Part shown: positions 1-64,000 of the stretch, piece by piece
Layout of the letters: each line of letters starts with the position of its first letter
How positions within the stretch are numbered: position 1 is the first letter of the stretch
NCBI GenBank assembly: GCA_902575065.1
Contig: CACGPU010000005.1
Location: 7,901 to 71,900, forward strand
Direction of reading: 5' to 3'
From: an uncultured Alphaproteobacteria bacterium
GTDB lineage: Bacteria; Pseudomonadota; Alphaproteobacteria; HIMB59
Length of the DNA: 64,000 bases
The notes under the pieces: generated by a model
What the model saw: only the letters and a program-made list of their open reading frames with translations
Told to the model about the DNA's origin: nothing
The model's database searches: none
Translations under genes and position numbers: made by a program

Positions 1-333
1 TTTGTTCTTTAAAATATTTAATGACTTATAATCAAAAAAATTCTGTTCTAAAAACTTATTATAACTTTGTTTAATCTCATGGGAAATTTGCTCGATTTTT
101 AAAAAATCGTCAGGTATGTGATTTTTTATTTTTTTTATTTCTTGATTGAAATCATTAAGTGCATTTTTAAAATGCTTATCAGAAAAAGTTTCAAGTTTAT
201 TTTTAATATTTGTGATATTTAAATTAGTATCAATTTTAGACTCCAAGTCATAAACAGTTAAACTAAAATAGTCAAAAATTTGTTCATACAAATCGTAAAG
301 TTTTTGTGAATTTATAACATTTGGAATATTCAT
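1..333 (-). CDS. hypothetical protein, 5' part (runs off window edge)
   Basis: Manually translated: ATG at 333, 111 codons with no stop (MNIPNVINSQKLYDLYEQIFDYF...). TAATCT hexamer 6 nt upstream. Not in the ORF track. Confidence 0.7.
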   Translation of the reverse strand, partial: MNIPNVINSQKLYDLYEQIFDYFSLTVYDLESKIDTNLNITNIKNKLETFSDKHFKNALNDFNQEIKKIKNHIPDDFLKIEQISHEIKQSYNKFLEQNFFDYKSLNILKNK

Positions 334-384
334 ATAGAAAGATTACATTAGATACTTTCGATATGTCAAAGAAATTTTAAAATG

Positions 385-419
385 AAAAAAGCCTAAATAC
401 TTATTTATCTAGGCTTTTT
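385..419 (-). terminator. intrinsic terminator downstream of GcvT-family gene
   Basis: Minus strand AAAAAGCCTAGATA...TATTTAGGCTTTTTT hairpin with U-tract, 10 nt after the stop at 430. Confidence 0.8.
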
Positions 420-429
420 AAAAATAAAA

Positions 430-1734
430 TTAATATGCCGTATCTCTTCCATCATCCTTTGCAATTTCTCGTGCATTAGGATTTACTGATGGCCTAAAAG
501 GTATTTCAACTATTTCACCATCTACAGGCGACCCTGGAGTTTCACAATACTCATCAGGTAGATGAAATTTAAATTTATTACCTAAGTCTTTTTTCTCATA
601 AGGTACATATCCCATTGCAATATTTGTTCCCAATTCAGGGGAATACCAAGGTGATGTTAGATACCCTATTGGTGTAGATCCATCTTCAGATATAAGCCAA
701 AAGTCTGGAGCATATTCATCAATGGGTTTACCACCTAATCTAAATCCAACTAGTTGGTTGCTATATGGTTTCTCACCTGCCTCAATTTTTGTTCTCATTG
801 CCTCTAGAGCTTCTTTACCAATATAGTCAGCTTGTTTTTTTCTTGGAACCTGATAGCCAAGGTTACATTGAAATGGATAAGTTTCGGCATCAAGATCTTG
901 ACCCCAAGATAAAATTCCTGCAGCTATTCTTCTATGGTGTGCAGGTGCAATTACTTTTAGATTGTGTTTCTTTCCAGCCTCTAAAACAGCATTCCACATA
1001 TCATCTGCATACAAAGTTGCATCTCTGAGGTAGATTTCATATCCCTTTTCCCCAGTAAAACCTGTTTGGGAAATAATACAATCTCTCCCTCCAACTTTTG
1101 CTGCCATTAATCCATAGTAAGGAATGTCTCTAACAGCATCTCCAACTAAATCTGCCATAAGATCGATTGACTTTGGTCCTTGAATTTGAACAGGAGATAC
1201 ATCTATTTCATCAATTTCTACATTAAATTTTTTATCGTGATTTACGCCTTGAAGAAAAAACATAATATCAGAGTCAGATAGTGAAAACCAAAATTCATCC
1301 TCTGCAATTCTGAGTAATATAGGATCATTTAATACTCCTCCTTTGTCATTACAAAGGATTACATATTTTCCTTTCATTACATCAATTCTTGTAGCATCTC
1401 TTGTGATAACGAAATTTGTAAATTTTAAGGCATCAGGTCCTTTTACACGAATTTGTCTTTCTACTGCAACATTCCACATAGTTACGTGATTTACTAACGC
1501 ATCATATTCGACCATTGCACCACCATCCTCAGGTTTTACATAACCTCTAGGATGATACATTCTATTGTACACAGTGCATCTCCAACATCCTGCCTCTACT
1601 GATAAATGCCAATATGGATTTTTTCTAACTCTGGTAGAAATCAGCATTTGTTGAGGTGTTGGTCCTGATTGCCTTAAATTAAATGGGACTTTTCTATCAG
1701 ATTGGTCCACTGAACTTGGTTGCTTTAGCTTCAT
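430..1734 (-). CDS. GcvT/DmdA-family THF-dependent aminomethyltransferase/demethylase
   Basis: GcvT-fold motifs (IRVKGPDA, QIQGPKS, SQTGFTGEKGYEIY, RRIAAGILSWGQD, GYLTSPWYSPELG). Strong AGGAGG SD. No gcvH/gcvP nearby, so it is not the glycine cleavage T protein. Confidence 0.85.
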   Translation of the reverse strand: MKLKQPSSVDQSDRKVPFNLRQSGPTPQQMLISTRVRKNPYWHLSVEAGCWRCTVYNRMYHPRGYVKPEDGGAMVEYDALVNHVTMWNVAVERQIRVKGPDALKFTNFVITRDATRIDVMKGKYVILCNDKGGVLNDPILLRIAEDEFWFSLSDSDIMFFLQGVNHDKKFNVEIDEIDVSPVQIQGPKSIDLMADLVGDAVRDIPYYGLMAAKVGGRDCIISQTGFTGEKGYEIYLRDATLYADDMWNAVLEAGKKHNLKVIAPAHHRRIAAGILSWGQDLDAETYPFQCNLGYQVPRKKQADYIGKEALEAMRTKIEAGEKPYSNQLVGFRLGGKPIDEYAPDFWLISEDGSTPIGYLTSPWYSPELGTNIAMGYVPYEKKDLGNKFKFHLPDEYCETPGSPVDGEIVEIPFRPSVNPNAREIAKDDGRDTAY

Positions 1735-1814
1735 ATATCCTCCTATAAAAAATGCAGTAGCAATTTTTGAAAACTAATTTCTTTTTAAGGTCTATGCAAT
1801 CGAAAAATTTGAAC

Positions 1815-2696
1815 TTAAAAGATTTTGTTGTGGAGGACTATTTTGTCATTTTCCATGATAAAATCACCATTTTGAATAGCATTTAACCAATGACAGGTCT
1901 TTTCGAAGCCACCAAAAGGAAAGCAGTGAAAATTTTTAAATGAACTTTGTTTCTCAGAGAAATTTGCTAACTCAATAAACATTTCATCGTTTGAAGTTTT
2001 GGTTAGAAGGTCAGTTACTTTAGATGAGTTCTTTTTAAAAAAACTTAATGAATTTCCAACACCACTCATTATCCCAAAATTAAGGAGTGTTTTAAAAGAT
2101 GCTGGGCCTGGAAAGCCTACTCTGACGGGTAATTTTATATTTGAATTATCTAAAAATTTGCACCATTTAATAAATGGTTCGGCATTAAAAAAAAATTGAG
2201 TAACAAGTTCTAAACTTAAATTTTTATTTTTTGATAATTCATATTTTTTATCTAAAAATTCGTTGACAGTATTTTGATCAATATCAGGTGAACCTTCTGG
2301 GTGTCCAGCTATTCCTATCTCTTCAAAATCATTATCCTTTAATAAACCAGACTCTAGTATTTCCAGCGAAGATGATACTGATCCATTCTGATTACCTCCA
2401 CCACCTATAACAAGAATTTTTTTGCTATCTGTTCTATTTCTAAGTTCTTTTAGGAAGTCTGAAACATGATCTAAATCTCTCATTGTTCTTGCAGGCAAAT
2501 GAGTAATAGGAGTTAATTCTTGTTTAGATACAAAATCAACAGTTTCTAAGATATCGTTTTCCGTAGCATCAGGTAAATATGTTATGTAGACATTATTTTT
2601 TTTATCTAGAGGGATAGACTTTAGTTTGTGTCTTACTTTTGGGTTTAACTCTATGGTAAAGCCATCTACTAAAGAAACAATATTTTCTTTGATCAT
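1815..2696 (-). CDS. metF: methylenetetrahydrofolate reductase
   Basis: MTHFR motifs HLPAR, AGHPEG, VTQFFF, H-x-FPFGG; C1 gene context. Confidence 0.8.
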   Translation of the reverse strand: MIKENIVSLVDGFTIELNPKVRHKLKSIPLDKKNNVYITYLPDATENDILETVDFVSKQELTPITHLPARTMRDLDHVSDFLKELRNRTDSKKILVIGGGGNQNGSVSSSLEILESGLLKDNDFEEIGIAGHPEGSPDIDQNTVNEFLDKKYELSKNKNLSLELVTQFFFNAEPFIKWCKFLDNSNIKLPVRVGFPGPASFKTLLNFGIMSGVGNSLSFFKKNSSKVTDLLTKTSNDEMFIELANFSEKQSSFKNFHCFPFGGFEKTCHWLNAIQNGDFIMENDKIVLHNKIF

Positions 2697-2714
2697 ATTT
2701 TTAAAATATAATAG

Positions 2715-5189
2715 TTAAGACTTTAATCTATTATTTTCTGGATCCAGCAAAGGTTCCTCAGTAATTGTTAATGGATACCTTTTGCCAAAGTACTCGACCT
2801 CTAACTTATTTCCTTTTTCTGAAACTTCTGTTGGTAAATATCCATAAACAATGTGTTTATCAACAAAATAGCCATAATTTGTACTCGTTACGTACCCTAC
2901 AGCCTTACCATTTGAATAAATTGGTTCTGTGCCTAAGGCCATTCCTTCAGGGTCATCAATAATCATACAAGTAAGTTTCTTTTCAATTGGTTTTTCTTTT
3001 ATTTTTTGAAGTGCAGTCTTGCCAATAAACTCATTTTCTTTTTTAAGCTTCACTGTAAAGCCTAAGCCTGACTCATAAGGGTTGTAGTTAGTATGAATAT
3101 CTGTGCCCAGTGATCTATAACCTTTCTCCAATCTGAGTGACTCAAAAGCACCAGCTCCAGAACAAATCATGTTGAACTCTCTTGAAGTTTCTCGAAGTTC
3201 ATCCCATAATGATAATCCATACTCAGTAGATGTATATATTTCCCAACCTAATTCACCTATATAAGATATTCTTACAGCAACACAGGGAATGTTACTGATA
3301 GAAATCTTTTTAATATGGAAAAATGGAAAACCTTCATTAGATACATCATCGTCATCACACAGTTTTTCAAGAACAGATCTTGAATTTGGTCCCCATATGC
3401 CAATACCTGCAAAAGCAGATGTCCAATCTATGATCTGAACACTTCCATCATCAGGGGCATTTGCTCGAAGCCAACTAATATCAATCATTCCATTCCCAGC
3501 TCCTGCCAAGACCCAAAATTTATCTTCCTCAAGTCTGCTAATTGTAAGATCACTCTTTATACCACCATACATATTAGAAATTACGCTATAAACAACTTTA
3601 CCTACGGCAACATCAATATTATTTGTGCAAACTTTCTGCAATAATTTAAGAGCACCTTTTCCACTTACTTCAATTTTCACAAATCCCGTAATATCAAACA
3701 GAGCGCCTGTTTGTCTTGTTACAAGATGTTCAGCTGCTTGAATCGGTGACCAATATTTTGCAGCCCAGCCTGTTCTATTTGGAAAGTTTTTACCTTTCAT
3801 TAATTCAGCATTTGACTCATACCATTGAGGCCTTTCCCAGCCCATTGTCTCAAAGAAATGTGCTTTTTGTCCTTCTAATCGAGCGTAAAATGGACTTCTC
3901 CGTAGTGGTCTTGGCTGCTCCATTTGTTGAAGCGGGTGAATAATGTCATATACCTCTTTATAATTCTGTTTACCTCTTGATCTTAGATATTTCCTGACAT
4001 GATGATGTTGATGAAAACGATTTATGTCTCCTTGGCGAACATCGAGTTCAGGCTCACCATTCACTATCCATTCTGCCATAGCTTTACCAACACCACCAGC
4101 ATGTGTAATCCATACAGCATTGGCGGTCCACAAACCTTTTACACTTGTCTCGCCCATTAAAGGGTTACCATCAGTTGTAAATGAAAAAATTCCATTAATT
4201 TTTTTTGTAAGTTTTTTTTCAGAAAATCTTGGGAACAACCAATTCGACTCTTTATGTGCACCTTCAAAATCATCAGGTCTGAAGTCTACCAGTGAGGGCA
4301 TTTCTTCAGCATCCTCAGGTTTCTTTAGTTCTTCTGACTCTAAAATTCTTGGTTCATGTCGATAATTTCCAATAACATAAGTATCATTCCATTGTCTGAA
4401 ATAGAGACTGTAATCTTGGTGACGCATCAATGCATGTTCAACCAAAGCCTCCTTGTGATCAGCTTTAAATTCTTTCAATTCTTCAAACGGCTCTAACCAC
4501 ACCATTTGATGTTCACATGGAACTAAAGGTAATGATATGTTAGCAAGTCTTCCCATTTTTGGAGCCCAGATACCAGTTGAGACAAGCACAATGTCGGCTT
4601 CATAATCACCCTTAGACGTTTGCACGCCACGAATTTGATTATTTTGAATTTTAAAACCATTAACTGCTGTATCACCAAAAAATTCGCCTGCTTTTAAATC
4701 AGTCACATATTTTGCCATTGCTCTAACTGCTCTTACGGGTGCTGCTAAACCGTCAGTTGGAACATAATATCCCCCATGAATTTTTTCTGGGTCAATATAG
4801 GGGCTCATTTTTAAAACTTCATCTGGAGTAATTATTTTTGCATCAGTTAATCCATAACTGTGAGCTATACCTAGTTTTCGATAAAGGTCTTGATGTCTTT
4901 CTTTTGTCTTTGATACCTCAATTCCCCCAACAGTATGAAAACAAGGTTTGCCCTCAAATGATAAGGATCTAAGTAAGTCAACTGTGTACTGTGCAAATTT
5001 ACACATCATTCGTGAAGGATTAGTTTGAAACACTCCTCCAGGTGCATGACTTGTAGAGCCTCCGGTTTCAAACAATGGCCCTTGATCAAGTATAACCATA
5101 TCTTTCCAACCCAATTGAGCTAAATGATAGGCGGTGCTTGCTCCAACAATACCACTACCAACGATTATTATTCTTGATTTTCTTGCCAT
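2715..5189 (-). CDS. dimethylglycine oxidase/dehydrogenase (FAD domain + GcvT folate domain)
   Basis: GSGIVG FAD motif, GGSTSHAPG covalent-FAD His motif, WERPQWY, C-terminal GcvT domain (SYIGELGWEIY, LRLEKGY); 824 aa. Confidence 0.88.
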   Translation of the reverse strand: MARKSRIIIVGSGIVGASTAYHLAQLGWKDMVILDQGPLFETGGSTSHAPGGVFQTNPSRMMCKFAQYTVDLLRSLSFEGKPCFHTVGGIEVSKTKERHQDLYRKLGIAHSYGLTDAKIITPDEVLKMSPYIDPEKIHGGYYVPTDGLAAPVRAVRAMAKYVTDLKAGEFFGDTAVNGFKIQNNQIRGVQTSKGDYEADIVLVSTGIWAPKMGRLANISLPLVPCEHQMVWLEPFEELKEFKADHKEALVEHALMRHQDYSLYFRQWNDTYVIGNYRHEPRILESEELKKPEDAEEMPSLVDFRPDDFEGAHKESNWLFPRFSEKKLTKKINGIFSFTTDGNPLMGETSVKGLWTANAVWITHAGGVGKAMAEWIVNGEPELDVRQGDINRFHQHHHVRKYLRSRGKQNYKEVYDIIHPLQQMEQPRPLRRSPFYARLEGQKAHFFETMGWERPQWYESNAELMKGKNFPNRTGWAAKYWSPIQAAEHLVTRQTGALFDITGFVKIEVSGKGALKLLQKVCTNNIDVAVGKVVYSVISNMYGGIKSDLTISRLEEDKFWVLAGAGNGMIDISWLRANAPDDGSVQIIDWTSAFAGIGIWGPNSRSVLEKLCDDDDVSNEGFPFFHIKKISISNIPCVAVRISYIGELGWEIYTSTEYGLSLWDELRETSREFNMICSGAGAFESLRLEKGYRSLGTDIHTNYNPYESGLGFTVKLKKENEFIGKTALQKIKEKPIEKKLTCMIIDDPEGMALGTEPIYSNGKAVGYVTSTNYGYFVDKHIVYGYLPTEVSEKGNKLEVEYFGKRYPLTITEEPLLDPENNRLKS

Positions 5190-5247
5190 TTATTCCTCTA
5201 AAAATACCTAATCAGTTCCAAAATTTGATGTCAATATGAAAAAAAAC

Positions 5248-5769
5248 CTAATAGTTAACCGCGTCAATAAGACGATCCTCAAGATAGTCAGCAAATGATC
5301 GATTACAACTAAGTAACAATTTAAGATCAAGATTAAAAATAGAACAGTCTACTCTTGCTAATAATGTTTGTGCGGCAGTAGATTTTTTAAAGGATTTTTC
5401 TCTAAAGTCAAAATGCGTTAATTTATTTAATATATCAAAACTATTTTTACCTTGAATTTCAAAAAATACTTGTGAGTCAGAAATATTTGTAGCTAATATT
5501 AAGGGTGATTTATTTAAATCATCTAAGATTTTGTTGAGCTTTTTAATTTCAATTTCTTTTTCAAATATTAAATTCCATTGATCAAAAGACATTTTTGCTA
5601 AAGTATAACTATCATTTGAAATTATCCTTAAATTATCTGATGGTGGTAAAAGTTTTAAAGATTTATTTATATGATTATTAAATTTTGAGTCACCAGATCC
5701 TCTTAACAGAATTTGTTGAATAACTTTTTTTTTTATTTCAATACCATCAGATCGGATTACTTCAGTCAT
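5248..5769 (-). CDS. soxG: sarcosine oxidase gamma subunit
   Basis: Last gene of soxBDAG; motifs AQTLLARV and RSFADYL. Confidence 0.8.
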   Translation of the reverse strand: MTEVIRSDGIEIKKKVIQQILLRGSGDSKFNNHINKSLKLLPPSDNLRIISNDSYTLAKMSFDQWNLIFEKEIEIKKLNKILDDLNKSPLILATNISDSQVFFEIQGKNSFDILNKLTHFDFREKSFKKSTAAQTLLARVDCSIFNLDLKLLLSCNRSFADYLEDRLIDAVNY

Positions 5770-8744
5770 GAAACTAACCTTTTATTATCTTCATCATAAA
5801 AAACAGGTTTTACTATATCCACACCAGTTGTACTCATACTTGATGTAGAGGCGTAAGCTTTTGTTCCAATCATAGAGCGGCCATTTTTGATAACAGCTAA
5901 TGCAAAATCATGACCTAATGTAGAACTATAATAACAAGACGTAATATGACCAAGCATTGGGACAGGAGATTTAATTTCTTTATCAAGAATGATATGTTGT
6001 CCTTCCTCTAGTTTATCGGCTTTATTCGAGGGAATGATACCAACAAGTTGTTTCCTATCTTCTCTTATAGTATCAGACCGAGTAAGTGATCTTTTACCTA
6101 AAAAATCTTTTTTTGATTTACCAATCATCCAGCTAAGTCCCAAATCTATTGGCGTTATAGAACCATCTGTGTCTTGGCCAACAATAATGTAACCCTTTTC
6201 TGCCCTTAAAAGATGCATTGCCTCCGTGCCGTAGGGTGCAAGACCAAATTCTTTTCCAACACTTTGAATGTTATCCCAAATTTTAGGAGCACTATTTGAC
6301 GGAATATATATTTCGTAACCTAACTCCCCAGTAAAGCTTGCTCTTAGAATTCGTAATGGAATACCATTAAATTCATGAAATTGGAAAGTCATAAATGGAA
6401 ACTCCTCATTGCTAAAATTGATATTTGGAAAGGCTTTTTTCATAATTTCTCTGGTTTTTGGTCCACTAATGTTGAACGTTGCATATTGCTCTGTAATCGA
6501 GTTCATAAAAACTTTTAAATTTGGCCACTCGGTTTGAGCATATTCTTCCATGCAACCTAAAACAGTAGCAGCACCTCCAGTAGTTGTAGTGGCAATGAAA
6601 TGCTGATCAGAAATTTTACAAATTATCCCGTCATCTTTTACCATTCCATCTTCCCCCAACATAAGAGCATATCTTGCAGAACCTTGTTTCATCTTAGTAA
6701 AGCTGTTTGTGTAAATTAAATTCATAAATTCCAATGCATCCTCACCTTTGATCTCAATTTTTCCTAATGTGCTCCCATCTAAAATACCTGCGTTTTCTCT
6801 TACATTTTTGCTCTCTCGTTGAACAGCATCATGCATCGACTCATCTTTATTAATTTGAAAATACCATGGCCTTTTCCATTGCCCGACATCCTCAAAAATT
6901 GCACCATTTTTTAAGTGCCAACTATGTATTGGTGATTTTCTCTCTGGGTCATAAAACTCATAGCAATTTCTGCCAGCTATTGCAGAGAAACTTAAAGGAG
7001 CATAGGGTGGTCGATAAATAGTTGTGCCAACTTCATTTACTTTTTTATCCAGAAGATCAGAAACTATTCCCAGTGCGTTAATACTACTAATTTTACCTTG
7101 ATCGGTTCCCATGCTATTTGTTGTATATCTTTTTAAATGTTCAATTCTATCAAAACCCTCTGTTATTGCTTGACGGATATCTTTAGTTGTCACATCATTT
7201 TGTAAGTCAATAAATGATTTAGCCCATAATGATTTCTTTTGCGGAGACACCTCCCACAATTTTTCAATATTATACTTAGTGTTTGTATTTAATTCGAGTT
7301 TCACGTCTAATTTTTTGACTTTAAAAGTTTTCAATTTTTGATTTACATCAGAATTTAAATTATCAAAATTAAACTGTCCTGAAGCAGAACCAAGAGTTAT
7401 GGTAGGTTGAAAAGGTTTTGATGGTTTGTAAGTTAAATCTTTCTCATCCCAATCTAATAAACCTTTTGATTGAGTAAACAAGTGAACATCTGGATTTATT
7501 CCACCTGACAAACATAAGCAGTCACATTTAATTTCATTTAAAGCACTAGAACTATCCTCAACAAGAATTTTTTCAATTTTTTTGTTTCCAAAAGCTCCTT
7601 TTATTTGTGAATTTGTGTAAAGAGGAACATCATTTTTTCTTATTAAGTCAAACAAATTTGGCTCAATTTCCTCCCCTGATCGTGAGTCGATATATGCTTT
7701 TGGTTTTAAACCAGCTTTTATAAGACTATAAACTAAGCTGTTTGAATTCGAATTATTACTGAAAATTACAGGTTCTTTAGAAGGTGCTAATCCATATCGG
7801 CACATATATTTTTCAAAGGAAGAGCTTAGCATTATGCCTGGGAGATCGTTATTTTGAAAAGATAAAAATCTTTCAATGTGTCCATTACATAATATTGTGT
7901 GACCTGTGCGTATCTTATGTAAAGTGCTATTAACTTTTCCTTCTATAGGTTTAGAGCCAACAAATCTATCTTCAATGGCTATAAGATGATTAATGTAATT
8001 ATAAGTAGTAACAAGTGTGTTTTTTAAAATCTTTATATTCTTAGAGTCTTCTATTTCTTGTATAGTTTCTTTTAACCAATCTTTAGGATCTTTGTTATCA
8101 ATTAATGATATTTTGTTTGAATTATTTATAATGCCACCAAGTTGATCTTCAAAGTCAATTAACAACACATCATAATTTGAGTTGATGAAAGATTTAGCTG
8201 CAAGAAGTCCATTTAATCCTCCCCCTATAATTGTAACATCGACGTTATGATGGATATGATTACTTATGCCTTTGAAATCTTTGGGAGGTTTACCCAATCC
8301 AGCTGCTCTTCTAATAAGTGGTTCATATAAATTTTTCCAAAATTTCTTATGTGGCCCCATGAAAGTTTTATAGTAAAAACCAGCAGTAAAAATTGGAGAA
8401 AATAAGTTATTAATACTTCCAAAATCGTTTTCAAGAGAAGGCCATCTGTTTTGACTTTCAATTTCCATCCCTTCATAAATTTTTTTTATAGTCGCTCTTG
8501 TGTTTGGTTCGGAATATTCACTAATTATTTGGACTAGAGCATTTGGTTCTTCTATACCACAGGTATAAATTCCTCTTGGCCTATGGTACTTAAAACTTCT
8601 TCCTACAAGGTTAATATTATTTCTTAATAGAGCTGAGGCTATAGTATCGCCTTTGTAGCCAAAATATTTGACCCCATCAAACTTGAAGCTAATTTTTTGA
8701 TGAAACTGAATAAATTGATTTTCTTTTAAATTTATAGATTTCAT
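5766..8744 (-). CDS. soxA: sarcosine oxidase alpha subunit
   Basis: GDTIASAL, RSFKYHRPRG, AGFYYKTFM, EHLKRYTT..GTDQGK, C-terminal GcvT domain; 992 aa. Confidence 0.95.
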   Translation of the reverse strand: MKSINLKENQFIQFHQKISFKFDGVKYFGYKGDTIASALLRNNINLVGRSFKYHRPRGIYTCGIEEPNALVQIISEYSEPNTRATIKKIYEGMEIESQNRWPSLENDFGSINNLFSPIFTAGFYYKTFMGPHKKFWKNLYEPLIRRAAGLGKPPKDFKGISNHIHHNVDVTIIGGGLNGLLAAKSFINSNYDVLLIDFEDQLGGIINNSNKISLIDNKDPKDWLKETIQEIEDSKNIKILKNTLVTTYNYINHLIAIEDRFVGSKPIEGKVNSTLHKIRTGHTILCNGHIERFLSFQNNDLPGIMLSSSFEKYMCRYGLAPSKEPVIFSNNSNSNSLVYSLIKAGLKPKAYIDSRSGEEIEPNLFDLIRKNDVPLYTNSQIKGAFGNKKIEKILVEDSSSALNEIKCDCLCLSGGINPDVHLFTQSKGLLDWDEKDLTYKPSKPFQPTITLGSASGQFNFDNLNSDVNQKLKTFKVKKLDVKLELNTNTKYNIEKLWEVSPQKKSLWAKSFIDLQNDVTTKDIRQAITEGFDRIEHLKRYTTNSMGTDQGKISSINALGIVSDLLDKKVNEVGTTIYRPPYAPLSFSAIAGRNCYEFYDPERKSPIHSWHLKNGAIFEDVGQWKRPWYFQINKDESMHDAVQRESKNVRENAGILDGSTLGKIEIKGEDALEFMNLIYTNSFTKMKQGSARYALMLGEDGMVKDDGIICKISDQHFIATTTTGGAATVLGCMEEYAQTEWPNLKVFMNSITEQYATFNISGPKTREIMKKAFPNINFSNEEFPFMTFQFHEFNGIPLRILRASFTGELGYEIYIPSNSAPKIWDNIQSVGKEFGLAPYGTEAMHLLRAEKGYIIVGQDTDGSITPIDLGLSWMIGKSKKDFLGKRSLTRSDTIREDRKQLVGIIPSNKADKLEEGQHIILDKEIKSPVPMLGHITSCYYSSTLGHDFALAVIKNGRSMIGTKAYASTSSMSTTGVDIVKPVFYDEDNKRLVS

Positions 8745-9091
8745 TTTTCAACCGTAAAATTTCCCGACCCAACCTCTGGTTCACCAGAGGGCGTTTTAAC
8801 AACACTTTTAAAATTATTTAAATTTGGTTTTTTTTCATCGAGTTTGTATGTCACTAAAATTTGATCAGTAGATGTATCTCTGACACAATTAAACCATTTT
8901 CGACAACCATGTGTGTGTACCCAGCGCTCATAAAACAAACCTTTTGGGTTGGCTCTAATAAAGACATATTCTCCCCACTCACGATCACCAATTTCTTTTG
9001 ATCCATCGGGTCTTTTTACATGCGCCTCTCCTCCATTTGAAAATTCCGATTGATCTCTCGGGCCGCAATAAGGGCAATTAATTATGAGCAT
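8741..9091 (-). CDS. soxD: sarcosine oxidase delta subunit
   Basis: CPYCGPR and ERWVHTHGCRKWFN zinc motifs. Confidence 0.95.
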   Translation of the reverse strand: MLIINCPYCGPRDQSEFSNGGEAHVKRPDGSKEIGDREWGEYVFIRANPKGLFYERWVHTHGCRKWFNCVRDTSTDQILVTYKLDEKKPNLNNFKSVVKTPSGEPEVGSGNFTVEK

Positions 9092-9096
9092 ATTTA

Positions 9097-10347
9097 TTAA
9101 TGTGCTACGGCTGCAGCACCGTGTTCGTCGACTAATCTTCCACTTGCAAATCTATCAAGATTAAAAGCACTATTAATTTGATGAGGTTCATTTTTTGCAA
9201 TGGTATATGCAAAAACATTTGCACTTCCAGGAGTGGCTTTAAAACCACCTGTGCCCCAGCCACAATTAAAAAATAAACCCTCAATGTTACATTTACTAAT
9301 GATAGGACTAGCATCTGGGCAGATGTCAACAATACCACCCCATTGACGAAGCATTTTCATTTTGCCAAATACTGGATAAAGCTCGACCATCGCTCGAATA
9401 GTATCTTCAATAATGTTAAAACCACCTCTTTGAGTGAAAGAATTATAACTGTCGGTTCCTGCTCCAATAACTAATTCACCTTTATCAGATTGACTGACAT
9501 AAGCATGAACTGCAGAGGACATTACCACTGTATCAATAATAGGTTTGATTGGTTCAGAAACAAGTGCCTGAAGTGGCTTACTTTGTAAAGGTAATCTGAT
9601 ACCTGCACTCTCTGCTAAAACACCAGTATGACCTGAAGCAACAACTCCAATTTTATTTGCTCTTAAAAAACCCTTGGAAGTTTCGACACCTTCTATTGTT
9701 CCATTTTTAGTCCTTATTTGATGTGCCTCACAATTTTGAATTATATCAACTCCCATCTCATCAGCGCGCATTGCAAAACCCCATGCTATTGCATCATGTC
9801 TTGCTACACCACCGCGAGGTTGGTAAGATGCACCAAGCACTGGATATCGAAGATTGTCAGTATTCATTATAGGAACCTTTTTTTGAATTTCTTCTTTAGA
9901 TAACCAAAATGAGTCAATACCATTTAAATTATTTGCACTCACTCTTCTTTTAATTTCTTTTATATCATGTTCGTTATGGGCTAAATTCATAACCCCTCTT
10001 TGACTAAACATTACATTGTAATTTAATTCGCTTGATAGGTTTTCCCATAACTTCAAAGAGTGTTCGTACAAATGAGCACTATCATCCCATAAATAATTTG
10101 ATCTAATGATAGTGGTGTTTCTACCTGTGTTACCTCCACCAAGCCAACCTTTTTCTATTACCGCAATATTTTTTAATCCATGTTCTTTTGCTAAGTAATA
10201 TGCAGTTCCTAGTCCATGACCCCCACCACCAATTATTATGACATCATAAAACTCTCTAGGTTCGGGGCTTCTCCACATTTTTGGCCACTCTTTATGGCCA
10301 GATAGTGCATTTTTAGCAAGGCTAAATATTGAATATTTTTTCTTCAC
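9097..10347 (-). CDS. soxB: sarcosine oxidase beta subunit
   Basis: [44 protein letters not shown]-terminal GAAAVAH; GTG start. Confidence 0.97.
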
Positions 10348-10375
10348 AACAGCAAATTAGCAAAAAATAAAATAA

Positions 10376-11206
10376 TCAGCTAGTTATTTTCAGGGGCGAA
10401 TTGTCATTAATTTTTTTAAAAATTTTAGGGAACTTCCATTGCAAATCGCAGTCTACATTTGGGGCTTGAGCTGAACTATTTAAGTCGTTTTCACAAATAG
10501 TTCTAATTTCAAAGCTTATCCTTGTATTTTCAGACTTTTCTTTTGATGAGCTATGTAAGTGGGCACCTGAAAAACATAAAATTTCTCCTGGTTTTATAGT
10601 TACTGGTATTTTCTTAATATTGCTGGGCAAGTCCTCTATTAATTGTGGAGCAGAGGGATAAGAAAAATCGCCTTTTTTTCTATTGGCTAAATAAATGTTT
10701 AAGTCCCAAGTAGAAGTAGTATTTTTAACTGCAATATCAAAATAATCTGGATAAAAAATCATAGTATTTTTTTCCTCTACATTGCTTACTGGTGCCCACC
10801 AATTAATTTGTTGATACAAATTTGTGCCCCAAGTATCACGATGAATATTTATTCTGGATGCTTCTCTGTAAGGTAAGTTATTTTCTGCTGGTGCTACTCT
10901 TACCACAAATCGATCCCAAAAAGTTTCACCTTTATTGTATCCAATTTCAAATAAAAATTTTGAAAACAGTTTTCTGAAATCCTCATGGTTTTTTAATTTT
11001 GATACAATATCCTTACTTATATCCTCAGAATTTTTTAAATAGTGTATTTTTTCTATTTCACCATCATAAATATTTTGTATTTTATTTTTAATTTGGGTTA
11101 TTAAATCATTTGAAGTTTTTGATTTTTGAAATACAAAAACTTTTCCACTAAAAATATCATTTTTAAATTCTTGAAGATTTGAAATATTTTCTATTGGTAT
11201 AAACAT
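10376..11206 (-). CDS. putative Fe(II)/2-oxoglutarate-dependent oxygenase (PhyH-like cupin)
   Basis: HxD (IHRDTW), distal His (GEILCFSGAHLHSS) and RxS (TRISFEIR) in the canonical order. Confidence 0.6.
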   Translation of the reverse strand: MFIPIENISNLQEFKNDIFSGKVFVFQKSKTSNDLITQIKNKIQNIYDGEIEKIHYLKNSEDISKDIVSKLKNHEDFRKLFSKFLFEIGYNKGETFWDRFVVRVAPAENNLPYREASRINIHRDTWGTNLYQQINWWAPVSNVEEKNTMIFYPDYFDIAVKNTTSTWDLNIYLANRKKGDFSYPSAPQLIEDLPSNIKKIPVTIKPGEILCFSGAHLHSSSKEKSENTRISFEIRTICENDLNSSAQAPNVDCDLQWKFPKIFKKINDNSPLKITS

Positions 11207-12289
11207 TCACTTTATATCACCAACATATACCCCAAGTGCTAAAGCAGTTTCAATTAGAGGATCGGATCTATCTACAACTTTATAAGTAGAAATTCCTTCA
11301 CTAATTGGAACATCAACAACTTTCCTATCTCTCCAGGCAACCATTCTTCCAAATTTTCCTTTTGCAATTAAATCAACAGCATAAACTCCAAAAGCACTAG
11401 CTAAAATTCTATCACGCGGAGTAGGAGGCGCACCTCGTTGAACATGCCCTAAAGAAGTGACCCTACACTCTATATCAGTACTTTTCATTATTTCCTCTGA
11501 AAGATAATTACCTATTCCGCCTAATCTTTTTTGACCATCAGCGTATTCAACAGTATAACTTTTTCCGTTTTCTGTTTTTACTGCCTCTGCTACTACAATC
11601 AGCGAATGAACTATTCCTCTATTTTTCATTTCAGTGAGTTTATTAACAATTCCTTTGATAGAGTAATCTAATTCAGGAATTAGGATTACATCTGCTCCAC
11701 CTGCAATGCCTGCGTTAATAGCTATGTGTCCCGCGTCTCTACCCATTACTTCTAAAATCATAGTTCTTTGATGACTTGCAGCAGTTGTTTGTAAGTTATC
11801 TAGTGCTTGGGTAGCAACATTTACAGCTGTATTAAACCCTATGGAGCTTTCAGTGGCTCCCACATCATTGTCAATTGTTTTAGGTATGGCTACAATATTT
11901 AAGTCACCTCTTTTTGCAATTTCAGTTAATATCGACATGCTTCCATCTCCGCCTATAACAATAAGCCCATCAAGACCTAATTCTTTGTAACCATCAATAA
12001 TGTCTTGGGATCTATCTTTGTATTTACCATCTGGCATGGGAAATTTAAAAGGATTACCTTTACTTGTTGTTCCCAAAAATGTCCCACCTTGTCTTAGAAG
12101 AGAACCGCTAAAAGTTTGATAGTCTAATGGAACATAAGCCACTGGTCTTTGCATTAAACCAACAGTGCCATCACGAATACCCATAACTTCCATCTGATAT
12201 GTATTTTTAGCTCTAAAAAATATCGATCTAACTGCAGCGTTTAAACCACCACAGTCTCCACCACTAGTAAGAATTCCAATTTTTTTCAT
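11207..12289 (-). CDS. pfkA: 6-phosphofructokinase (PfkA family)
   Basis: TSGGDCGGLN, GGDGS, PKTIDND, EVMGRDAG, LGHVQRG. Confidence 0.95.
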   Translation of the reverse strand: MKKIGILTSGGDCGGLNAAVRSIFFRAKNTYQMEVMGIRDGTVGLMQRPVAYVPLDYQTFSGSLLRQGGTFLGTTSKGNPFKFPMPDGKYKDRSQDIIDGYKELGLDGLIVIGGDGSMSILTEIAKRGDLNIVAIPKTIDNDVGATESSIGFNTAVNVATQALDNLQTTAASHQRTMILEVMGRDAGHIAINAGIAGGADVILIPELDYSIKGIVNKLTEMKNRGIVHSLIVVAEAVKTENGKSYTVEYADGQKRLGGIGNYLSEEIMKSTDIECRVTSLGHVQRGAPPTPRDRILASAFGVYAVDLIAKGKFGRMVAWRDRKVVDVPISEGISTYKVVDRSDPLIETALALGVYVGDIK

Positions 12290-13213
12290 TTAAAATTTAT
12301 CTGAGTCCCACAACCACGCTGCCCCTCTAACACCGCTGGAGTCACCGTGGGTATTCCGTAAGATCTTATTTCTTATCTTATCACTAAATGTGTATTTAGG
12401 AAGTAATTTAGGTATATTGTCATAAAGTCTTCCAACGTTTGACATACCTCCACCAAAAACTATTACATCAGGGTCAACGATACCTATCATTACAGATATT
12501 AATCTGGCAAAACGATCTTCATATAATTCAAATTCTTTTTTTGCTCTTTCATCTCCATTTGCTTCCAAAGCAACTATTTCTCTTGTTCTTAAGCTGGTGC
12601 CATATTTCTCGTTAAATAATTTTGTAAAACCTATTCCTGATATAAATTGCTCAGCACATAAGGGTCTTTTGCAATTACCTACATTACATTGGACATCAGA
12701 ATTAATTTCCTCCTCAGTAGGATAGGGTAATGGTTGATGTCCCCAATCTCCTGCAATTTGGTTAACGCCCTCAATGACTTTCTTTTCATAAACAAATGAT
12801 CCGCCAAAACCAGATCCAATAATTACACCCCAAACTGATTTATAATTTGCCCCAGAACCATCGATAGCTTCAGATAATGCAAAACAGTTAGCATCATTCA
12901 TGATTCGAATTTCTCTATTTAAACTTTTTTCTAAGTCTTTATGAAATGGTTTGTCATTAATCCATATACAATTAGCATTATTTACTAAGCCAGTTTCATA
13001 TGAAGAAAATCCTGGTATGCAAACCCCTACAGAATTTTGTTGATCTGTAAATTTATCAAATTCTGAAACTAAAGATTTTACGGTATTTAAACCACTTTCG
13101 TAATTTTTTTCATAAGTAGATCTTTTTCTCAGAATTTCTTTACCATTTGAGTCTATTAAAATACCCTCAATTTTGGTACCACCGTAATCAATGCCTATTC
13201 TAAAATCACTCAT
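12290..13213 (-). CDS. mak: ROK-family sugar kinase (Mak-like fructo/mannokinase)
   Basis: GIDYGGTKIE, NDANCFALSEA, GDWGH..LP, GGGMSN, HGDSSGVRGAAWLW. Confidence 0.85.
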   Translation of the reverse strand: MSDFRIGIDYGGTKIEGILIDSNGKEILRKRSTYEKNYESGLNTVKSLVSEFDKFTDQQNSVGVCIPGFSSYETGLVNNANCIWINDKPFHKDLEKSLNREIRIMNDANCFALSEAIDGSGANYKSVWGVIIGSGFGGSFVYEKKVIEGVNQIAGDWGHQPLPYPTEEEINSDVQCNVGNCKRPLCAEQFISGIGFTKLFNEKYGTSLRTREIVALEANGDERAKKEFELYEDRFARLISVMIGIVDPDVIVFGGGMSNVGRLYDNIPKLLPKYTFSDKIRNKILRNTHGDSSGVRGAAWLWDSDKF

Positions 13214-13238
13214 TTTTAAATAGATACCATAAGTTATA

Positions 13239-13273
13239 AAATATATGTATGAAATCTTTTAAATATATGTATG
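13239..13273. repeat. 13-bp direct repeat AAATATATGTATG x2, 22-bp period, in divergent promoter
   Basis: Exact copies at 13239-13251 and 13261-13273, between divergent ROK kinase and Gfo/Idh/MocA genes. Confidence 0.6.
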
Positions 13274-13304
13274 GATTGTAGTCAAATAGGTTTAAATTTT
13301 TTTT

Positions 13305-14312
13305 ATGAAAAAAAAAATTATTAATTGGGGCATATTAAGCACTGCTAAAATTGGTTGGGAGCACGTAATACCTGCAATAAAAAAATCAAAAAATAGTCAG
13401 GTTATAGCGCTTGCTAGTAGAAATTTATCCAGAGCAACGGCTTTAACAAAAAAATTTAAAATACCTAAAAGCTATGGTTCTTATAAAGAGTTATATGAAG
13501 ATAAAGATGTAGATGTAATTTATAACCCTCTTCCTAACCACTTACATATAAAATCAAGTATTGAGGCCTGTAAAAATAAAAAAAATCTCCTATTAGAGAA
13601 ACCATTATCTTTAAAATCAAAAGATATAGACCCATTAATAAAAATTGCCTCACAAAATAAAGTTATTGTTAAAGAAGCATTTATGGTCAGGCATCATCCT
13701 CAATGGCGATGGGTTAAAGAATATATAAAATCAGGTAAGATCGGATCAATATCAAGTATATCAACAGTGTTTTCATACAATAATAAAAATCCAAAAAATA
13801 TCAGAAATATCAAAAACTTTGGTGGAGGGGCCATCTATGACATTGGATGTTATCCGACTGTCATATCAAGATTTCTTTTAGATAAAGAACCAAAAAGAGT
13901 TATTGCAACTTCTAAAAATGATAAAAAATTTAAAACAGATATTTTATCATCCGCATTGTTAGATTTTGGAGATATTTTCTCAACCTTTACAGTTGCTACA
14001 CAAAGCACATATTCACAACAAGTAGTAATTCTTGGCACAAAAAAAACAGTTGTTATTGAAAATCCTTTCAACGCAATTGCGAATAAACCAACTACAGTTG
14101 TTATCTACAATGGAAAATCAATCTATCGAAAAGACAATACAATAAAAGTATTTCCAGCGACTGATCAATATGAACATCAAGTTACAAAATTTTCTAATGA
14201 GTTAATTTATAAAACTAAAATAGATTATGGATTATTAGATGCAAAAAAAAATATGAAAGTCTTAGATGCAATTTTTATGTCTATTAAGAAAAAAAAGTGG
14301 ATTAAAATTTAA
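13305..14312 (+). CDS. Gfo/Idh/MocA family oxidoreductase
   Basis: WGILSTAKIG, YNPLPNHLH, LEKP, GGGAIYDIGCY. Confidence 0.9.
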   Translation: MKKKIINWGILSTAKIGWEHVIPAIKKSKNSQVIALASRNLSRATALTKKFKIPKSYGSYKELYEDKDVDVIYNPLPNHLHIKSSIEACKNKKNLLLEKPLSLKSKDIDPLIKIASQNKVIVKEAFMVRHHPQWRWVKEYIKSGKIGSISSISTVFSYNNKNPKNIRNIKNFGGGAIYDIGCYPTVISRFLLDKEPKRVIATSKNDKKFKTDILSSALLDFGDIFSTFTVATQSTYSQQVVILGTKKTVVIENPFNAIANKPTTVVIYNGKSIYRKDNTIKVFPATDQYEHQVTKFSNELIYKTKIDYGLLDAKKNMKVLDAIFMSIKKKKWIKI

Positions 14313-14345
14313 TTTATTAGTGAGATAATAAAAAATTTCAATTAA

Positions 14346-15371
14346 TCAATGGGCACTAGAAGGAGCCCATATATTTATATCACCCTCTTTTGCAGCTTTA
14401 TTTATTTCTTTTATTTCTTTTTTTGAAAATTTTAAATTATCAAGTGTAGCTAAGTTTTCTTTAAGCTGTTTTACTGTTCTAGCCCCAATTAAAGCAGAGG
14501 TTATTGCACGATTATTTAATACCCATGCTATAGCCATTTGGGATAGAGATTGATTTCTTCTTTTTGCAATTTTATTGAGTTCATTAATAATTTTAGTATT
14601 TTTTTTCGTTATTAAATCTTTGCTGAAAGAGCTATTCTCATTAACCCTTGAAACTTTGGGAATTCCTTTTAAATATTTATTAGATAAAAAACCTTGGGCT
14701 AGTGGAGAAAAGGCGATACAACCAACCCCTTTTTTTATGAGAGTTTTTGTTAAATCTTTTTCAATCCATCTATTAATTAATGAATAAGAAGGTTGATGAA
14801 TTAATAATTTGATTCCTTTGCTCTTTAAAATTGAAATCATTTTATTTGTCTTATTGGAGGAGTAAGAAGAGACACCAATATACAGAGCCTTACCAGCTTT
14901 ATAGATACTTTCTAAAGCATCAGCTGTTTCCTCAAGAGGTGTATTTGGATCAAAACGATGAGAATAAAATATATCTACATAATCCAGTTTCATCCTCTTT
15001 AAACTTTGATCGCAACTAGCAATTACATGTTTTTTTGAACCCCATTCACCATAGGGTCCATCCCACATATCGTAACCTGCTTTAGACGATATAATTAACT
15101 CATCACGGTATTTTCCAAGATCACTTTTCATGACTTTTCCAAAATTAGACTCAGCACTGCCATAAGGTGGTCCATAATTATTTGCTAAATCAAAATGAGT
15201 AATTCCTGCATCAAAAGACTCAAAAAGAATTTTTTTAGACTCTGAAGCCATTCCATTGCCACCAAAGTTATGCCATAACCCTATTGACAAGACAGGTAGT
15301 TTTAAACCACTATCACCACAGTTTCTATAATGCATTTTTTGATAGCGATTTTTGTCTGAAATATATGGCAT
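14346..15371 (-). CDS. mgrA: aldo/keto reductase, L-glyceraldehyde 3-phosphate reductase (YghZ/MgrA) type
   Basis: SGLKLPVLSIGLWHNFG, THFDLANNYGPPYGSAE, SSKAGYDMW, YVDIFYSHRFD, IHQPSYS. Confidence 0.88.
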   Translation of the reverse strand: MPYISDKNRYQKMHYRNCGDSGLKLPVLSIGLWHNFGGNGMASESKKILFESFDAGITHFDLANNYGPPYGSAESNFGKVMKSDLGKYRDELIISSKAGYDMWDGPYGEWGSKKHVIASCDQSLKRMKLDYVDIFYSHRFDPNTPLEETADALESIYKAGKALYIGVSSYSSNKTNKMISILKSKGIKLLIHQPSYSLINRWIEKDLTKTLIKKGVGCIAFSPLAQGFLSNKYLKGIPKVSRVNENSSFSKDLITKKNTKIINELNKIAKRRNQSLSQMAIAWVLNNRAITSALIGARTVKQLKENLATLDNLKFSKKEIKEINKAAKEGDINIWAPSSAH

Positions 15372-15373
15372 TT

Positions 15374-16279
15374 TTAAAGTAATTCCTCTTTGTATGGCAT
15401 CGAATTTGCTGCTCCCTCCCTTGTAACAGAAACACCTGCCACAAGATTAGCAAACTCAATAGCTTCTTTATAGTTTTTATTTTGTGAGATTGCCACACTT
15501 AGAGCCCCATTAAAAGCATCTCCCGCACCTGTTGTGTCAACTACTGGTTTTTTTAGATTTGAAGCAGGTACTATAAACTCCTCTTTATTGTTTTTAAAAT
15601 AACAACCATTTTCTCCAAGTGTAATAATTATATTCTTTATCCCTTTGTCTAAAAAAAAACTTCCTGCTTTTTTACAGTCTTCCTCATTTTTAATTGATTG
15701 ACCGTAATAAAAACTTGCTTCCGTTTCATTGGGGGTAAAAAAATCAAAATATTGAAAGTTATCATTAGTTATTTCACTGGCGGGTGCTGGATTTAGAATT
15801 GTTGTACAATTAAAATTTTTCGCTTTTTTTAGAGCATAGAGTGTTACCTCTTTTGGTGTCTCTAACTGAGTTAAAAAAACATTAGAAGACTCAATTATAT
15901 TTAACTTTGAGTCGATTAAATTTTCATCAATTGTACCAGCAGCTCCTGGAACAACATTTATTGCATTTTGCCCAGTTTTTTCATTAATCAATATACCTGC
16001 AGCCCCAGTTGATTCATTTTCAGAGATAGCCAAACCATCATAATTTATTTTATCTCTCTTGTATAAAGAGATTGCAAGATCGGCATAGCTATCTTTACCT
16101 ACTTTACTTATAAATGATACATTACCTCCTGCTCTAGCTGCTGCTATTGCTTGGTTAGATCCTTTACCACCTGGTCCGATGATGTATTTTTTTCCTAATA
16201 TGGTTTGACCTGGTATTGGAATATCATTTGCAAAAAAACACAGATCTGCAACGAATATCCCAAATACACAAATACTCAA
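15374..16279 (-). CDS. rbsK: ribokinase
   Basis: PGGKGSNQAIAAAR, NPAPA, TPNETEA, DTTGAGDAF. The likely start is TTG at 16279 overlapping the upstream TGA (track start 16294). Confidence 0.88.
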   Translation of the reverse strand: MSICVFGIFVADLCFFANDIPIPGQTILGKKYIIGPGGKGSNQAIAAARAGGNVSFISKVGKDSYADLAISLYKRDKINYDGLAISENESTGAAGILINEKTGQNAINVVPGAAGTIDENLIDSKLNIIESSNVFLTQLETPKEVTLYALKKAKNFNCTTILNPAPASEITNDNFQYFDFFTPNETEASFYYGQSIKNEEDCKKAGSFFLDKGIKNIIITLGENGCYFKNNKEEFIVPASNLKKPVVDTTGAGDAFNGALSVAISQNKNYKEAIEFANLVAGVSVTREGAANSMPYKEELL

Positions 16280-16734
16280 TGATCTAGTACCCAAACAGTA
16301 CCATCAGGTTTAACAACTCCTTTGGTTAAGATAAAGCATCCAAATGGTCTTGTTTCGTTTGTTGTTATTATGGCAAATGCCTTTTTGGCTTCATCATAAA
16401 ATTTAAACCTTTCAATAGATGAAATTTTCCAATGCTCTCCTGAGATTTTCTTAGTTATGTCAATTATTTCTTGATGAACTTCATTTAATTGATCTGGATC
16501 TCCATCAATTTCCATCCTTTGAATAGGAGAGTCGACAAAGCTATCTAGAGGAAATACGGAGAGTATAGCCTCGGCAGCTCTTGCAGCATTTACACCATCA
16601 ATACGATGAACTCTGGAGTTCATCGAATAGGCGGGAAAATTTGAGTCACATAAAATTAATTTATCTCCATGCCCCATCGCTCTTAAAGTATGCAAAACCT
16701 CTGGACTAAGAATAGGATCAATTTTAATAAGCAT
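16276..16734 (-). CDS. RbsD/FucU family pyranase/mutarotase
   Basis: MGHGD..DSNFP, ERFKFY, ILTKGV. Confidence 0.9.
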   Translation of the reverse strand: MLIKIDPILSPEVLHTLRAMGHGDKLILCDSNFPAYSMNSRVHRIDGVNAARAAEAILSVFPLDSFVDSPIQRMEIDGDPDQLNEVHQEIIDITKKISGEHWKISSIERFKFYDEAKKAFAIITTNETRPFGCFILTKGVVKPDGTVWVLDH

Positions 16735-16773
16735 ATAACATAGAACTAAATTAATTCGTTAAATTCAACTTAA

Positions 16774-17790
16774 TTAATTAATCTTTACTGGTTTTGATCT
16801 TAGTTTTCCGACAGTCTCTAGCTCTGCTTTTCTACATAACTTTGGAGGGAGACCTTTATTTATTAGTTTTAAATCTTCAAACACTATTTCGCCCATTTCA
16901 TAAAAGACAGACTCTAGAGCCCCCGCTCTGTGTGCTGAGAAAAGAATATTTTTAGATTTACGTATGGGATCATTTTTTTTTACTGGCTCCTCAGGAAATA
17001 CATCTGTTGCAACTTTTATTTTTCTTTTTTTTGAAATTTTTAGTAGGTCTTTAAAATTCACTACATTAGCCCTACTTAGAATTAGTAAACAAGAATTTTG
17101 TTTCATCAGACTCAGTAGCTTTTTATCAATCATATGTTTGTTTTTTGTTGTGATAGAACTAAGAACATATATCACATCTGATTTTTTAAATATTTCATTA
17201 AGAGAATTAATTTTACAATTATTATTCTCAAGCAACTTGCTTGGAAGCCAAGGGTCGTATGCAAGAAAATTATTTGTGAATGGCTCTAACAAGGGTTTTA
17301 ACTTTTTGGCTAGATCTCCAAAACCAATAAAGCTGACAGTATTATTCTGCAATAAACTAGCATTCATATTACTTTCCAATCCATATTTTTCTTTATTATT
17401 AATAAAATCTATATGTGATTGATGAATTTCCCTCTTGAGAGATAAAGTAAAACCAACTGCAATTTCAGCAACTGTTTGAGCAAAAACAGGAGCAGTGGAG
17501 AGAACATAGATACCATTTCTAAAACAATACTCATAATCCATATTGTCCATGAAGTTGCTTTCAACATTGAATATAGCTTTAAGTTTTGCTGCCTTTTTTA
17601 AAATTGAATTTGGAAGGTCAGGTTGTCCAATTATAAAATCTGCTTTTGATATATTGTTTTGATAAAAATTTTTTTTATTTTTTATTGGAGCGTTAATAAG
17701 TTTGAAATTTTTTTTTAAATAAACAAGCTTATCTTTAGAGAAAATAAGATCCATTTGTCTTGGAAAAGGATCAACAATTATTGTTTTCAT
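16774..17790 (-). CDS. D-isomer-specific 2-hydroxyacid dehydrogenase
   Basis: GFGDLA dinucleotide motif, YDPW, SRA, DVFPEEP, SAHRAG catalytic residues. Confidence 0.85.
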   Translation of the reverse strand: MKTIIVDPFPRQMDLIFSKDKLVYLKKNFKLINAPIKNKKNFYQNNISKADFIIGQPDLPNSILKKAAKLKAIFNVESNFMDNMDYEYCFRNGIYVLSTAPVFAQTVAEIAVGFTLSLKREIHQSHIDFINNKEKYGLESNMNASLLQNNTVSFIGFGDLAKKLKPLLEPFTNNFLAYDPWLPSKLLENNNCKINSLNEIFKKSDVIYVLSSITTKNKHMIDKKLLSLMKQNSCLLILSRANVVNFKDLLKISKKRKIKVATDVFPEEPVKKNDPIRKSKNILFSAHRAGALESVFYEMGEIVFEDLKLINKGLPPKLCRKAELETVGKLRSKPVKIN

Positions 17791-17836
17791 TACTTGATTA
17801 TATCAATTATTTATTTTTTTGATAATCTAAGTTGAA

Positions 17837-18502
17837 ATGAAAAGATCTGAAATAAATGCTGCAATATCTGAAGCTAAAGATATGATCGATAGATATTCTT
17901 GGGTTCTACCTAAATGGGGCTATTGGTCTAAAGAAGAGTACAACAATAATCCTGACCTAAAAAATTATTTAAAAAATCATCAAATGGGCTGGGATGTTAC
18001 TGATTTTGGTAAAGGCGAATTTGAAAAAAAAGGTATCACCTTGTTTTGTATAAGGAATGGAATACAGGGTAATAATGATGACAAACCCTATGCAGAAAAG
18101 TTATTGTTTATGAGAGAAGGTCAAGAAATTCCTTTTCATAGCCATAAGGTAAAACTAGAAGATATAATTAATCGGGGAGGCGGGGAATTAGTAATTGAAT
18201 TTTTAGAAGTAGACTCAAATCAAATTGAATTAAACTCTAAAATTGATGTTCTTGTTGATGGTGAGATAGTTTCCGTTGCACCAAGAGAACCCTTAATTTT
18301 AAAAAGAGGTCAGAGCGTCACTGTTGAAAGAAACATATATCATAAATTTTACTCTGCTGAGGGTTCAGGAATGGTTATGGCAGGAGAGGTTTCTCAAGTC
18401 AACGATGATAATAAAGATAACTATTTTTTAGAAAGTGTGGGAAGGTTTACTGAAGTTGAAGAAGATGAAGTTGCGATACATCCTCTCTGGAATGAAATAT
18501 AA
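17837..18502 (+). CDS. D-lyxose/D-mannose isomerase (cupin)
   Basis: MKRSEIN, GWDVTDFG, YAEKL, PFHSH..KLEDIINRGGG, GEVSQVNDD..DN.F. Confidence 0.88.
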   Translation: MKRSEINAAISEAKDMIDRYSWVLPKWGYWSKEEYNNNPDLKNYLKNHQMGWDVTDFGKGEFEKKGITLFCIRNGIQGNNDDKPYAEKLLFMREGQEIPFHSHKVKLEDIINRGGGELVIEFLEVDSNQIELNSKIDVLVDGEIVSVAPREPLILKRGQSVTVERNIYHKFYSAEGSGMVMAGEVSQVNDDNKDNYFLESVGRFTEVEEDEVAIHPLWNEI

Positions 18503-19479
18503 TGCAAAGAGGTATAATTGGCCTTGGAATGTGGTGTGTAGATACCACATACAAAATAGATAATTTACCTGATAGAGGTAAATTAGAGACAATTTCTAAT
18601 ACTTTTCAATGCGTAGGTGGAGGTCCATCAAATGTTTTGACGGATTTAAATTCTTTAGGATTTAAACATCCAATGTACGCAATGGGATCAATTGGACTTG
18701 ATACAGATGCATCAATTATAAAAAAACATTGTAGAGAAAATAAAATAGAGACTAAATATTTAATTGTATCAAAGCAAATTTCTACTTCTCATACCGTTTG
18801 TATGTTTGAAAAACAAAAAGAAAGAACTTTTTTATATTATCCAGGGGCAAACAGCTTACTTGATAAAAAACATTTTAAAATTAACCAATTAAAAATTTCA
18901 CCTAAAGTTCTTTATGTCGGATATATTACACTATTAGGTAAATTGGACAAATTTGATGTTGACAAAAAAACTCGTTTATCAAAAGTTTTAAAAAAAGCTA
19001 AAAGTAAAAATGTGATAACAGTTTTAGATTTAGTTTCAAATAAGCACCCTAAATATAAAAATATTATTGAAAGCTCATTGCCATTCACCGATTATTTGCT
19101 TTTGAATGAAATTGAAGCAGAGATACTATTTGATAAAAAAATTTACGACTTCAATAAAAAACTTAATCAAAAAATCTTAATCAAGTTAATCAGTAAAGTT
19201 TTCAAAAAGGGTATTATTAGAGGAGTTGTTATTCATAGTCCAACTGAGTCGCTTTATTTTGATAGATCAAAAAAAATTTACACTAAATCAAAGGTTTTAC
19301 CAAAAAGCAGGGTAATAAATTCAGTTGGAGCTGGAGATGCTTTTTGTGCAGCATTTATATTTGGAATACATGAAAATTGGGACATAAAAAAAACTCTCAA
19401 AAAAGCTCATGCAGCTGGGACATCTATGATGAAAGTTAATGCCTCTTCTGGAAATTTACCCAATATATCTAAATTATAA
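18502..19479 (+). CDS. PfkB-family carbohydrate kinase
   Basis: GGGPSN, LNEIEA, NSVGAGDAF; translationally coupled to the isomerase (TAATG). Confidence 0.85.
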   Translation: MQRGIIGLGMWCVDTTYKIDNLPDRGKLETISNTFQCVGGGPSNVLTDLNSLGFKHPMYAMGSIGLDTDASIIKKHCRENKIETKYLIVSKQISTSHTVCMFEKQKERTFLYYPGANSLLDKKHFKINQLKISPKVLYVGYITLLGKLDKFDVDKKTRLSKVLKKAKSKNVITVLDLVSNKHPKYKNIIESSLPFTDYLLLNEIEAEILFDKKIYDFNKKLNQKILIKLISKVFKKGIIRGVVIHSPTESLYFDRSKKIYTKSKVLPKSRVINSVGAGDAFCAAFIFGIHENWDIKKTLKKAHAAGTSMMKVNASSGNLPNISKL

Positions 19480-20466
19480 TTTTAAAACTTTTTCAGTGAT
19501 CTCAAGGTCTTTTAAAAGTTTCCTGTCGGGTATGAGTTTATTTTTCTTTAATTCAGAATGGTAAAGTTTTACAGCATCCTTAGTTTTAATGTTACTTTCA
19601 ACAACTTCTCTCATAATTTTTACTAATAAGATAGGATCTTCAGCTAAGTTAATTTTTCTCCCAAACAAAGCTACTTTTGCACCATATTGACTGGCTTTTT
19701 TAATTAATTCAAAACAATCTCTTGTCGTGCCCTTGCTACCCCCAAGAATACCAACAATAAGATTTTCAGGATCGAAGCTGGCTAGCTCCTCCATTGCTTT
19801 TGGACCATTGTAAGCTATTTTCAAAAAAAGAGGTCTCTCATCCTTAGTTTGCCCAGCTATTGCTTTTATAATGCAATCGTTAATGTAATCACCCATTTGT
19901 CTTATGTTCATATTTAGATCAATCGGGGAATTAAATACTTCTAAAAAATGTTTAAATTTATATTTAGAAGCCTCAATTCTATATTCTTTATAGGCATTTA
20001 ACATTGCAAGGTCATAGTCAACATTATTAGAAAATGTTATAGAAAATAAACCAAGATTAACTAATTTACTTACTTTGTTCATTTGAGCAGACCGAAAAGG
20101 TCTAGGATTAGTTTTTCTATAATTTCCATTTCTCATCAGCCAGATATCAGTCGTATCATTCATTCTAATAGCAGGTGTAATACTTGAATTTTTAAATAAA
20201 TTTCTTTTTACAAGATCTTCACCAACTGATGCAGACATCAGCATAATATCTACTAAATTAGATTTAGTCATCGATATCATTGCATTTTTGTAATCTACTA
20301 GATTTTTATATCCTTTTAGTACTTTTCCATTTTCATTTCTTTTTGATCCAGGTGTTGTGATACCCATTGCTAGATCGCCATCTTTAGCATCTGCTATAAT
20401 GAAGTCTCTTGGAGAATATTTATTATTTTTTATTCTAAGAATTTTTTGATCTAAAGACTTTTTCAT
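19474..20466 (-). CDS. uncharacterised class I aldolase-like TIM-barrel protein
   Basis: FLEVF, candidate Schiff-base Lys in FLKIAYNG, VGILGG and GAKVALFGRKI resemble DeoC/FbaB/LacD motifs. Confidence 0.6.
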   Translation of the reverse strand: MKKSLDQKILRIKNNKYSPRDFIIADAKDGDLAMGITTPGSKRNENGKVLKGYKNLVDYKNAMISMTKSNLVDIMLMSASVGEDLVKRNLFKNSSITPAIRMNDTTDIWLMRNGNYRKTNPRPFRSAQMNKVSKLVNLGLFSITFSNNVDYDLAMLNAYKEYRIEASKYKFKHFLEVFNSPIDLNMNIRQMGDYINDCIIKAIAGQTKDERPLFLKIAYNGPKAMEELASFDPENLIVGILGGSKGTTRDCFELIKKASQYGAKVALFGRKINLAEDPILLVKIMREVVESNIKTKDAVKLYHSELKKNKLIPDRKLLKDLEITEKVLKL

Positions 20467-20526
20467 AATTTGATTATACTCAATTCTAAAAATAGAAAAT
20501 AGTTTTATTCTCTATATAATATAAAA

Positions 20527-21981
20527 ATGTATTTAGGTATTGATCTTGGTACTTCTTCGATGAAGTGTTTGCTACTTGGAGAAGAACAAGAAATTTTGTT
20601 TAGTGTAAATAGCGAAGATATACCACTGTCCACTCCTCAAAATGGCTGGTCAGAACAAGATCCATCATTTTGGATAAAAGCGTTAGATCAGTGTATCAAA
20701 CAAATTGTTTTGAAATTTGATTTATCTCAGATCAAAGCTGTATCTTTTTCCGGACATATGCATGGTGCAACTTGTATTGATAAAAATTATAAGGTCATAA
20801 GGCCATGCATACTTTGGAATGATACACGTAGTTTTAAGCAGTGCAGTCAAATTATGGCTGACGAGACTGTTATGGATATAGCTGGAAATATAGCAATGCC
20901 TGGTTTTACATCACCAAAAATCTTATGGATGAAAGAACACGAAAGTGAAAATTTTAATTCAATTGCAAAGGTTTTATTGCCGAAAGACTATTTAAGGTTT
21001 TATTTAACAGGAGAGTTTTTTAGTGATTTGTCAGACGCAGCAGGCACTTATTGGTTAGATGTAAAAAATAGAACTTGGTCTAATAAACTTTTAGATATCG
21101 GCTCAATGGATATCTCGCAAATGCCTAAAACTTGTGAGGGTACCGATCAAACAGGTGTAATAAACAAAGAGATTGCAGAAAGATATGGCTTTAATAACTC
21201 TTGCAAAGTATTTGGTGGAGCAGGAGATAATGCTGCCGCCGCTGTTGGATTAGGGCTTTACCAAGAGGGAAATGCTTCATTATCTTTAGGTACTTCTGGT
21301 GTAATTTTTGGCTCAACAAAAAATTTTTTAAAAAATTATGATGATGCGATACATTCCTTTTGCCACTGCTTACCAGAAACATGGCATCTCATGTCAGTGA
21401 TGCTCTCTTGTACCTCAAATGTTAATTGGTTTATAAATAATTTTAATTCATCAATTGATGAGATTAATAAAGTGTTAAGTTCTGTTTTAAATAATTTTTC
21501 TGATATAAATAGATACCCTTATTATCTTCCTTATCTCACAGGTGAAAGAACCCCAATTAATGACCCTCATATAAGAGCAAGTTTTCACGAAATGGGTATT
21601 GACACTCATCGAGATACATTAATATATAGTTTAATAGAAGGTATTTCTTTTGGTTTATATGATAATTATTCTTCCTTAGTTAAGACAGGTATAAAGTTAG
21701 ATAACATCTTTGTAATAGGAGGTGGTTCTAAAAATGATAGCTGGATACAAATACTTGCTTCATTGATGGAGAGAGATTTATCTATAACGGATGCTTCAGA
21801 TACAATGGCTGCTTTTGGGGCTGCTAGAATAGCATTTCTTGGTTACAATAATTTAAAACCAAGTGAAGCCCTTAGTCTTCCAAAAGTCAAAAAAATTATA
21901 GGCAAGAATGAAATTCAAACGGATATCTTAAAAGACAGATTTTTAAGGTGGAAAAACTTTTATTTAGGAAAAAATGTCTAG
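20527..21981 (+). CDS. xylB: xylulokinase
   Basis: YLGIDLGTS, SGHMHG, ILWNDTR, PGFTSPK, LLPKDY, GAGDNAAAAVG, SFCHCLP, PYLTGERTP. Confidence 0.92.
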   Translation: MYLGIDLGTSSMKCLLLGEEQEILFSVNSEDIPLSTPQNGWSEQDPSFWIKALDQCIKQIVLKFDLSQIKAVSFSGHMHGATCIDKNYKVIRPCILWNDTRSFKQCSQIMADETVMDIAGNIAMPGFTSPKILWMKEHESENFNSIAKVLLPKDYLRFYLTGEFFSDLSDAAGTYWLDVKNRTWSNKLLDIGSMDISQMPKTCEGTDQTGVINKEIAERYGFNNSCKVFGGAGDNAAAAVGLGLYQEGNASLSLGTSGVIFGSTKNFLKNYDDAIHSFCHCLPETWHLMSVMLSCTSNVNWFINNFNSSIDEINKVLSSVLNNFSDINRYPYYLPYLTGERTPINDPHIRASFHEMGIDTHRDTLIYSLIEGISFGLYDNYSSLVKTGIKLDNIFVIGGGSKNDSWIQILASLMERDLSITDASDTMAAFGAARIAFLGYNNLKPSEALSLPKVKKIIGKNEIQTDILKDRFLRWKNFYLGKNV

Positions 21982-22612
21982 TAACCAAAGAATAGAATTC
22001 CCTGAATTATTAAACAAAATACTAGAAAATGTTATTAAAATTAATCAAAGTCGTTATTTTATTGCAATTGCAGGAGCGCCAGCATCTGGAAAAAGCACAA
22101 TATCTGAGAAAATAAAGTCTGAACTAATATCTAAAAACCACAAATCAAGTGTTCTTCAAATGGATGGTTTCCATCTAGATAATAATATTCTTGAGAAAAA
22201 AAAATTGATTGAGAGAAAAGGGGCACCAGAAACATTTGATGTACTAAGTTTATTAAATTGTTTATTAAGATTAAAAAATGAGGGTGAAGTAATTGTTCCT
22301 ATCTTCGATAGATCATTAGAACTATCAAGATCATCTGCATTAGTCATATCTGAGAATACAAAAATTATAATAGTAGAGGGTAATTATTTATTGCTTGATC
22401 AAGAACCATGGAGAAAAATTCATAATTTTTTTGACACAACTATAATGATTGATTGTAATAAAGATATTTTAGAAAAAAGATTAATTGAAAGATGGGAGAG
22501 TTATGGGCTATCTAATGATCAAATTAAAAATAAAGTTTATAAAAATGATCTTCCAAATGGATTAAATGTTATTAGTAAAAGTATTTCTGCTGAATTTAAT
22601 TTAATAAACTAA
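21974..22612 (+). CDS. frcK: FrcK/YggC-like P-loop kinase
   Basis: AGAPASGKST, MDGFH, RKGAPETFD, VEGNYLLL; adjacent to frcABC. Confidence 0.8.
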   Translation: MSSNQRIEFPELLNKILENVIKINQSRYFIAIAGAPASGKSTISEKIKSELISKNHKSSVLQMDGFHLDNNILEKKKLIERKGAPETFDVLSLLNCLLRLKNEGEVIVPIFDRSLELSRSSALVISENTKIIIVEGNYLLLDQEPWRKIHNFFDTTIMIDCNKDILEKRLIERWESYGLSNDQIKNKVYKNDLPNGLNVISKSISAEFNLIN

Positions 22613-23373
22613 TCTTGAGGTGGTTGCTTAGCACCTGTCATATATGCGACTGCATCAGACATTTCATGTTTCTTTGGGTCAATTACACATAATCGGGTTC
22701 CAAGTCTATGAATATGTATTCTATCAGCTACTTCAAACACATGAGGCATGTTATGAGAAATTAATATGATGGGAATTCCTCTAGACCTCACCTCACCGAT
22801 TAATTCTAAAACTCTTCTACTTTCTTTGACACCTAGAGCGGCAGTAGGCTCATCCATAATAACGACTTTAGTTCCAAATGATGTTGCTCTTGCAACCGCA
22901 ACACCTTGCCGTTGACCTCCAGACAATGTTTCAACTAATTGATTTATATTTTGTATGGTTAATAGACCAAGATCAGACAGTCGTTTTCTAGCTTCATCTG
23001 CCATTGCTTTTTTATCTAAAAATTTTAAAAAACTACCCATAAAGCCTTTTTGTCTAATTTCTCTTCCTAAAAACATATTATCAGTGATTGATAAAGCAGG
23101 TGAAAGTGCAAGGTTCTGATAAACAGTTTCGATACCTAATTTTCTTGCTTCTATGGGTGATGTAAAAGTAACTTTATTTCCATCAAGCAATATTTCACCA
23201 CTATCAGGTATAACAGCACCACATAACACCTTAATTAGTGTAGATTTTCCAGCACCATTGTCTCCAATTACTCCCAAAACCTCACCTGGATAAAGCTCTA
23301 AATCAGCACTATCGAGTGCAACAACTTTACCGTATTTTTTTGACAACTTATTTGCTACTAGCACTGGCTGCAT
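22609..23373 (-). CDS. frcA: fructose/mannose/ribose ABC transporter ATP-binding protein
   Basis: GDNGAGKS, LSGGQRQ, MDEPT. True start is probably ATG 23373 overlapping the frcC stop (TAATG); the track start of 23451 is too long. Confidence 0.9.
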   Translation of the reverse strand: MQPVLVANKLSKKYGKVVALDSADLELYPGEVLGVIGDNGAGKSTLIKVLCGAVIPDSGEILLDGNKVTFTSPIEARKLGIETVYQNLALSPALSITDNMFLGREIRQKGFMGSFLKFLDKKAMADEARKRLSDLGLLTIQNINQLVETLSGGQRQGVAVARATSFGTKVVIMDEPTAALGVKESRRVLELIGEVRSRGIPIILISHNMPHVFEVADRIHIHRLGTRLCVIDPKKHEMSDAVAYMTGAKQPPQD

Positions 23374-24467
23374 TATGCTGAGACCTTTCTTATCCATTGA
23401 TCTATTCCAACAGCTACTATAATAAGACAACCTAAAGCAAATCTTTGCCACAATACATCAAGACCTGCTATGGACAGACCTGAGCTAAATACACCCACAA
23501 TCAAAGCTCCAAATAAAGATCCAATTATAGTGCCCCTTCCACCAAAAAGAGATGTTCCACCTATCACAACAGCTGTGATGGAGTCTAAGTTACCCTCATA
23601 AAAAGATGTTGGAGACACTGAACCAACTCTACCTATGGAAACCCATGCTCCAATAGCAACAACAAGACCAGCAACAGCATAAATTGATACTAACATCCTA
23701 TCAGTTCTAATACCTGATAACTCAGCAGCCTCCTTATCATCGCCAATTGCGTAAACATGCCTCCCCCAAGCAGTTTTATTGAGTAAAAACCAGAGAAAAA
23801 CGAAAATACCAATCATGAGGAACGCACCGTAAGTGAATACAAAACCCCCAAGATTTATTCTCTCACCCCAAAAGTGCAGAAGAGGAGCATTTACTTCAAT
23901 ATCGGAGCTTCTAATAGATTGAGATCCAGTAAAGAATATTACTAGTGCAAAAAATATATTCCAAGTTCCTAAAGTAACTATAAACGGAGGCAATCTTAAG
24001 CGGGTTACCAGTAACCCATTGAAAGCACCTGTTGCAATACCAGAGATAAACCCTACCGCTATTGCTGGGAGGGTTGGAACTCCCATTTCAACAGAAAGCT
24101 TACCCATAAATACTGATGCTAAAACCATCATTGCAGCAACACTTAAATCAATTCCAGCAGTTAATATTATTAAAGTTTGAGCAGCTGCAAGAATACCGAC
24201 AATTGTAACTTGTTGTACAATCAGAGATAAATTAAAAGCAGAGAAAAATTTTCCTCCAGCGATGAAGCCGAATGCAATAACGCTTAATATTAAAATAATA
24301 ACAGGAACTATTGTTGGATTACCGTGAAGAAAATGTTGAATTTTTTTTAGTGTAGTTTGTTCACCTAAATCAAAAGAGTGATGATCTTGATCTTTTTCAC
24401 CTATATCAGTTGTGAATTTAGGTTGATCTTTTAGATCTTTAGAAATGTCATCAGAAACTTTATTCAT
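23373..24467 (-). CDS. frcC: fructose ABC transporter permease
   Basis: QTLIILTAGIDLSV, LPPFIVTLG, WGRHVYAIGD, VIGGTSLFGGRG, DQWIRKVS. Confidence 0.9.
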   Translation of the reverse strand: MNKVSDDISKDLKDQPKFTTDIGEKDQDHHSFDLGEQTTLKKIQHFLHGNPTIVPVIILILSVIAFGFIAGGKFFSAFNLSLIVQQVTIVGILAAAQTLIILTAGIDLSVAAMMVLASVFMGKLSVEMGVPTLPAIAVGFISGIATGAFNGLLVTRLRLPPFIVTLGTWNIFFALVIFFTGSQSIRSSDIEVNAPLLHFWGERINLGGFVFTYGAFLMIGIFVFLWFLLNKTAWGRHVYAIGDDKEAAELSGIRTDRMLVSIYAVAGLVVAIGAWVSIGRVGSVSPTSFYEGNLDSITAVVIGGTSLFGGRGTIIGSLFGALIVGVFSSGLSIAGLDVLWQRFALGCLIIVAVGIDQWIRKVSA

Positions 24468-24484
24468 TTAAAAAATATCATAAC

Positions 24485-24510
24485 TTCAGGGCAGAATAAT
24501 CTGCCCTGAA
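24485..24510 (-). terminator. stem-loop between frcB and frcC (partial terminator / mRNA stabiliser)
   Basis: Perfect 11-bp stem TTCAGGGCAGA-ATAA-TCTGCCCTGAA. Confidence 0.75.
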
Positions 24511-24526
24511 TAATAAAATTATTGGA

Positions 24527-25561
24527 TTAACCCCAACATCTATCCATGCCTTCTTTGACACTAATTGATGGAACTCCGCTAGCAGCATCATCTGTGACTA
24601 AGTTCACACCAGTGTTAAAGAAGTCAAGACCTGGAGTATTTTCAGGCTTTGAACCATCTTCAGCCCAAGCTTTAATCGCCTCAACACCAAGTGAAGCCAT
24701 TAACAATGGGTATTGCTGAGATGTAGCACCTATAATTCCTCTTTCAACGTCAGCCACACCTGGGCAACCTCCGTCAACTGAAGCAATAAGAACGCTACCA
24801 TCATCTTTTCCAACTGCTTTTAATGCCTCATAAGCACCAACAGCTGCTGGTTCATTAATAGTGTATACAACGTTTATGTCTGGATCTTTTTGTAGACATT
24901 TTTCCATTGCAGTTCTTCCACCTTCTTCGTTACCGTTTGTAACTTCATTACAGATAATTCTTGGATCATCCTCATCTCCCCATCTGGAAACATCTTTTAC
25001 ATCGATTCCAAATCCAGATAAGAAACCTTGATCTCTAAGAACACCAACAGAAGGTTGACTCTCGTTAAGGTCTAACATTGCAATTTTGGCATTAGCAGCA
25101 TCTGCTCCTAACTTTGCAGCAACCCAAGCTCCACCTAACTCACCTGCCTTGAAGTTATCAGTTGCAAAAGTAGAGTCTGCAGCTGTAATTGGCTCTAGTG
25201 GTGTGTCAAGAGCAATGACTAGTAAACCATTATCTTGAGCATTTTTTAATGGAGTAACAATAGCTTTTGTGTCAGATGCAGCAATTAAAATACCTTTTGC
25301 ACCTGAAGCAATACAAGTCTCAATAGCTCTTACTTGAGTCTCATGGTCACCATCAACTTTACCCGCAAAGAATGATAATTTGACACCTAATTCATTAGCT
25401 CTCGCTTCTGCTCCTTCTTTCATTTTAACGAAGAAAGGATTGATGTCTGTTTTTGTAATTAAGCAAGCTTCAACAGCGTGGCTTCCTGCTTTTGCTGGCA
25501 TAGTAGCAAAAGTAAAAGCAACAGCCATAAGTGAAGCTAGAACTAGAGATAATTTTCTCAT
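24527..25561 (-). CDS. frcB: fructose/mannose/ribose ABC transporter substrate-binding protein
   Basis: Signal peptide; [41 protein letters not shown]-terminal CWG, all typical of FrcB. Confidence 0.92.
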
Positions 25562-25589
25562 AGTTATTTCCTCCTATATATAGTCATAT

Positions 25590-25608
25590 TCACAATATCC
25601 TATTGTGA
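25590..25608. promoter_or_regulatory. inverted repeat upstream of frcB, candidate operator
   Basis: TCACAATA-TCC-TATTGTGA, perfect 8-bp arms. Confidence 0.5.
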
Positions 25609-25637
25609 TGTCAACATGCTAGCTAAATTTTAATTTT

Positions 25638-27113
25638 TTAGTCTTGATTTTTCACGAAATGTTTATCAACTATTTCTTTCCATGAACTAAAAGAATTTCT
25701 TATAGAGTCATCTTTATTAGGAATAATTTTAGAGTCTTTCACCTTAAAATCGTTTAAACCAGTGGTATTTTTTAAATTATGATAATACTGCATTCCAAAA
25801 AGTAACGCACCATACGATGACATATCCTCCATTTCAGGGATATTTAACTCAATTTCTAAAAGGTTACTAATAATTTGAAGGAAAAACTTATTTTTTATCA
25901 TACCACCATCAATGGATAAATTTTTTAAATCAAGATTTCTTGATTTTTTCATAAACTCTAAATACACCACCACTTGATAAGCAACAGACTCTAATCCAGC
26001 TCTGACCAAATGATTGGTATTTGTAGATGCACTTATTCCAAAGAATGCAGCCCTAGCGTCTGATATCCAAAATGGAGGACCTAGCCCTGAAAAGGCAGGT
26101 ATTAGATAGACTCCATTATTATCTTTTTCTTTTTTTGATAAGACTTCACTATCCTCAGGCTTATCAATTAATTTTAAATTGTTTTTAAGCCATGTAATCG
26201 TTCCTCCAGCGAATGAGTTTAGGCACTCTAATGCATAGATATTCTGTTTATCACTTGTGAAAGCCAGGGAGGTTAGTGAATTTTCATCGATAATCATCTC
26301 ATTGCCAATGTTTGTTTGAATGTTAAAACCAGTTCCTGTCGTGATTTTAGTATCACCTTTATCAAAACAAAAATTTGCAAAAAATGAAGCTTGCGCATCA
26401 CCAGCAACTCCAATTATAGGTATTAACTTTTTAAATGCTTTATTAAAATCACTCTCTCCAAAAATATTTGAACTATTGAGTATTTTTGGAAGTTTCAAAT
26501 TATTGCAATTAAAAATATTTAATAAATTTTGATCCCACGAATTTTCTAAACAATTAAATAATAAGGTTCTTGATGCATTTGTAGTATCAGTCACATAAGA
26601 ATTTAGGTTTGTAAGTCTATAGATGAGATATGTTTCGATTGTTCCAAATAAGATATCCCCATTGTCAATTTTCGATTTAACTTCTGATTTGTTCTCATAA
26701 ACCCATTTTAATTTACTGCCAGAAAAAAAAGTATTTGGTTTAAGACCAGTTTTATCAATAATTTCATTATTTTTTGACTTATCGTTTAGAATATCCTCAC
26801 AAATTTTTTGACCTCTAGTGCACTGCCAAACAACTGCATTATGTATTGGTTTTCCATCTTTTTTATTAAAAAGTGTAAATGTTTCTCTTTGGTTAGTTAG
26901 ACTGATGAATTTAGGATTTGACATAATTTCTGATGCCTTTTTAACTAACTCTAATAAGTTTTGATAAATTTCTTCTAAATCGTGTTCAATATAACCTTCA
27001 TCTGTAATTATTTGCCGGTGTCCCTTTTGAAATCTTTTTACGATCTCTAATTTTTCATTAAAAACAATAACTGTTGTAGATGACGTACTTGAGTCAATAG
27101 TTATATAACTCAT
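25638..27113 (-). CDS. FGGY-family kinase (glycerol kinase-like; candidate apulose kinase)
   Basis: TNQRET, VWQC, TDTTNASRT, PAFSGLG. Diverges from GlpK signatures (DSSTS, GDAQA, KITTGTG). Operonic with split transketolase. Confidence 0.75.
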   Translation of the reverse strand: MSYITIDSSTSSTTVIVFNEKLEIVKRFQKGHRQIITDEGYIEHDLEEIYQNLLELVKKASEIMSNPKFISLTNQRETFTLFNKKDGKPIHNAVVWQCTRGQKICEDILNDKSKNNEIIDKTGLKPNTFFSGSKLKWVYENKSEVKSKIDNGDILFGTIETYLIYRLTNLNSYVTDTTNASRTLLFNCLENSWDQNLLNIFNCNNLKLPKILNSSNIFGESDFNKAFKKLIPIIGVAGDAQASFFANFCFDKGDTKITTGTGFNIQTNIGNEMIIDENSLTSLAFTSDKQNIYALECLNSFAGGTITWLKNNLKLIDKPEDSEVLSKKEKDNNGVYLIPAFSGLGPPFWISDARAAFFGISASTNTNHLVRAGLESVAYQVVVYLEFMKKSRNLDLKNLSIDGGMIKNKFFLQIISNLLEIELNIPEMEDMSSYGALLFGMQYYHNLKNTTGLNDFKVKDSKIIPNKDDSIRNSFSSWKEIVDKHFVKNQD

Positions 27114-28051
27114 TTGTTAAGTAAGTCTTTTGATATTTCAGCTATCTTTTCTGGACTCATATCATAATGATCTAATACATCAGCTTGAGATCCATTAATC
27201 ATATATTCATCAGGTATTCCAAGTATTTTGAGTTTTACATTTATATTGTTTTGAGCAATTAGGCTCGCACAACATTCACCAAGTCCTCCAAATATACTAT
27301 GTTCTTCGACTGTTAAAATTGCCTTAGAGTTTTGAGAAAATTCTATAAATGTCTCTTTATCAAAGGGCTTTATTGTATGCATACTGATAATTGAGCAATA
27401 AATATTACTTTTTTTTAAAATTTCACTTGCCAAGTATGCTCGTTGCAAAGTTTCACCAGTTGCTACAATTGTTAAATCCTCTCCTTTTTTTACCACAATA
27501 GATTTTCCAATTTTAAATTTTGTGCCTGGAGGATGAATATCCATCATTGGTTTTTTCCCATACCTAATGTATAGGGGATGATTATATGAAATAGCTTGTT
27601 TTATAGCTTCGGCTGCCTCAAAGTTATCCGCAGGTGCAACTATTGTCATGTTATTTATTGCTCTTAAAGTAGCAAAGTCATGGATGGAGTGATGCGTAGA
27701 TCCTAGCTGTCCATAACTTATTCCTGCACTAATACCTATTAACGAAACATTTAGGTCAGAGTAAGCAACATCATTTTTTATTTGCTCTAAAGCCCTAGCA
27801 GTTAGAAAACTTGCAGGTGATACTCCAAATACAATCTTTCCCCCCGCAGCCAATCCTGATGAAACTCCAACCAAATTTTGTTCAGCAATGCCAACTTCAA
27901 TGATTTGATTAGGCAATTCTTTACCAAAAGGAACCAATTTACCTGATCCTCTCGAGTCACTAGTAACAACTATAATATTTTTATTTTTCCTTGCCTCTTT
28001 AAGTAGTGTCTCAGAAAAGACCTCAAGATTTGGTTTACCAATTTTATTCAT
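27110..28051 (-). CDS. transketolase C-terminal subunit (apulose-4-P transketolase B-like)
   Basis: TSDSRGSG, EVGIAEQNLVG, RALEQIKND, YGQLGSTHHS, VEEHSIFGGLG. Confidence 0.85.
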   Translation of the reverse strand: MNKIGKPNLEVFSETLLKEARKNKNIIVVTSDSRGSGKLVPFGKELPNQIIEVGIAEQNLVGVSSGLAAGGKIVFGVSPASFLTARALEQIKNDVAYSDLNVSLIGISAGISYGQLGSTHHSIHDFATLRAINNMTIVAPADNFEAAEAIKQAISYNHPLYIRYGKKPMMDIHPPGTKFKIGKSIVVKKGEDLTIVATGETLQRAYLASEILKKSNIYCSIISMHTIKPFDKETFIEFSQNSKAILTVEEHSIFGGLGECCASLIAQNNINVKLKILGIPDEYMINGSQADVLDHYDMSPEKIAEISKDLLNK

Positions 28052-28871
28052 AAGAATTTAGTTTCTCATTTAACTCTGAGATAGCGCTTTCATATTCATC
28101 CTTACTCGGTACTTTGTGGTGCCAGTTAATCTGATTTTCAATAAAACTTACACCCGATCCTTTAGTTGTTTTTGCAATTATTACAGTTGGCTTATTTTCC
28201 TTAACGGGGACATGCTGAAATACATATAAAAGATCAGAAATATTATTTCCATTAGTAGAAATAGTTTCAAAACCAAAAGACTTAAATTTTTTATCAATTG
28301 GTTCAATAGGATTTACATCTTCAGTTTTTCCAGTTATTTGTAAATCGTTTCTATCAACAATTACAATTAAATTATCTAAGTTATATTTTGAGGCAGTAGT
28401 ACAAGCCTCCCAAACGGAACCCTCTGACAGCTCTCCATCTCCCAATAAAGAGAACACTTTATTGTTTTTTTGATCAATTTTTTTGCATATTGCTAAACCC
28501 ACAGCGACTGAAAGACCATGACCAAGGGCTCCAGTATTATGTTCAATCCCAGGTACCTTTTTTGTAGGGTGACCAATAAAGTGTGAATTAAATTGATTCA
28601 AGGTATTTAAATCTTTTTTTGAATAAAAACCGCAATCACATAATACTGTGAATAATGCTTCCACAGAGTGTCCTTTACTTTGAATAAAATGATCACGATC
28701 CAAGTTCGGAAAATTTTTGGGAGAAATGTCCATAACTGAATTGTAAAGAACATTCAAAATATCAATACAAGAAAGACTCCCCCCAGTATGACCTGCACCA
28801 GATTGAAAAATTATTTCAAGAATAGTCTTTCTATACTCTAATGATTTCTTTTTTAAATTTTTCTCATTCAT
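28044..28871 (-). CDS. transketolase N-terminal (TPP-binding) subunit (apulose-4-P transketolase A-like)
   Basis: GHTGGSLS, SKGH, TGALGHGL, GDGELSEGSVWEA..DRN, WHHKVP. Confidence 0.88.
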   Translation of the reverse strand: MNEKNLKKKSLEYRKTILEIIFQSGAGHTGGSLSCIDILNVLYNSVMDISPKNFPNLDRDHFIQSKGHSVEALFTVLCDCGFYSKKDLNTLNQFNSHFIGHPTKKVPGIEHNTGALGHGLSVAVGLAICKKIDQKNNKVFSLLGDGELSEGSVWEACTTASKYNLDNLIVIVDRNDLQITGKTEDVNPIEPIDKKFKSFGFETISTNGNNISDLLYVFQHVPVKENKPTVIIAKTTKGSGVSFIENQINWHHKVPSKDEYESAISELNEKLNSYE

Positions 28872-28953
28872 AGCGAATAGATAAAGAATATCCCCTTTCT
28901 AGGCTTGATCAATTATTATATATTACATTTAGTAAGGTAGGAGGTAATAAGAC

Positions 28954-30357
28954 GTGTCATCAACATTAGGTATAATAATAGGTAATAGAGATTTTTTTCC
29001 AGATCATCTTATTACTGAGGCTAGAAATGAAGTTTTAAATATTTTCAAGAATAAAGGTTTAAAACCTATTATTTTAAAAGACTCAGACACCAAGCTGGGT
29101 GGAGTGGAAACATTTCTTGAAGCTCAAAAGTGTGCTGATCTTTTTAAATCCCATAAAGATGAAATAGAGGGTATATTAGTGGTCTTACCTAATTTCGGTG
29201 ATGAAAAAGGAGTAGCTGACACAATTAGACTATCAGGTTTAGATGTGCCTGTTCTCGTTCAAGCAACTCCAGATGATTTAGATAAAATGCAACCCTCGAA
29301 TAGAAGAGATGCTTATTGTGGTAAAATATCTGTTTGTAATAATCTTTATCAATATGGAATAAAGTACTCTTTAACAAAAAGCCATGTTGTAAGTTTGTCC
29401 GGAAATGAATTTGATCATGAGCTAAATAAATTTATTTCAATTTGTAAAGTAGTGAAAGGTATGAGGAGAGTCAGAATAGGAGCTGTTGGAGCAAGACCTC
29501 AAGCTTTTAATACAGTCAGGTTCAGTGAAAAAATTTTAGAACGCCATGGTATTAGTGTCACTACTATCGATTTATCAGAAGTCCTTGGTAAAGCTAAAGA
29601 ACTTAATGATGATAGCAAAAAAGTTAAAGACTCGATGAATAGAATTTCAGGTTATGGAGATACTACTGCTACCCCATCTGAAAAATTATTGCAGCTTGCG
29701 AGGCTCGATGTTGTTTTAAATGATTTTGTTGAAACAAACAAACTCGATGCTACTGCTATTCAATGTTGGACAAGTGTTCAAGAAAATTATGGATGTAATG
29801 TTTGTACGTCAATGAGTATGATGAGCGAAAATATGCTTCCAAGTGCTTGTGAAGTAGATGTCACTGGAACTTTAACGATGTATGCAATGCAATTAGCCTC
29901 AAACAGTCCTAGTGCTTTAGTTGATTGGAATAATAATTATGACCAAGACGAGGAAAAGTGTGTTTTATTTCACTGTGGAAATTGGGCTAAAAGTTTCCTC
30001 CCTGATTTGAAAATAAGTACAGCACCTATTTTGGGAAGTGTTTTTGGTGAGGAAAAAACCCATGGTGCACTTGAAGGTAGAACCCCATCCAATCCTCTAA
30101 CTTATGGAAGGATTTCCACTGATGATAACTTAGGTAAAATAAAATGCTACTTTGGAGAGGGAGAGCTAACTGATGATCCTTTAAACACTTTTGGTACAAG
30201 AGCTGTTGCAAAAGTACCTAAGCTTCAAAAATTAATGCAATATGTTTGTAGACACGGTTATGAACACCATGTAGTGATGAATGCTTCAAATACGGGTGAA
30301 ATATTAAATGAGGCTTGTGGTAATTATCTAAATTGGGAAACTTACATTCATAGTTAA
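28954..30357 (+). CDS. L-fucose/L-arabinose isomerase family protein (candidate apiose isomerase)
   Basis: NFGDE, RRDAYCGK, AIQCW, ACEVD, FHCGN, EHHV; GTG start with GGAGG SD. Confidence 0.8.
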   Translation: MSSTLGIIIGNRDFFPDHLITEARNEVLNIFKNKGLKPIILKDSDTKLGGVETFLEAQKCADLFKSHKDEIEGILVVLPNFGDEKGVADTIRLSGLDVPVLVQATPDDLDKMQPSNRRDAYCGKISVCNNLYQYGIKYSLTKSHVVSLSGNEFDHELNKFISICKVVKGMRRVRIGAVGARPQAFNTVRFSEKILERHGISVTTIDLSEVLGKAKELNDDSKKVKDSMNRISGYGDTTATPSEKLLQLARLDVVLNDFVETNKLDATAIQCWTSVQENYGCNVCTSMSMMSENMLPSACEVDVTGTLTMYAMQLASNSPSALVDWNNNYDQDEEKCVLFHCGNWAKSFLPDLKISTAPILGSVFGEEKTHGALEGRTPSNPLTYGRISTDDNLGKIKCYFGEGELTDDPLNTFGTRAVAKVPKLQKLMQYVCRHGYEHHVVMNASNTGEILNEACGNYLNWETYIHS

Positions 30358-30552
30358 TTTAACTAATGTGCTTTGATTTATTATAAGTAAAACACCAGAA
30401 ATGCTTAAAATTTTTGATTATTGAAACTTTTTGATGTTTACTCTGATTTTTTTTGTCGCAAATGATCAAATTGCATGATTTTAAGTAACAAATGTTTTGG
30501 ATTTGCTTGAAAAAATTAATATTATGCTCTCGTTATAATTAAGGAGGAATTT

Positions 30553-31455
30553 ATGAGAAAAATAATTCTTACAATTCTTGTATCATTCTTATCTCTTTCT
30601 GCATTTGCTGAAAGATATGTAATGGTAACACACGGTGAGGGTAAAGACCCTTTCTGGCCTGTTGTGCAAAAAGGTGGTGAAGATGCTGCTAGACACGTAG
30701 GTGCAGATTTTGAATATATCTTCAACCCTTCAGGTGACATGGGTGACATGGCAAAATCAATTGCTGCTGCTGCAGCAACTCAGCCTGATGGAATGGTAGT
30801 TTCACTTCCAGATCCTGAAGCTTTAGGTCAAGCAATTAAAGACGCTGTTGCTGCTGGTATTCCAGTCATCACAATGAACTCAGGTCTTGAGTCTTCTGCT
30901 TCACTTGGTGCACTAATGCACGTTGGTCAGCCTGAATACCTTGCTGGTCAATCTGCTGGTGCAAGAGCAAAAGCTGAAGGTGCTACAAAAGCTCTTTGCA
31001 TGATTCAAGAAGCTTACAACACAGCTTTGACAGATAGATGTGGTGGTTACGGTGAAGCTATTCCTACTGAATTAGTAGATAGCTCAAACGATCCTGCTAC
31101 TATCCCAACAAGAGCTGCTGCTGGTTTACAAGCAAACCCAGATGTTGATGCAGTATTATCAGTTGGTCCGCACGTTTGTGTTGGAGTTCAACAGGCTATC
31201 GATGAGTTAGGTATGTCAGTACACCACTCTTGTTTTGACTTGAGCCCACCTGTTATGGACTTAATCAATGAGGGTAAAGTTGCTTTCACAATTGACCAAC
31301 AACAACGTCTACAAGGTTATATGCCTGTTGTAGTATTACACTTATACAACAACGGTGCTGGCCTTTTACCTGGTGCAAACATACCATCAGGTCCAGGATT
31401 TGTTGACAAGTCAAATGCTTCATCAGTTGCTGCTTTAGCAGGTATTGATAGATAG
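30553..31455 (+). CDS. sugar/cyclitol ABC transporter substrate-binding protein (inositol-type)
   Basis: Signal peptide; VTHG..DPFWPVV, NSG, HVGQPE, FTIDQQ..LQGY; strong AGGAGG SD; iol context. Confidence 0.85.
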   Translation: MRKIILTILVSFLSLSAFAERYVMVTHGEGKDPFWPVVQKGGEDAARHVGADFEYIFNPSGDMGDMAKSIAAAAATQPDGMVVSLPDPEALGQAIKDAVAAGIPVITMNSGLESSASLGALMHVGQPEYLAGQSAGARAKAEGATKALCMIQEAYNTALTDRCGGYGEAIPTELVDSSNDPATIPTRAAAGLQANPDVDAVLSVGPHVCVGVQQAIDELGMSVHHSCFDLSPPVMDLINEGKVAFTIDQQQRLQGYMPVVVLHLYNNGAGLLPGANIPSGPGFVDKSNASSVAALAGIDR

Positions 31456-31474
31456 TATAATCTTATAAATCTTG

Positions 31475-31505
31475 AAAAGTGGGTAGTAAACTGCCCACTT
31501 TTTTT
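31475..31505 (+). terminator. intrinsic terminator-like hairpin after SBP gene
   Basis: AAAAGTGGGTAG-TAAA-CTGCCCACTTTT followed by T run. Confidence 0.8.
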
Positions 31506-31560
31506 ATATTTAAGTATAATTAAACTGAATGATCTTTATTAAAATTATATAAATTAAATA

Positions 31561-33150
31561 ATGGCTACAACCTCAACTCCCCAAAGACAAGAGTCTGATA
31601 GGCACCAAAAGAAAACTTGGCTTACCACACTGGTTTCAAGACCAGAAATTGGACCTATTGGAGTTATGCTGCTTTTATTTGGAATGCTTGGCTATTTCTC
31701 CATCCCTGCTGGTGAAATGTCTTGGAACCCTTTTACAGGTGAGGGTTTTAATGCACTAGGTATTAGAAACTTTCTAAGAGTTATATCTCAACTTGGAATC
31801 ATAGCAATTGGTGCTGGGCTTTTAATAATTGCTGGTGAGTTTGACTTATCTATTGGATCTATGATTGGTTTCGCAGGAGCCTGTATGGCAATGATTTTAA
31901 GGTGGGGTTTTTCATTTATTGTTCCCTATATATCTTTTGAGGGAGGTTTCCACATAGAATTTTATACGGTTTTCCACATTGCTGATGTTTCCCCAATACT
32001 AGCGATATTTATTACTTTATGTTTCACACTTTTTTTTGGATGGATACAAGGTACCATTGTAGTTAGATCAGGCTTACCTTCTTTCATCGTTACACTTGGT
32101 GGATTATTTTTTTTAAGAGGACTTACAGAAGTTTCTCTTCGCTCTTTCAATCATAGACCAGATCAAGCTAAAGGCGCTACAACAGTTACAGAAATCCCAG
32201 ATATTAAAAATATTGTAAATGTTCCCGGACATGGTGAAATGGTTCGTGAAAAAGCAAAAGCTCTTCCAGAAGCTGACCTTGTATCTTTAGCTCAAACATT
32301 ACCAGCTGATACAGTAGCAGCAATAACTGAAAGACTCGAATATACATATCAAAGGGTAGCAGATGCCAAAACTCAAATTTTGGTGGATAAAGGCACCAAA
32401 CCTTTGCAAGAAGCTCTAGCAAATGCTCAGGCTACTGGAAACGAATATATGGTCGGGATGATACAAGAAAAAATTGCTAACTTTAAAATCGATCCTGTAG
32501 TTGCAAAAACTGTCACAGATGTTGATATAGCAAGGGTTTATATAGATTCATTATACTCAGCTCAACCTGTCGCTAACTTTTTTGGTGGAGATATTTTAGA
32601 GCCTGTATTTGATTGGCTATATTTTCCAATTGATTGGAATACCAATAATTTTGGAAACCAATTTGCTCCAGGGCTGTACTCTTGTGTAATGATTTGGCTT
32701 ATTATAGCCATAATCTGTTATGTTGTTTTAAGTAGAACACAGGCTGGTAACTGGATTTATTCTACTGGTGGAAACTTAAGTGCTGCTAAAGCTAATGGTG
32801 TGCCTACAGATAAAGTTAAAGTATCTCTATTTATGTTTTCTGCTTTTTGTGCAACTGTATTTGCAACTTGCCAAGTTTTCGAGGTTAATACCGCAGATGC
32901 GGCTAAAGGAAATTTAAAAGAATTAGAGGCAATTGCTGCTGCTGTTATTGGCGGTGTTGTACTAACAGGTGGCTTTGGAACAATTTTAGGTATATGTGTT
33001 GGTGCATTTATTTTTGGAATAGCAAAAGAGGCTTTCTTCTATATCCCTGGAATCGATGGATCATTTTATAGAGTCTTTTTAGGTTTAGTAATCATAGCCT
33101 CTGCGCTAACAAATGAAAATATCCGAAAAAGAATTATAGGTAGTATATAA
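31561..33150 (+). CDS. sugar ABC permease with large soluble insertion
   Basis: GEFDLSIGS, LPSFIVTLG, GNWIYSTGGN, ELEAIAAAVIGG; 529 aa versus 344-364 aa for the other sugar permeases in this window. Confidence 0.88.
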   Translation: MATTSTPQRQESDRHQKKTWLTTLVSRPEIGPIGVMLLLFGMLGYFSIPAGEMSWNPFTGEGFNALGIRNFLRVISQLGIIAIGAGLLIIAGEFDLSIGSMIGFAGACMAMILRWGFSFIVPYISFEGGFHIEFYTVFHIADVSPILAIFITLCFTLFFGWIQGTIVVRSGLPSFIVTLGGLFFLRGLTEVSLRSFNHRPDQAKGATTVTEIPDIKNIVNVPGHGEMVREKAKALPEADLVSLAQTLPADTVAAITERLEYTYQRVADAKTQILVDKGTKPLQEALANAQATGNEYMVGMIQEKIANFKIDPVVAKTVTDVDIARVYIDSLYSAQPVANFFGGDILEPVFDWLYFPIDWNTNNFGNQFAPGLYSCVMIWLIIAIICYVVLSRTQAGNWIYSTGGNLSAAKANGVPTDKVKVSLFMFSAFCATVFATCQVFEVNTADAAKGNLKELEAIAAAVIGGVVLTGGFGTILGICVGAFIFGIAKEAFFYIPGIDGSFYRVFLGLVIIASALTNENIRKRIIGSI

Positions 33151-33941
33151 TGAGCCAAGATAATCAAGCCCCATTTATTGAGATTACAAATTTAGTTAAA
33201 AAGTTTGGTACATTCACAGCACTGAACGGTGTCTCCTTAAATGTTTTGCCCGGAGAGGTTCACGCACTTCTTGGTGATAATGGTGCCGGAAAATCAACTC
33301 TGATAAAAGTTTTATCAGGTGTTCACAAACCTACATCTGGTGTGATTAAAGTTGATGGAAATGAAGTGAAATTTGGATCCCCAAGAGAAGCTACAAGCGC
33401 AGGCATAGGAACTGTTTACCAAGATTTAGCATTGAACGCACTTACATCGGTTACTAGAAACTTTTTTTTGGGTAATGAGTTAAAAAAAGGCCCAGGACCT
33501 CTTGGAATATTAGATTTTAAAAATATGAATGAAATTACTATCGCTGAGATGGGCAAGATAGGAATAAATATCTCTGATCCGACTCAGTTAGTAGGTACGA
33601 TGTCTGGAGGACAGAGACAAACCTTGGCGATTGCTAGAGCGATATACTTTGGAGCTAAAATATTAATCTTGGATGAGCCAACATCGGCTCTTGGACAAAA
33701 ACAACAAATGGAAGTATTAAAGACTATAAAAAAAGTCCAACAATTAGGGAATATCGCAATTATTTTGATTACTCACAATGAAATCCATGCGAGGCTAATA
33801 GCTGATCGATTTACATTCTTAAGCTTGGGTGAAGTAATAGGATCTGGAAAGTCATCAGAATTAGGTGGAGATGATGTTAAGCGTTTAATGGCTGGCGGCG
33901 CTCAAATAGGTGATCTAGCAAAAGAGCTTGAGGCCGTTTAG
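33150..33941 (+). CDS. sugar ABC transporter ATP-binding protein (single domain)
   Basis: GDNGAGKS, VYQDLA, MSGGQRQ, LDEPTSALG. Confidence 0.92.
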   Translation: MSQDNQAPFIEITNLVKKFGTFTALNGVSLNVLPGEVHALLGDNGAGKSTLIKVLSGVHKPTSGVIKVDGNEVKFGSPREATSAGIGTVYQDLALNALTSVTRNFFLGNELKKGPGPLGILDFKNMNEITIAEMGKIGINISDPTQLVGTMSGGQRQTLAIARAIYFGAKILILDEPTSALGQKQQMEVLKTIKKVQQLGNIAIILITHNEIHARLIADRFTFLSLGEVIGSGKSSELGGDDVKRLMAGGAQIGDLAKELEAV

Positions 33942-33950
33942 TATTTTTTA

Positions 33951-34772
33951 CTAGTAAGAGCTAGGATTATTATCTTTATCAGACTCATCGTGTTTTTGAT
34001 TAGTTAGCTCTTTAAACTTTCTTACATGAGCTGCCGCAGCGCCTGATAGCAACCTTACATCATTAGTAATGGTAACAAGATCAAAACCCCATTCGGTAGC
34101 CTTTGCAGCATACTCTGGAGTTCCACAATGAAGACATGCAACTTTCCCATGTTTATGAGCAATTTCTAAAATTTTCTTTTTAGACTCAATCATCTCAGGT
34201 TCTGTTCGATCAAATCCAGGTGTTAACCCTCCTTTGTTCAGCCCTATCGTTAAATCTGCTGTACCAATATAAAGTCCATCAAGACCAGGTGTGGATGCGA
34301 TATCATCAAGATTATCAAATGCTTCTTGAGTTTCTATCATAGCTAGACAAAAGGTTCCCTCATTTGACTCGTAAAAATAATTTGAACTAACTGAAAAGTT
34401 AGCTCTCGTTGGACCAAAACTTCTGATACCCACTGGTGGATATTTACAATCTTGAACAAGTTTTTGCGCTTGCTCTTTGTTATTAATCATAGGACATATT
34501 ATTCCCAATGCTCCTGCATCCATGACTTTAGATATTACGGCGTGATCTAGTCCTGAAACTCTACAGATTGGAGTGACGCCACTATTTCTAATACTTTGCA
34601 ACATTGTAAATAAATCACTAAAGCCAATCATCCCATGTTGATAGTCAATGGTCAGGGCGTCATAACCCTGCTCAGACATAATTTCAGCAGTAAAAGTATT
34701 GGGTATTGATAAAAAACTATTTAGAACTATTTCTTTTTTTTGCCATTTAGTTTTTACTTTGTTTTCAATCAT
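33951..34772 (-). CDS. HpcH/HpaI family (class II pyruvate) aldolase
   Basis: IDYQHG, CRV, DAGALGIICPM, YPPVGIRSFG, MIET, YIGTADL. Confidence 0.88.
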   Translation of the reverse strand: MIENKVKTKWQKKEIVLNSFLSIPNTFTAEIMSEQGYDALTIDYQHGMIGFSDLFTMLQSIRNSGVTPICRVSGLDHAVISKVMDAGALGIICPMINNKEQAQKLVQDCKYPPVGIRSFGPTRANFSVSSNYFYESNEGTFCLAMIETQEAFDNLDDIASTPGLDGLYIGTADLTIGLNKGGLTPGFDRTEPEMIESKKKILEIAHKHGKVACLHCGTPEYAAKATEWGFDLVTITNDVRLLSGAAAAHVRKFKELTNQKHDESDKDNNPSSY

Positions 34773-34847
34773 TGAGTGTTAGATACTAAAATTATTTAAA
34801 AATATAATTATAACAATTATTTATTATTCATGAATAAATGCATAAAT

Positions 34848-35852
34848 TTAATCAATATTTTCCATCCTCCCACTTTTGACAGATTTATAGGCAGTTTCGG
34901 CTAAGAGAAGAGCTCTTCTTCCGTCCTCAAAGCCAACAGATACAGGCTTTTTTTCCAAAATTGTTTCGACAAATGAGCTAATAGAATTCATATAAGACTC
35001 TTGGTATCTCTCAATAAAAAAATTTAAATAGGGCTCACTCTTATCAACAAACTCTGAATTATATTTTTTCAATTCATGTGGCTTTCTATTTTCAGATATA
35101 ACCATCCCTTTACTTCCAAACAACTCAACTCTTTGATCGTATCCATAAGTTGCTGATCTAGAGTTGTTTATGTGACATTGTTTCCCCGAGGCTGTTTCCA
35201 TTATAATCATCAAGGTGTCACTATCATTTAATTCAGATTTTATTTTTGGATCTATTAAAGCATTAGAAATTGCAAATACTTTAACTGGTTCTTCACCAAG
35301 CATAAAACGGGCTAAATCAAAATCATGAATTGTCATATCTCTAAATTGCCCACCAGACACTTTTAAATAATCCCAACTCGGCAGACCAGGATCTCTAGAT
35401 GTAATCAGACATTGATGAAGCTCACCAATTTCACCATCAATATAAGATTTTTTTGCAGCCTGATGACCAGGATCAAATCTTCTATTAAAGCCTAATTGTA
35501 TTGGAACTTTATTACCTTCAAGTCTTTTTGAAAACTCATTTACTTTTTTTATATCGAGGTCAATAGGTTTCTCACACAAAACAGGTTTCTTTGATGCAAC
35601 GGATCTTTCTATGAAATCAATATGTGTATTTGTTGGGGAAGATATAAGAACAGCATCAATATCATTATTGTTAAAAATATCGTCAACACTTTTCACAGCA
35701 AGTACGCTTAAATCATTTGATACTTTTTTTGCAAATTCTTCATTTGGGTCATAAATGCATACTAAATTTGTCTGTTCATGAAGTTTAATATTCTTAGCAT
35801 GCATTTGGCCAATACGCCCGCACCCAATAACTGCAATACTGACTTTTTTCAT
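34848..35852 (-). CDS. iolG: myo-inositol 2-dehydrogenase
   Basis: GCGRIG, CEKPID, GFNRRFD, TSRDP, SGGQFRDMTIHDFD, YGYDQRVE. Confidence 0.92.
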   Translation of the reverse strand: MKKVSIAVIGCGRIGQMHAKNIKLHEQTNLVCIYDPNEEFAKKVSNDLSVLAVKSVDDIFNNNDIDAVLISSPTNTHIDFIERSVASKKPVLCEKPIDLDIKKVNEFSKRLEGNKVPIQLGFNRRFDPGHQAAKKSYIDGEIGELHQCLITSRDPGLPSWDYLKVSGGQFRDMTIHDFDLARFMLGEEPVKVFAISNALIDPKIKSELNDSDTLMIIMETASGKQCHINNSRSATYGYDQRVELFGSKGMVISENRKPHELKKYNSEFVDKSEPYLNFFIERYQESYMNSISSFVETILEKKPVSVGFEDGRRALLLAETAYKSVKSGRMENID

Positions 35853-35894
35853 ATCACAGAAGTATAGTATTCTTTTAATTTAAAAAATAAAAAA

Positions 35895-35911
35895 AAATTC
35901 ATTTTGAATAA
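35895..35911. promoter_or_regulatory. candidate operator (site 1) in iolG/iolE divergent promoter
   Basis: AAATTCA-TTT-TGAATAA, a variant of ATATTCA-N3-TGAATAT; centre 40 bp before TATAAT at 35943. Confidence 0.6.
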
Positions 35912-35967
35912 ATTTAAGTATTCTTTAAAAGGTTTATTTATTTATAATCTTTCTTGAGGAGGGGTTT

Positions 35968-36879
35968 ATGAAAGCAAAATTGGGAATAGCACCCATAGCA
36001 TGGTCCAATGATGATTTACCTGAACTTGGAGGAGAGACTTCTTTGGATACCTGCCTTAGTGAGTCAAAACTTGCTGGATTTAGAGGTGTGGAAACAGGTG
36101 GAAAATTTCCAAAAACTCCTGAAAAACTTGGTCCAATTTTAAAAAATCACAAATTATACCTGGCATCAGGGTGGTATTCAGGAACTGTGCTCGATAATGA
36201 CCTAGAAAATGAAAAAGATAAAGTCCTTCAACAACTCACTCTCTTCAGAGACCTAGGCGCAGCAGTTTTAGCATATGGAGAAACATCTGGAACTATCCAA
36301 AATATTAGAAATGCTCCTTTAAACACAAAAAGAAAAATACACAGTGAGGACTTTAGAGAGTATGGAAGAAAACTAACATTATTTGCAGAATTTTGCGCAG
36401 ATTTTGGTGTGCCAATTTCATTTCATCATCACATGGGTACAGCGATTGAGACTGAGGATGAGCTTGATAAATTGATGAACCACACAGGTGAGGCAGTAAA
36501 AATCTTATTTGACACAGGCCATATGACCTTTGCAGGAGGCAACTCTTTGAGAGTAATAAATAAATATGCAAAAAGAATAAATCACTTTCATGCTAAAGAC
36601 ATTCGTTCAAAGGTTGTAAATGATTTAGATCGATCAAAAAAAAGTTTTTTAGATTTTGTGTTAGAAGGGGCTTTCACAGTACCTGGAGATGGAAATATTA
36701 ATTTTAAGGAAGTAGTTGAGACATTATCAAATAATAACTACGAGGGATGGTTCATTGTCGAGGCAGAGCAAGATCCTGCCAAAGCAAACCCATTTGAATA
36801 CGCTAAAATTGGAAATAAAGAACTTGTAGAGTGCTTAAGTATGTATGGATATGAGATAGAGGATTATAGAGATGAATAG
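35968..36879 (+). CDS. iolE: myo-inosose-2 dehydratase
   Basis: GIAPIAWSNDD, SGWYS, HHHMGT, DTGH, HAKD, FTVPGDG, VEAEQDP. Confidence 0.95.
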   Translation: MKAKLGIAPIAWSNDDLPELGGETSLDTCLSESKLAGFRGVETGGKFPKTPEKLGPILKNHKLYLASGWYSGTVLDNDLENEKDKVLQQLTLFRDLGAAVLAYGETSGTIQNIRNAPLNTKRKIHSEDFREYGRKLTLFAEFCADFGVPISFHHHMGTAIETEDELDKLMNHTGEAVKILFDTGHMTFAGGNSLRVINKYAKRINHFHAKDIRSKVVNDLDRSKKSFLDFVLEGAFTVPGDGNINFKEVVETLSNNNYEGWFIVEAEQDPAKANPFEYAKIGNKELVECLSMYGYEIEDYRDE

Positions 36880-37690
36880 TATTAAGGGAAAGTTTGCACT
36901 AGTGACTGGAGGAACACAAGGTTTAGGGGCAGCAATCGCAAAAAATTTTGCTGATAGCGGAGCTGAAGGTGTTGTCACAATTGGTAGAAAAGAAGATAAA
37001 GGAAATGAGGTAGCAAAAAAAATTCAAGATGAAACTGGATGTAAAGTAATTTTTGTAAAAACAGACCTAGGAGAGGTCCAAGAGTGTAGAAATGCAGTTT
37101 CAGTTGCCAAACAAGAATTTGGGAGATTGGATGTTCTTGTTAACGCTGCCGGTATTACTGATAGGGGAGATATTGTTAATACGAGCGAAGAATTATTCGA
37201 TAAAATGATAGGTACCAACTTAAAAGGTCCTTATTTTTTAATTCAAGATACTGTGAAAATTATGATTGAACAAAACATAGAGGGTTCAATAATTAATATT
37301 GGATCTGTAGCAGCTATGACTGGCCAACCATTCATATCAACTTATTGTGTATCAAAGGGGGCTCTTGCAACATTAACTAGAAATACAGCATTCGCATTAT
37401 TAAAAAATAAAATAAGAGTTAATCAATTAAATATTGGTTGGATGGCTTCGGATGGAGAGCATGAGATTCAAACAAAATATCATGGCGCCTCAGAAAATTG
37501 GCTAGAAGATGCTGGTAAAGCTCAACCATTTGGAAGATTGCTTGATCCAAAGGAGGTAGCTAAAGCAGTAACATTTTTAGCATCTGATGACTCAGGTATG
37601 ATGACAGGTTCTGTTGTAAACTTTGATCAGTCGGTGTGGGGAGGGTATCCTTTTGCACCACCTCAGCCCGCAGAAAAAATGGAAATATAA
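36872..37690 (+). CDS. SDR oxidoreductase (iol-cluster type)
   Basis: TGGTQGLG, VNAAG, YCVSK, NIGWM. Confidence 0.9.
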   Translation: MNSIKGKFALVTGGTQGLGAAIAKNFADSGAEGVVTIGRKEDKGNEVAKKIQDETGCKVIFVKTDLGEVQECRNAVSVAKQEFGRLDVLVNAAGITDRGDIVNTSEELFDKMIGTNLKGPYFLIQDTVKIMIEQNIEGSIINIGSVAAMTGQPFISTYCVSKGALATLTRNTAFALLKNKIRVNQLNIGWMASDGEHEIQTKYHGASENWLEDAGKAQPFGRLLDPKEVAKAVTFLASDDSGMMTGSVVNFDQSVWGGYPFAPPQPAEKMEI

Positions 37691-37694
37691 TAAT

Positions 37695-39380
37695 TTAATT
37701 TAAATATTTTTCGGCACTTTGTTGACAACTTTTTAGTGTAGCTTCCAAATCCTTATTCAAAAAAATATACTCATAAATTTTATGACCAACATCTTCAATA
37801 ATATTTGAATAGGTCGGTAGAGGATATCTTGCCCACTCTATAATTTTTTCCTCCTTTTCCATTTTATCAATTTCATTAAATATTGGACTTAGAGCTCTTA
37901 CTTCAGGATCATTAACGACACTAAAAACGGGAGATGATAAACTGCCATGTTCGATATAATATTTTATAAACTCAGGAGAGACAAAATTTCGAATATTTTT
38001 CATAACAAAAGGTATTTTTTCAGGAGAGATATTTGAAGGTATACCCAACGAAAACCCACCTATTGGAGATACTTGAAAAGAGGAATTTCCAGCTGGCCTA
38101 GGTAAATAACCAGTTTTCTTGTATGCGGGTGAAGCCTCATTTAGTTCAAACAAATGTGCTCTACTACTCCAATTCATTACCATTGCTGATTTACCCTGGC
38201 TATAATATTCAACGCATTCATCATTGGAATGAGCAGATAGCTCGTTTGGCGAGTATGCTGTCAATTTTTTCAACATTTTTGCTGCCTCAAAAGATGCATC
38301 AGATAAAAAATTTGCCTTTAAAAGTGTTTTTTCTACGTCCAAATCATAAATATTTTTTCCAATGTACCTTAAGTTTACATATGGTTTTCCATAATTTGCC
38401 ATAGCTAATATAAAACTAGTAGCAAGTGGTTGTCCTTTTTTAGCTGGCCAAGAAATAGGACTTTCTATCTGTTTATCAGCTTTTAATACATCACAGGCAC
38501 AGAGCAAATCCTGAAATGTTTTTGGTGGACTCAAAGCATATTTTTGAAAAATATCTGTTCTATAAAATAATAGATCAGGAATTGCCTCGATTGGTATCCC
38601 ATAAAGTTTTTTATTAAAAGAACTTGACCTTACTCCTGAATAGTGAAAGTCATTTAAATTTATCCCAACATCTTTAACAAAATTATTTAAAGGAAGAAGG
38701 CAATTTAATTTAGTTAACTGTCCAATCCATGGAATATTAAAAGCAATAATGTCAAATTTAGACTTTTTATTTGATGAGGAATTTTTAATTATTTCATTAA
38801 GTAGTTTATTCAAATCACCTTCTATAGTAAGTTCAATTTCACAATCAAGTATATATTCAAAAAAATCAATATTCTTATTTATTACTTTAAATGTGGGATT
38901 ATCATTGGCAAGAAAGTTAATTTTTTTATATTTTTTATTTTGATTAATTATAACATTTGGTGCAGGTATAATATTTCCTGCGGATAAGGATGTTCCAAAA
39001 AAATAATTGTCATTAAAATCGCTGTAACCTAAGTTCAAGGCCACCTCTTTTTTGATAGAAAGTAAATAATCTGTGAATTCTTTAATAAGATTACTACTTG
39101 GATGAATAGAGAAAGATTTACCTGACTTAGTTTTTGATCTTTGAATTAATTTTTTTTCTTGAATGAGTTTTTTTACTCTTCTCAAACCAGTTGCAAATGG
39201 CAAACCTGATGCCTGTATGATACTCGTAGTAGTGGTAATTTTATTGTCAAGATGGTTGATGATGACATAAGAAAAAATATTCCAATCAGCGTCAATTGTT
39301 TTAATTGAAATAGATCTGTTAAATAAAAGTCTCGTTTTATCTACGAATTTTAAAAGAGTGATTATCTCGTTTCTATTCAT
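37695..39380 (-). CDS. putative one-component regulator: N-terminal winged HTH fused to family-1 solute-binding domain
   Basis: No signal peptide. N-terminal TTTSIIQASGLPFATGLRRVKKL...KSGKSFSIHPS looks like a wHTH. C-terminal LYGIP, LFYRTDIF, PPKTF, GKSAM..NW, GGFSLGIP looks like SBP_bac_1. Divergent from the ABC operon. Confidence 0.75.
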   Translation of the reverse strand: MNRNEIITLLKFVDKTRLLFNRSISIKTIDADWNIFSYVIINHLDNKITTTTSIIQASGLPFATGLRRVKKLIQEKKLIQRSKTKSGKSFSIHPSSNLIKEFTDYLLSIKKEVALNLGYSDFNDNYFFGTSLSAGNIIPAPNVIINQNKKYKKINFLANDNPTFKVINKNIDFFEYILDCEIELTIEGDLNKLLNEIIKNSSSNKKSKFDIIAFNIPWIGQLTKLNCLLPLNNFVKDVGINLNDFHYSGVRSSSFNKKLYGIPIEAIPDLLFYRTDIFQKYALSPPKTFQDLLCACDVLKADKQIESPISWPAKKGQPLATSFILAMANYGKPYVNLRYIGKNIYDLDVEKTLLKANFLSDASFEAAKMLKKLTAYSPNELSAHSNDECVEYYSQGKSAMVMNWSSRAHLFELNEASPAYKKTGYLPRPAGNSSFQVSPIGGFSLGIPSNISPEKIPFVMKNIRNFVSPEFIKYYIEHGSLSSPVFSVVNDPEVRALSPIFNEIDKMEKEEKIIEWARYPLPTYSNIIEDVGHKIYEYIFLNKDLEATLKSCQQSAEKYLN

Positions 39381-39410
39381 TTGAGGGGATTATATTATAA
39401 ATTCATTAAA

Positions 39411-39427
39411 ATATTCAATTTGAATAT
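39411..39427. promoter_or_regulatory. candidate operator (site 2) between regulator and ABC operon
   Basis: Perfect arms ATATTCA-ATT-TGAATAT; centre 39 bp before GATAAT at 39458. Confidence 0.7.
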
Positions 39428-39492
39428 ATTAGAGATTAAATCTCTTAATAAATCATAGATAATTTCCAGATAAGGATATTAGGAGGATCAAT

Positions 39493-40536
39493 ATGAACAA
39501 ACTAATAAAAGTATTAGCTGTTCTAATGTGCTTTTCTTTCGGTTCAGCTAAAGCAGTTGAAATCGTCTCTTTTAACGCTGCATCATCTGAGGCTTATGTT
39601 GGTGCGTTCGTTAAAGGTATTAAAGCTACAGCAGAGCAATATGGCTATGATATTACTGTTTTTGAAAACAACTATAACCAAGCAGAGCAAAACCAACAAG
39701 TAGAACAATACTTGTCAAGTGGCGCACTACCTGATGTATTTATTTGGTGGCCACCTGATGCTGTTGCAGGTTTAGGTTCGTTAAGAAAGCTTGCTAAAAC
39801 TGGAGTACCAGTTTTAAAAATCAATCAGTTACCTAATGAGCAAGATAAGGCATTCATCTTTGGATATGCCGGACCAGATGATAGTCTTCGCGCTTATAAC
39901 GCAGGTGAGATGATGGTTAAAGCTATGAAGATGAAACAAGCTGCTGGTGGAGATGGATATAATGTAATTGCATTATCATATCCTCACTCTTACGGTGGAT
40001 ATGGCTTATCAATAAATGCTTTCAAACAAGCTATCGCTGGAACTGACTTAAATCTTATCGGTGACATCGGTGAGGGATTTGGACAGGCTAACGGTTATAA
40101 AGGAGCAGCTAAGCTAATAGCTAAAGTTAAAGATCAGGGAATTCATTTTGTATATGGTATGGACGACGCGATCTTAACTGGTGGTATTAAGGCTTTAGAA
40201 GAAGCTGGTTATAATGTTGACTGGTATGCAGGTACTGGCAAAAGTGGCAGTGTAGATAGTGATGCTGTTATTACAGTTGGTACTGTGTGTAACGGTGATA
40301 AGCAGATGATTACTGATGGAAAGCAATTTGGTACTACTCTACAATCACCTCTTCATGAAGGTCAATTAGCTATAGCTCTTGTTAAAGAGTACATGGAGAA
40401 CGGTAAGCTAGCAAACTACATTAACTTTACGCCTAACCCTTCAGTGACTGGTGCCACTATGGACTTCACAGCACTTAGAGGCTTTGATGGTAAGTTATAT
40501 GGCATCAACGAGCTTTGCTCAGGTGCTTGGGACTAA
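39493..40536 (+). CDS. sugar-type (Peripla_BP_4-like) ABC substrate-binding protein, divergent
   Basis: Signal peptide ending AKA; GIKATAEQYG, QNQQVE, GVPV, YGMDD, QSP..EG..A; AGGAGG SD; codon usage like the other SBP genes. Confidence 0.8.
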   Translation: MNKLIKVLAVLMCFSFGSAKAVEIVSFNAASSEAYVGAFVKGIKATAEQYGYDITVFENNYNQAEQNQQVEQYLSSGALPDVFIWWPPDAVAGLGSLRKLAKTGVPVLKINQLPNEQDKAFIFGYAGPDDSLRAYNAGEMMVKAMKMKQAAGGDGYNVIALSYPHSYGGYGLSINAFKQAIAGTDLNLIGDIGEGFGQANGYKGAAKLIAKVKDQGIHFVYGMDDAILTGGIKALEEAGYNVDWYAGTGKSGSVDSDAVITVGTVCNGDKQMITDGKQFGTTLQSPLHEGQLAIALVKEYMENGKLANYINFTPNPSVTGATMDFTALRGFDGKLYGINELCSGAWD

Positions 40537-40561
40537 GCTTTAGTCTCTTCATAATAATTTT

Positions 40562-40590
40562 TACACACAGGGGAACCATCCCTGTGTGTA
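40562..40590 (+). terminator. stem-loop after SBP gene
   Basis: TACACACAGGG-GAACCAT-CCCTGTGTGTA, 11-bp perfect stem. Confidence 0.75.
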
Positions 40591-40626
40591 GTTAATAAAT
40601 AAAAAAGGTGTACAATCTCTTTTAAT

Positions 40627-42135
40627 ATGTCCACAAATCCAATTCTCAAAATTTCAAAAGTTTCTAGGACTTTTGGTGCAATACAGGCTCTAAAAGAGGC
40701 AAATTTTGAGATAAATGAAGGTGAAATTATGGGACTAGTTGGAGAAAATGGAGCTGGAAAATCAACTCTTGTAAAAATTATAAGTGGATTTGACCCAGGG
40801 TTTAAAGGCAGCTATCAAATCAATGGTAAAGAAGTAAAATTTGAAACGCCTTCACAAGCAGAGGAGTCTGGCATAGCTATTGCTCAACAAGAATTAAGTT
40901 TGATTCCTAATATGTCAGTCGCAGAAAATATTTTTCTTACTGGGGCTAAAGTAAAAAAATTTGCCACTCTTAATACATTGGCAAAGATGGCACGCCCATA
41001 TCTTGATGAAGTTGGATTAACTGAAGTAGACCCAACTACTAGGATAAATTTATTATCTGTTGGTGAACAACATTTGGTAGAAGTAGCTAGATTAATTTCG
41101 AGAGAAGCAAAAATTTTAATTTTAGATGAGCCTACAGCTGCGTTGGGTGAAGCAGAGAGTCGAAGAATTTTAGAAATGGTTGAGCGTCTTGCAGCAAATG
41201 GTAAATCAATAATATATGTAAGTCATAGACTGGACGAAATTTTTAAGATTACAAAAAGAATAACAATATTAAGAGATGGAGTAAGTCAAGGTATTCAAGA
41301 AACTAAAGATATTGATGTAAATAAACTAGTTGAAATTATGCTTGGAAGAGAATTGGCAAATATGTTCCCATCAAAAGCTGACCATATAAGTGATGATCCA
41401 AAATTAGAAGTAAAAGAACTTTGGCCTGATGGCGTTTTAGAGCCGGTTAGTTTTTCAGCCTTCAAGGGAGAGATACTTGGACTCTCTGGGCAACTTGGTA
41501 GTGGAGCAGGTGAAGTATTAGCCTCAATAGCAGGCGCACTTCAATCTAGATCAGGTTCACTCACTTTGAACGGTGAAACCTTTTTACCAAAATCACCAAG
41601 TCATGCTATAAAGAAAAAAATCGCATATTGCTCCTCCGATAGAAAAAAAGATGGTCTTTTTCTTGGACGTCCAATATTTGAGAATTTAACCTCCCCAGCA
41701 CTTGGTGCTATATCAAAATATGGTTTTAACTTTGGCAGTTCTGAGGATAATTATTCCAAAAATTTAGCAAAAGAGTTCTTAATTGATGTCAAAAGAATGC
41801 ACGATGAGTCAGGTCTTTTAAGTGGCGGAAATCAACAAAAAGTAGCATTAGGAAAATGGCTTTCAATTAAGCCCGATGTATTGCTTGTGAATGAGCCGAC
41901 AAGAGGTGTTGATGTTGGTGCTAAATCAGAGATATATCAAAGAATGAGAGAATTAGCAGCAAGGGGAATTACAATTATTTTTGCCTCTACTGATATCCAA
42001 GAAATCACATATCTTCCTGACAGGGTGATTACATTTTATAGAGGAATGATGATTGATGAACACCGATTAGAAAAAATTAAAACACCTCTTATTCTTAAAG
42101 AGATTACTGACCCATTTAATGAGACAAACCTATGA
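40627..42135 (+). CDS. sugar ABC transporter ATP-binding protein (RbsA/MglA two-domain)
   Basis: GENGAGKS, QELSL, LDEPT, SHRLDE, DRKKDGL, LSGGNQQKV, EPTRGVDVGAK. Confidence 0.93.
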   Translation: MSTNPILKISKVSRTFGAIQALKEANFEINEGEIMGLVGENGAGKSTLVKIISGFDPGFKGSYQINGKEVKFETPSQAEESGIAIAQQELSLIPNMSVAENIFLTGAKVKKFATLNTLAKMARPYLDEVGLTEVDPTTRINLLSVGEQHLVEVARLISREAKILILDEPTAALGEAESRRILEMVERLAANGKSIIYVSHRLDEIFKITKRITILRDGVSQGIQETKDIDVNKLVEIMLGRELANMFPSKADHISDDPKLEVKELWPDGVLEPVSFSAFKGEILGLSGQLGSGAGEVLASIAGALQSRSGSLTLNGETFLPKSPSHAIKKKIAYCSSDRKKDGLFLGRPIFENLTSPALGAISKYGFNFGSSEDNYSKNLAKEFLIDVKRMHDESGLLSGGNQQKVALGKWLSIKPDVLLVNEPTRGVDVGAKSEIYQRMRELAARGITIIFASTDIQEITYLPDRVITFYRGMMIDEHRLEKIKTPLILKEITDPFNETNL

Positions 42136-43172
42136 ATGCTATCATCGAAAATAATCAATTACCTTTTTCTGCAAAATTTCTACAATTCTATAAAGATCGC
42201 ACACTTCTTGCTATTTTGTTGTCACTTTTTGCTGTGATGTTTATATATGGAATTTTTTTCACAGAAAATTATTTAACAATAACCAATTTTAAAGCAATTA
42301 TCAGAGATGCAGCACTATATGGCATTATGGCTATAGGACTTACATTTGTAACTTTGTCAGGAAATTTTTTTTTATTGTCATTAAAAGAAACAGCATCAAT
42401 TTGTGGTGTTACGTTTGCCATGGGTATGGCTACTGGTTTTGGATCACCGGATCTTGCAGGAAACTTTTTAGTTTCACTATTAGCTGCTTTAGCAGTAGGT
42501 GTCGTAAGTGGAGTAATACAAGGATATTTTGTTGGAATGGGAGGCAACCCAATTGTAGTAACATTAGGTGGAGCAGGCATCTTATATGGTATTGGTGCAT
42601 GGTGGAGTGATAACCTTGTAATAAACTTTACTAGACCTCATGATGCAGAATGGTTAGGAACTGGTTCTTTTTTGGGTCTACCAAGTATCACATGGTCTTT
42701 TATTTTAATTGCCATTGCAGCTGAGATAGTTTTAAGACATACAAATTTTGGAAGGAAAGTTTATTTAGTTGGAGCAAACAAAGCTGCTGGAAAAGCCACT
42801 GGCCATGAAAATTTTTCCATGGCGATAATTGTTTTCACAATCTGTTCTGTTTGTTGTGCATTTGTTGCAGTAGCTTTTGTTGCTCAAATGGATAGTGCTC
42901 AATCTAATTATTTTTCTGCAGAATTTGGATCATCAGGTGATATGACAATACTCGTTATAGCAACTGTCATGGTTGGTGGAAATTCAATAATGGGTGGTTA
43001 TGGATCTACTTTAAGAACTAGTTTGGGAGCAATTTTTATTGCTATGGTTGATAATATGATGGTTTTACAAGGATTTAATAGTGGACCTAGAATAGTTGGT
43101 GTGGGCTTAATGATCGTGTTTAGTATCATTGTTTTTGGTTTATTTGCTAAAGGAAGTAGGGCTCAGGAATAA
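42132..43172 (+). CDS. sugar ABC permease
   Basis: Hydrophobic; PIVVTLG, FGRKVYLVGAN, VGGNSIMGGYG. Confidence 0.88.
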   Translation: MNAIIENNQLPFSAKFLQFYKDRTLLAILLSLFAVMFIYGIFFTENYLTITNFKAIIRDAALYGIMAIGLTFVTLSGNFFLLSLKETASICGVTFAMGMATGFGSPDLAGNFLVSLLAALAVGVVSGVIQGYFVGMGGNPIVVTLGGAGILYGIGAWWSDNLVINFTRPHDAEWLGTGSFLGLPSITWSFILIAIAAEIVLRHTNFGRKVYLVGANKAAGKATGHENFSMAIIVFTICSVCCAFVAVAFVAQMDSAQSNYFSAEFGSSGDMTILVIATVMVGGNSIMGGYGSTLRTSLGAIFIAMVDNMMVLQGFNSGPRIVGVGLMIVFSIIVFGLFAKGSRAQE

Positions 43173-44206
43173 TGGAAAATTTTATAAAAAAGATTACAAA
43201 AGACGTAGATCTCTCTTTTGCAATCTTATTATCATTTTGTGTTTACGTATTCTTTGCAATTAATATTGAAGTTTTCTTTAGCCACAATATTAGTTTCGCT
43301 ATTCTTGAAAGGTTTGCAGTCTTGGGTCTTGTAGGTTTAGCATTAACAATTTGTATAATTGCTGGAGAAATTGATTTATCAATTGGGTCCAACGCAGCCC
43401 TATGCGCTGTGATAGTTGTAAAATTAACAGACCCCTTAGGCGCCCCATTAGCGATGATTATAGGACTTTCAGTTTCAACTTTAATCGGTGCAACACAAGG
43501 TTTTGTTATAGCTTTCATAAGAATAAGAGCGATTGTGATTACAGTTGGTACGCTAATGTTGCTCAGAGGTGTGGCTTTACTAATTGCTGAAGAAAAAACA
43601 GTTATGTTAACAGATTTTAGAGTTCCTGATTTTATTACTACTAAAGTTTTAATGTATTTTTCACCTGCTAGCCTAACGGTTATCCTCATATTCATTTGTG
43701 TAGGAATTTTTATGCGTTACACAAAATATGGAAGAGAAATATATGCGATCGGTGGAGCAAGAAAAGAAGCACTCACTGCAGGTATACCTTTAAGACGCCC
43801 AATGATTATAGCCTTTGCCTTGTCAGGTTTTTGTGCCGGTTTTGCTGGAACCGTAATTGGTTTGAAATCAGGGACTGCTCAAGGTTTAGGACTACAATAC
43901 CTTCTTTTAGCAGGAACTGTTGCAGCTTTTGTTGGAGGTGTGAGCATACTAGGAGGAAAGGGTGGTGTTTTAGGAGCAGCTATCGGAGCTTTAACAGTTA
44001 ATTTTTTAAATACTGGTCTCGTATTTTATGCACTTCAGGTCCATTTCGTTCAATTATTCACATCTGTGCTTTTGGTTATAGTTATAGTTTTTCAAACTAT
44101 GTCTAGGGTATTTGACTCTCGGCAAGCTAGGAAGAGTCTGCTTGCCACAATTGATGAACGAAAAACATCTTTGCTAGAAAAAAAGAGATCGGCTTTAGGT
44201 AGATAA
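43172..44206 (+). CDS. sugar ABC permease
   Basis: GEIDLSIGS, YGREIYAIGG, VGGVSILGGKG. Confidence 0.9.
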   Translation: MENFIKKITKDVDLSFAILLSFCVYVFFAINIEVFFSHNISFAILERFAVLGLVGLALTICIIAGEIDLSIGSNAALCAVIVVKLTDPLGAPLAMIIGLSVSTLIGATQGFVIAFIRIRAIVITVGTLMLLRGVALLIAEEKTVMLTDFRVPDFITTKVLMYFSPASLTVILIFICVGIFMRYTKYGREIYAIGGARKEALTAGIPLRRPMIIAFALSGFCAGFAGTVIGLKSGTAQGLGLQYLLLAGTVAAFVGGVSILGGKGGVLGAAIGALTVNFLNTGLVFYALQVHFVQLFTSVLLVIVIVFQTMSRVFDSRQARKSLLATIDERKTSLLEKKRSALGR

Positions 44207-44222
44207 TATTCATTTTGAATAT
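44206..44222. promoter_or_regulatory. candidate operator (site 3) upstream of SDR-M24-E1 operon
   Basis: ATATTCA-TTT-TGAATAT; 19/20 identical to 39411-39430 when the following ATT is included; centre 39 bp before TATAAT at 44253. Confidence 0.7.
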
Positions 44223-44275
44223 ATTTGAAGTCAGTAATTCAAATACATATTATATAATAAAGTTGGAGGAAATTT

Positions 44276-45079
44276 ATGGATAAAGAGAGACTAAAAGGGA
44301 AAAATGTCCTAATTACTGGCGCTGCACAAGGTATGGGCGCTGCAGTAGGCGAGCACTTTGCTGCCCAAGGAGCCAAAATTTGTCTAACAGATGTAAACCT
44401 TGACGGTTGTAAAGAGGTTGAAGAGAGAATTAGGTCAGCTGGAGGTGAGGCTATTTCATGTAAAGTAGACGTGCGAAATCGAGAAGATCACGTAGCTGCT
44501 GTAAAAGCAACAGTTGAAAATTTTGGTAGTCTTAATGTTTCTATAAATAATGCTGGAGTAAACAAACCACTCTTCTTCATGGATATAACTGAGGAAAATT
44601 ATGATTTTATTATGGATATAAATGTTCGAGGAGCTCTTTTAGGTATGCAAGAGCAAGCTCGGCAAATGATTAAACAAGGTAAACAAAAAGAACCATATAA
44701 AATTATTCATGTAGCTTCTATTTTATCCAGGGAAACTTTTGATGATGTTGTGGTTTATGGAATGAGCAAACATGCCATAGCTGCTTTAATAAAAGGTGGT
44801 GCAAAAAGTTTAGTTGAGCATGGCATTACCGTTAATGGATATGGCCCTGGCGTAGTAAGAACAGAGTTATGGGAGCAACTAGATAAAGATTTAGTTGCAA
44901 TTGGAAAATTTGATAAACCCGGAGAGTCAATGGACTCAATTGCAGAGAATATGATTTTGATGAAGAGGTATTCCTATCCTGAAGACGTTGTGGGCACAGC
45001 ATCATTTTTAGCGTCAAGTGAGTCTGATTACATGACAGGACAAATACTTATGATTGATGGAGGAATGGTAATTCAATAA
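44276..45079 (+). CDS. SDR oxidoreductase, acetoin reductase/polyol dehydrogenase-like
   Basis: TGAAQGMG, NNAG, YGMSK, VNGYGPGVVRTELWEQLD (BudC/PolS-like), MTGQ..IDGG. Confidence 0.85.
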   Translation: MDKERLKGKNVLITGAAQGMGAAVGEHFAAQGAKICLTDVNLDGCKEVEERIRSAGGEAISCKVDVRNREDHVAAVKATVENFGSLNVSINNAGVNKPLFFMDITEENYDFIMDINVRGALLGMQEQARQMIKQGKQKEPYKIIHVASILSRETFDDVVVYGMSKHAIAALIKGGAKSLVEHGITVNGYGPGVVRTELWEQLDKDLVAIGKFDKPGESMDSIAENMILMKRYSYPEDVVGTASFLASSESDYMTGQILMIDGGMVIQ

Positions 45080-46369
45080 ATGAGCGAACCTTCAATCATA
45101 AAACCTGAAGATATAAATCCAAATTACGATTGGCATAGAAGAGTACCATCTCATGGAAGAACAAATGTAGATTATGAAGAGAGAATTAACTTTCCTAGAC
45201 TTCACAAATATAGACTGGGAAGAGCTAGAGAGGCTCTAAAAAATTCAAAAGCCGGTTCACTCCTTTGTTTTGATAATAACAACATAAGATATCTCACAAG
45301 CACAGTTATTGGAGAGTGGTCAAGAGACAAAATATGTAGATATTCTCTATTAGCTCAAGACCATGATCCTGTGCTGTGGGATTTCGGTTCAGCTGCTAAA
45401 CATCACCAATTATTTTCGCCTTGGCTTCCAAAAGAAAGTTGGAAGGCAGGGATGGTAGGCTTAAGGGGTACAGTTCATCCTGATGCAGGATTAATGAAAA
45501 ATGCTGCAAAAGAAATAAAATCAATTTTAAATGAGAAGGGATTAGCAAATGAACCCGTAGGTGTGGATCTTGTTGAACCAGCAATGATGTTTGCTCTTCA
45601 AGCAGAGGGTCTAGAGATAATTGATGGACAGCAAATTCTTCTCGAAGCCAGGGAAATAAAATCAAGAGATGAGCTAATGTTATTAAACCAGGCTGCATCG
45701 ATGGTTGATGCAACTTATCATCAAATTTATGAGACTATGAAGCCAGGCGTTAGTGAAGCTCAAATAGTTGCTAATGCAAATAAGCTTTTATACGAACTTG
45801 GTTCAGATGATGTCGAGGCAATAAATGCCATTTCAGGTGAAAGATGTAATCCGCATCCACATAATTTTACAGATAGAATTTTCAGACCTGGTGATCAAGC
45901 TTTCTTTGACATACTTCAATCTTATATGGGCTACAGGACCTGTTATTATAGAACCTTCAATATTGGACGAGCATCAGACTCTCAAAATGATGCCTACAAG
46001 CAGTGTCGAGAGTGGCTAGACAAAGCCATTGAACTTGTAAAACCTGGAGTATCTACAGATAAAATTGCATCAGTATGGCCGAAGGCTGAAGAATTTGGTT
46101 TTGCAAATGAAATGTCAGCATTCGCATTACAGTTTGGACATGGTTTAGGTTTGGCAATTCATGAAAGACCAATAATCAGTAGATTGGTTTCAATGGACTC
46201 ACCTGATGAAATTAAAGAAGGAATGGTTTTTGCTCTTGAAACCTATTGTCCTGCAAAAGATGGTTATTCTGCTGCAAGAATTGAAGAAGAATTGATTGTT
46301 ACTGATAAAGGATGCCAAGTAATTTCCTTGTTCCCTGCTGAAGATCTACCTATTGCTTATAAATATTAA
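45080..46369 (+). CDS. M24 (pita-bread fold) hydrolase with creatinase-type N-domain
   Basis: NIRY, AREIKS..E, FFD277, GYRTC288YYRT, GHGLGLAIHE, ALETY, ARIEEE. Confidence 0.85.
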   Translation: MSEPSIIKPEDINPNYDWHRRVPSHGRTNVDYEERINFPRLHKYRLGRAREALKNSKAGSLLCFDNNNIRYLTSTVIGEWSRDKICRYSLLAQDHDPVLWDFGSAAKHHQLFSPWLPKESWKAGMVGLRGTVHPDAGLMKNAAKEIKSILNEKGLANEPVGVDLVEPAMMFALQAEGLEIIDGQQILLEAREIKSRDELMLLNQAASMVDATYHQIYETMKPGVSEAQIVANANKLLYELGSDDVEAINAISGERCNPHPHNFTDRIFRPGDQAFFDILQSYMGYRTCYYRTFNIGRASDSQNDAYKQCREWLDKAIELVKPGVSTDKIASVWPKAEEFGFANEMSAFALQFGHGLGLAIHERPIISRLVSMDSPDEIKEGMVFALETYCPAKDGYSAARIEEELIVTDKGCQVISLFPAEDLPIAYKY

Positions 46370-47373
46370 TGGTAGATAAATTAAATGACGATATAGGGGA
46401 AGAGAAAAGACTTCAATTATGGGAAATGATGCTGAAATTAAGGTTAGTCGAAAAAAAAGCATATGATCTTTTTCTTCAAAATCTTATCAAAGGTACTAGC
46501 CATTTAGCTCTGGGTCAGGAAGCTATCGCAGGTGCCTTTGGAGTCGCCTTGAAACAAGGCGATTATACATTTTGCACATACCGTGGGCACGCACATACAC
46601 TCGCAAGAGGATCCTCAATCGAAGGAGTTTTAGGAGAATTAATGGGTAGACAGTGTGGCTTGATGAAAGGTAAAGGAGGATCCATGCACCTTACAGATGT
46701 AGATAAAGGAGTTATGGGTTCATATGCAATTATAGGTGCTCATTTAACTATAGCCAATGGAACTGCTTTAGCATCAAAATATAATAAAACAAATGAGGTA
46801 AGCGTTTGCTTTTTTGGAGACGGTACTACGAATATCGGAGCATTCCATGAGGCATTGAACATGGCAAAAATATGGAATTTACCCATAGTGTTTGTTTGTG
46901 AAAATAATTTATATATGGAATATACACCAATTCATGAAGTTACTGCTGTTGAGCACCCAGCTGCTGATAGAGCAGGCGCATACGATTTAGATAAAATTAT
47001 TGTGGACGGAAATGATGCTGATGAAATGCTTAGAACAGCAGAAAAAGCTATTTCAAAAGCGAGAGAGGGTAAAGGTCCAAGTTTAATTGAAGCCAAGACT
47101 TATCGACATAGTGGGCATTCAAGAGCTGACCCAGGTAAGTACAGACCTGATGAGGAAGTAAAAGACTGGATGGAAAACAAAGACCCAATAAAAAATTACA
47201 GAGCAAAGTTATTAGATTTTAATATCAATGAAAAAATAATTTCTGAAATTGAGGAGAAAATTAAAGATCAAGTTGAAAAAGCAACTGAAATTTCCATGGC
47301 TTCTCCAATTCCAGAAATTAAAGAAATATATACTGATGTATGGGCTAATGGAGGTTCTGAGTGGCACAATTAA
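46369..47373 (+). CDS. TPP-dependent dehydrogenase E1 alpha (acetoin/pyruvate dehydrogenase family)
   Basis: GQEA, TYRGH, GKGGSMH, GDGTTN...CENN TPP motif, TYRHSGHSRAD. Confidence 0.92.
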   Translation: MVDKLNDDIGEEKRLQLWEMMLKLRLVEKKAYDLFLQNLIKGTSHLALGQEAIAGAFGVALKQGDYTFCTYRGHAHTLARGSSIEGVLGELMGRQCGLMKGKGGSMHLTDVDKGVMGSYAIIGAHLTIANGTALASKYNKTNEVSVCFFGDGTTNIGAFHEALNMAKIWNLPIVFVCENNLYMEYTPIHEVTAVEHPAADRAGAYDLDKIIVDGNDADEMLRTAEKAISKAREGKGPSLIEAKTYRHSGHSRADPGKYRPDEEVKDWMENKDPIKNYRAKLLDFNINEKIISEIEEKIKDQVEKATEISMASPIPEIKEIYTDVWANGGSEWHN

Positions 47374-48344
47374 CATACAGAGCAAGTGTTTCACTCGCTA
47401 TAGCTCAATCCATGAGAAAGGATCAAAAAGTATTTTTTATAGGTGAAGACGTAGGTGCTGCGGGTGGAGTATTTAAAGCGACGGTTGGTCTTTTAGAGGA
47501 GTTTGGTAAAGAGAGAGTCATGGATGCACCAATTTCAGAACAAGCGATTTTAGGTGCAGCTATGGGCGCAGCAATGACAGGCTTAAGACCAATTGCAGAA
47601 ATAATGTTTTCAGATTTTTTAGCTGTTTGTTGGGATATTGTGGCAAATCAAATTGCTAAAACTAGATATATGTCAGATGGCCAAATTAATATTCCATTGG
47701 TCATTAGGACTGCAAATGGTGGAGGATCAAAATTTGGTGCACAACATTCTCAAAGTTTAGAAAATTGGTCTATGATGATACCAGGTTTAAAAGTAGTCGC
47801 ACCAAGCTGCCCTAGTGATGTGTTGGGTTTGATGGATAGCGCTGTAAAGGACCCCGATCCTGTTATATTTTATGAACATAAATCACTTTATGCATTTAAA
47901 GAAGAAATTGAAAAAACTGATTTATTCATTCCTATCGGGGAGGCTAATACGATTCACGAGGGAAAAGATATTACTATTATTGGTCTAGCTTTAATGGCAC
48001 AAAGAGCAAAAGATGCTGCATTAATTTTGAAAGACAAACATGATATCAATGCAAAGGTAATCGATCTGAGATCTCTAGTGCCCCTAGATTTACAAACAAT
48101 AAAAAAATCTGTAATCGAGACAGGTCATGTCATGACAGTAGAAGAAAATCCAAGACTTTGTGGATGGGGAGCAGAAATATCATCTTTAATTTCAGAACAT
48201 TGTTTTAAAAATTTAAAAGGCCCTGTCACTAGAGTAACTACACCACACGTACCATTACCAAGTGCCGACATACTCGAAGATAATACAATTCCCTCAGTGG
48301 AACTAATTGTAAATGAGGTAATAAAAAAACTAAAAGGAGAATAA
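47361..48344 (+). CDS. TPP-dependent dehydrogenase E1 beta
   Basis: GEDVG..GGVF, PISEQ, EIMFSDF, GAQHSQ, DLRSL.PLD; GTG start. Confidence 0.92.
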   Translation: MAQLTYRASVSLAIAQSMRKDQKVFFIGEDVGAAGGVFKATVGLLEEFGKERVMDAPISEQAILGAAMGAAMTGLRPIAEIMFSDFLAVCWDIVANQIAKTRYMSDGQINIPLVIRTANGGGSKFGAQHSQSLENWSMMIPGLKVVAPSCPSDVLGLMDSAVKDPDPVIFYEHKSLYAFKEEIEKTDLFIPIGEANTIHEGKDITIIGLALMAQRAKDAALILKDKHDINAKVIDLRSLVPLDLQTIKKSVIETGHVMTVEENPRLCGWGAEISSLISEHCFKNLKGPVTRVTTPHVPLPSADILEDNTIPSVELIVNEVIKKLKGE

Positions 48345-48346
48345 TT

Positions 48347-48574
48347 ATGGAAATAATAATGCCATCCCTTGGAGAAACTGTTGACGAGGGAAAAGTAGTA
48401 AAGTGGCTTAAAAAAGTCGGAGATGAAATAAAAGAGGGAGATATACTTTGTGAAGTTGAGACTGATAAGACAGCTGCCGAGATACCCTCAACTGTCAATG
48501 GAAAATTAACAGAGATAATTGCACAAGAGGGAGATACGATCCCTGTAGGTGGTAAAATTGCCACTGTAGAATAA
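48347..48574 (+). CDS. stand-alone lipoyl-carrier domain
   Basis: MPSLGETV, W.KKVGD, EVETDKT lipoyl-Lys motif. Own SD (AAGGAG), ends in tandem TAA stops; 75 aa. Confidence 0.88.
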   Translation: MEIIMPSLGETVDEGKVVKWLKKVGDEIKEGDILCEVETDKTAAEIPSTVNGKLTEIIAQEGDTIPVGGKIATVE

Positions 48575-48598
48575 TAATTAAAACTGTTATAAATATTT

Positions 48599-50056
48599 AT
48601 GGAAATTAAAGACTCAAAATTTTATAGAGATAAGTGCTACATTAACGGTGAATGGGTTAATGCCGACTCGGGTGAGACAATATCTGTTAACAATCCAGCT
48701 AACTTGAAAGAGATTGGCACTGTCCCTAAGTGCGGAACATCTGAAACTAGAAATGCTATAGAAGCAGCAAATAATGCTTGGCCTGAATGGAAGGCAAAAT
48801 CTGCACGTCAAAGATCAGAAATACTCAGAAAATGGTTTGATTTAATGATTGAACATAAAGAAGAATTAGCTCAAATCATGACAGTTGAACAAGGAAAACC
48901 AATAAATGAGTCACGCGGAGAAATAGGCTATGGAGCCTCTTTTGTAGAATGGTTCTCAGAAGAAGCAAAGAGGGTTTATGGAGATACAATTCCAGATCCC
49001 ATGACCGATCGAAGAATTGTTGTTTTGAAGCAACCAGTTGGTGTAGTGGCATCTATTACACCATGGAATTTTCCTAATGCTATGATTACAAGAAAATGTG
49101 CACCAGCTTTAGCTGTTGGGTGCCCAGTTGTAATTAAACCAGCAAGTCAAACTCCTTATTCTGCACTCGCACTAGCTGTTTTGGCTGAGGAGGCAGGTTT
49201 CCCAAAAGGAACTTTAAATGTAATTACAGGAAAGGCCTCTGAAATCGGAGAGGAATTAGCCACAAATCCAATTGTCAGAAAATTATCTTTTACAGGCTCA
49301 ACAGAAATTGGAAAAATACTTTTACAGAAATGTTCTGGAACTGTAAAAAAAGTCTCAATGGAACTTGGTGGTCACGCACCCTTCATTGTATTTAATGATG
49401 CAAATATTGATGATGCAGTTGCGGGTGCAATCCAAAGCAAATTTAGAAATACAGGACAAACTTGTGTTTGTGCAAATAGAATTTATGTCCAAGAAAAAGT
49501 TCATGATGAGTTCTGTTCAAAATTTGTTGATGCTGTCTCTAAAATAAAAGTAGGAGATGGTTTAAATGAGGAAAATGCCTCTGGACCCATGATTGATGAG
49601 CACTCTTTAAGTAAAGTAGAGGAGCATGTCCAAGATGCATTACAATATGGCGCAAAAGTTGCAATTGGTGGATCTAAACATTCTTTGGGAATGAACTTTT
49701 ATCAGCCTACAATCCTCACTGAAGTCCCACCAGAAGCAAAAATTACAACTGAAGAAACATTTGGGCCAGTGGCTCCAATATACAAATTTAAAGATGAAAA
49801 AGAAGTAATTAAACTCGCAAATAACTCACCATATGGACTTGCATCCTATTTTTATTCCAGAGATATCGGAAGAATATGGAGAGTTGCTGAGGCACTTGAA
49901 TACGGAATGGTTGGAGTCAATACTGGATTAACTTCAAAAGCAGAGGCACCATTTGGAGGAATAAAAGAGTCTGGTCTTGGCAGAGAAGGCTCAAAGTATG
50001 GAATTGATGATTTTATTGAAATAAAATACATCAATATGTGCGGCCTAGACAAATAA
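48599..50056 (+). CDS. gabD: NAD(P)-dependent succinate-semialdehyde dehydrogenase-type ALDH
   Basis: ITPWNFP, KPA, FTGSTEIG, ELGGHAP, GQTCVCANR, EETFGP, PFGGIKESGLGREGS. Confidence 0.88.
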   Translation: MEIKDSKFYRDKCYINGEWVNADSGETISVNNPANLKEIGTVPKCGTSETRNAIEAANNAWPEWKAKSARQRSEILRKWFDLMIEHKEELAQIMTVEQGKPINESRGEIGYGASFVEWFSEEAKRVYGDTIPDPMTDRRIVVLKQPVGVVASITPWNFPNAMITRKCAPALAVGCPVVIKPASQTPYSALALAVLAEEAGFPKGTLNVITGKASEIGEELATNPIVRKLSFTGSTEIGKILLQKCSGTVKKVSMELGGHAPFIVFNDANIDDAVAGAIQSKFRNTGQTCVCANRIYVQEKVHDEFCSKFVDAVSKIKVGDGLNEENASGPMIDEHSLSKVEEHVQDALQYGAKVAIGGSKHSLGMNFYQPTILTEVPPEAKITTEETFGPVAPIYKFKDEKEVIKLANNSPYGLASYFYSRDIGRIWRVAEALEYGMVGVNTGLTSKAEAPFGGIKESGLGREGSKYGIDDFIEIKYINMCGLDK

Positions 50057-50065
50057 TTCATATTT

Positions 50066-51223
50066 ATGAACAAAGTCTTTAATGTTGGCTTAATAGGATG
50101 TGGTCATATTTCTGAAACATATTTTAGAGGACATGATTATTTTAATAATTTTCGCATAATTAAATGTGCTGATATTAATCATGAAAATTCTAAAAAATGT
50201 GCCGAAACTTATAATATAAACTCTTGTTCTGTTGATGAAATATTAAATGATAGTGAAGTCGATATTATTTTAAATTTAACTATTCCAAAGGCTCATTACG
50301 AGGTAGCAAAAAATTCGCTGGAGAGTGGTAAACATGTTTATAGTGAGAAACCAATGGCTGTAAATTTTTTAGATGGTGAAAATCTCTTAAAATTATCTAA
50401 AAGTAAAAACTTATACATTGGCAATGCTCCTGATACTTTTTTGGGTGGTGGAATTCAAAAATCTATTGAATTAATAAACGATAATAAAATTGGAAATGTT
50501 CGACTTGGAAATGCGATTTTTGCTTATCCAGGAGTTCAATCTTATCATCCCAATCCTGAACCATGGTTTGCAAATAATGAAGGTGGCCCAGTTATAGATA
50601 TGGGACCATACTATTTAACAGCTTTAGTAAATTTACTTGGCCCTGCTAAAAGCGTTCATGGTATTTCTACCAAAGTTTTCGATAAAAGAGTTATAGGCAT
50701 AGGTCCAAAAAAAGATCAGGAGTTTGATGTGGAATGTCAAACTAGCTATTTAGTTAATTTAGAATTTCATAATGGGGCTTTAATTCAAATAACTTTATCG
50801 TTTGATGTTGTAGCTCACCAACGTAATCACATAGAGCTTTACGGCGATAAAGGTTCTATGATTGTGCCTGATCCAAATATGTTTGGAGGCTCAGTATACA
50901 CAAGTACTGATGATAGTGGTGTTTGGCAAGAACACAAAACTGATGATATGCCCCTTGGTAAAATTAATATTACATCTCATAGCGGTAGGGCTAATGAGTC
51001 GCCAACTAATGCGAACTACCGTGGTGTCGGATTAGCTGAAATGGCATACTGTATTGATAATGAACTTGAACACAGATGTAGCGGAGAATTATCGTTACAC
51101 GTTTTGGATATTATTCAATCAACAATGAAGGCAGCAGACACCAAAACACCCCAAGAGATAAAGACTACTTTTAAGAAGGCAGATTATTTTTCACAAGAGG
51201 AAATACAAAAAATTCTTAAGTAA
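50066..51223 (+). CDS. Gfo/Idh/MocA family oxidoreductase
   Basis: GCGHIS, LNLTIP, SEKP, APDTFLG, GGPVIDMGPYY, VPDPN.FGG. Confidence 0.9.
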   Translation: MNKVFNVGLIGCGHISETYFRGHDYFNNFRIIKCADINHENSKKCAETYNINSCSVDEILNDSEVDIILNLTIPKAHYEVAKNSLESGKHVYSEKPMAVNFLDGENLLKLSKSKNLYIGNAPDTFLGGGIQKSIELINDNKIGNVRLGNAIFAYPGVQSYHPNPEPWFANNEGGPVIDMGPYYLTALVNLLGPAKSVHGISTKVFDKRVIGIGPKKDQEFDVECQTSYLVNLEFHNGALIQITLSFDVVAHQRNHIELYGDKGSMIVPDPNMFGGSVYTSTDDSGVWQEHKTDDMPLGKINITSHSGRANESPTNANYRGVGLAEMAYCIDNELEHRCSGELSLHVLDIIQSTMKAADTKTPQEIKTTFKKADYFSQEEIQKILK

Positions 51224-51257
51224 TTACAATAATTCCTCTAGACTTAATTTTCATTAA

Positions 51258-52220
51258 ATGAAATTTGATAATACAAAAAAAATTCTTGTAATAGGGAGAG
51301 CAGGATTAGATATTTATCCAGAGCCACCCGGTACAAAAATCTCCGATGTAAATAACTTTTCTTCTCATTTAGGGGGCTCGGCGGCAAATACTTGTGTTGC
51401 TCTATCAAACTTGGGTGTCAGCACTGATTTACTTACTTGTATATCTGACGATGCAATCGGAGAATACATAATTAACAAACTTAATGAATTCAAAGTTGGT
51501 GTAGAACACTGCAGAAAAGTTAATAAATCATTTCAAACACAAATAGCTGTTGTTGAAACTATTTTAAAAAATAACCAATCTATTCTTTACAGAAGTAATC
51601 CTTGTGATCTACAACTTAATAAGGAGGATATTAATAAAATTAATTTTAATAATTACTCTGCAGTATTCATCTCTGGAACTGCGCTTTCAGGAGAACCTTC
51701 AAGGAATGCTGTTTTGGTTGCCTCAAAACTAACTTCAGATCTCAAGATACCATTAATAATCGATCTTGATTATCGGCCTTACAACTGGGAGTCTGATACA
51801 ATCAAATCAGATGTTTATAAGGAAATTATGAATGAAATGGATATTATCATTGGAAACGATTTGGAATTTAATGTGGCTGATAATTCCACAAATGGACTTG
51901 AATTAGCAAAAGTGTATATTAAAAAAAAACCATCAGTAATTGTCTATAAAATGGGCGAAGAGGGATCTAAAGTATTTACTAAAGAAAATGAGAGCCAATA
52001 CGGGACATTCAATGTCGAAGCTATTAAACCCACGGGTGCAGGCGACGCATTCAATGGAGGTTTTATAAGCTCCCTATACAATGGCCTTAGTTTAGAGGAT
52101 GCAGTAATTCGGGGTTCCGCAAATGCTGCAATAGTTGTAACAAGAGTAGGTTGTTCCTCAGCTATGCCCAACAATCAGGAATTAGAAAAATTTATTAACC
52201 AAAATCAAAAGGAGTTATAG
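51258..52220 (+). CDS. iolC: 5-dehydro-2-deoxygluconokinase (PfkB domain only)
   Basis: GRAGLDIY, GGSAAN, DLDYRP, GND.EF, KPTGAGDAF; directly upstream of iolB. Confidence 0.88.
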   Translation: MKFDNTKKILVIGRAGLDIYPEPPGTKISDVNNFSSHLGGSAANTCVALSNLGVSTDLLTCISDDAIGEYIINKLNEFKVGVEHCRKVNKSFQTQIAVVETILKNNQSILYRSNPCDLQLNKEDINKINFNNYSAVFISGTALSGEPSRNAVLVASKLTSDLKIPLIIDLDYRPYNWESDTIKSDVYKEIMNEMDIIIGNDLEFNVADNSTNGLELAKVYIKKKPSVIVYKMGEEGSKVFTKENESQYGTFNVEAIKPTGAGDAFNGGFISSLYNGLSLEDAVIRGSANAAIVVTRVGCSSAMPNNQELEKFINQNQKEL

Positions 52221-53063
52221 ATGCACATCCCTTATTCAGATAATAAAAATCAAGCTTTATTTGGAGAAACAAATGAAACAGTACCCTTAGTTTATTTTAA
52301 TATTATCAATTTAAAAAAAGGTGAGTCCTATGAATACCAACTATCAAAACATGAAAGTAGCGTAGTTCCAGCAACAGGTATCGTCGAGATTACCGTGGAG
52401 GATAATAAGTTAGGACAGATTGGAAAAAGAACAACTGACGTATGGGATGGTGAACCTGAGGGTAGTTATATTCCTACAAATTCAAAATGTAAAATTACTT
52501 GTTTATCTGACTCCTCTGAGTGTTTCATAGCTGGTGGAATTTATGAAAAAAAATTAGAGCCATTTCTCGTTTTAAAAGAAGAACTAGATGTTGTTCAATA
52601 TGGCTCAGACGATACAAAAACTCACAGAAAAATTAAACATATCTTGGGTGCGAAACATCATGATCAAGTTGGTCGATTATTAGTAAATGAATTATATACT
52701 GTTGGCGCTGGAGGGTGGTCAGGCTTCCCTCCTCACAAACACGACACAGATGATCTCCCTCAAGAAACACGGCATGATGAAGTTTATAATTATCGATTTA
52801 AACCAGGACATGGTTTTGGTGTTCAAATTATGCAATCAGAAGATAAAAAAGAGGGTCACGGTTATCAACTTTTTAATGGCTCTACTATTGCAATAAATAA
52901 AGGATATCATCCATGTGTGGTTGCCCCAGGATATGAGATGTATTATTTTACAATCCTAGTAGGTCTTTCTCAAAGATCACTTATTCAATCTTTCCAAAAA
53001 ACCCATGCTTACCAATTAGAAACAATCCCAGGTATTAAGGATATGATAGCAAAATATAAATGA
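52221..53063 (+). CDS. iolB: 5-deoxy-glucuronate isomerase
   Basis: GGWSGFPPHKHD, EVYNYRF, GYHP, PGYEMYY. Confidence 0.92.
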   Translation: MHIPYSDNKNQALFGETNETVPLVYFNIINLKKGESYEYQLSKHESSVVPATGIVEITVEDNKLGQIGKRTTDVWDGEPEGSYIPTNSKCKITCLSDSSECFIAGGIYEKKLEPFLVLKEELDVVQYGSDDTKTHRKIKHILGAKHHDQVGRLLVNELYTVGAGGWSGFPPHKHDTDDLPQETRHDEVYNYRFKPGHGFGVQIMQSEDKKEGHGYQLFNGSTIAINKGYHPCVVAPGYEMYYFTILVGLSQRSLIQSFQKTHAYQLETIPGIKDMIAKYK

Positions 53064-53890
53064 CGATAGCTAGCCTCTCAGAAGTTTTACAAGAAGCAAA
53101 AAAAAATAATTATGCCATTGCAGGATTAGTGGTACTAGGTTGGGAGGATGCAAGATGTTATGCAGAAACAGCCGAAGAGCTCAAGGTGCCTGTGATTCTT
53201 CAAGCAGGACCAGGTTGTAGAGCGAATACACCTCTGCCAGTTTTAGGTAAAATGTTTAGATACTTGGCTGAGCAATCATCTAGTCCAATAGTTTGTCATT
53301 TAGATCATGGTTATACTAAAGAAGAGTGTTTAGAGGCAATTGACAACGGATTTACATCTGTAATGTTTGATGGATCCAAGCTTTCACTTAATGAAAACGT
53401 TGATAAAACAAGTGAAATCGTTGAATTAGCTCATAAACAAAATATTTCCGTTGAGGGAGAAATTGGATTTGTTGGTTACAATGATGGTGCTAAGTCACAA
53501 AGCACAGATCCAGAAGAAGCGAAGACATTTGCTGAATTAACCAAATGTGATGCTATGGCGATAAGTGCAGGAAACGTACACTTACAGACAAACAAATCCT
53601 CTTCTATTGATATGCAAGTCATAAAGAAGATAGAAACCTTAACCGAAGTACCATTGGTGCTTCACGGAAGTAGCGGTATCGACGATACACTTAAAAGAAC
53701 GATAGCAAATACAACGAATGTTTGTAAGTTTAATATCGGTACTGAACTTAGAAAAACTTTTGGCGATACTTTAAGAGAGGAAATTGTAAAAGATCCAAAT
53801 ACTTATGACCGTATTAAATTAATCAATTCAACTATCCCAAGATTAAAAGAAGTAACAAAAAAAGTTTTAGAGAATATTTCAAAAATTTAA
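53060..53890 (+). CDS. class II aldolase (IolJ-like 2-deoxy-5-keto-gluconate-6-P / fructose-bisphosphate aldolase)
   Basis: HLDHG, FTSVMFDGS, VEGEIG, GNVH, PLVLHG, KFNIGT; follows iolCB. Confidence 0.85.
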   Translation: MTIASLSEVLQEAKKNNYAIAGLVVLGWEDARCYAETAEELKVPVILQAGPGCRANTPLPVLGKMFRYLAEQSSSPIVCHLDHGYTKEECLEAIDNGFTSVMFDGSKLSLNENVDKTSEIVELAHKQNISVEGEIGFVGYNDGAKSQSTDPEEAKTFAELTKCDAMAISAGNVHLQTNKSSSIDMQVIKKIETLTEVPLVLHGSSGIDDTLKRTIANTTNVCKFNIGTELRKTFGDTLREEIVKDPNTYDRIKLINSTIPRLKEVTKKVLENISKI

Positions 53891-53896
53891 TCATTA

Positions 53897-54850
53897 ATGA
53901 TTAAATCACACACAATTGAAAATAAGTTTTTAAGAGTTAAGACTCTTAATATTGGTGCAACATTATTTGAAGTTTTTTACAAAAAGAAAAAAATCAATTT
54001 AATTCTTAATTTAGGAAATATCTCATCATATAAAAATAATAAAAATTACTTAGGCGCAACATGTGGCAGGTATGCAAATAGAATAAAAAAAGCTCAATTT
54101 CAGATCAAAGGAGTAAAATACAAATTAACTAAAAACGAGGGAAAAAATATACTACACGGCGGTAAAAAAGGGTTTGACTCAAAAATTTGGCAAGTTAAGA
54201 GCTTCTCTAAATCTCATATTAGCTATTATTGTATATCACCAGATAAAGATCAGGGTTTCCCAGGAGAATTATATTCCATTTGTGATTACTCAATTGTAAA
54301 TTCGACTTTCAAAATCAATATAAGTGCACAAACATCAAAAACTACTCACGTTAATTTAGTAAATCACGCCTATTGGAATTTAGATAAAATCAAAAAAGAT
54401 ATTTTTGATCACTACGTCCAAATCAATTCAAATCAGTACTTAGAAAATGATTCTGAAAATATACCAACTGGTAGGGTAATGAATGTAAAAGGAACACGTT
54501 TTGATTTTAAAAAATCAACTAGGATACGTGATAAATTTACTAATAAATTCAAGGGATTTGATGAAAATTTTATCATAAAAAAAAATTCTCGGTTTGTAGC
54601 TAAAATACAATCACCAAAAAGCAATATATCCCTAAAAATTTTTTCAAATCAACCTGGTGTTCAATTCTATACTGGTCAACATTTAAAATATTCCAGTAAT
54701 CGTATTAAAATTAAAAAATATCAAGGTATGTGTTTTGAAACTCAGGGTTTTCCAAATGCACCTAATAATCGAAAATTTCCTTCAACGCAATTAAACCCAT
54801 CACAAATTTATAAACACCAAATGAAGTTTGAAATTGGAGAAATTAAATAA
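53897..54850 (+). CDS. galM: aldose 1-epimerase
   Basis: GRYANRI, LHGG, GFPG, NHAYWNL, QPGVQFYTG, CFETQ. Confidence 0.92.
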   Translation: MIKSHTIENKFLRVKTLNIGATLFEVFYKKKKINLILNLGNISSYKNNKNYLGATCGRYANRIKKAQFQIKGVKYKLTKNEGKNILHGGKKGFDSKIWQVKSFSKSHISYYCISPDKDQGFPGELYSICDYSIVNSTFKINISAQTSKTTHVNLVNHAYWNLDKIKKDIFDHYVQINSNQYLENDSENIPTGRVMNVKGTRFDFKKSTRIRDKFTNKFKGFDENFIIKKNSRFVAKIQSPKSNISLKIFSNQPGVQFYTGQHLKYSSNRIKIKKYQGMCFETQGFPNAPNNRKFPSTQLNPSQIYKHQMKFEIGEIK

Positions 54851-55855
54851 TTATTCGGTTTTTTCTCTTAATTTTATATTCAATGTATCAAAAAATATTT
54901 GAGGAACGCTAAAAGCAAAATTATTTAAAAAAGCAACAGAACTAACTTGTATTTGATTTCCATCTAGCAATGGATCTATAAACTTTGATATTTGAACTTT
55001 ATCATCGACATAATTCCAATCAAAAGTAGCGTGAACACCTTTACCCTCAATATCGTAAAGATTTACAAAAATTATAGTTCCATTATTGAGTGTAAACCTA
55101 GCTTTTAAATCTGGAGAGTTAGGTAATTCTATCTTAAGTATAAAACCATTATGTTGAAGATCAGTTAATATATTTTGAGCATCGATAATTTTATCATTAT
55201 CAATTTCATTAAATTGAGAGGTTAAATTTGTATGTTTCAGTTCTCCTTCTTTCATACTTAAGTTAATCATATTTTGATTATAAATTTGAATTGATTGAAT
55301 TTGAGATTTACCGACATTTATTAAATCGGTGGGTACCCAATAGAAATCAGATACATCGGCGGTTAAGTTTGTTGAAACCAAATAAGATTGATTAGACTCA
55401 GGAGCTTTTATATAAGATCCTGGGATATTGTAATTATAAATACCAATATCTAGTGAATACAATACTTCACCGTCTTCAGATTTTAATATTAATTGCATTT
55501 TATTTTCATCATCTAGACCCAATTTGTATAAAAGATCTTCACGATTAGTTTTAGCATCTAAAATATTTGCTTCACGAAGTTGAATAAAAAACCTACTTAA
55601 AAGCTCAGTATTTGCCGGAAAATTATTTGAGCTTGAAATAAGCCATTGATTATCAATGATTTCAATAACAGATTTTCCATTTTGATTAGAAAATTCAATG
55701 TATGCTATTTCCGGTAAAACATCATCAAAACTAGGAAATAATACTTCAGATGATGACTTGTTAGAGATATTTTTGCCATCAAAATACATGCCAAGGGCAA
55801 TCATTAAAAATCCAAAAGATAGTAAAACCAATATTTTTAAATTTTTAATGTACAT
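54851..55855 (-). CDS. membrane-anchored periplasmic protein (DUF4340-like) of Gld-type ABC operon
   Basis: N-terminal TM; W...NFPAN, KT....LYKLGL, SYLV motifs; position after GldG-like gene. Confidence 0.65.
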   Translation of the reverse strand: MYIKNLKILVLLSFGFLMIALGMYFDGKNISNKSSSEVLFPSFDDVLPEIAYIEFSNQNGKSVIEIIDNQWLISSSNNFPANTELLSRFFIQLREANILDAKTNREDLLYKLGLDDENKMQLILKSEDGEVLYSLDIGIYNYNIPGSYIKAPESNQSYLVSTNLTADVSDFYWVPTDLINVGKSQIQSIQIYNQNMINLSMKEGELKHTNLTSQFNEIDNDKIIDAQNILTDLQHNGFILKIELPNSPDLKARFTLNNGTIIFVNLYDIEGKGVHATFDWNYVDDKVQISKFIDPLLDGNQIQVSSVAFLNNFAFSVPQIFFDTLNIKLREKTE

Positions 55856-57691
55856 TTATCTGCTTTTTCTTTTTCTGATACCGAGTTGTCTTGGAATAAA
55901 AAACATTAGTAGAATTAAAAGAACAGGTATTAAAAAAGTATTTAATATATTTATTTGATTTGCTAATCGATCTATGTCTTTACTTAAATTTCTTCTAACT
56001 TCTCTTAGTTGTTTACGAGTATTTTCTACTTGTAATTGAAAATTTGCTAATTCCATTAATTGTTTGTCAGATAAATTGACACTTTCTACATCTCTACCGC
56101 CTGATAAATTTTGAATTTGATTTAATGTATTATCAAGTTGAGCTTGTAATTGCTGTTCCTGTCCTAGATACATCTGCTCTGCTTCTGCTTGAAGTTTTTG
56201 AACTACAACAAACGGTCTAAATGGAGCCTCTTTGTTTCTCAGATCAATAAATTCATCATAACCTGTCATTGAGTCAAACACATTTGTAACTAAACTTCCA
56301 TTATCAGATGTCGCCTCTATAACATTGGTATCTAAAAATTTTTGAATTCTTGCCCAAAAGGCATTTCTTATAAAATCAGCGTCACTAAAAACTACTACAC
56401 TTATATTTTTTGAGGATATTTCTAAATGATTATCATTTTTAAATTCAAAATCATTAAAATTACTTTTTGCGATACCACTTAATCTTACTCCAAAGTCATA
56501 GCTAATACCTGTTGGCTGAAAATTATTAATGAGCTTAATTGGATCATGTACCTCTTTCATAGGTAGATCCATTGTTACCTCACTAGATGACATAATAGGT
56601 GTGTATGAAATTTCACTTTCATCGTTTAATGGGGAAAGACCACCTGGAGACACAAGTCTAATTAAAGATAAACCGTCCCCAATTTCTTCAGCTTGATTGA
56701 TGAACTGTCCTCTGACTTCAGGCCAATTCAATTTCAACATAGTTTGCAAAGATGTATTTTCAGTTATGTTTTGTTGTGTCTGCAGTCTTGTTGCTTGAGC
56801 GCCATCTAAAATAACATTGCTATTATAGTTAATATTGAGGGTTTTTAAGACATTTTCTAAATTTGATGATTTATTCGAATGGTCATTTTTCTCAAAAAAT
56901 GGATCAACAAAAATAACTGATTTTCCCCCATTCAAGATGAATTGTTCAACTGCATATTCAGTTTTGTCACTAATATCAGAGGGGTGATAAACTATCAATA
57001 AGTCTATGCCTTCAAAACTCTCTACGTCTGTATCTAAAAACTCAAAATCATAAAAATAACTAAGCTCCTCAAGTATTGTGTATTCTCCCTGTCCAAGTTG
57101 ATTATTTGGCATCATTGGGGGTGTAGTGTCCACCCATGATAAAAAACCAATCATTGGTTTTTTTGATCTATTAAGTTTGTATACAATGTCAGTTAATTGT
57201 TTTTCTAATGTGCCAGCTTTTGAGGGATCAAAAAAGGGAACAGTTTCTATGTCATCAGTTGTATTTGAAGCAATTAATCCAAAATATACTTTGGACCCCT
57301 CTTGATCTATAGGAAAACCTTGCACACCATATCTATTTACATAATCTTCATCATCTGAATAAGGCTCTGGTTCAATAAAGTTTAATTCAATTTTACCTGA
57401 AGCTAGATCTGAATATCTGTTTAATAGACCTTGAACTTGATTAGCATAATTTTGAATAATTGGAATATTTTTAGACAAGTCTCTGCTATACACAAAAGTA
57501 ATTTTTAATGGCTCTTCTATTTCGTCTATAACTCTCTTAGTACCACTTGAAAGAGTAAAAGTTTTGGTAGAGGTAAAATCAACTCCTAAATTAAAATTGA
57601 TTTTTTGGATTATAAAATTAAAGGACAAAAATAAAATAACAGTGCTTAATATAGATACTATAAGATAGTTTTTTTGTAAAAATTTATTCAT
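55856..57691 (-). CDS. GldG-like ABC auxiliary component
   Basis: DFT..KTFTLS.GT, YFGL, QFILNGG..FVDP, SDADF, coiled coil then C-terminal TM. Start probably ATG 57691 (TAATG overlap). Confidence 0.8.
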   Translation of the reverse strand: MNKFLQKNYLIVSILSTVILFLSFNFIIQKINFNLGVDFTSTKTFTLSSGTKRVIDEIEEPLKITFVYSRDLSKNIPIIQNYANQVQGLLNRYSDLASGKIELNFIEPEPYSDDEDYVNRYGVQGFPIDQEGSKVYFGLIASNTTDDIETVPFFDPSKAGTLEKQLTDIVYKLNRSKKPMIGFLSWVDTTPPMMPNNQLGQGEYTILEELSYFYDFEFLDTDVESFEGIDLLIVYHPSDISDKTEYAVEQFILNGGKSVIFVDPFFEKNDHSNKSSNLENVLKTLNINYNSNVILDGAQATRLQTQQNITENTSLQTMLKLNWPEVRGQFINQAEEIGDGLSLIRLVSPGGLSPLNDESEISYTPIMSSSEVTMDLPMKEVHDPIKLINNFQPTGISYDFGVRLSGIAKSNFNDFEFKNDNHLEISSKNISVVVFSDADFIRNAFWARIQKFLDTNVIEATSDNGSLVTNVFDSMTGYDEFIDLRNKEAPFRPFVVVQKLQAEAEQMYLGQEQQLQAQLDNTLNQIQNLSGGRDVESVNLSDKQLMELANFQLQVENTRKQLREVRRNLSKDIDRLANQINILNTFLIPVLLILLMFFIPRQLGIRKRKSR

Positions 57692-58410
57692 TAGTCTCGA
57701 TTTAAAAATTTTATAATTGTTAAATAATTCCAAAGAGCAATAAAGGATAAAAAGAAAAACAATCCTTTAATTGAGAAGAAACCCGTTTGGATACTTGAGA
57801 AGTGAGTCAAAAAGCTAAAACTAGAAATGAGTTCTACTATTTCAATAGGTAAAATCCCAGTTATAAAATTAATCATAAGAGGAAACCCACTTATGGTAAA
57901 AAGAAATGAGACTAAAATAGATAAAATAAAAGCAATTATTTGATTGTTAGTTAACGAAGAAAAGAAAATTCCAAGAGAGACATAAGCACCTGCCATGATA
58001 ATAACACCAAGATATTGGCCAATAATTACAAGGTTATCAGGGTTTCCAAGATAATTTACTGTAATCCAAATAGGAAACGTCAAAACAACTGAGAATACAA
58101 CAAAAGCCCAAGTTGCAAAAAATTTACTCAACACTATCTTCCACAAAGGAATTGGCAAAGTCATTAATAATTCAATAGTACCAAGTCTTTTTTCCTCGGA
58201 CCAACTTTTCATAGTAACTGCAGAGACAAAGAAAATAAAAACCCATGGGATAAAACTAAAAAAAACTGTTAAGTCTGCAACTCCTGAGGAGAAAAACGAG
58301 CCAAAATAAAATGTCAAGGACATAGAGGTCAAAATAAATATTGCTGTAAAAATATAGGCGACAGGAGTAATAAAATATAATTTAAGTTCTCTTTTAATTA
58401 GCGCCAACAT
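57691..58410 (-). CDS. ABC-2 permease (GldF-like)
   Basis: KRELK.YF.TPVAY, WSEEKRLGTIELL.TLP, SSLTNNQIIAF. Confidence 0.88.
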   Translation of the reverse strand: MLALIKRELKLYFITPVAYIFTAIFILTSMSLTFYFGSFFSSGVADLTVFFSFIPWVFIFFVSAVTMKSWSEEKRLGTIELLMTLPIPLWKIVLSKFFATWAFVVFSVVLTFPIWITVNYLGNPDNLVIIGQYLGVIIMAGAYVSLGIFFSSLTNNQIIAFILSILVSFLFTISGFPLMINFITGILPIEIVELISSFSFLTHFSSIQTGFFSIKGLFFFLSFIALWNYLTIIKFLNRD

Positions 58411-59111
58411 TAGCTTACTAACTTTCTAAATTTTTCATCTAGGGATTTACCAATTTTTTTCTTAAGCTGTGCTGGAGTTCCCTCAAAGACTTTTTGTCCA
58501 TCATTAATAATAAGACACTTATTACAAACCTCTGGGACTTCATCAAGAATGTGTGTAGAAATTATAATTGCTTTCGTTTTAGATAATTTTTTAATTAATT
58601 TTCTTACTTCAAACTTTTGAAGGGGATCCAATCCATCAGTTGGCTCATCTAAGATCAGTAATTTGGGATTATGAATAAGAGCCTGTGCTATTCCAACACG
58701 TCTTTTAAAACCTTTTGATAAAGTTTCAATAGGAACATCTTTTACTTCATCTAATTGCAGATCATTAATTACTTTTTTTATTGCTACTTTTGAGTTTTTT
58801 ATATTTCTTACCTGGCAAACGTAGTCTAGGTAAAGATATGGTGAAAAGTCCAAATAAAGTGGAACACCTTCAGGTAAGTAGCCAATCAGTGACTTTGTGT
58901 GAATGGGATCTATTTCAATGTCCTTATTGTTTATGATAACTTTTCCACTGTCAGATTTAAGATAACCTGTTATTACCCTCATGGAAGTTGTTTTGCCAGC
59001 ACCATTAGGTCCAAGGAACCCCATCACATCACCAACTTTGACCTCAAAAGAGAGTTTATTAATGGCAGTAAAATCGCCAAAATTTTTAGAAATATCTATT
59101 ACACTTAACAT
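58410..59111 (-). CDS. ABC transporter ATP-binding protein (GldA-like)
   Basis: GPNGAGKTT, LSKGFKRRVG, LDEPTDGLDP, STHIL. Confidence 0.92.
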   Translation of the reverse strand: MLSVIDISKNFGDFTAINKLSFEVKVGDVMGFLGPNGAGKTTSMRVITGYLKSDSGKVIINNKDIEIDPIHTKSLIGYLPEGVPLYLDFSPYLYLDYVCQVRNIKNSKVAIKKVINDLQLDEVKDVPIETLSKGFKRRVGIAQALIHNPKLLILDEPTDGLDPLQKFEVRKLIKKLSKTKAIIISTHILDEVPEVCNKCLIINDGQKVFEGTPAQLKKKIGKSLDEKFRKLVS

Positions 59112-59185
59112 TTTTTCATATTATTTAGTTTAAAATCTTAATAATTCAAGATGATAAATTTACCATCTCTTATCAGATGAAGTTT

Positions 59186-60349
59186 TTACCATGCAGACCT
59201 ATAAATATCAAAAGCATCTTTTTCAGATATTTCTCTTGGGTTATTGATTAGTAATCGGGTTTGTTTCATAGCATCTCTAGCCATTGTTTCGCATGCAGTT
59301 TCAGGGATGTCGAGATCTCTTAATCTTTGTTCTAAACCTAATTCACTTGATAGATCTGACAACTTTTCAATGAATTTTGAAGAAATATCTTGAGTGCTGG
59401 TGCTTGTATCAATATCTGGAAAAACAATCGGGGCTATTTCACTGTATAGTTTTGATGCATTTTGATCAGATATATTAAATCTTAAAACATATGGCAGGAC
59501 AAGTGCGTTGGAAAGACCGTGAGGGACATGATAAGTGCCTCCAATCGGATATGCTAAAGCATGAATGCCAGCAACTGGAGAATTTCCAAAGGAGACACCT
59601 GCTAACATAGAGCCAACAAGCATATTTGATCTTGCTTCAATATCCTTTCCGTTAATGACAGCTTGTCTTATAGAACTACCTAAAAGCTTCAATGCTTCCT
59701 TTGCAAGTGTTTGGGAGATCAAATTATTGTTCACACTTTTTGAAGCATAAGACTCTATCGCGTGGACCATTGCATCAATACCGGTAGCAGCAGTAATGTG
59801 AGGGGGAAGACCGAGTGTTAATGATGGATCAAGAATTGCAAGGTCTGGAAGTATAATAGGAGAGGAGACTCCTTTTTTTTCTAAATCTTCTTGTGTGATA
59901 ATAGAAATTGGAGTTACTTCAGAACCAGTACCAGAAGTTGTTGGGTAAAGTGCAAGAGGGAGCCTAGGCCCTTTAGCATTAGCCACTCCCCAAGCTTCAT
60001 GAATATTTTCGTTTGAGCCAATCAAAAGTGCAGTTAATTTCGATACGTCCATTGATGATCCACCACCAAATCCAATTACACCTGTTGCATCAAAATCTCT
60101 TCCCTGTTGTACACAACTCATAAGTGTTTTTATAGATGGGTCAGCTTCAACATTATCAAAAATTAAAATTTCAGAGTATTTTTGAAGCTCAGTAATTGTT
60201 CTTTCGTGTAACCCAATTTTTACTAAACCCGGATCAGTTACAAATAGTATTTTGTTACCAAGTTTTTTAGAAACTTCTTCTGCTGTGCCTATTGAATAGT
60301 CACTTCCAAATCTTATTCCAGGAGTAGTGTTGAATTGAAACGCTTTCAC
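59186..60349 (-). CDS. iron-containing alcohol dehydrogenase
   Basis: GGGSSMD, PTTSGTGSE, DAMVHAIE, HALAY..GG.YHVPHG; GTG start. Confidence 0.92.
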   Translation of the reverse strand: MKAFQFNTTPGIRFGSDYSIGTAEEVSKKLGNKILFVTDPGLVKIGLHERTITELQKYSEILIFDNVEADPSIKTLMSCVQQGRDFDATGVIGFGGGSSMDVSKLTALLIGSNENIHEAWGVANAKGPRLPLALYPTTSGTGSEVTPISIITQEDLEKKGVSSPIILPDLAILDPSLTLGLPPHITAATGIDAMVHAIESYASKSVNNNLISQTLAKEALKLLGSSIRQAVINGKDIEARSNMLVGSMLAGVSFGNSPVAGIHALAYPIGGTYHVPHGLSNALVLPYVLRFNISDQNASKLYSEIAPIVFPDIDTSTSTQDISSKFIEKLSDLSSELGLEQRLRDLDIPETACETMARDAMKQTRLLINNPREISEKDAFDIYRSAW

Positions 60350-60478
60350 GATAGCAATATAGATGATATGAGGTTTATTTCCTATATAATTTTACCAAAC
60401 CTATTCTAAGCACCTATCAACCCACAACTTTTTTTTAATAAGGCTTTCTTAAGAGTTTTTTATTTTTATACTTGAATT

Positions 60479-61117
60479 GTGTCTAAGGTTATTACCATCG
60501 CTCAACAAAAAGGAGGCTCTGGAAAAACCACTATAGCTGCAAATTTAGCTGCTGTTTATTCTTTAAAAAATAATTTATCCACGACATTACTCGACACAGA
60601 CCCTCAAGGCAGTTTAGGTAAGTGGTTTATTACCAGAAATGAAAAACTTAAAAATAAAAACATGATTCAGTTTAAAACAGCAAGCCTCTGGGGCGCACAG
60701 TATGAGGCAAAAACGCTTAAAGAAAAATCTGATTTAGTAATAATTGATACTCCTCCCAAAATTGACGCTGATGGAAGACCGGCAATTGAAATAGCTGACC
60801 TTGTCATTATACCGATATCTCCCTCTCAAGTGGATTTTTGGGCCACGGAGTCCATAATTGAATTAGCGAAAAGAGAAAAAAGAGAGATATTAATACTCAT
60901 TAATAGAGCAAATGCAAAATCTAAACTTATTCAAGAAGCACATAAATTTGTTAATAAAATGAATGTTAAAAAAGCAAAGACGATTTTGGGTAATAGACAA
61001 ATATTTGTATCAACTATGGGATTAGGGTTAACAGTAGTAGAAAAACAAAGAACTGGAAAAGGGTGTTTAGAAATGTTGGCTCTAGCAAAAGAGATACAGT
61101 CATTCTTGAAATTTTAA
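60479..61117 (+). CDS. short ParA-family ATPase (orphan)
   Basis: Deviant Walker A KGGSGKTT, DTDPQGS, IDTPP; no HTH domain and no adjacent parB. Confidence 0.88.
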   Translation: MSKVITIAQQKGGSGKTTIAANLAAVYSLKNNLSTTLLDTDPQGSLGKWFITRNEKLKNKNMIQFKTASLWGAQYEAKTLKEKSDLVIIDTPPKIDADGRPAIEIADLVIIPISPSQVDFWATESIIELAKREKREILILINRANAKSKLIQEAHKFVNKMNVKKAKTILGNRQIFVSTMGLGLTVVEKQRTGKGCLEMLALAKEIQSFLKF

Positions 61118-61132
61118 ATTTTAATAAATTAT

Positions 61133-61582
61133 ATGAATGAAGAAATAGATAATGAACAACTCCATGACATATGCTCAAGATTATTGAAAGGTTTTATTAA
61201 TTGGATTGAAATAAATGATAGCAAAGAAAAAGCATCAATTCTCGATAATGCATTCCAATTTAAAACATCTATCCTAGAACAAGATAAATCAACACTTCAA
61301 AAAAAATACTTTATATCACCACAGAATTTATCAAAAAAAGAAGCTGATGTTCTCTTACTACAGTGGAAAGATACTTTTTCCACATTAGTTAATTCAAATG
61401 TCGATAGACTATCAAAGGACTCTTTTAAGATATGGTTTTTAAGCTTAGCATCATATTCGATCCCAGAATTAGAAAAGGATGCAAACGAACTATGGTCAAA
61501 ACTTTTAGAGGGTGTTGAATATTGTCGTAAATTTTCTATCAAAGATGTTCCATATCCGCTCAACACTATTTCAAAGAACTAA
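61133..61582 (+). CDS. hypothetical protein
   Basis: 149-aa ORF filling the gap, co-oriented with the ParA gene. Confidence 0.6.
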   Translation: MNEEIDNEQLHDICSRLLKGFINWIEINDSKEKASILDNAFQFKTSILEQDKSTLQKKYFISPQNLSKKEADVLLLQWKDTFSTLVNSNVDRLSKDSFKIWFLSLASYSIPELEKDANELWSKLLEGVEYCRKFSIKDVPYPLNTISKN

Positions 61583-61586
61583 ATCA

Positions 61587-62189
61587 ATGTTAAAATTCCT
61601 TATGTTTAAGACATTATTCACGGTAAGCATGTTTTTTTGTTTGAATGCACAATCAATTGAGCTTTTTGGTTATAAATTGTACGAGGACATTCTTAGGTAT
61701 GAAAATGATGGTAGGATAAAATTAAAGAAAGGTAATATTGAGAGCATTTCTATTAAAGAGGACAACGTCTTGATAGCAAACAAATATCTTACTGAATACA
61801 CATTAAAATCAACAAAAACAGGAAATATTTACGAAATTCACGGTTCAAATAATCAATTGCAACTCAGTCCTGTTGAGTGCCTTGACATTCAAGATAGCTT
61901 TATTAATTCATTTCAAAAGAAAAACACCGAATTATTTCAAACTGAAGTTAAACAATTTCCAAATAAACTTAAAAGTAAAACAACCTGGGAAATTTATCTT
62001 AGCAATAAATCTAATAGTAGTGAGTTAATTTTCTCAGTAACTTGTGATTATAGTTTTAATAATAGGAGAATGGATATAATTTTAACTGATAGTACTTATT
62101 TGAGTAATGAAAATTCGAACTACGAAAATTTACTTGATGAAAATAAAGAAAATATTTCAAAAGAAGAAATTGATACTAGTGGAATTTAG
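61587..62189 (+). CDS. hypothetical exported protein
   Basis: Likely start at 61587 (or the next Met); signal peptide ending LNA; two Cys in the mature part. Confidence 0.6.
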   Translation: MLKFLMFKTLFTVSMFFCLNAQSIELFGYKLYEDILRYENDGRIKLKKGNIESISIKEDNVLIANKYLTEYTLKSTKTGNIYEIHGSNNQLQLSPVECLDIQDSFINSFQKKNTELFQTEVKQFPNKLKSKTTWEIYLSNKSNSSELIFSVTCDYSFNNRRMDIILTDSTYLSNENSNYENLLDENKENISKEEIDTSGI

Positions 62190-62403
62190 TAACTAGAGAT
62201 AACATATTAATAATTATATAAGACTTTATCTCTGATTTCAGCTGATCATAAGTTTCAGGTAATTTTTCACCAAGCTGGAAAGCAAAGTCTATAATTTCAT
62301 AAGCTTCATCTTTATTCATATAAATCTCATTACATAGGTCATGGGCAAGTTTTTCTCTTATTAATATTAAAGAAGCTATTGATCTCTTTTGTTTTTTTTT
62401 CAA
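62176..62403 (-). CDS. small hypothetical protein
   Basis: 75-aa ORF abutting the upstream minus-strand gene; start uncertain. Confidence 0.5.
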   Translation of the reverse strand: MKKKQKRSIASLILIREKLAHDLCNEIYMNKDEAYEIIDFAFQLGEKLPETYDQLKSEIKSYIIINMLSLVTKFH

Positions 62404-62404
62404 A

Positions 62405-62902
62405 TTATTTTTTTGTTGGTTTCTTAAGTTTCATTCCGGTTCCTCCAAGTTGCATGCCACCAGAACCTTTACACAAACTTTTCTTTTCTTTGTCACACTT
62501 TTCTATCTTCTTCTCTTTTTTATCTTCTTTTTTGACAACCTCTTTTTCTTCTTTCTTTTCTTCTGATTTTACTTCCTGATTTACAATTTTTGTATCTGAA
62601 GAAGGCTCAAAACTTTGAACTGTGTTGACAGATCCAACCTGAATATTGGAGAGCATTTCTAATATTTGATCTTGTTTTGATAGTTTATCTTTCTGTTTTG
62701 CCTTCCAAGATTTTGGTAGTTTTAAATCGATACAACTCTCAGAACCGCAAAAAAGGACATCCCCAGTTTCATTATCAAATAAAAAACCACCACAATTTTC
62801 AACACCTTTTTGAGTACAATTTGGGATATGCATCTCATACTCTGCATTCAAATTCACCGATAATAATGGCAAACTTAAAAGAAGTACAAAAAAATCTCTC
62901 AT
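62405..62902 (-). CDS. hypothetical exported protein, Cys-containing domain with K/E-rich tail
   Basis: Signal peptide from MRDFF..LNA (62902); CTQKGVENC, FCGSESC, low-complexity KEEKEVVKKEDKKEKK. Confidence 0.6.
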   Translation of the reverse strand: MRDFFVLLLSLPLLSVNLNAEYEMHIPNCTQKGVENCGGFLFDNETGDVLFCGSESCIDLKLPKSWKAKQKDKLSKQDQILEMLSNIQVGSVNTVQSFEPSSDTKIVNQEVKSEEKKEEKEVVKKEDKKEKKIEKCDKEKKSLCKGSGGMQLGGTGMKLKKPTKK

Positions 62903-62945
62903 CAACTTATAATGTATCATTTGTAGAAAAAATTTTCTAAATCTT

Positions 62946-63560
62946 TTATTCATACTTAAAACTCTCTCCAGGTAATGTTGATTTCATAAAGTCATTCTTG
63001 GTAATATTTTCTAACCATTTTTTTAACTTAATATTACTTTCTCCCCAAGCATCAGTAAATCTAAAAGATGTATAGTCTAATGCACAGGCAACAGATATTT
63101 GATCAATCGTTAACTTGTCAGTCACAAACTCATCATATTTTCTTTCAATCCAATCAATGGATCTTAAAATTTTTTTCTCATAACGTTCTATTGATTTATG
63201 TCTTTGCTCTAATTCTGGTATAGCTGACATTTCTATATAACGATTAACTGCATTTTCCATAATTCCATTTGAAACACTTATCATTGTCATACTTTCCCAA
63301 TAACGATCTTTTGGATATATAGAGTCTTTTTTTGAAATACTATCAAAGTACAAACAAATATTATCACTGTCTGTGATCGTTTTATTACCAACTATTAAAG
63401 TTGGAACTTGTCTTAATGGATTAAATTCATCTAGAAATCTTGATTTATAAATATTTATCTTTTCTTCTTTATGAGCAACGTCTAATACAAGAGCAGATAC
63501 TTTACATTTTCTTCCAAAAGGAGAAGTAGGCCCATTATATAAAAGTGGAGTATCTGTCAT
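62946..63560 (-). CDS. glutathione S-transferase family protein
   Basis: SPFGRK, NPLRQVPTL, DSDNIC.Y, ACALDY..FR. Confidence 0.88.
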   Translation of the reverse strand: MTDTPLLYNGPTSPFGRKCKVSALVLDVAHKEEKINIYKSRFLDEFNPLRQVPTLIVGNKTITDSDNICLYFDSISKKDSIYPKDRYWESMTMISVSNGIMENAVNRYIEMSAIPELEQRHKSIERYEKKILRSIDWIERKYDEFVTDKLTIDQISVACALDYTSFRFTDAWGESNIKLKKWLENITKNDFMKSTLPGESFKYE

Positions 63561-63779
63561 TTAATCTATGATTATAGCAACAGTGCCAGGGCTTACACCC
63601 TCTTGATCGTTCCTAATGTTAACTTGAGTTATCGTTCCACTAATTGGAGCGTTATGATTGACCTCTGATTTCATAACTTCCATAATAAATAATATATCCC
63701 CCTCACTTACTTCATCACCAACATCTACTAAAACTTTCCATATGTTACCTGGAACTGACGTTAAAACTTCTGTAGACAT
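63561..63779 (-). CDS. biotin carboxyl carrier protein (stand-alone)
   Basis: PGNIWKV.V.VGD, MEVMKSE biotinyl-Lys motif, APISG. Confidence 0.85.
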   Translation of the reverse strand: MSTEVLTSVPGNIWKVLVDVGDEVSEGDILFIMEVMKSEVNHNAPISGTITQVNIRNDQEGVSPGTVAIIID

Positions 63780-63780
63780 A

Positions 63781-64000
63781 TTATATTACACTTCCCATTG
63801 AGCAGATCGAGGTTTGTTCAGATCTCATTTCCTGTGCCTCTTGCACACTTATTTCTTTAAACTTAAATTTTTCATTTGGTTTAGCTTGTCCTAATTTCCA
63901 AAAAGAGGCTGATGGAACAGTAAAAGGTACAATAAACCCACCCATACTAGGCCCATCATTTACAAGAATTATTGGCGTTTGACCCGCCAAATTAATACCA
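63781..64000 (-). CDS. carboxyltransferase domain protein (urea carboxylase/PxpC-like), 3' end
   Basis: GINLAGQTPIILVNDGPSMGGF...WKLGQ; frame is open to the window edge. Confidence 0.75.
   Translation of the reverse strand, partial: GINLAGQTPIILVNDGPSMGGFIVPFTVPSASFWKLGQAKPNEKFKFKEISVQEAQEMRSEQTSICSMGSVI

Follow-up and report, generated by a model that had tools for sequence, protein, structure and literature searches.

A candidate catabolic operon for a sugar-like compound in a marine alphaproteobacterium, combining an M24 hydrolase, a TPP-dependent E1 and a free lipoyl carrier

Gene organization, regulator and distribution

The analyzed stretch of 64,000 nucleotides (the window) contains 15 plus-strand genes that form a single gap-free unit at positions 39493-54850, beside the divergent regulator gene REG (37695-39380, minus strand). 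Pfam and NCBIfam searches recovered in place every gene listed in the original prediction. Spacing ranges from -13 to +90 nt throughout, from the binding-protein gene SBP to the aldose 1-epimerase gene ending at 54850, and no terminator-like excess was found within the unit. The first genes encode a CUT2 (ribose-type) ABC importer. Its periplasmic binding protein (39493-40536) has a Peripla_BP_4 domain and a Sec signal peptide, matches no NCBIfam equivalog and resembles PDB entries only weakly, these being ribose-binding proteins; the two-cassette ATPase (40627-42135) and two BPD_transp_2 permeases (42132-44206) are sugar-type and AraG/RbsA-like, with all scores under the equivalog cut-offs. 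The importer genes are followed by those for an SDR oxidoreductase (44276-45079), an M24 "pita-bread" hydrolase (45080-46369), the α (46369-47373) and β (47361-48344) subunits of a TPP-dependent E1, a free-standing 75-aa lipoyl carrier (LIP, 48347-48574) and an SSADH-type aldehyde dehydrogenase (ALDH, 48599-50056). The unit ends at 50066-54850, with gaps of 0-34 nt, in genes for a GFO oxidoreductase, an iolC-like kinase (297.5 vs 300), an iolB-like isomerase (159 vs 205), a class II aldolase and the epimerase. The other flank (34848-37690) holds iolG (minus strand), iolE and a second SDR gene (both plus strand), with iolG (397 > 355) and iolE (392 > 290) above their equivalog cut-offs.

REG combines a predicted MarR-like winged HTH (approximately residues 1-120) with a cytoplasmic SBP_bac_1/SBP_bac_8 sensor domain and has no signal peptide. 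No Pfam HTH match was found in REG; the AF2 model of its N-terminal 150 residues has the order helix-helix-helix-helix-hairpin-helix (pLDDT 76.6), and its best 50 PDB neighbours in Foldseek were all MarR/winged-HTH proteins, at weak similarity (E 6e-3 to 4e-2, TM ~0.45). The sensor domain is closest to trehalose/maltose-binding proteins, and REG homologues adjoin the module in Marinobacterium (33%), in Phaeobacter (31%) and in loci L151, L152 and L154. In the entire 1.25-Mb genome, a 14-bp operator-like palindrome (ATTCATTTTGAATA) occurs without mismatch at three sites only: between iolG and iolE (35897-35910), where iolG, iolE and the second SDR gene share it, between REG and SBP (39413-39426) and directly 5' of the SDR gene (44208-44221); by chance, 0.66 sites would be expected in the window, even with one mismatch allowed. 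The palindrome is conserved across the genus loci, where the REG/SBP site keeps its position and the site 5' of the SDR gene is retained, and it also occurs between REG and SDR in L152; iolD lacks this operator. We proposed that REG, a divergent repressor-type protein with a winged HTH and a sugar-SBP-fold sensor, would control the operon through the palindrome, and the operator held in common with iolG/iolE suggests a cyclitol-type substrate.

The SDR-M24-E1αβ-lipoyl-ALDH core is present in many Alpha- and Gammaproteobacteria. The co-occurrence of the gene set outside the window, which the original prediction had made a point to check, was found on Roseobacter plasmids, in Marinobacterium and Saccharospirillum and in many MAGs. 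Roseobacter plasmids carry REG, ABC, SDR, M24, E1, lipoyl protein, ALDH, E2 core and Lpd genes, and Marinobacterium and Saccharospirillum carry the same set; M24-E1α-E1β-E2 was found in approximately one-third of 73 other loci. In L152 and L153, whose M24 proteins are 87% and 86% identical to that of the window, the module is followed by GFO, kinase, isomerase and aldolase genes, and a Lyx_isomer gene replaces the epimerase gene. Behind orthologous REG-SDR-M24 genes in the same flank, L154 has E1αβ-LIP-ALDH where L151 has Mannitol_dh plus Ldh_2, a swap which suggests that the M24 product is a keto or hydroxy acid usable by either cassette. In agreement with the original statement that the genes match no characterized pathway, no Pfam or NCBIfam equivalog and no paper in the literature searched assigned a pathway to the module.

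The M24 hydrolase

Across classes, M24 proteins are 65-72% identical, a higher conservation than for any other protein of the module. In alignments with prolidase and DddP, the metal-site residues D277, H354, E387 and E402 are kept and the second metal-binding Asp is replaced by Cys288, so that the five-ligand set D, D, H, E, E of M24B prolidases is incomplete. The catalytic and substrate-binding His residues of M24B enzymes (NPH, HExP) are present as H259, H261 and H361, and these, together with C288, H354, E387 and E402, are invariant in 12 M24 homologues. DddP is both the best NCBIfam match (NF043017) and the best full-length PDB match (4s00, 4rzy, 4b28), and the two share a full-length architecture of creatinase-like N-domain and pita-bread domain. 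However, M24 scores 113 bits against a cut-off of 600, it has NPH and HERP where the DddP active site has NPW and DEWP, and it retains two hydrolytic M24B His residues missing in DddP, in addition to its Cys at the second metal-binding Asp. Many M24 loci of soil Alphaproteobacteria lack sugar genes, and their neighbours include TctC, Liv-type or NitT-type transporters and TauE, TusA, GST, Amidohydro_2 and cyclase genes. These loci suggest that M24 may act on a smaller anionic metabolite, which counts against the reading that we favour below.

The likeness to DddP speaks for a sulfonate or C-S lyase role, which we considered unlikely. In this scheme, an SDR/HIBADH enzyme and the GabD-like ALDH would turn DHPS or a sulfosugar into a C3 hydroxy-acid, for example sulfolactate. 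M24 would then eliminate sulfite or a thiol from that acid to give pyruvate, which a PDH-like E1 would convert to acetyl units. Such a role is also consistent with the genes near other M24 loci (TauE, TusA, NitT/TauT-type SBPs, GST, YihU-like HIBADH and ComC-like Ldh_2) and with a weak match of the REG sensor to the sulfoquinovosyl-glycerol binder SmoF. However, that sensor best matches neutral-sugar binders, and genes for TauE or sulfite handling are absent from the window operon and its immediate surroundings, both TauE genes of the genome being located on different contigs. A further pyruvate dehydrogenase dedicated to this route would also be superfluous; the retained His pair and the low score on the DddP model likewise argue against elimination.

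It is distinctly improbable that M24 acts as a C-N hydrolase in the manner of creatinase and ectoine hydrolase. In that role it would remove an amine or amidine group from its substrate (amino-cyclitol, mycosporine-type enaminone or N-heterocycle-derived intermediate) before E1 and ALDH cleave the carbon skeleton. Known non-peptidase M24 enzymes do hydrolyse amidines, and RidA, amidase, aminotransferase, hydantoinase and Liv-type amino-acid ABC genes occur near M24 in several loci, but the window operon has no deaminase, transaminase or RidA gene, the matches of M24 to creatinase and ectoine hydrolase are weak (42 bits), and the literature searched offered no support.

The TPP-dependent E1, the lipoyl carrier and the inositol genes

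The SDR is similar to butanediol dehydrogenases, diacetyl reductases and sorbitol dehydrogenases; its best match is the acetoin reductase model TIGR02415 (230 bits vs a cut-off of 304), and its orthologues adjoining M24 are 73-74% identical in gammaproteobacteria and 57% in Phaeobacter. The adjacent E1α and E1β genes encode PF00676, PF02779 and PF02780 domains, E1α has an intact GDG..NN TPP motif, and M24 is translationally coupled to E1α. As in the housekeeping alphaproteobacterial pyruvate dehydrogenase (PDH), an α/β E1 would reductively acylate a lipoyl domain. However, E1α is 35% identical to PdhA of its own genome and scores 338 bits on TIGR03182, under the curated cut-off of 393.85, whereas true PdhA of three Alphaproteobacteria scored 509-513 and AcoA 289-346; this E1 also lies in a sugar-regulated operon without its own E2 core or E3. 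In a tree of 37 sequences, the window E1α falls with 14 M24-linked E1α in a clade supported at 100/100 and not with AcoA of aco operons, which forms a separate clade; deep nodes are unresolved, and the Roseobacter-type E1α groups weakly with AcoA. Thus, the window E1α is neither PdhA nor clearly AcoA. Different lineages have substituted non-orthologous E1 types for this E1, which would also fit a generic substrate, for example pyruvate, and counts against the favoured reading.

The acetoin dehydrogenase system (AcoA/AcoB/AcoC/AcoL with butanediol dehydrogenase) resembles the module in placing an accessory α/β TPP E1 beside a butanediol-dehydrogenase-like SDR and in a lipoyl-dependent step that yields an acyl unit and an aldehyde. 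Ordinary 2,3-butanediol/acetoin catabolism, with the SDR as butanediol dehydrogenase, E1αβ as AcoAB, ALDH acting on acetaldehyde and M24 as an accessory, nevertheless appeared quite unlikely. The nearest solved relatives of the SDR (3wye, 1geg) are diacetyl/acetoin reductases, the E1α score lies within the AcoA range, and the Roseobacter-type E1α leans towards AcoA; but the window clade consists only of M24-linked E1α, the genome has no match to an AcoC-type E2 (NF011457), and AcoL is lacking as well. The lipoyl carrier is a stand-alone protein in the window, and the operon adds to the acetoin system an M24 hydrolase, a sugar ABC importer and an ALDH of the SSADH subfamily (TIGR01780, 729 bits > 646), the sole SSADH-like gene of the genome, which stays under the GabD equivalog NF008415 (779 < 828). 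In addition, a high-affinity ABC importer of sugar type, paired with a sugar-SBP sensor, would be a poor match for a small neutral diol, acetoin cannot be processed by the Mannitol_dh plus Ldh_2 cassette found instead in L151, and M24, the supposed accessory, is the best conserved protein of the module.

LIP contains a Biotin_lipoyl domain (81 bits) with an ETDKT motif, and it is most similar to lipoyl domains from M24-linked E2 proteins (45-55% identity); a 75-aa lipoyl gene is also present in L152, L153 and L154. No E2 core or E3 gene was found in the window, and the two E2 cores and one lpd of the genome all lie at the housekeeping pdh and suc loci; across 24 genomes of the genus there are never more than two E2 cores, the housekeeping ones. 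The original prediction took the system to be E2-less by design, a view at odds with the orthologous modules, which hold a full E2 (L019, L023-25), a split E2 with LpdA (Phaeobacter, L117) or E2 with E3 (Marinobacterium, L072). The gammaproteobacterial module E2 passes the acetyltransferase equivalog (526 > 445), the Roseobacter module E2 core is closest to the PDH acetyltransferase, and in Roseobacters the carrier is already separate from the E2 core. Judged from these gene sets, the absence of E2 and E3 is a loss specific to the genus, not a feature of the module. With the E2 core and Lpd of the module lost in this genus, acyl-LIP would have to use a housekeeping E2 core and the single Lpd; that a free LIP is serviced by a foreign E2 core is our assumption. 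The mechanism proposed originally, in which M24 hydrolyses the acyl-lipoyl thioester on the free carrier, would suit the M24-E1α coupling, the lack of an E2 core or E3 in the operon and the lack of a third E2 core in the genus, but is highly unlikely: orthologous M24 occurs with a complete E2, or E2 and Lpd, in most E1-containing loci, and in L151 and numerous M24+HIBADH loci it is accompanied by neither an E1 nor a lipoyl gene, so M24 function cannot depend on a free carrier.

It is also very improbable that the module stands in for absent IolD/IolA steps of the classical myo-inositol pathway: although it lies among iol genes, is transcribed together with them and shares an operator with iolG/iolE that iolD lacks, E1 need not replace IolD because iolD (753 > 715 bits) and mmsA/iolA (528 > 448 bits) lie on contigs C2 and C10, no module gene matches the iolD or iolA models, and iol genes are absent beside the module in L151, L154, Roseobacter plasmids and most other loci.

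A tentative catabolic route

The explanation that we tentatively favour, taken as a whole, is that the stretch is one expressed catabolic operon for oxidation, hydrolytic opening by M24, TPP/lipoyl cleavage and aldehyde oxidation, with E2 and E3 borrowed from the housekeeping complexes. The substrate imported by the CUT2 system would be neutral and sugar-like, and is probably a polyol or cyclitol; the SDR, aided by the neighbouring GFO/IolG-type enzymes, would oxidise it to a (di)ketone. Metal-activated water in M24 would then open or cleave the (di)ketone by a β-dicarbonyl or lactone-type hydrolysis, in line with its H259, H261 and H361, which are shared with hydrolytic M24B enzymes and missing from DddP; the Thermotoga route described below offers a precedent for this step. 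The resulting keto-acid, bearing an α-hydroxyketone or 2-oxo group, would be cleaved by E1αβ with TPP, loading a C2 acyl unit onto LIP. ALDH would oxidise the released ω-aldehyde acid to a dicarboxylate, and unloading and re-oxidation of LIP would fall to the E2 core of the housekeeping PDH/OGDH complexes and to the genome's one Lpd. The general chemistry first put forward (a diol/ketone dehydrogenase, TPP E1 cleavage and semialdehyde oxidation) remains the best fit and has stood together with the co-occurrence and the lack of a known pathway, whereas an E2-less design, acyl release by M24 and a need for E1 as IolD surrogate are not supported. Against the favoured route, orthology to the Roseobacter and gammaproteobacterial modules does not extend to the window SBP and permeases.

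Six metatranscriptome runs from four studies contain the stretch, and one RNA-library contig covers M24 through ALDH, such contigs being no proof of a single transcript. A streamlined marine bacterium would express a widely conserved, uncharacterized gene set for the use of a sugar-like compound.

Two known pathways resemble the favoured route. In Thermotoga maritima, as outlined in the pathway description cited in PMC5931981, inositol is oxidised twice and then hydrolysed (keto-inositol gives diketo-inositol, then 5-keto-L-gluconate and then tagaturonate), and the likeness at the level of that description is a dehydrogenase, a second dehydrogenase and a ring-opening hydrolase that yields a keto-aldonate. 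A Mannitol_dh-family (UxaB/UxuB-like) enzyme follows M24 in L151, and the operator held in common with iolG/iolE points the same way; the product here, however, would presumably enter TPP/lipoyl cleavage and not the uronate pathway. The anaerobic phloroglucinol pathway (PGR, DPGC, TfD, TAL; PMC10470551) differs in that DPGC is a "cyclase"-family enzyme and not an M24 protein (PMC10470551), whereas the importer and sensor of the window are sugar-type, and neither a cyclase-family DPGC nor a BKACE gene is present in the window. It is similar in its sequence of reduction or oxidation, ring opening by a C-C hydrolase, a hydroxy-acid dehydrogenase and C-C cleavage, and in two loci the neighbour of M24 is a BKACE scoring above the 3,5-dioxohexanoate equivalog cut-off (553 > 430).

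Organization, regulation, and expression of the gene cluster

The genome under study (1.25 Mb, ~33% GC, 85% complete) belongs to a marine alphaproteobacterium whose closest public relatives are the AG-9xx single-cell genomes and a MAG labelled Pelagibacteraceae, and the window is carried on its contig C5. All the genes listed in the original prediction were recovered at their coordinates and with their predicted families in Pfam and NCBIfam, including the SDR (44276-45079), the M24 hydrolase (45080-46369), E1αβ (46369-48344), the free-standing lipoyl carrier LIP (48347-48574), and the ALDH (48599-50056). Fifteen plus-strand genes, separated by gaps of -13 to +90 nt, extend from the gene for the periplasmic binding protein (SBP, 39493) of the CUT2 ABC importer to the end of an aldose epimerase gene at 54850, and a promoter and terminator scan of this stretch gave no signal above chance and no terminator-like excess. 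Six seawater metatranscriptome runs from four studies contained 44-52% of the words sampled from 44276-51223, and RNA-library contigs covered the stretch in all four runs examined at the contig level. One such contig of 4842 nt reached from M24 through the start of the oxidoreductase gene (GFO) directly 3' of ALDH; RNA-library contigs cannot establish a single transcript, RNA libraries may include DNA, and we placed no weight on the parts lacking such cover. The module is real and conserved and is probably expressed, and as a catabolic unit it is uncharacterised; a literature search found no paper characterising an M24–TPP–lipoyl module.

The divergent regulator REG (37695-39380, minus strand) carries SBP_bac_1 as its sole Pfam domain and has no signal peptide, unlike the SBP of the importer, in which the signal peptide is classical. 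Its first 150 residues were modelled as helix-helix-helix-helix-hairpin-helix (pLDDT 76.6), and the best 50 PDB neighbours of this model were all MarR/winged-HTH regulators, with weak E-values. The SBP, the HIBADH-like protein, and the regulator were each compared with PDB sequences, and none had a relative informative about its ligand. The palindrome ATTCAWTTTGAATA occurs in exactly three copies in the whole genome: at 35897 between iolG and iolE, at 39413 between REG and the SBP gene, and at 44208 immediately 5' of the SDR gene; the chance expectation for the window is 0.66, even with one mismatch permitted. These sites were kept across the genus and in a relative with an 87%-identical M24, and iolD was found to have no such site. 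Judged from the sites themselves, the module is tied to iolG and iolE by regulation via this common palindrome, to which REG would bind. A fourth copy with one mismatch (ATTCATTTTGTATA) lies within the SBP gene at 40141-40154. Elsewhere, the genus member AG-917-M17 has two additional genes separating SDR-M24 from the ABC operon, a GFO-family gene (43% identical to iolG) and one for a second, paralogous regulator (40%), and in two of the compared relatives (L152 and L153) the four-gene ABC operon is absent from the corresponding position.

Among the flanking inositol genes, iolG and iolE reached their equivalog cut-offs, and the plus-strand iolC-like (51258-52220; 297.5 bits, below the cut-off of 300) and iolB-like (52221-53063; 159 bits, below the cut-off of 205) genes fell short of theirs. 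Since the latter two are each single-copy in the genome, they presumably encode functional IolC and IolB, or enzymes for a related substrate. The genome also carries iolD on contig C2 (753 bits, above the cut-off of 715) and mmsA/iolA on contig C10 (528 bits, above 448); thus, the classical inositol pathway is complete without the module, and the proposal that E1 stands in for IolD was discarded.

Distribution of the module and variation of its E1, E2, and E3 components

Of 36 genus genomes, 20 held an M24 orthologue (85-99% identity); none was found in the sister family. Homologues at 65-75% identity were plentiful in Rhodospirillales, Hyphomicrobiales, Woeseiaceae, Oceanospirillales, and Roseobacter plasmids, conservation across Alpha- and Gammaproteobacteria being 65-72%, and one variant of the protein was indexed in 257 blocks of the assembly collection. 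We surveyed the genes within 7-10 kb of M24 at 73 loci outside the genus, using greedy gene calls. A HIBADH-family dehydrogenase was found at more than half of these loci, and a LacI regulator was also among the commonest neighbors; E1α/E1β together with a full-length E2 accompanied M24 at roughly a third, and an SSADH-like ALDH at 11.

The plasmids of Phaeobacter inhibens, Marinovum algicola, and Pacificitalea matched the window architecture almost gene for gene, in the order SBP-fold regulator, SDR, M24, E1α, E1β, lipoyl protein, SSADH-like ALDH, and E2. This E2 comprises the E3-binding and catalytic domains only, and LpdA follows (annotated in Phaeobacter). A divergent CUT2 ABC operon including a second SDR lies beside the module, and in Phaeobacter and Pacificitalea this operon also has HIBADH-like and ThuA-like genes. 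Two gammaproteobacteria, Marinobacterium nitratireducens and Saccharospirillum salsuginis, carry a module consisting of an SDR (73-74% identical to that of the window), M24, ALDH, a fused E1, an E2 scoring above the cut-off of the PDH acetyltransferase equivalog, Lpd, and an ABC importer, and that of Marinobacterium also has a homologous regulator.

The E1 component varied among these modules. The TPP motif of the window E1α is intact, and its score on the PDH E1α model was 338 bits, compared with ~510 for true PdhA and 289-346 for AcoA from aco operons. A phylogeny of 37 E1α sequences placed it with 14 M24-linked alphaproteobacterial E1α (support 100/100) in a clade separate from both PdhA and AcoA. 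The E1 of the Roseobacter modules is of a different type that grouped weakly with AcoA, and the gammaproteobacterial and actinobacterial modules have the fused type. These groupings indicate that E1 was replaced more than once while M24 was retained; M24 is the defining component, and several PDH/Aco-like enzymes can perform the E1 task.

The lipoyl carrier of the Roseobacter modules is a protein separate from the E2 core, with two tandem lipoyl domains and ~250 unassigned residues. On the P. inhibens plasmid pP92_e (L117), a 428-aa protein with two lipoyl domains and ~250 residues without a Pfam match (L117:15346-16632) and a 292-aa E3-binding and catalytic-domain protein (L117:18089-18967) form the two halves of a split E2, with the ALDH gene between them. 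The 75-aa LIP of the window occupies the same position as this carrier (E1β, LIP, ALDH); its best matches were the lipoyl domains of M24-linked E2 proteins (45-55% identity), by a small margin over the SucB of the same genome (49%), and the 75-aa gene also occurs in relatives with an M24 83-87% identical to that of the window. E2 catalytic domains numbered two at most (SucB and PDH E2) in each of 24 genus genomes at least 85% complete, one of them closed, and lpd has one copy in the window's own genome. The module genes do recur elsewhere, commonly with a complete E2; an E2-independent design is not upheld, since related modules hold E2 and Lpd and the genus is reduced. On gene content, the E2-less state is a lineage-specific reduction. 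With at most two E2 cores and a single lpd, acyl-LIP has two conceivable fates, a dead end or turnover by the housekeeping E2 core and Lpd, and we infer the latter. The loss of the module's E2 and E3, which is specific to this genus, is a natural experiment on whether 2-oxoacid dehydrogenase complexes can share a free lipoyl protein. We regarded the module as a catabolic operon of the acetoin/2-oxoacid-dehydrogenase type with a new class of M24 enzyme.

The M24 hydrolase and its putative reaction

The M24 protein has the two-domain layout of DddP and creatinase and retains D277, H354, E387, and E402; Cys288, invariant in 12 homologues, takes the place of the second metal-binding Asp. In hydrolytic M24B enzymes such as aminopeptidase P and prolidase, the NPH and HExP histidines act on the scissile carbonyl. 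M24 retains both histidines, whereas DddP lacks them, which makes it more likely that M24 hydrolyses a carbonyl compound than that it catalyses an elimination as DddP does. Release of the acyl group from the lipoyl carrier, one role put forward for M24, did not hold as a general function because the enzyme occurs with complete E2/E3 and also without any E1 or lipoyl gene. Identity with the known dihydrophloroglucinol cyclohydrolase was ruled out, as that enzyme belongs to the cyclase family. An ESM Atlas search with M24 returned generic M24 names only. Solving the module would give a function to a large group misannotated as 'Xaa-Pro peptidase' and would reveal the function of an M24 site that has Cys among its ligands.

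Two marine relatives, L151 and L154, share flanking genes, an orthologous REG-SDR-M24, and an M24 83% identical to that of the window. Behind these upstream genes, L154 has E1α-E1β-LIP-ALDH (L154:10293-13988), and L151 has Mannitol_dh-family and Ldh_2-family dehydrogenases (L151:11392-13859). Both cassettes should therefore act on the same M24 product, which should be a hydroxy or keto acid of the sugar-acid type.

Contig C2 encodes a second M24 paralogue (120720-121892; 439 aa), which shares 26% identity with that of the window and lies ~20 kb from iolD; it is found in most genomes of the genus.

Proposed pathway and candidate substrates

The general chemistry of the original prediction, polyol oxidation followed by TPP-dependent cleavage onto a lipoyl carrier, is plausible, and we proposed a tentative scheme that we hold to be somewhat less probable than an even chance. 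The CUT2 system would import the substrate, and the SDR, aided by GFO/IolG-type enzymes, would oxidize it. M24 would then open the oxidized compound hydrolytically at a β-dicarbonyl or lactone, E1αβ would perform the TPP cleavage and pass a C2 acyl unit to LIP, ALDH would oxidize the aldehyde fragment, and the housekeeping E2 and Lpd would unload LIP. The inositol route of Thermotoga is described as proceeding from keto-inositol through diketo-inositol and 5-keto-L-gluconate to tagaturonate (PMC5931981). This precedent, together with the operator common with iolG/iolE and the sugar-type sensor and importer, suggests a cyclitol-type substrate in the window's lineage. Solving the module would also reveal which dissolved organic compound, perhaps a cyclitol, is taken up by streamlined ocean bacteria through a high-affinity system of its own.

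The M24 contexts in other organisms call for caution, as the family may act elsewhere on a smaller anionic compound. In two loci, the M24 orthologue is followed within two genes by a BKACE-family gene (L022:11781-12713 and L037:11343-12275), which in L037 is its immediate downstream neighbor; this gene scored 553 bits (above 430) on the NCBIfam equivalog '3,5-dioxohexanoate:acetyl-CoA acetone transferase', a hint that these organisms may have a lower pathway of the triacetate or phloroglucinol type. Other neighborhoods contain cyclase, Amidohydro_2, TauE, TusA, and GST genes and Liv- and TctC-type transporters. A 42-kb catabolic plasmid of the actinobacterium Paenarthrobacter ureafaciens SD-1 (NZ_CP101190; L118/L120) carries an M24 homologue (55% identity) near a fused E1, E2, a VOC protein, an amidase, a Liv-type ABC system, RidA, a cupin, a HIBADH-like dehydrogenase, and a flavin reductase, a setting that suggests catabolism of an aromatic or N-compound.

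A bolder reading, which we consider improbable, is that the Cys-variant M24 proteins form a new class of metal-dependent C-C hydrolases (β-dicarbonyl, ring-opening) and that, jointly with an E1 resembling acetoin dehydrogenase and a diffusible lipoyl carrier borrowing housekeeping E2/E3, they constitute a new route, independent of oxygen, by which abundant marine bacterioplankton and Roseobacters would process carbocyclic polyols (inositol isomers, deoxy-inositols) or benzenetriol-type compounds. AI-2/DPD, ascorbate/2,3-diketogulonate, 6-deoxy-sugar acids, and hydroxyhydroquinone (via 4-hydroxy-5-oxohexanoate to acetyl and succinate semialdehyde) are candidates on paper, for which we make no claim.

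The window also contains a second CUT2 importer (30553-33941), whose binding protein resembles the model for the rhizopine (inositol-derivative) SBP (237 bits vs. 420) and whose permease is one unusually long protein of 529 aa; in addition, an HpcH/HpaI-family aldolase gene adjoins iolG.
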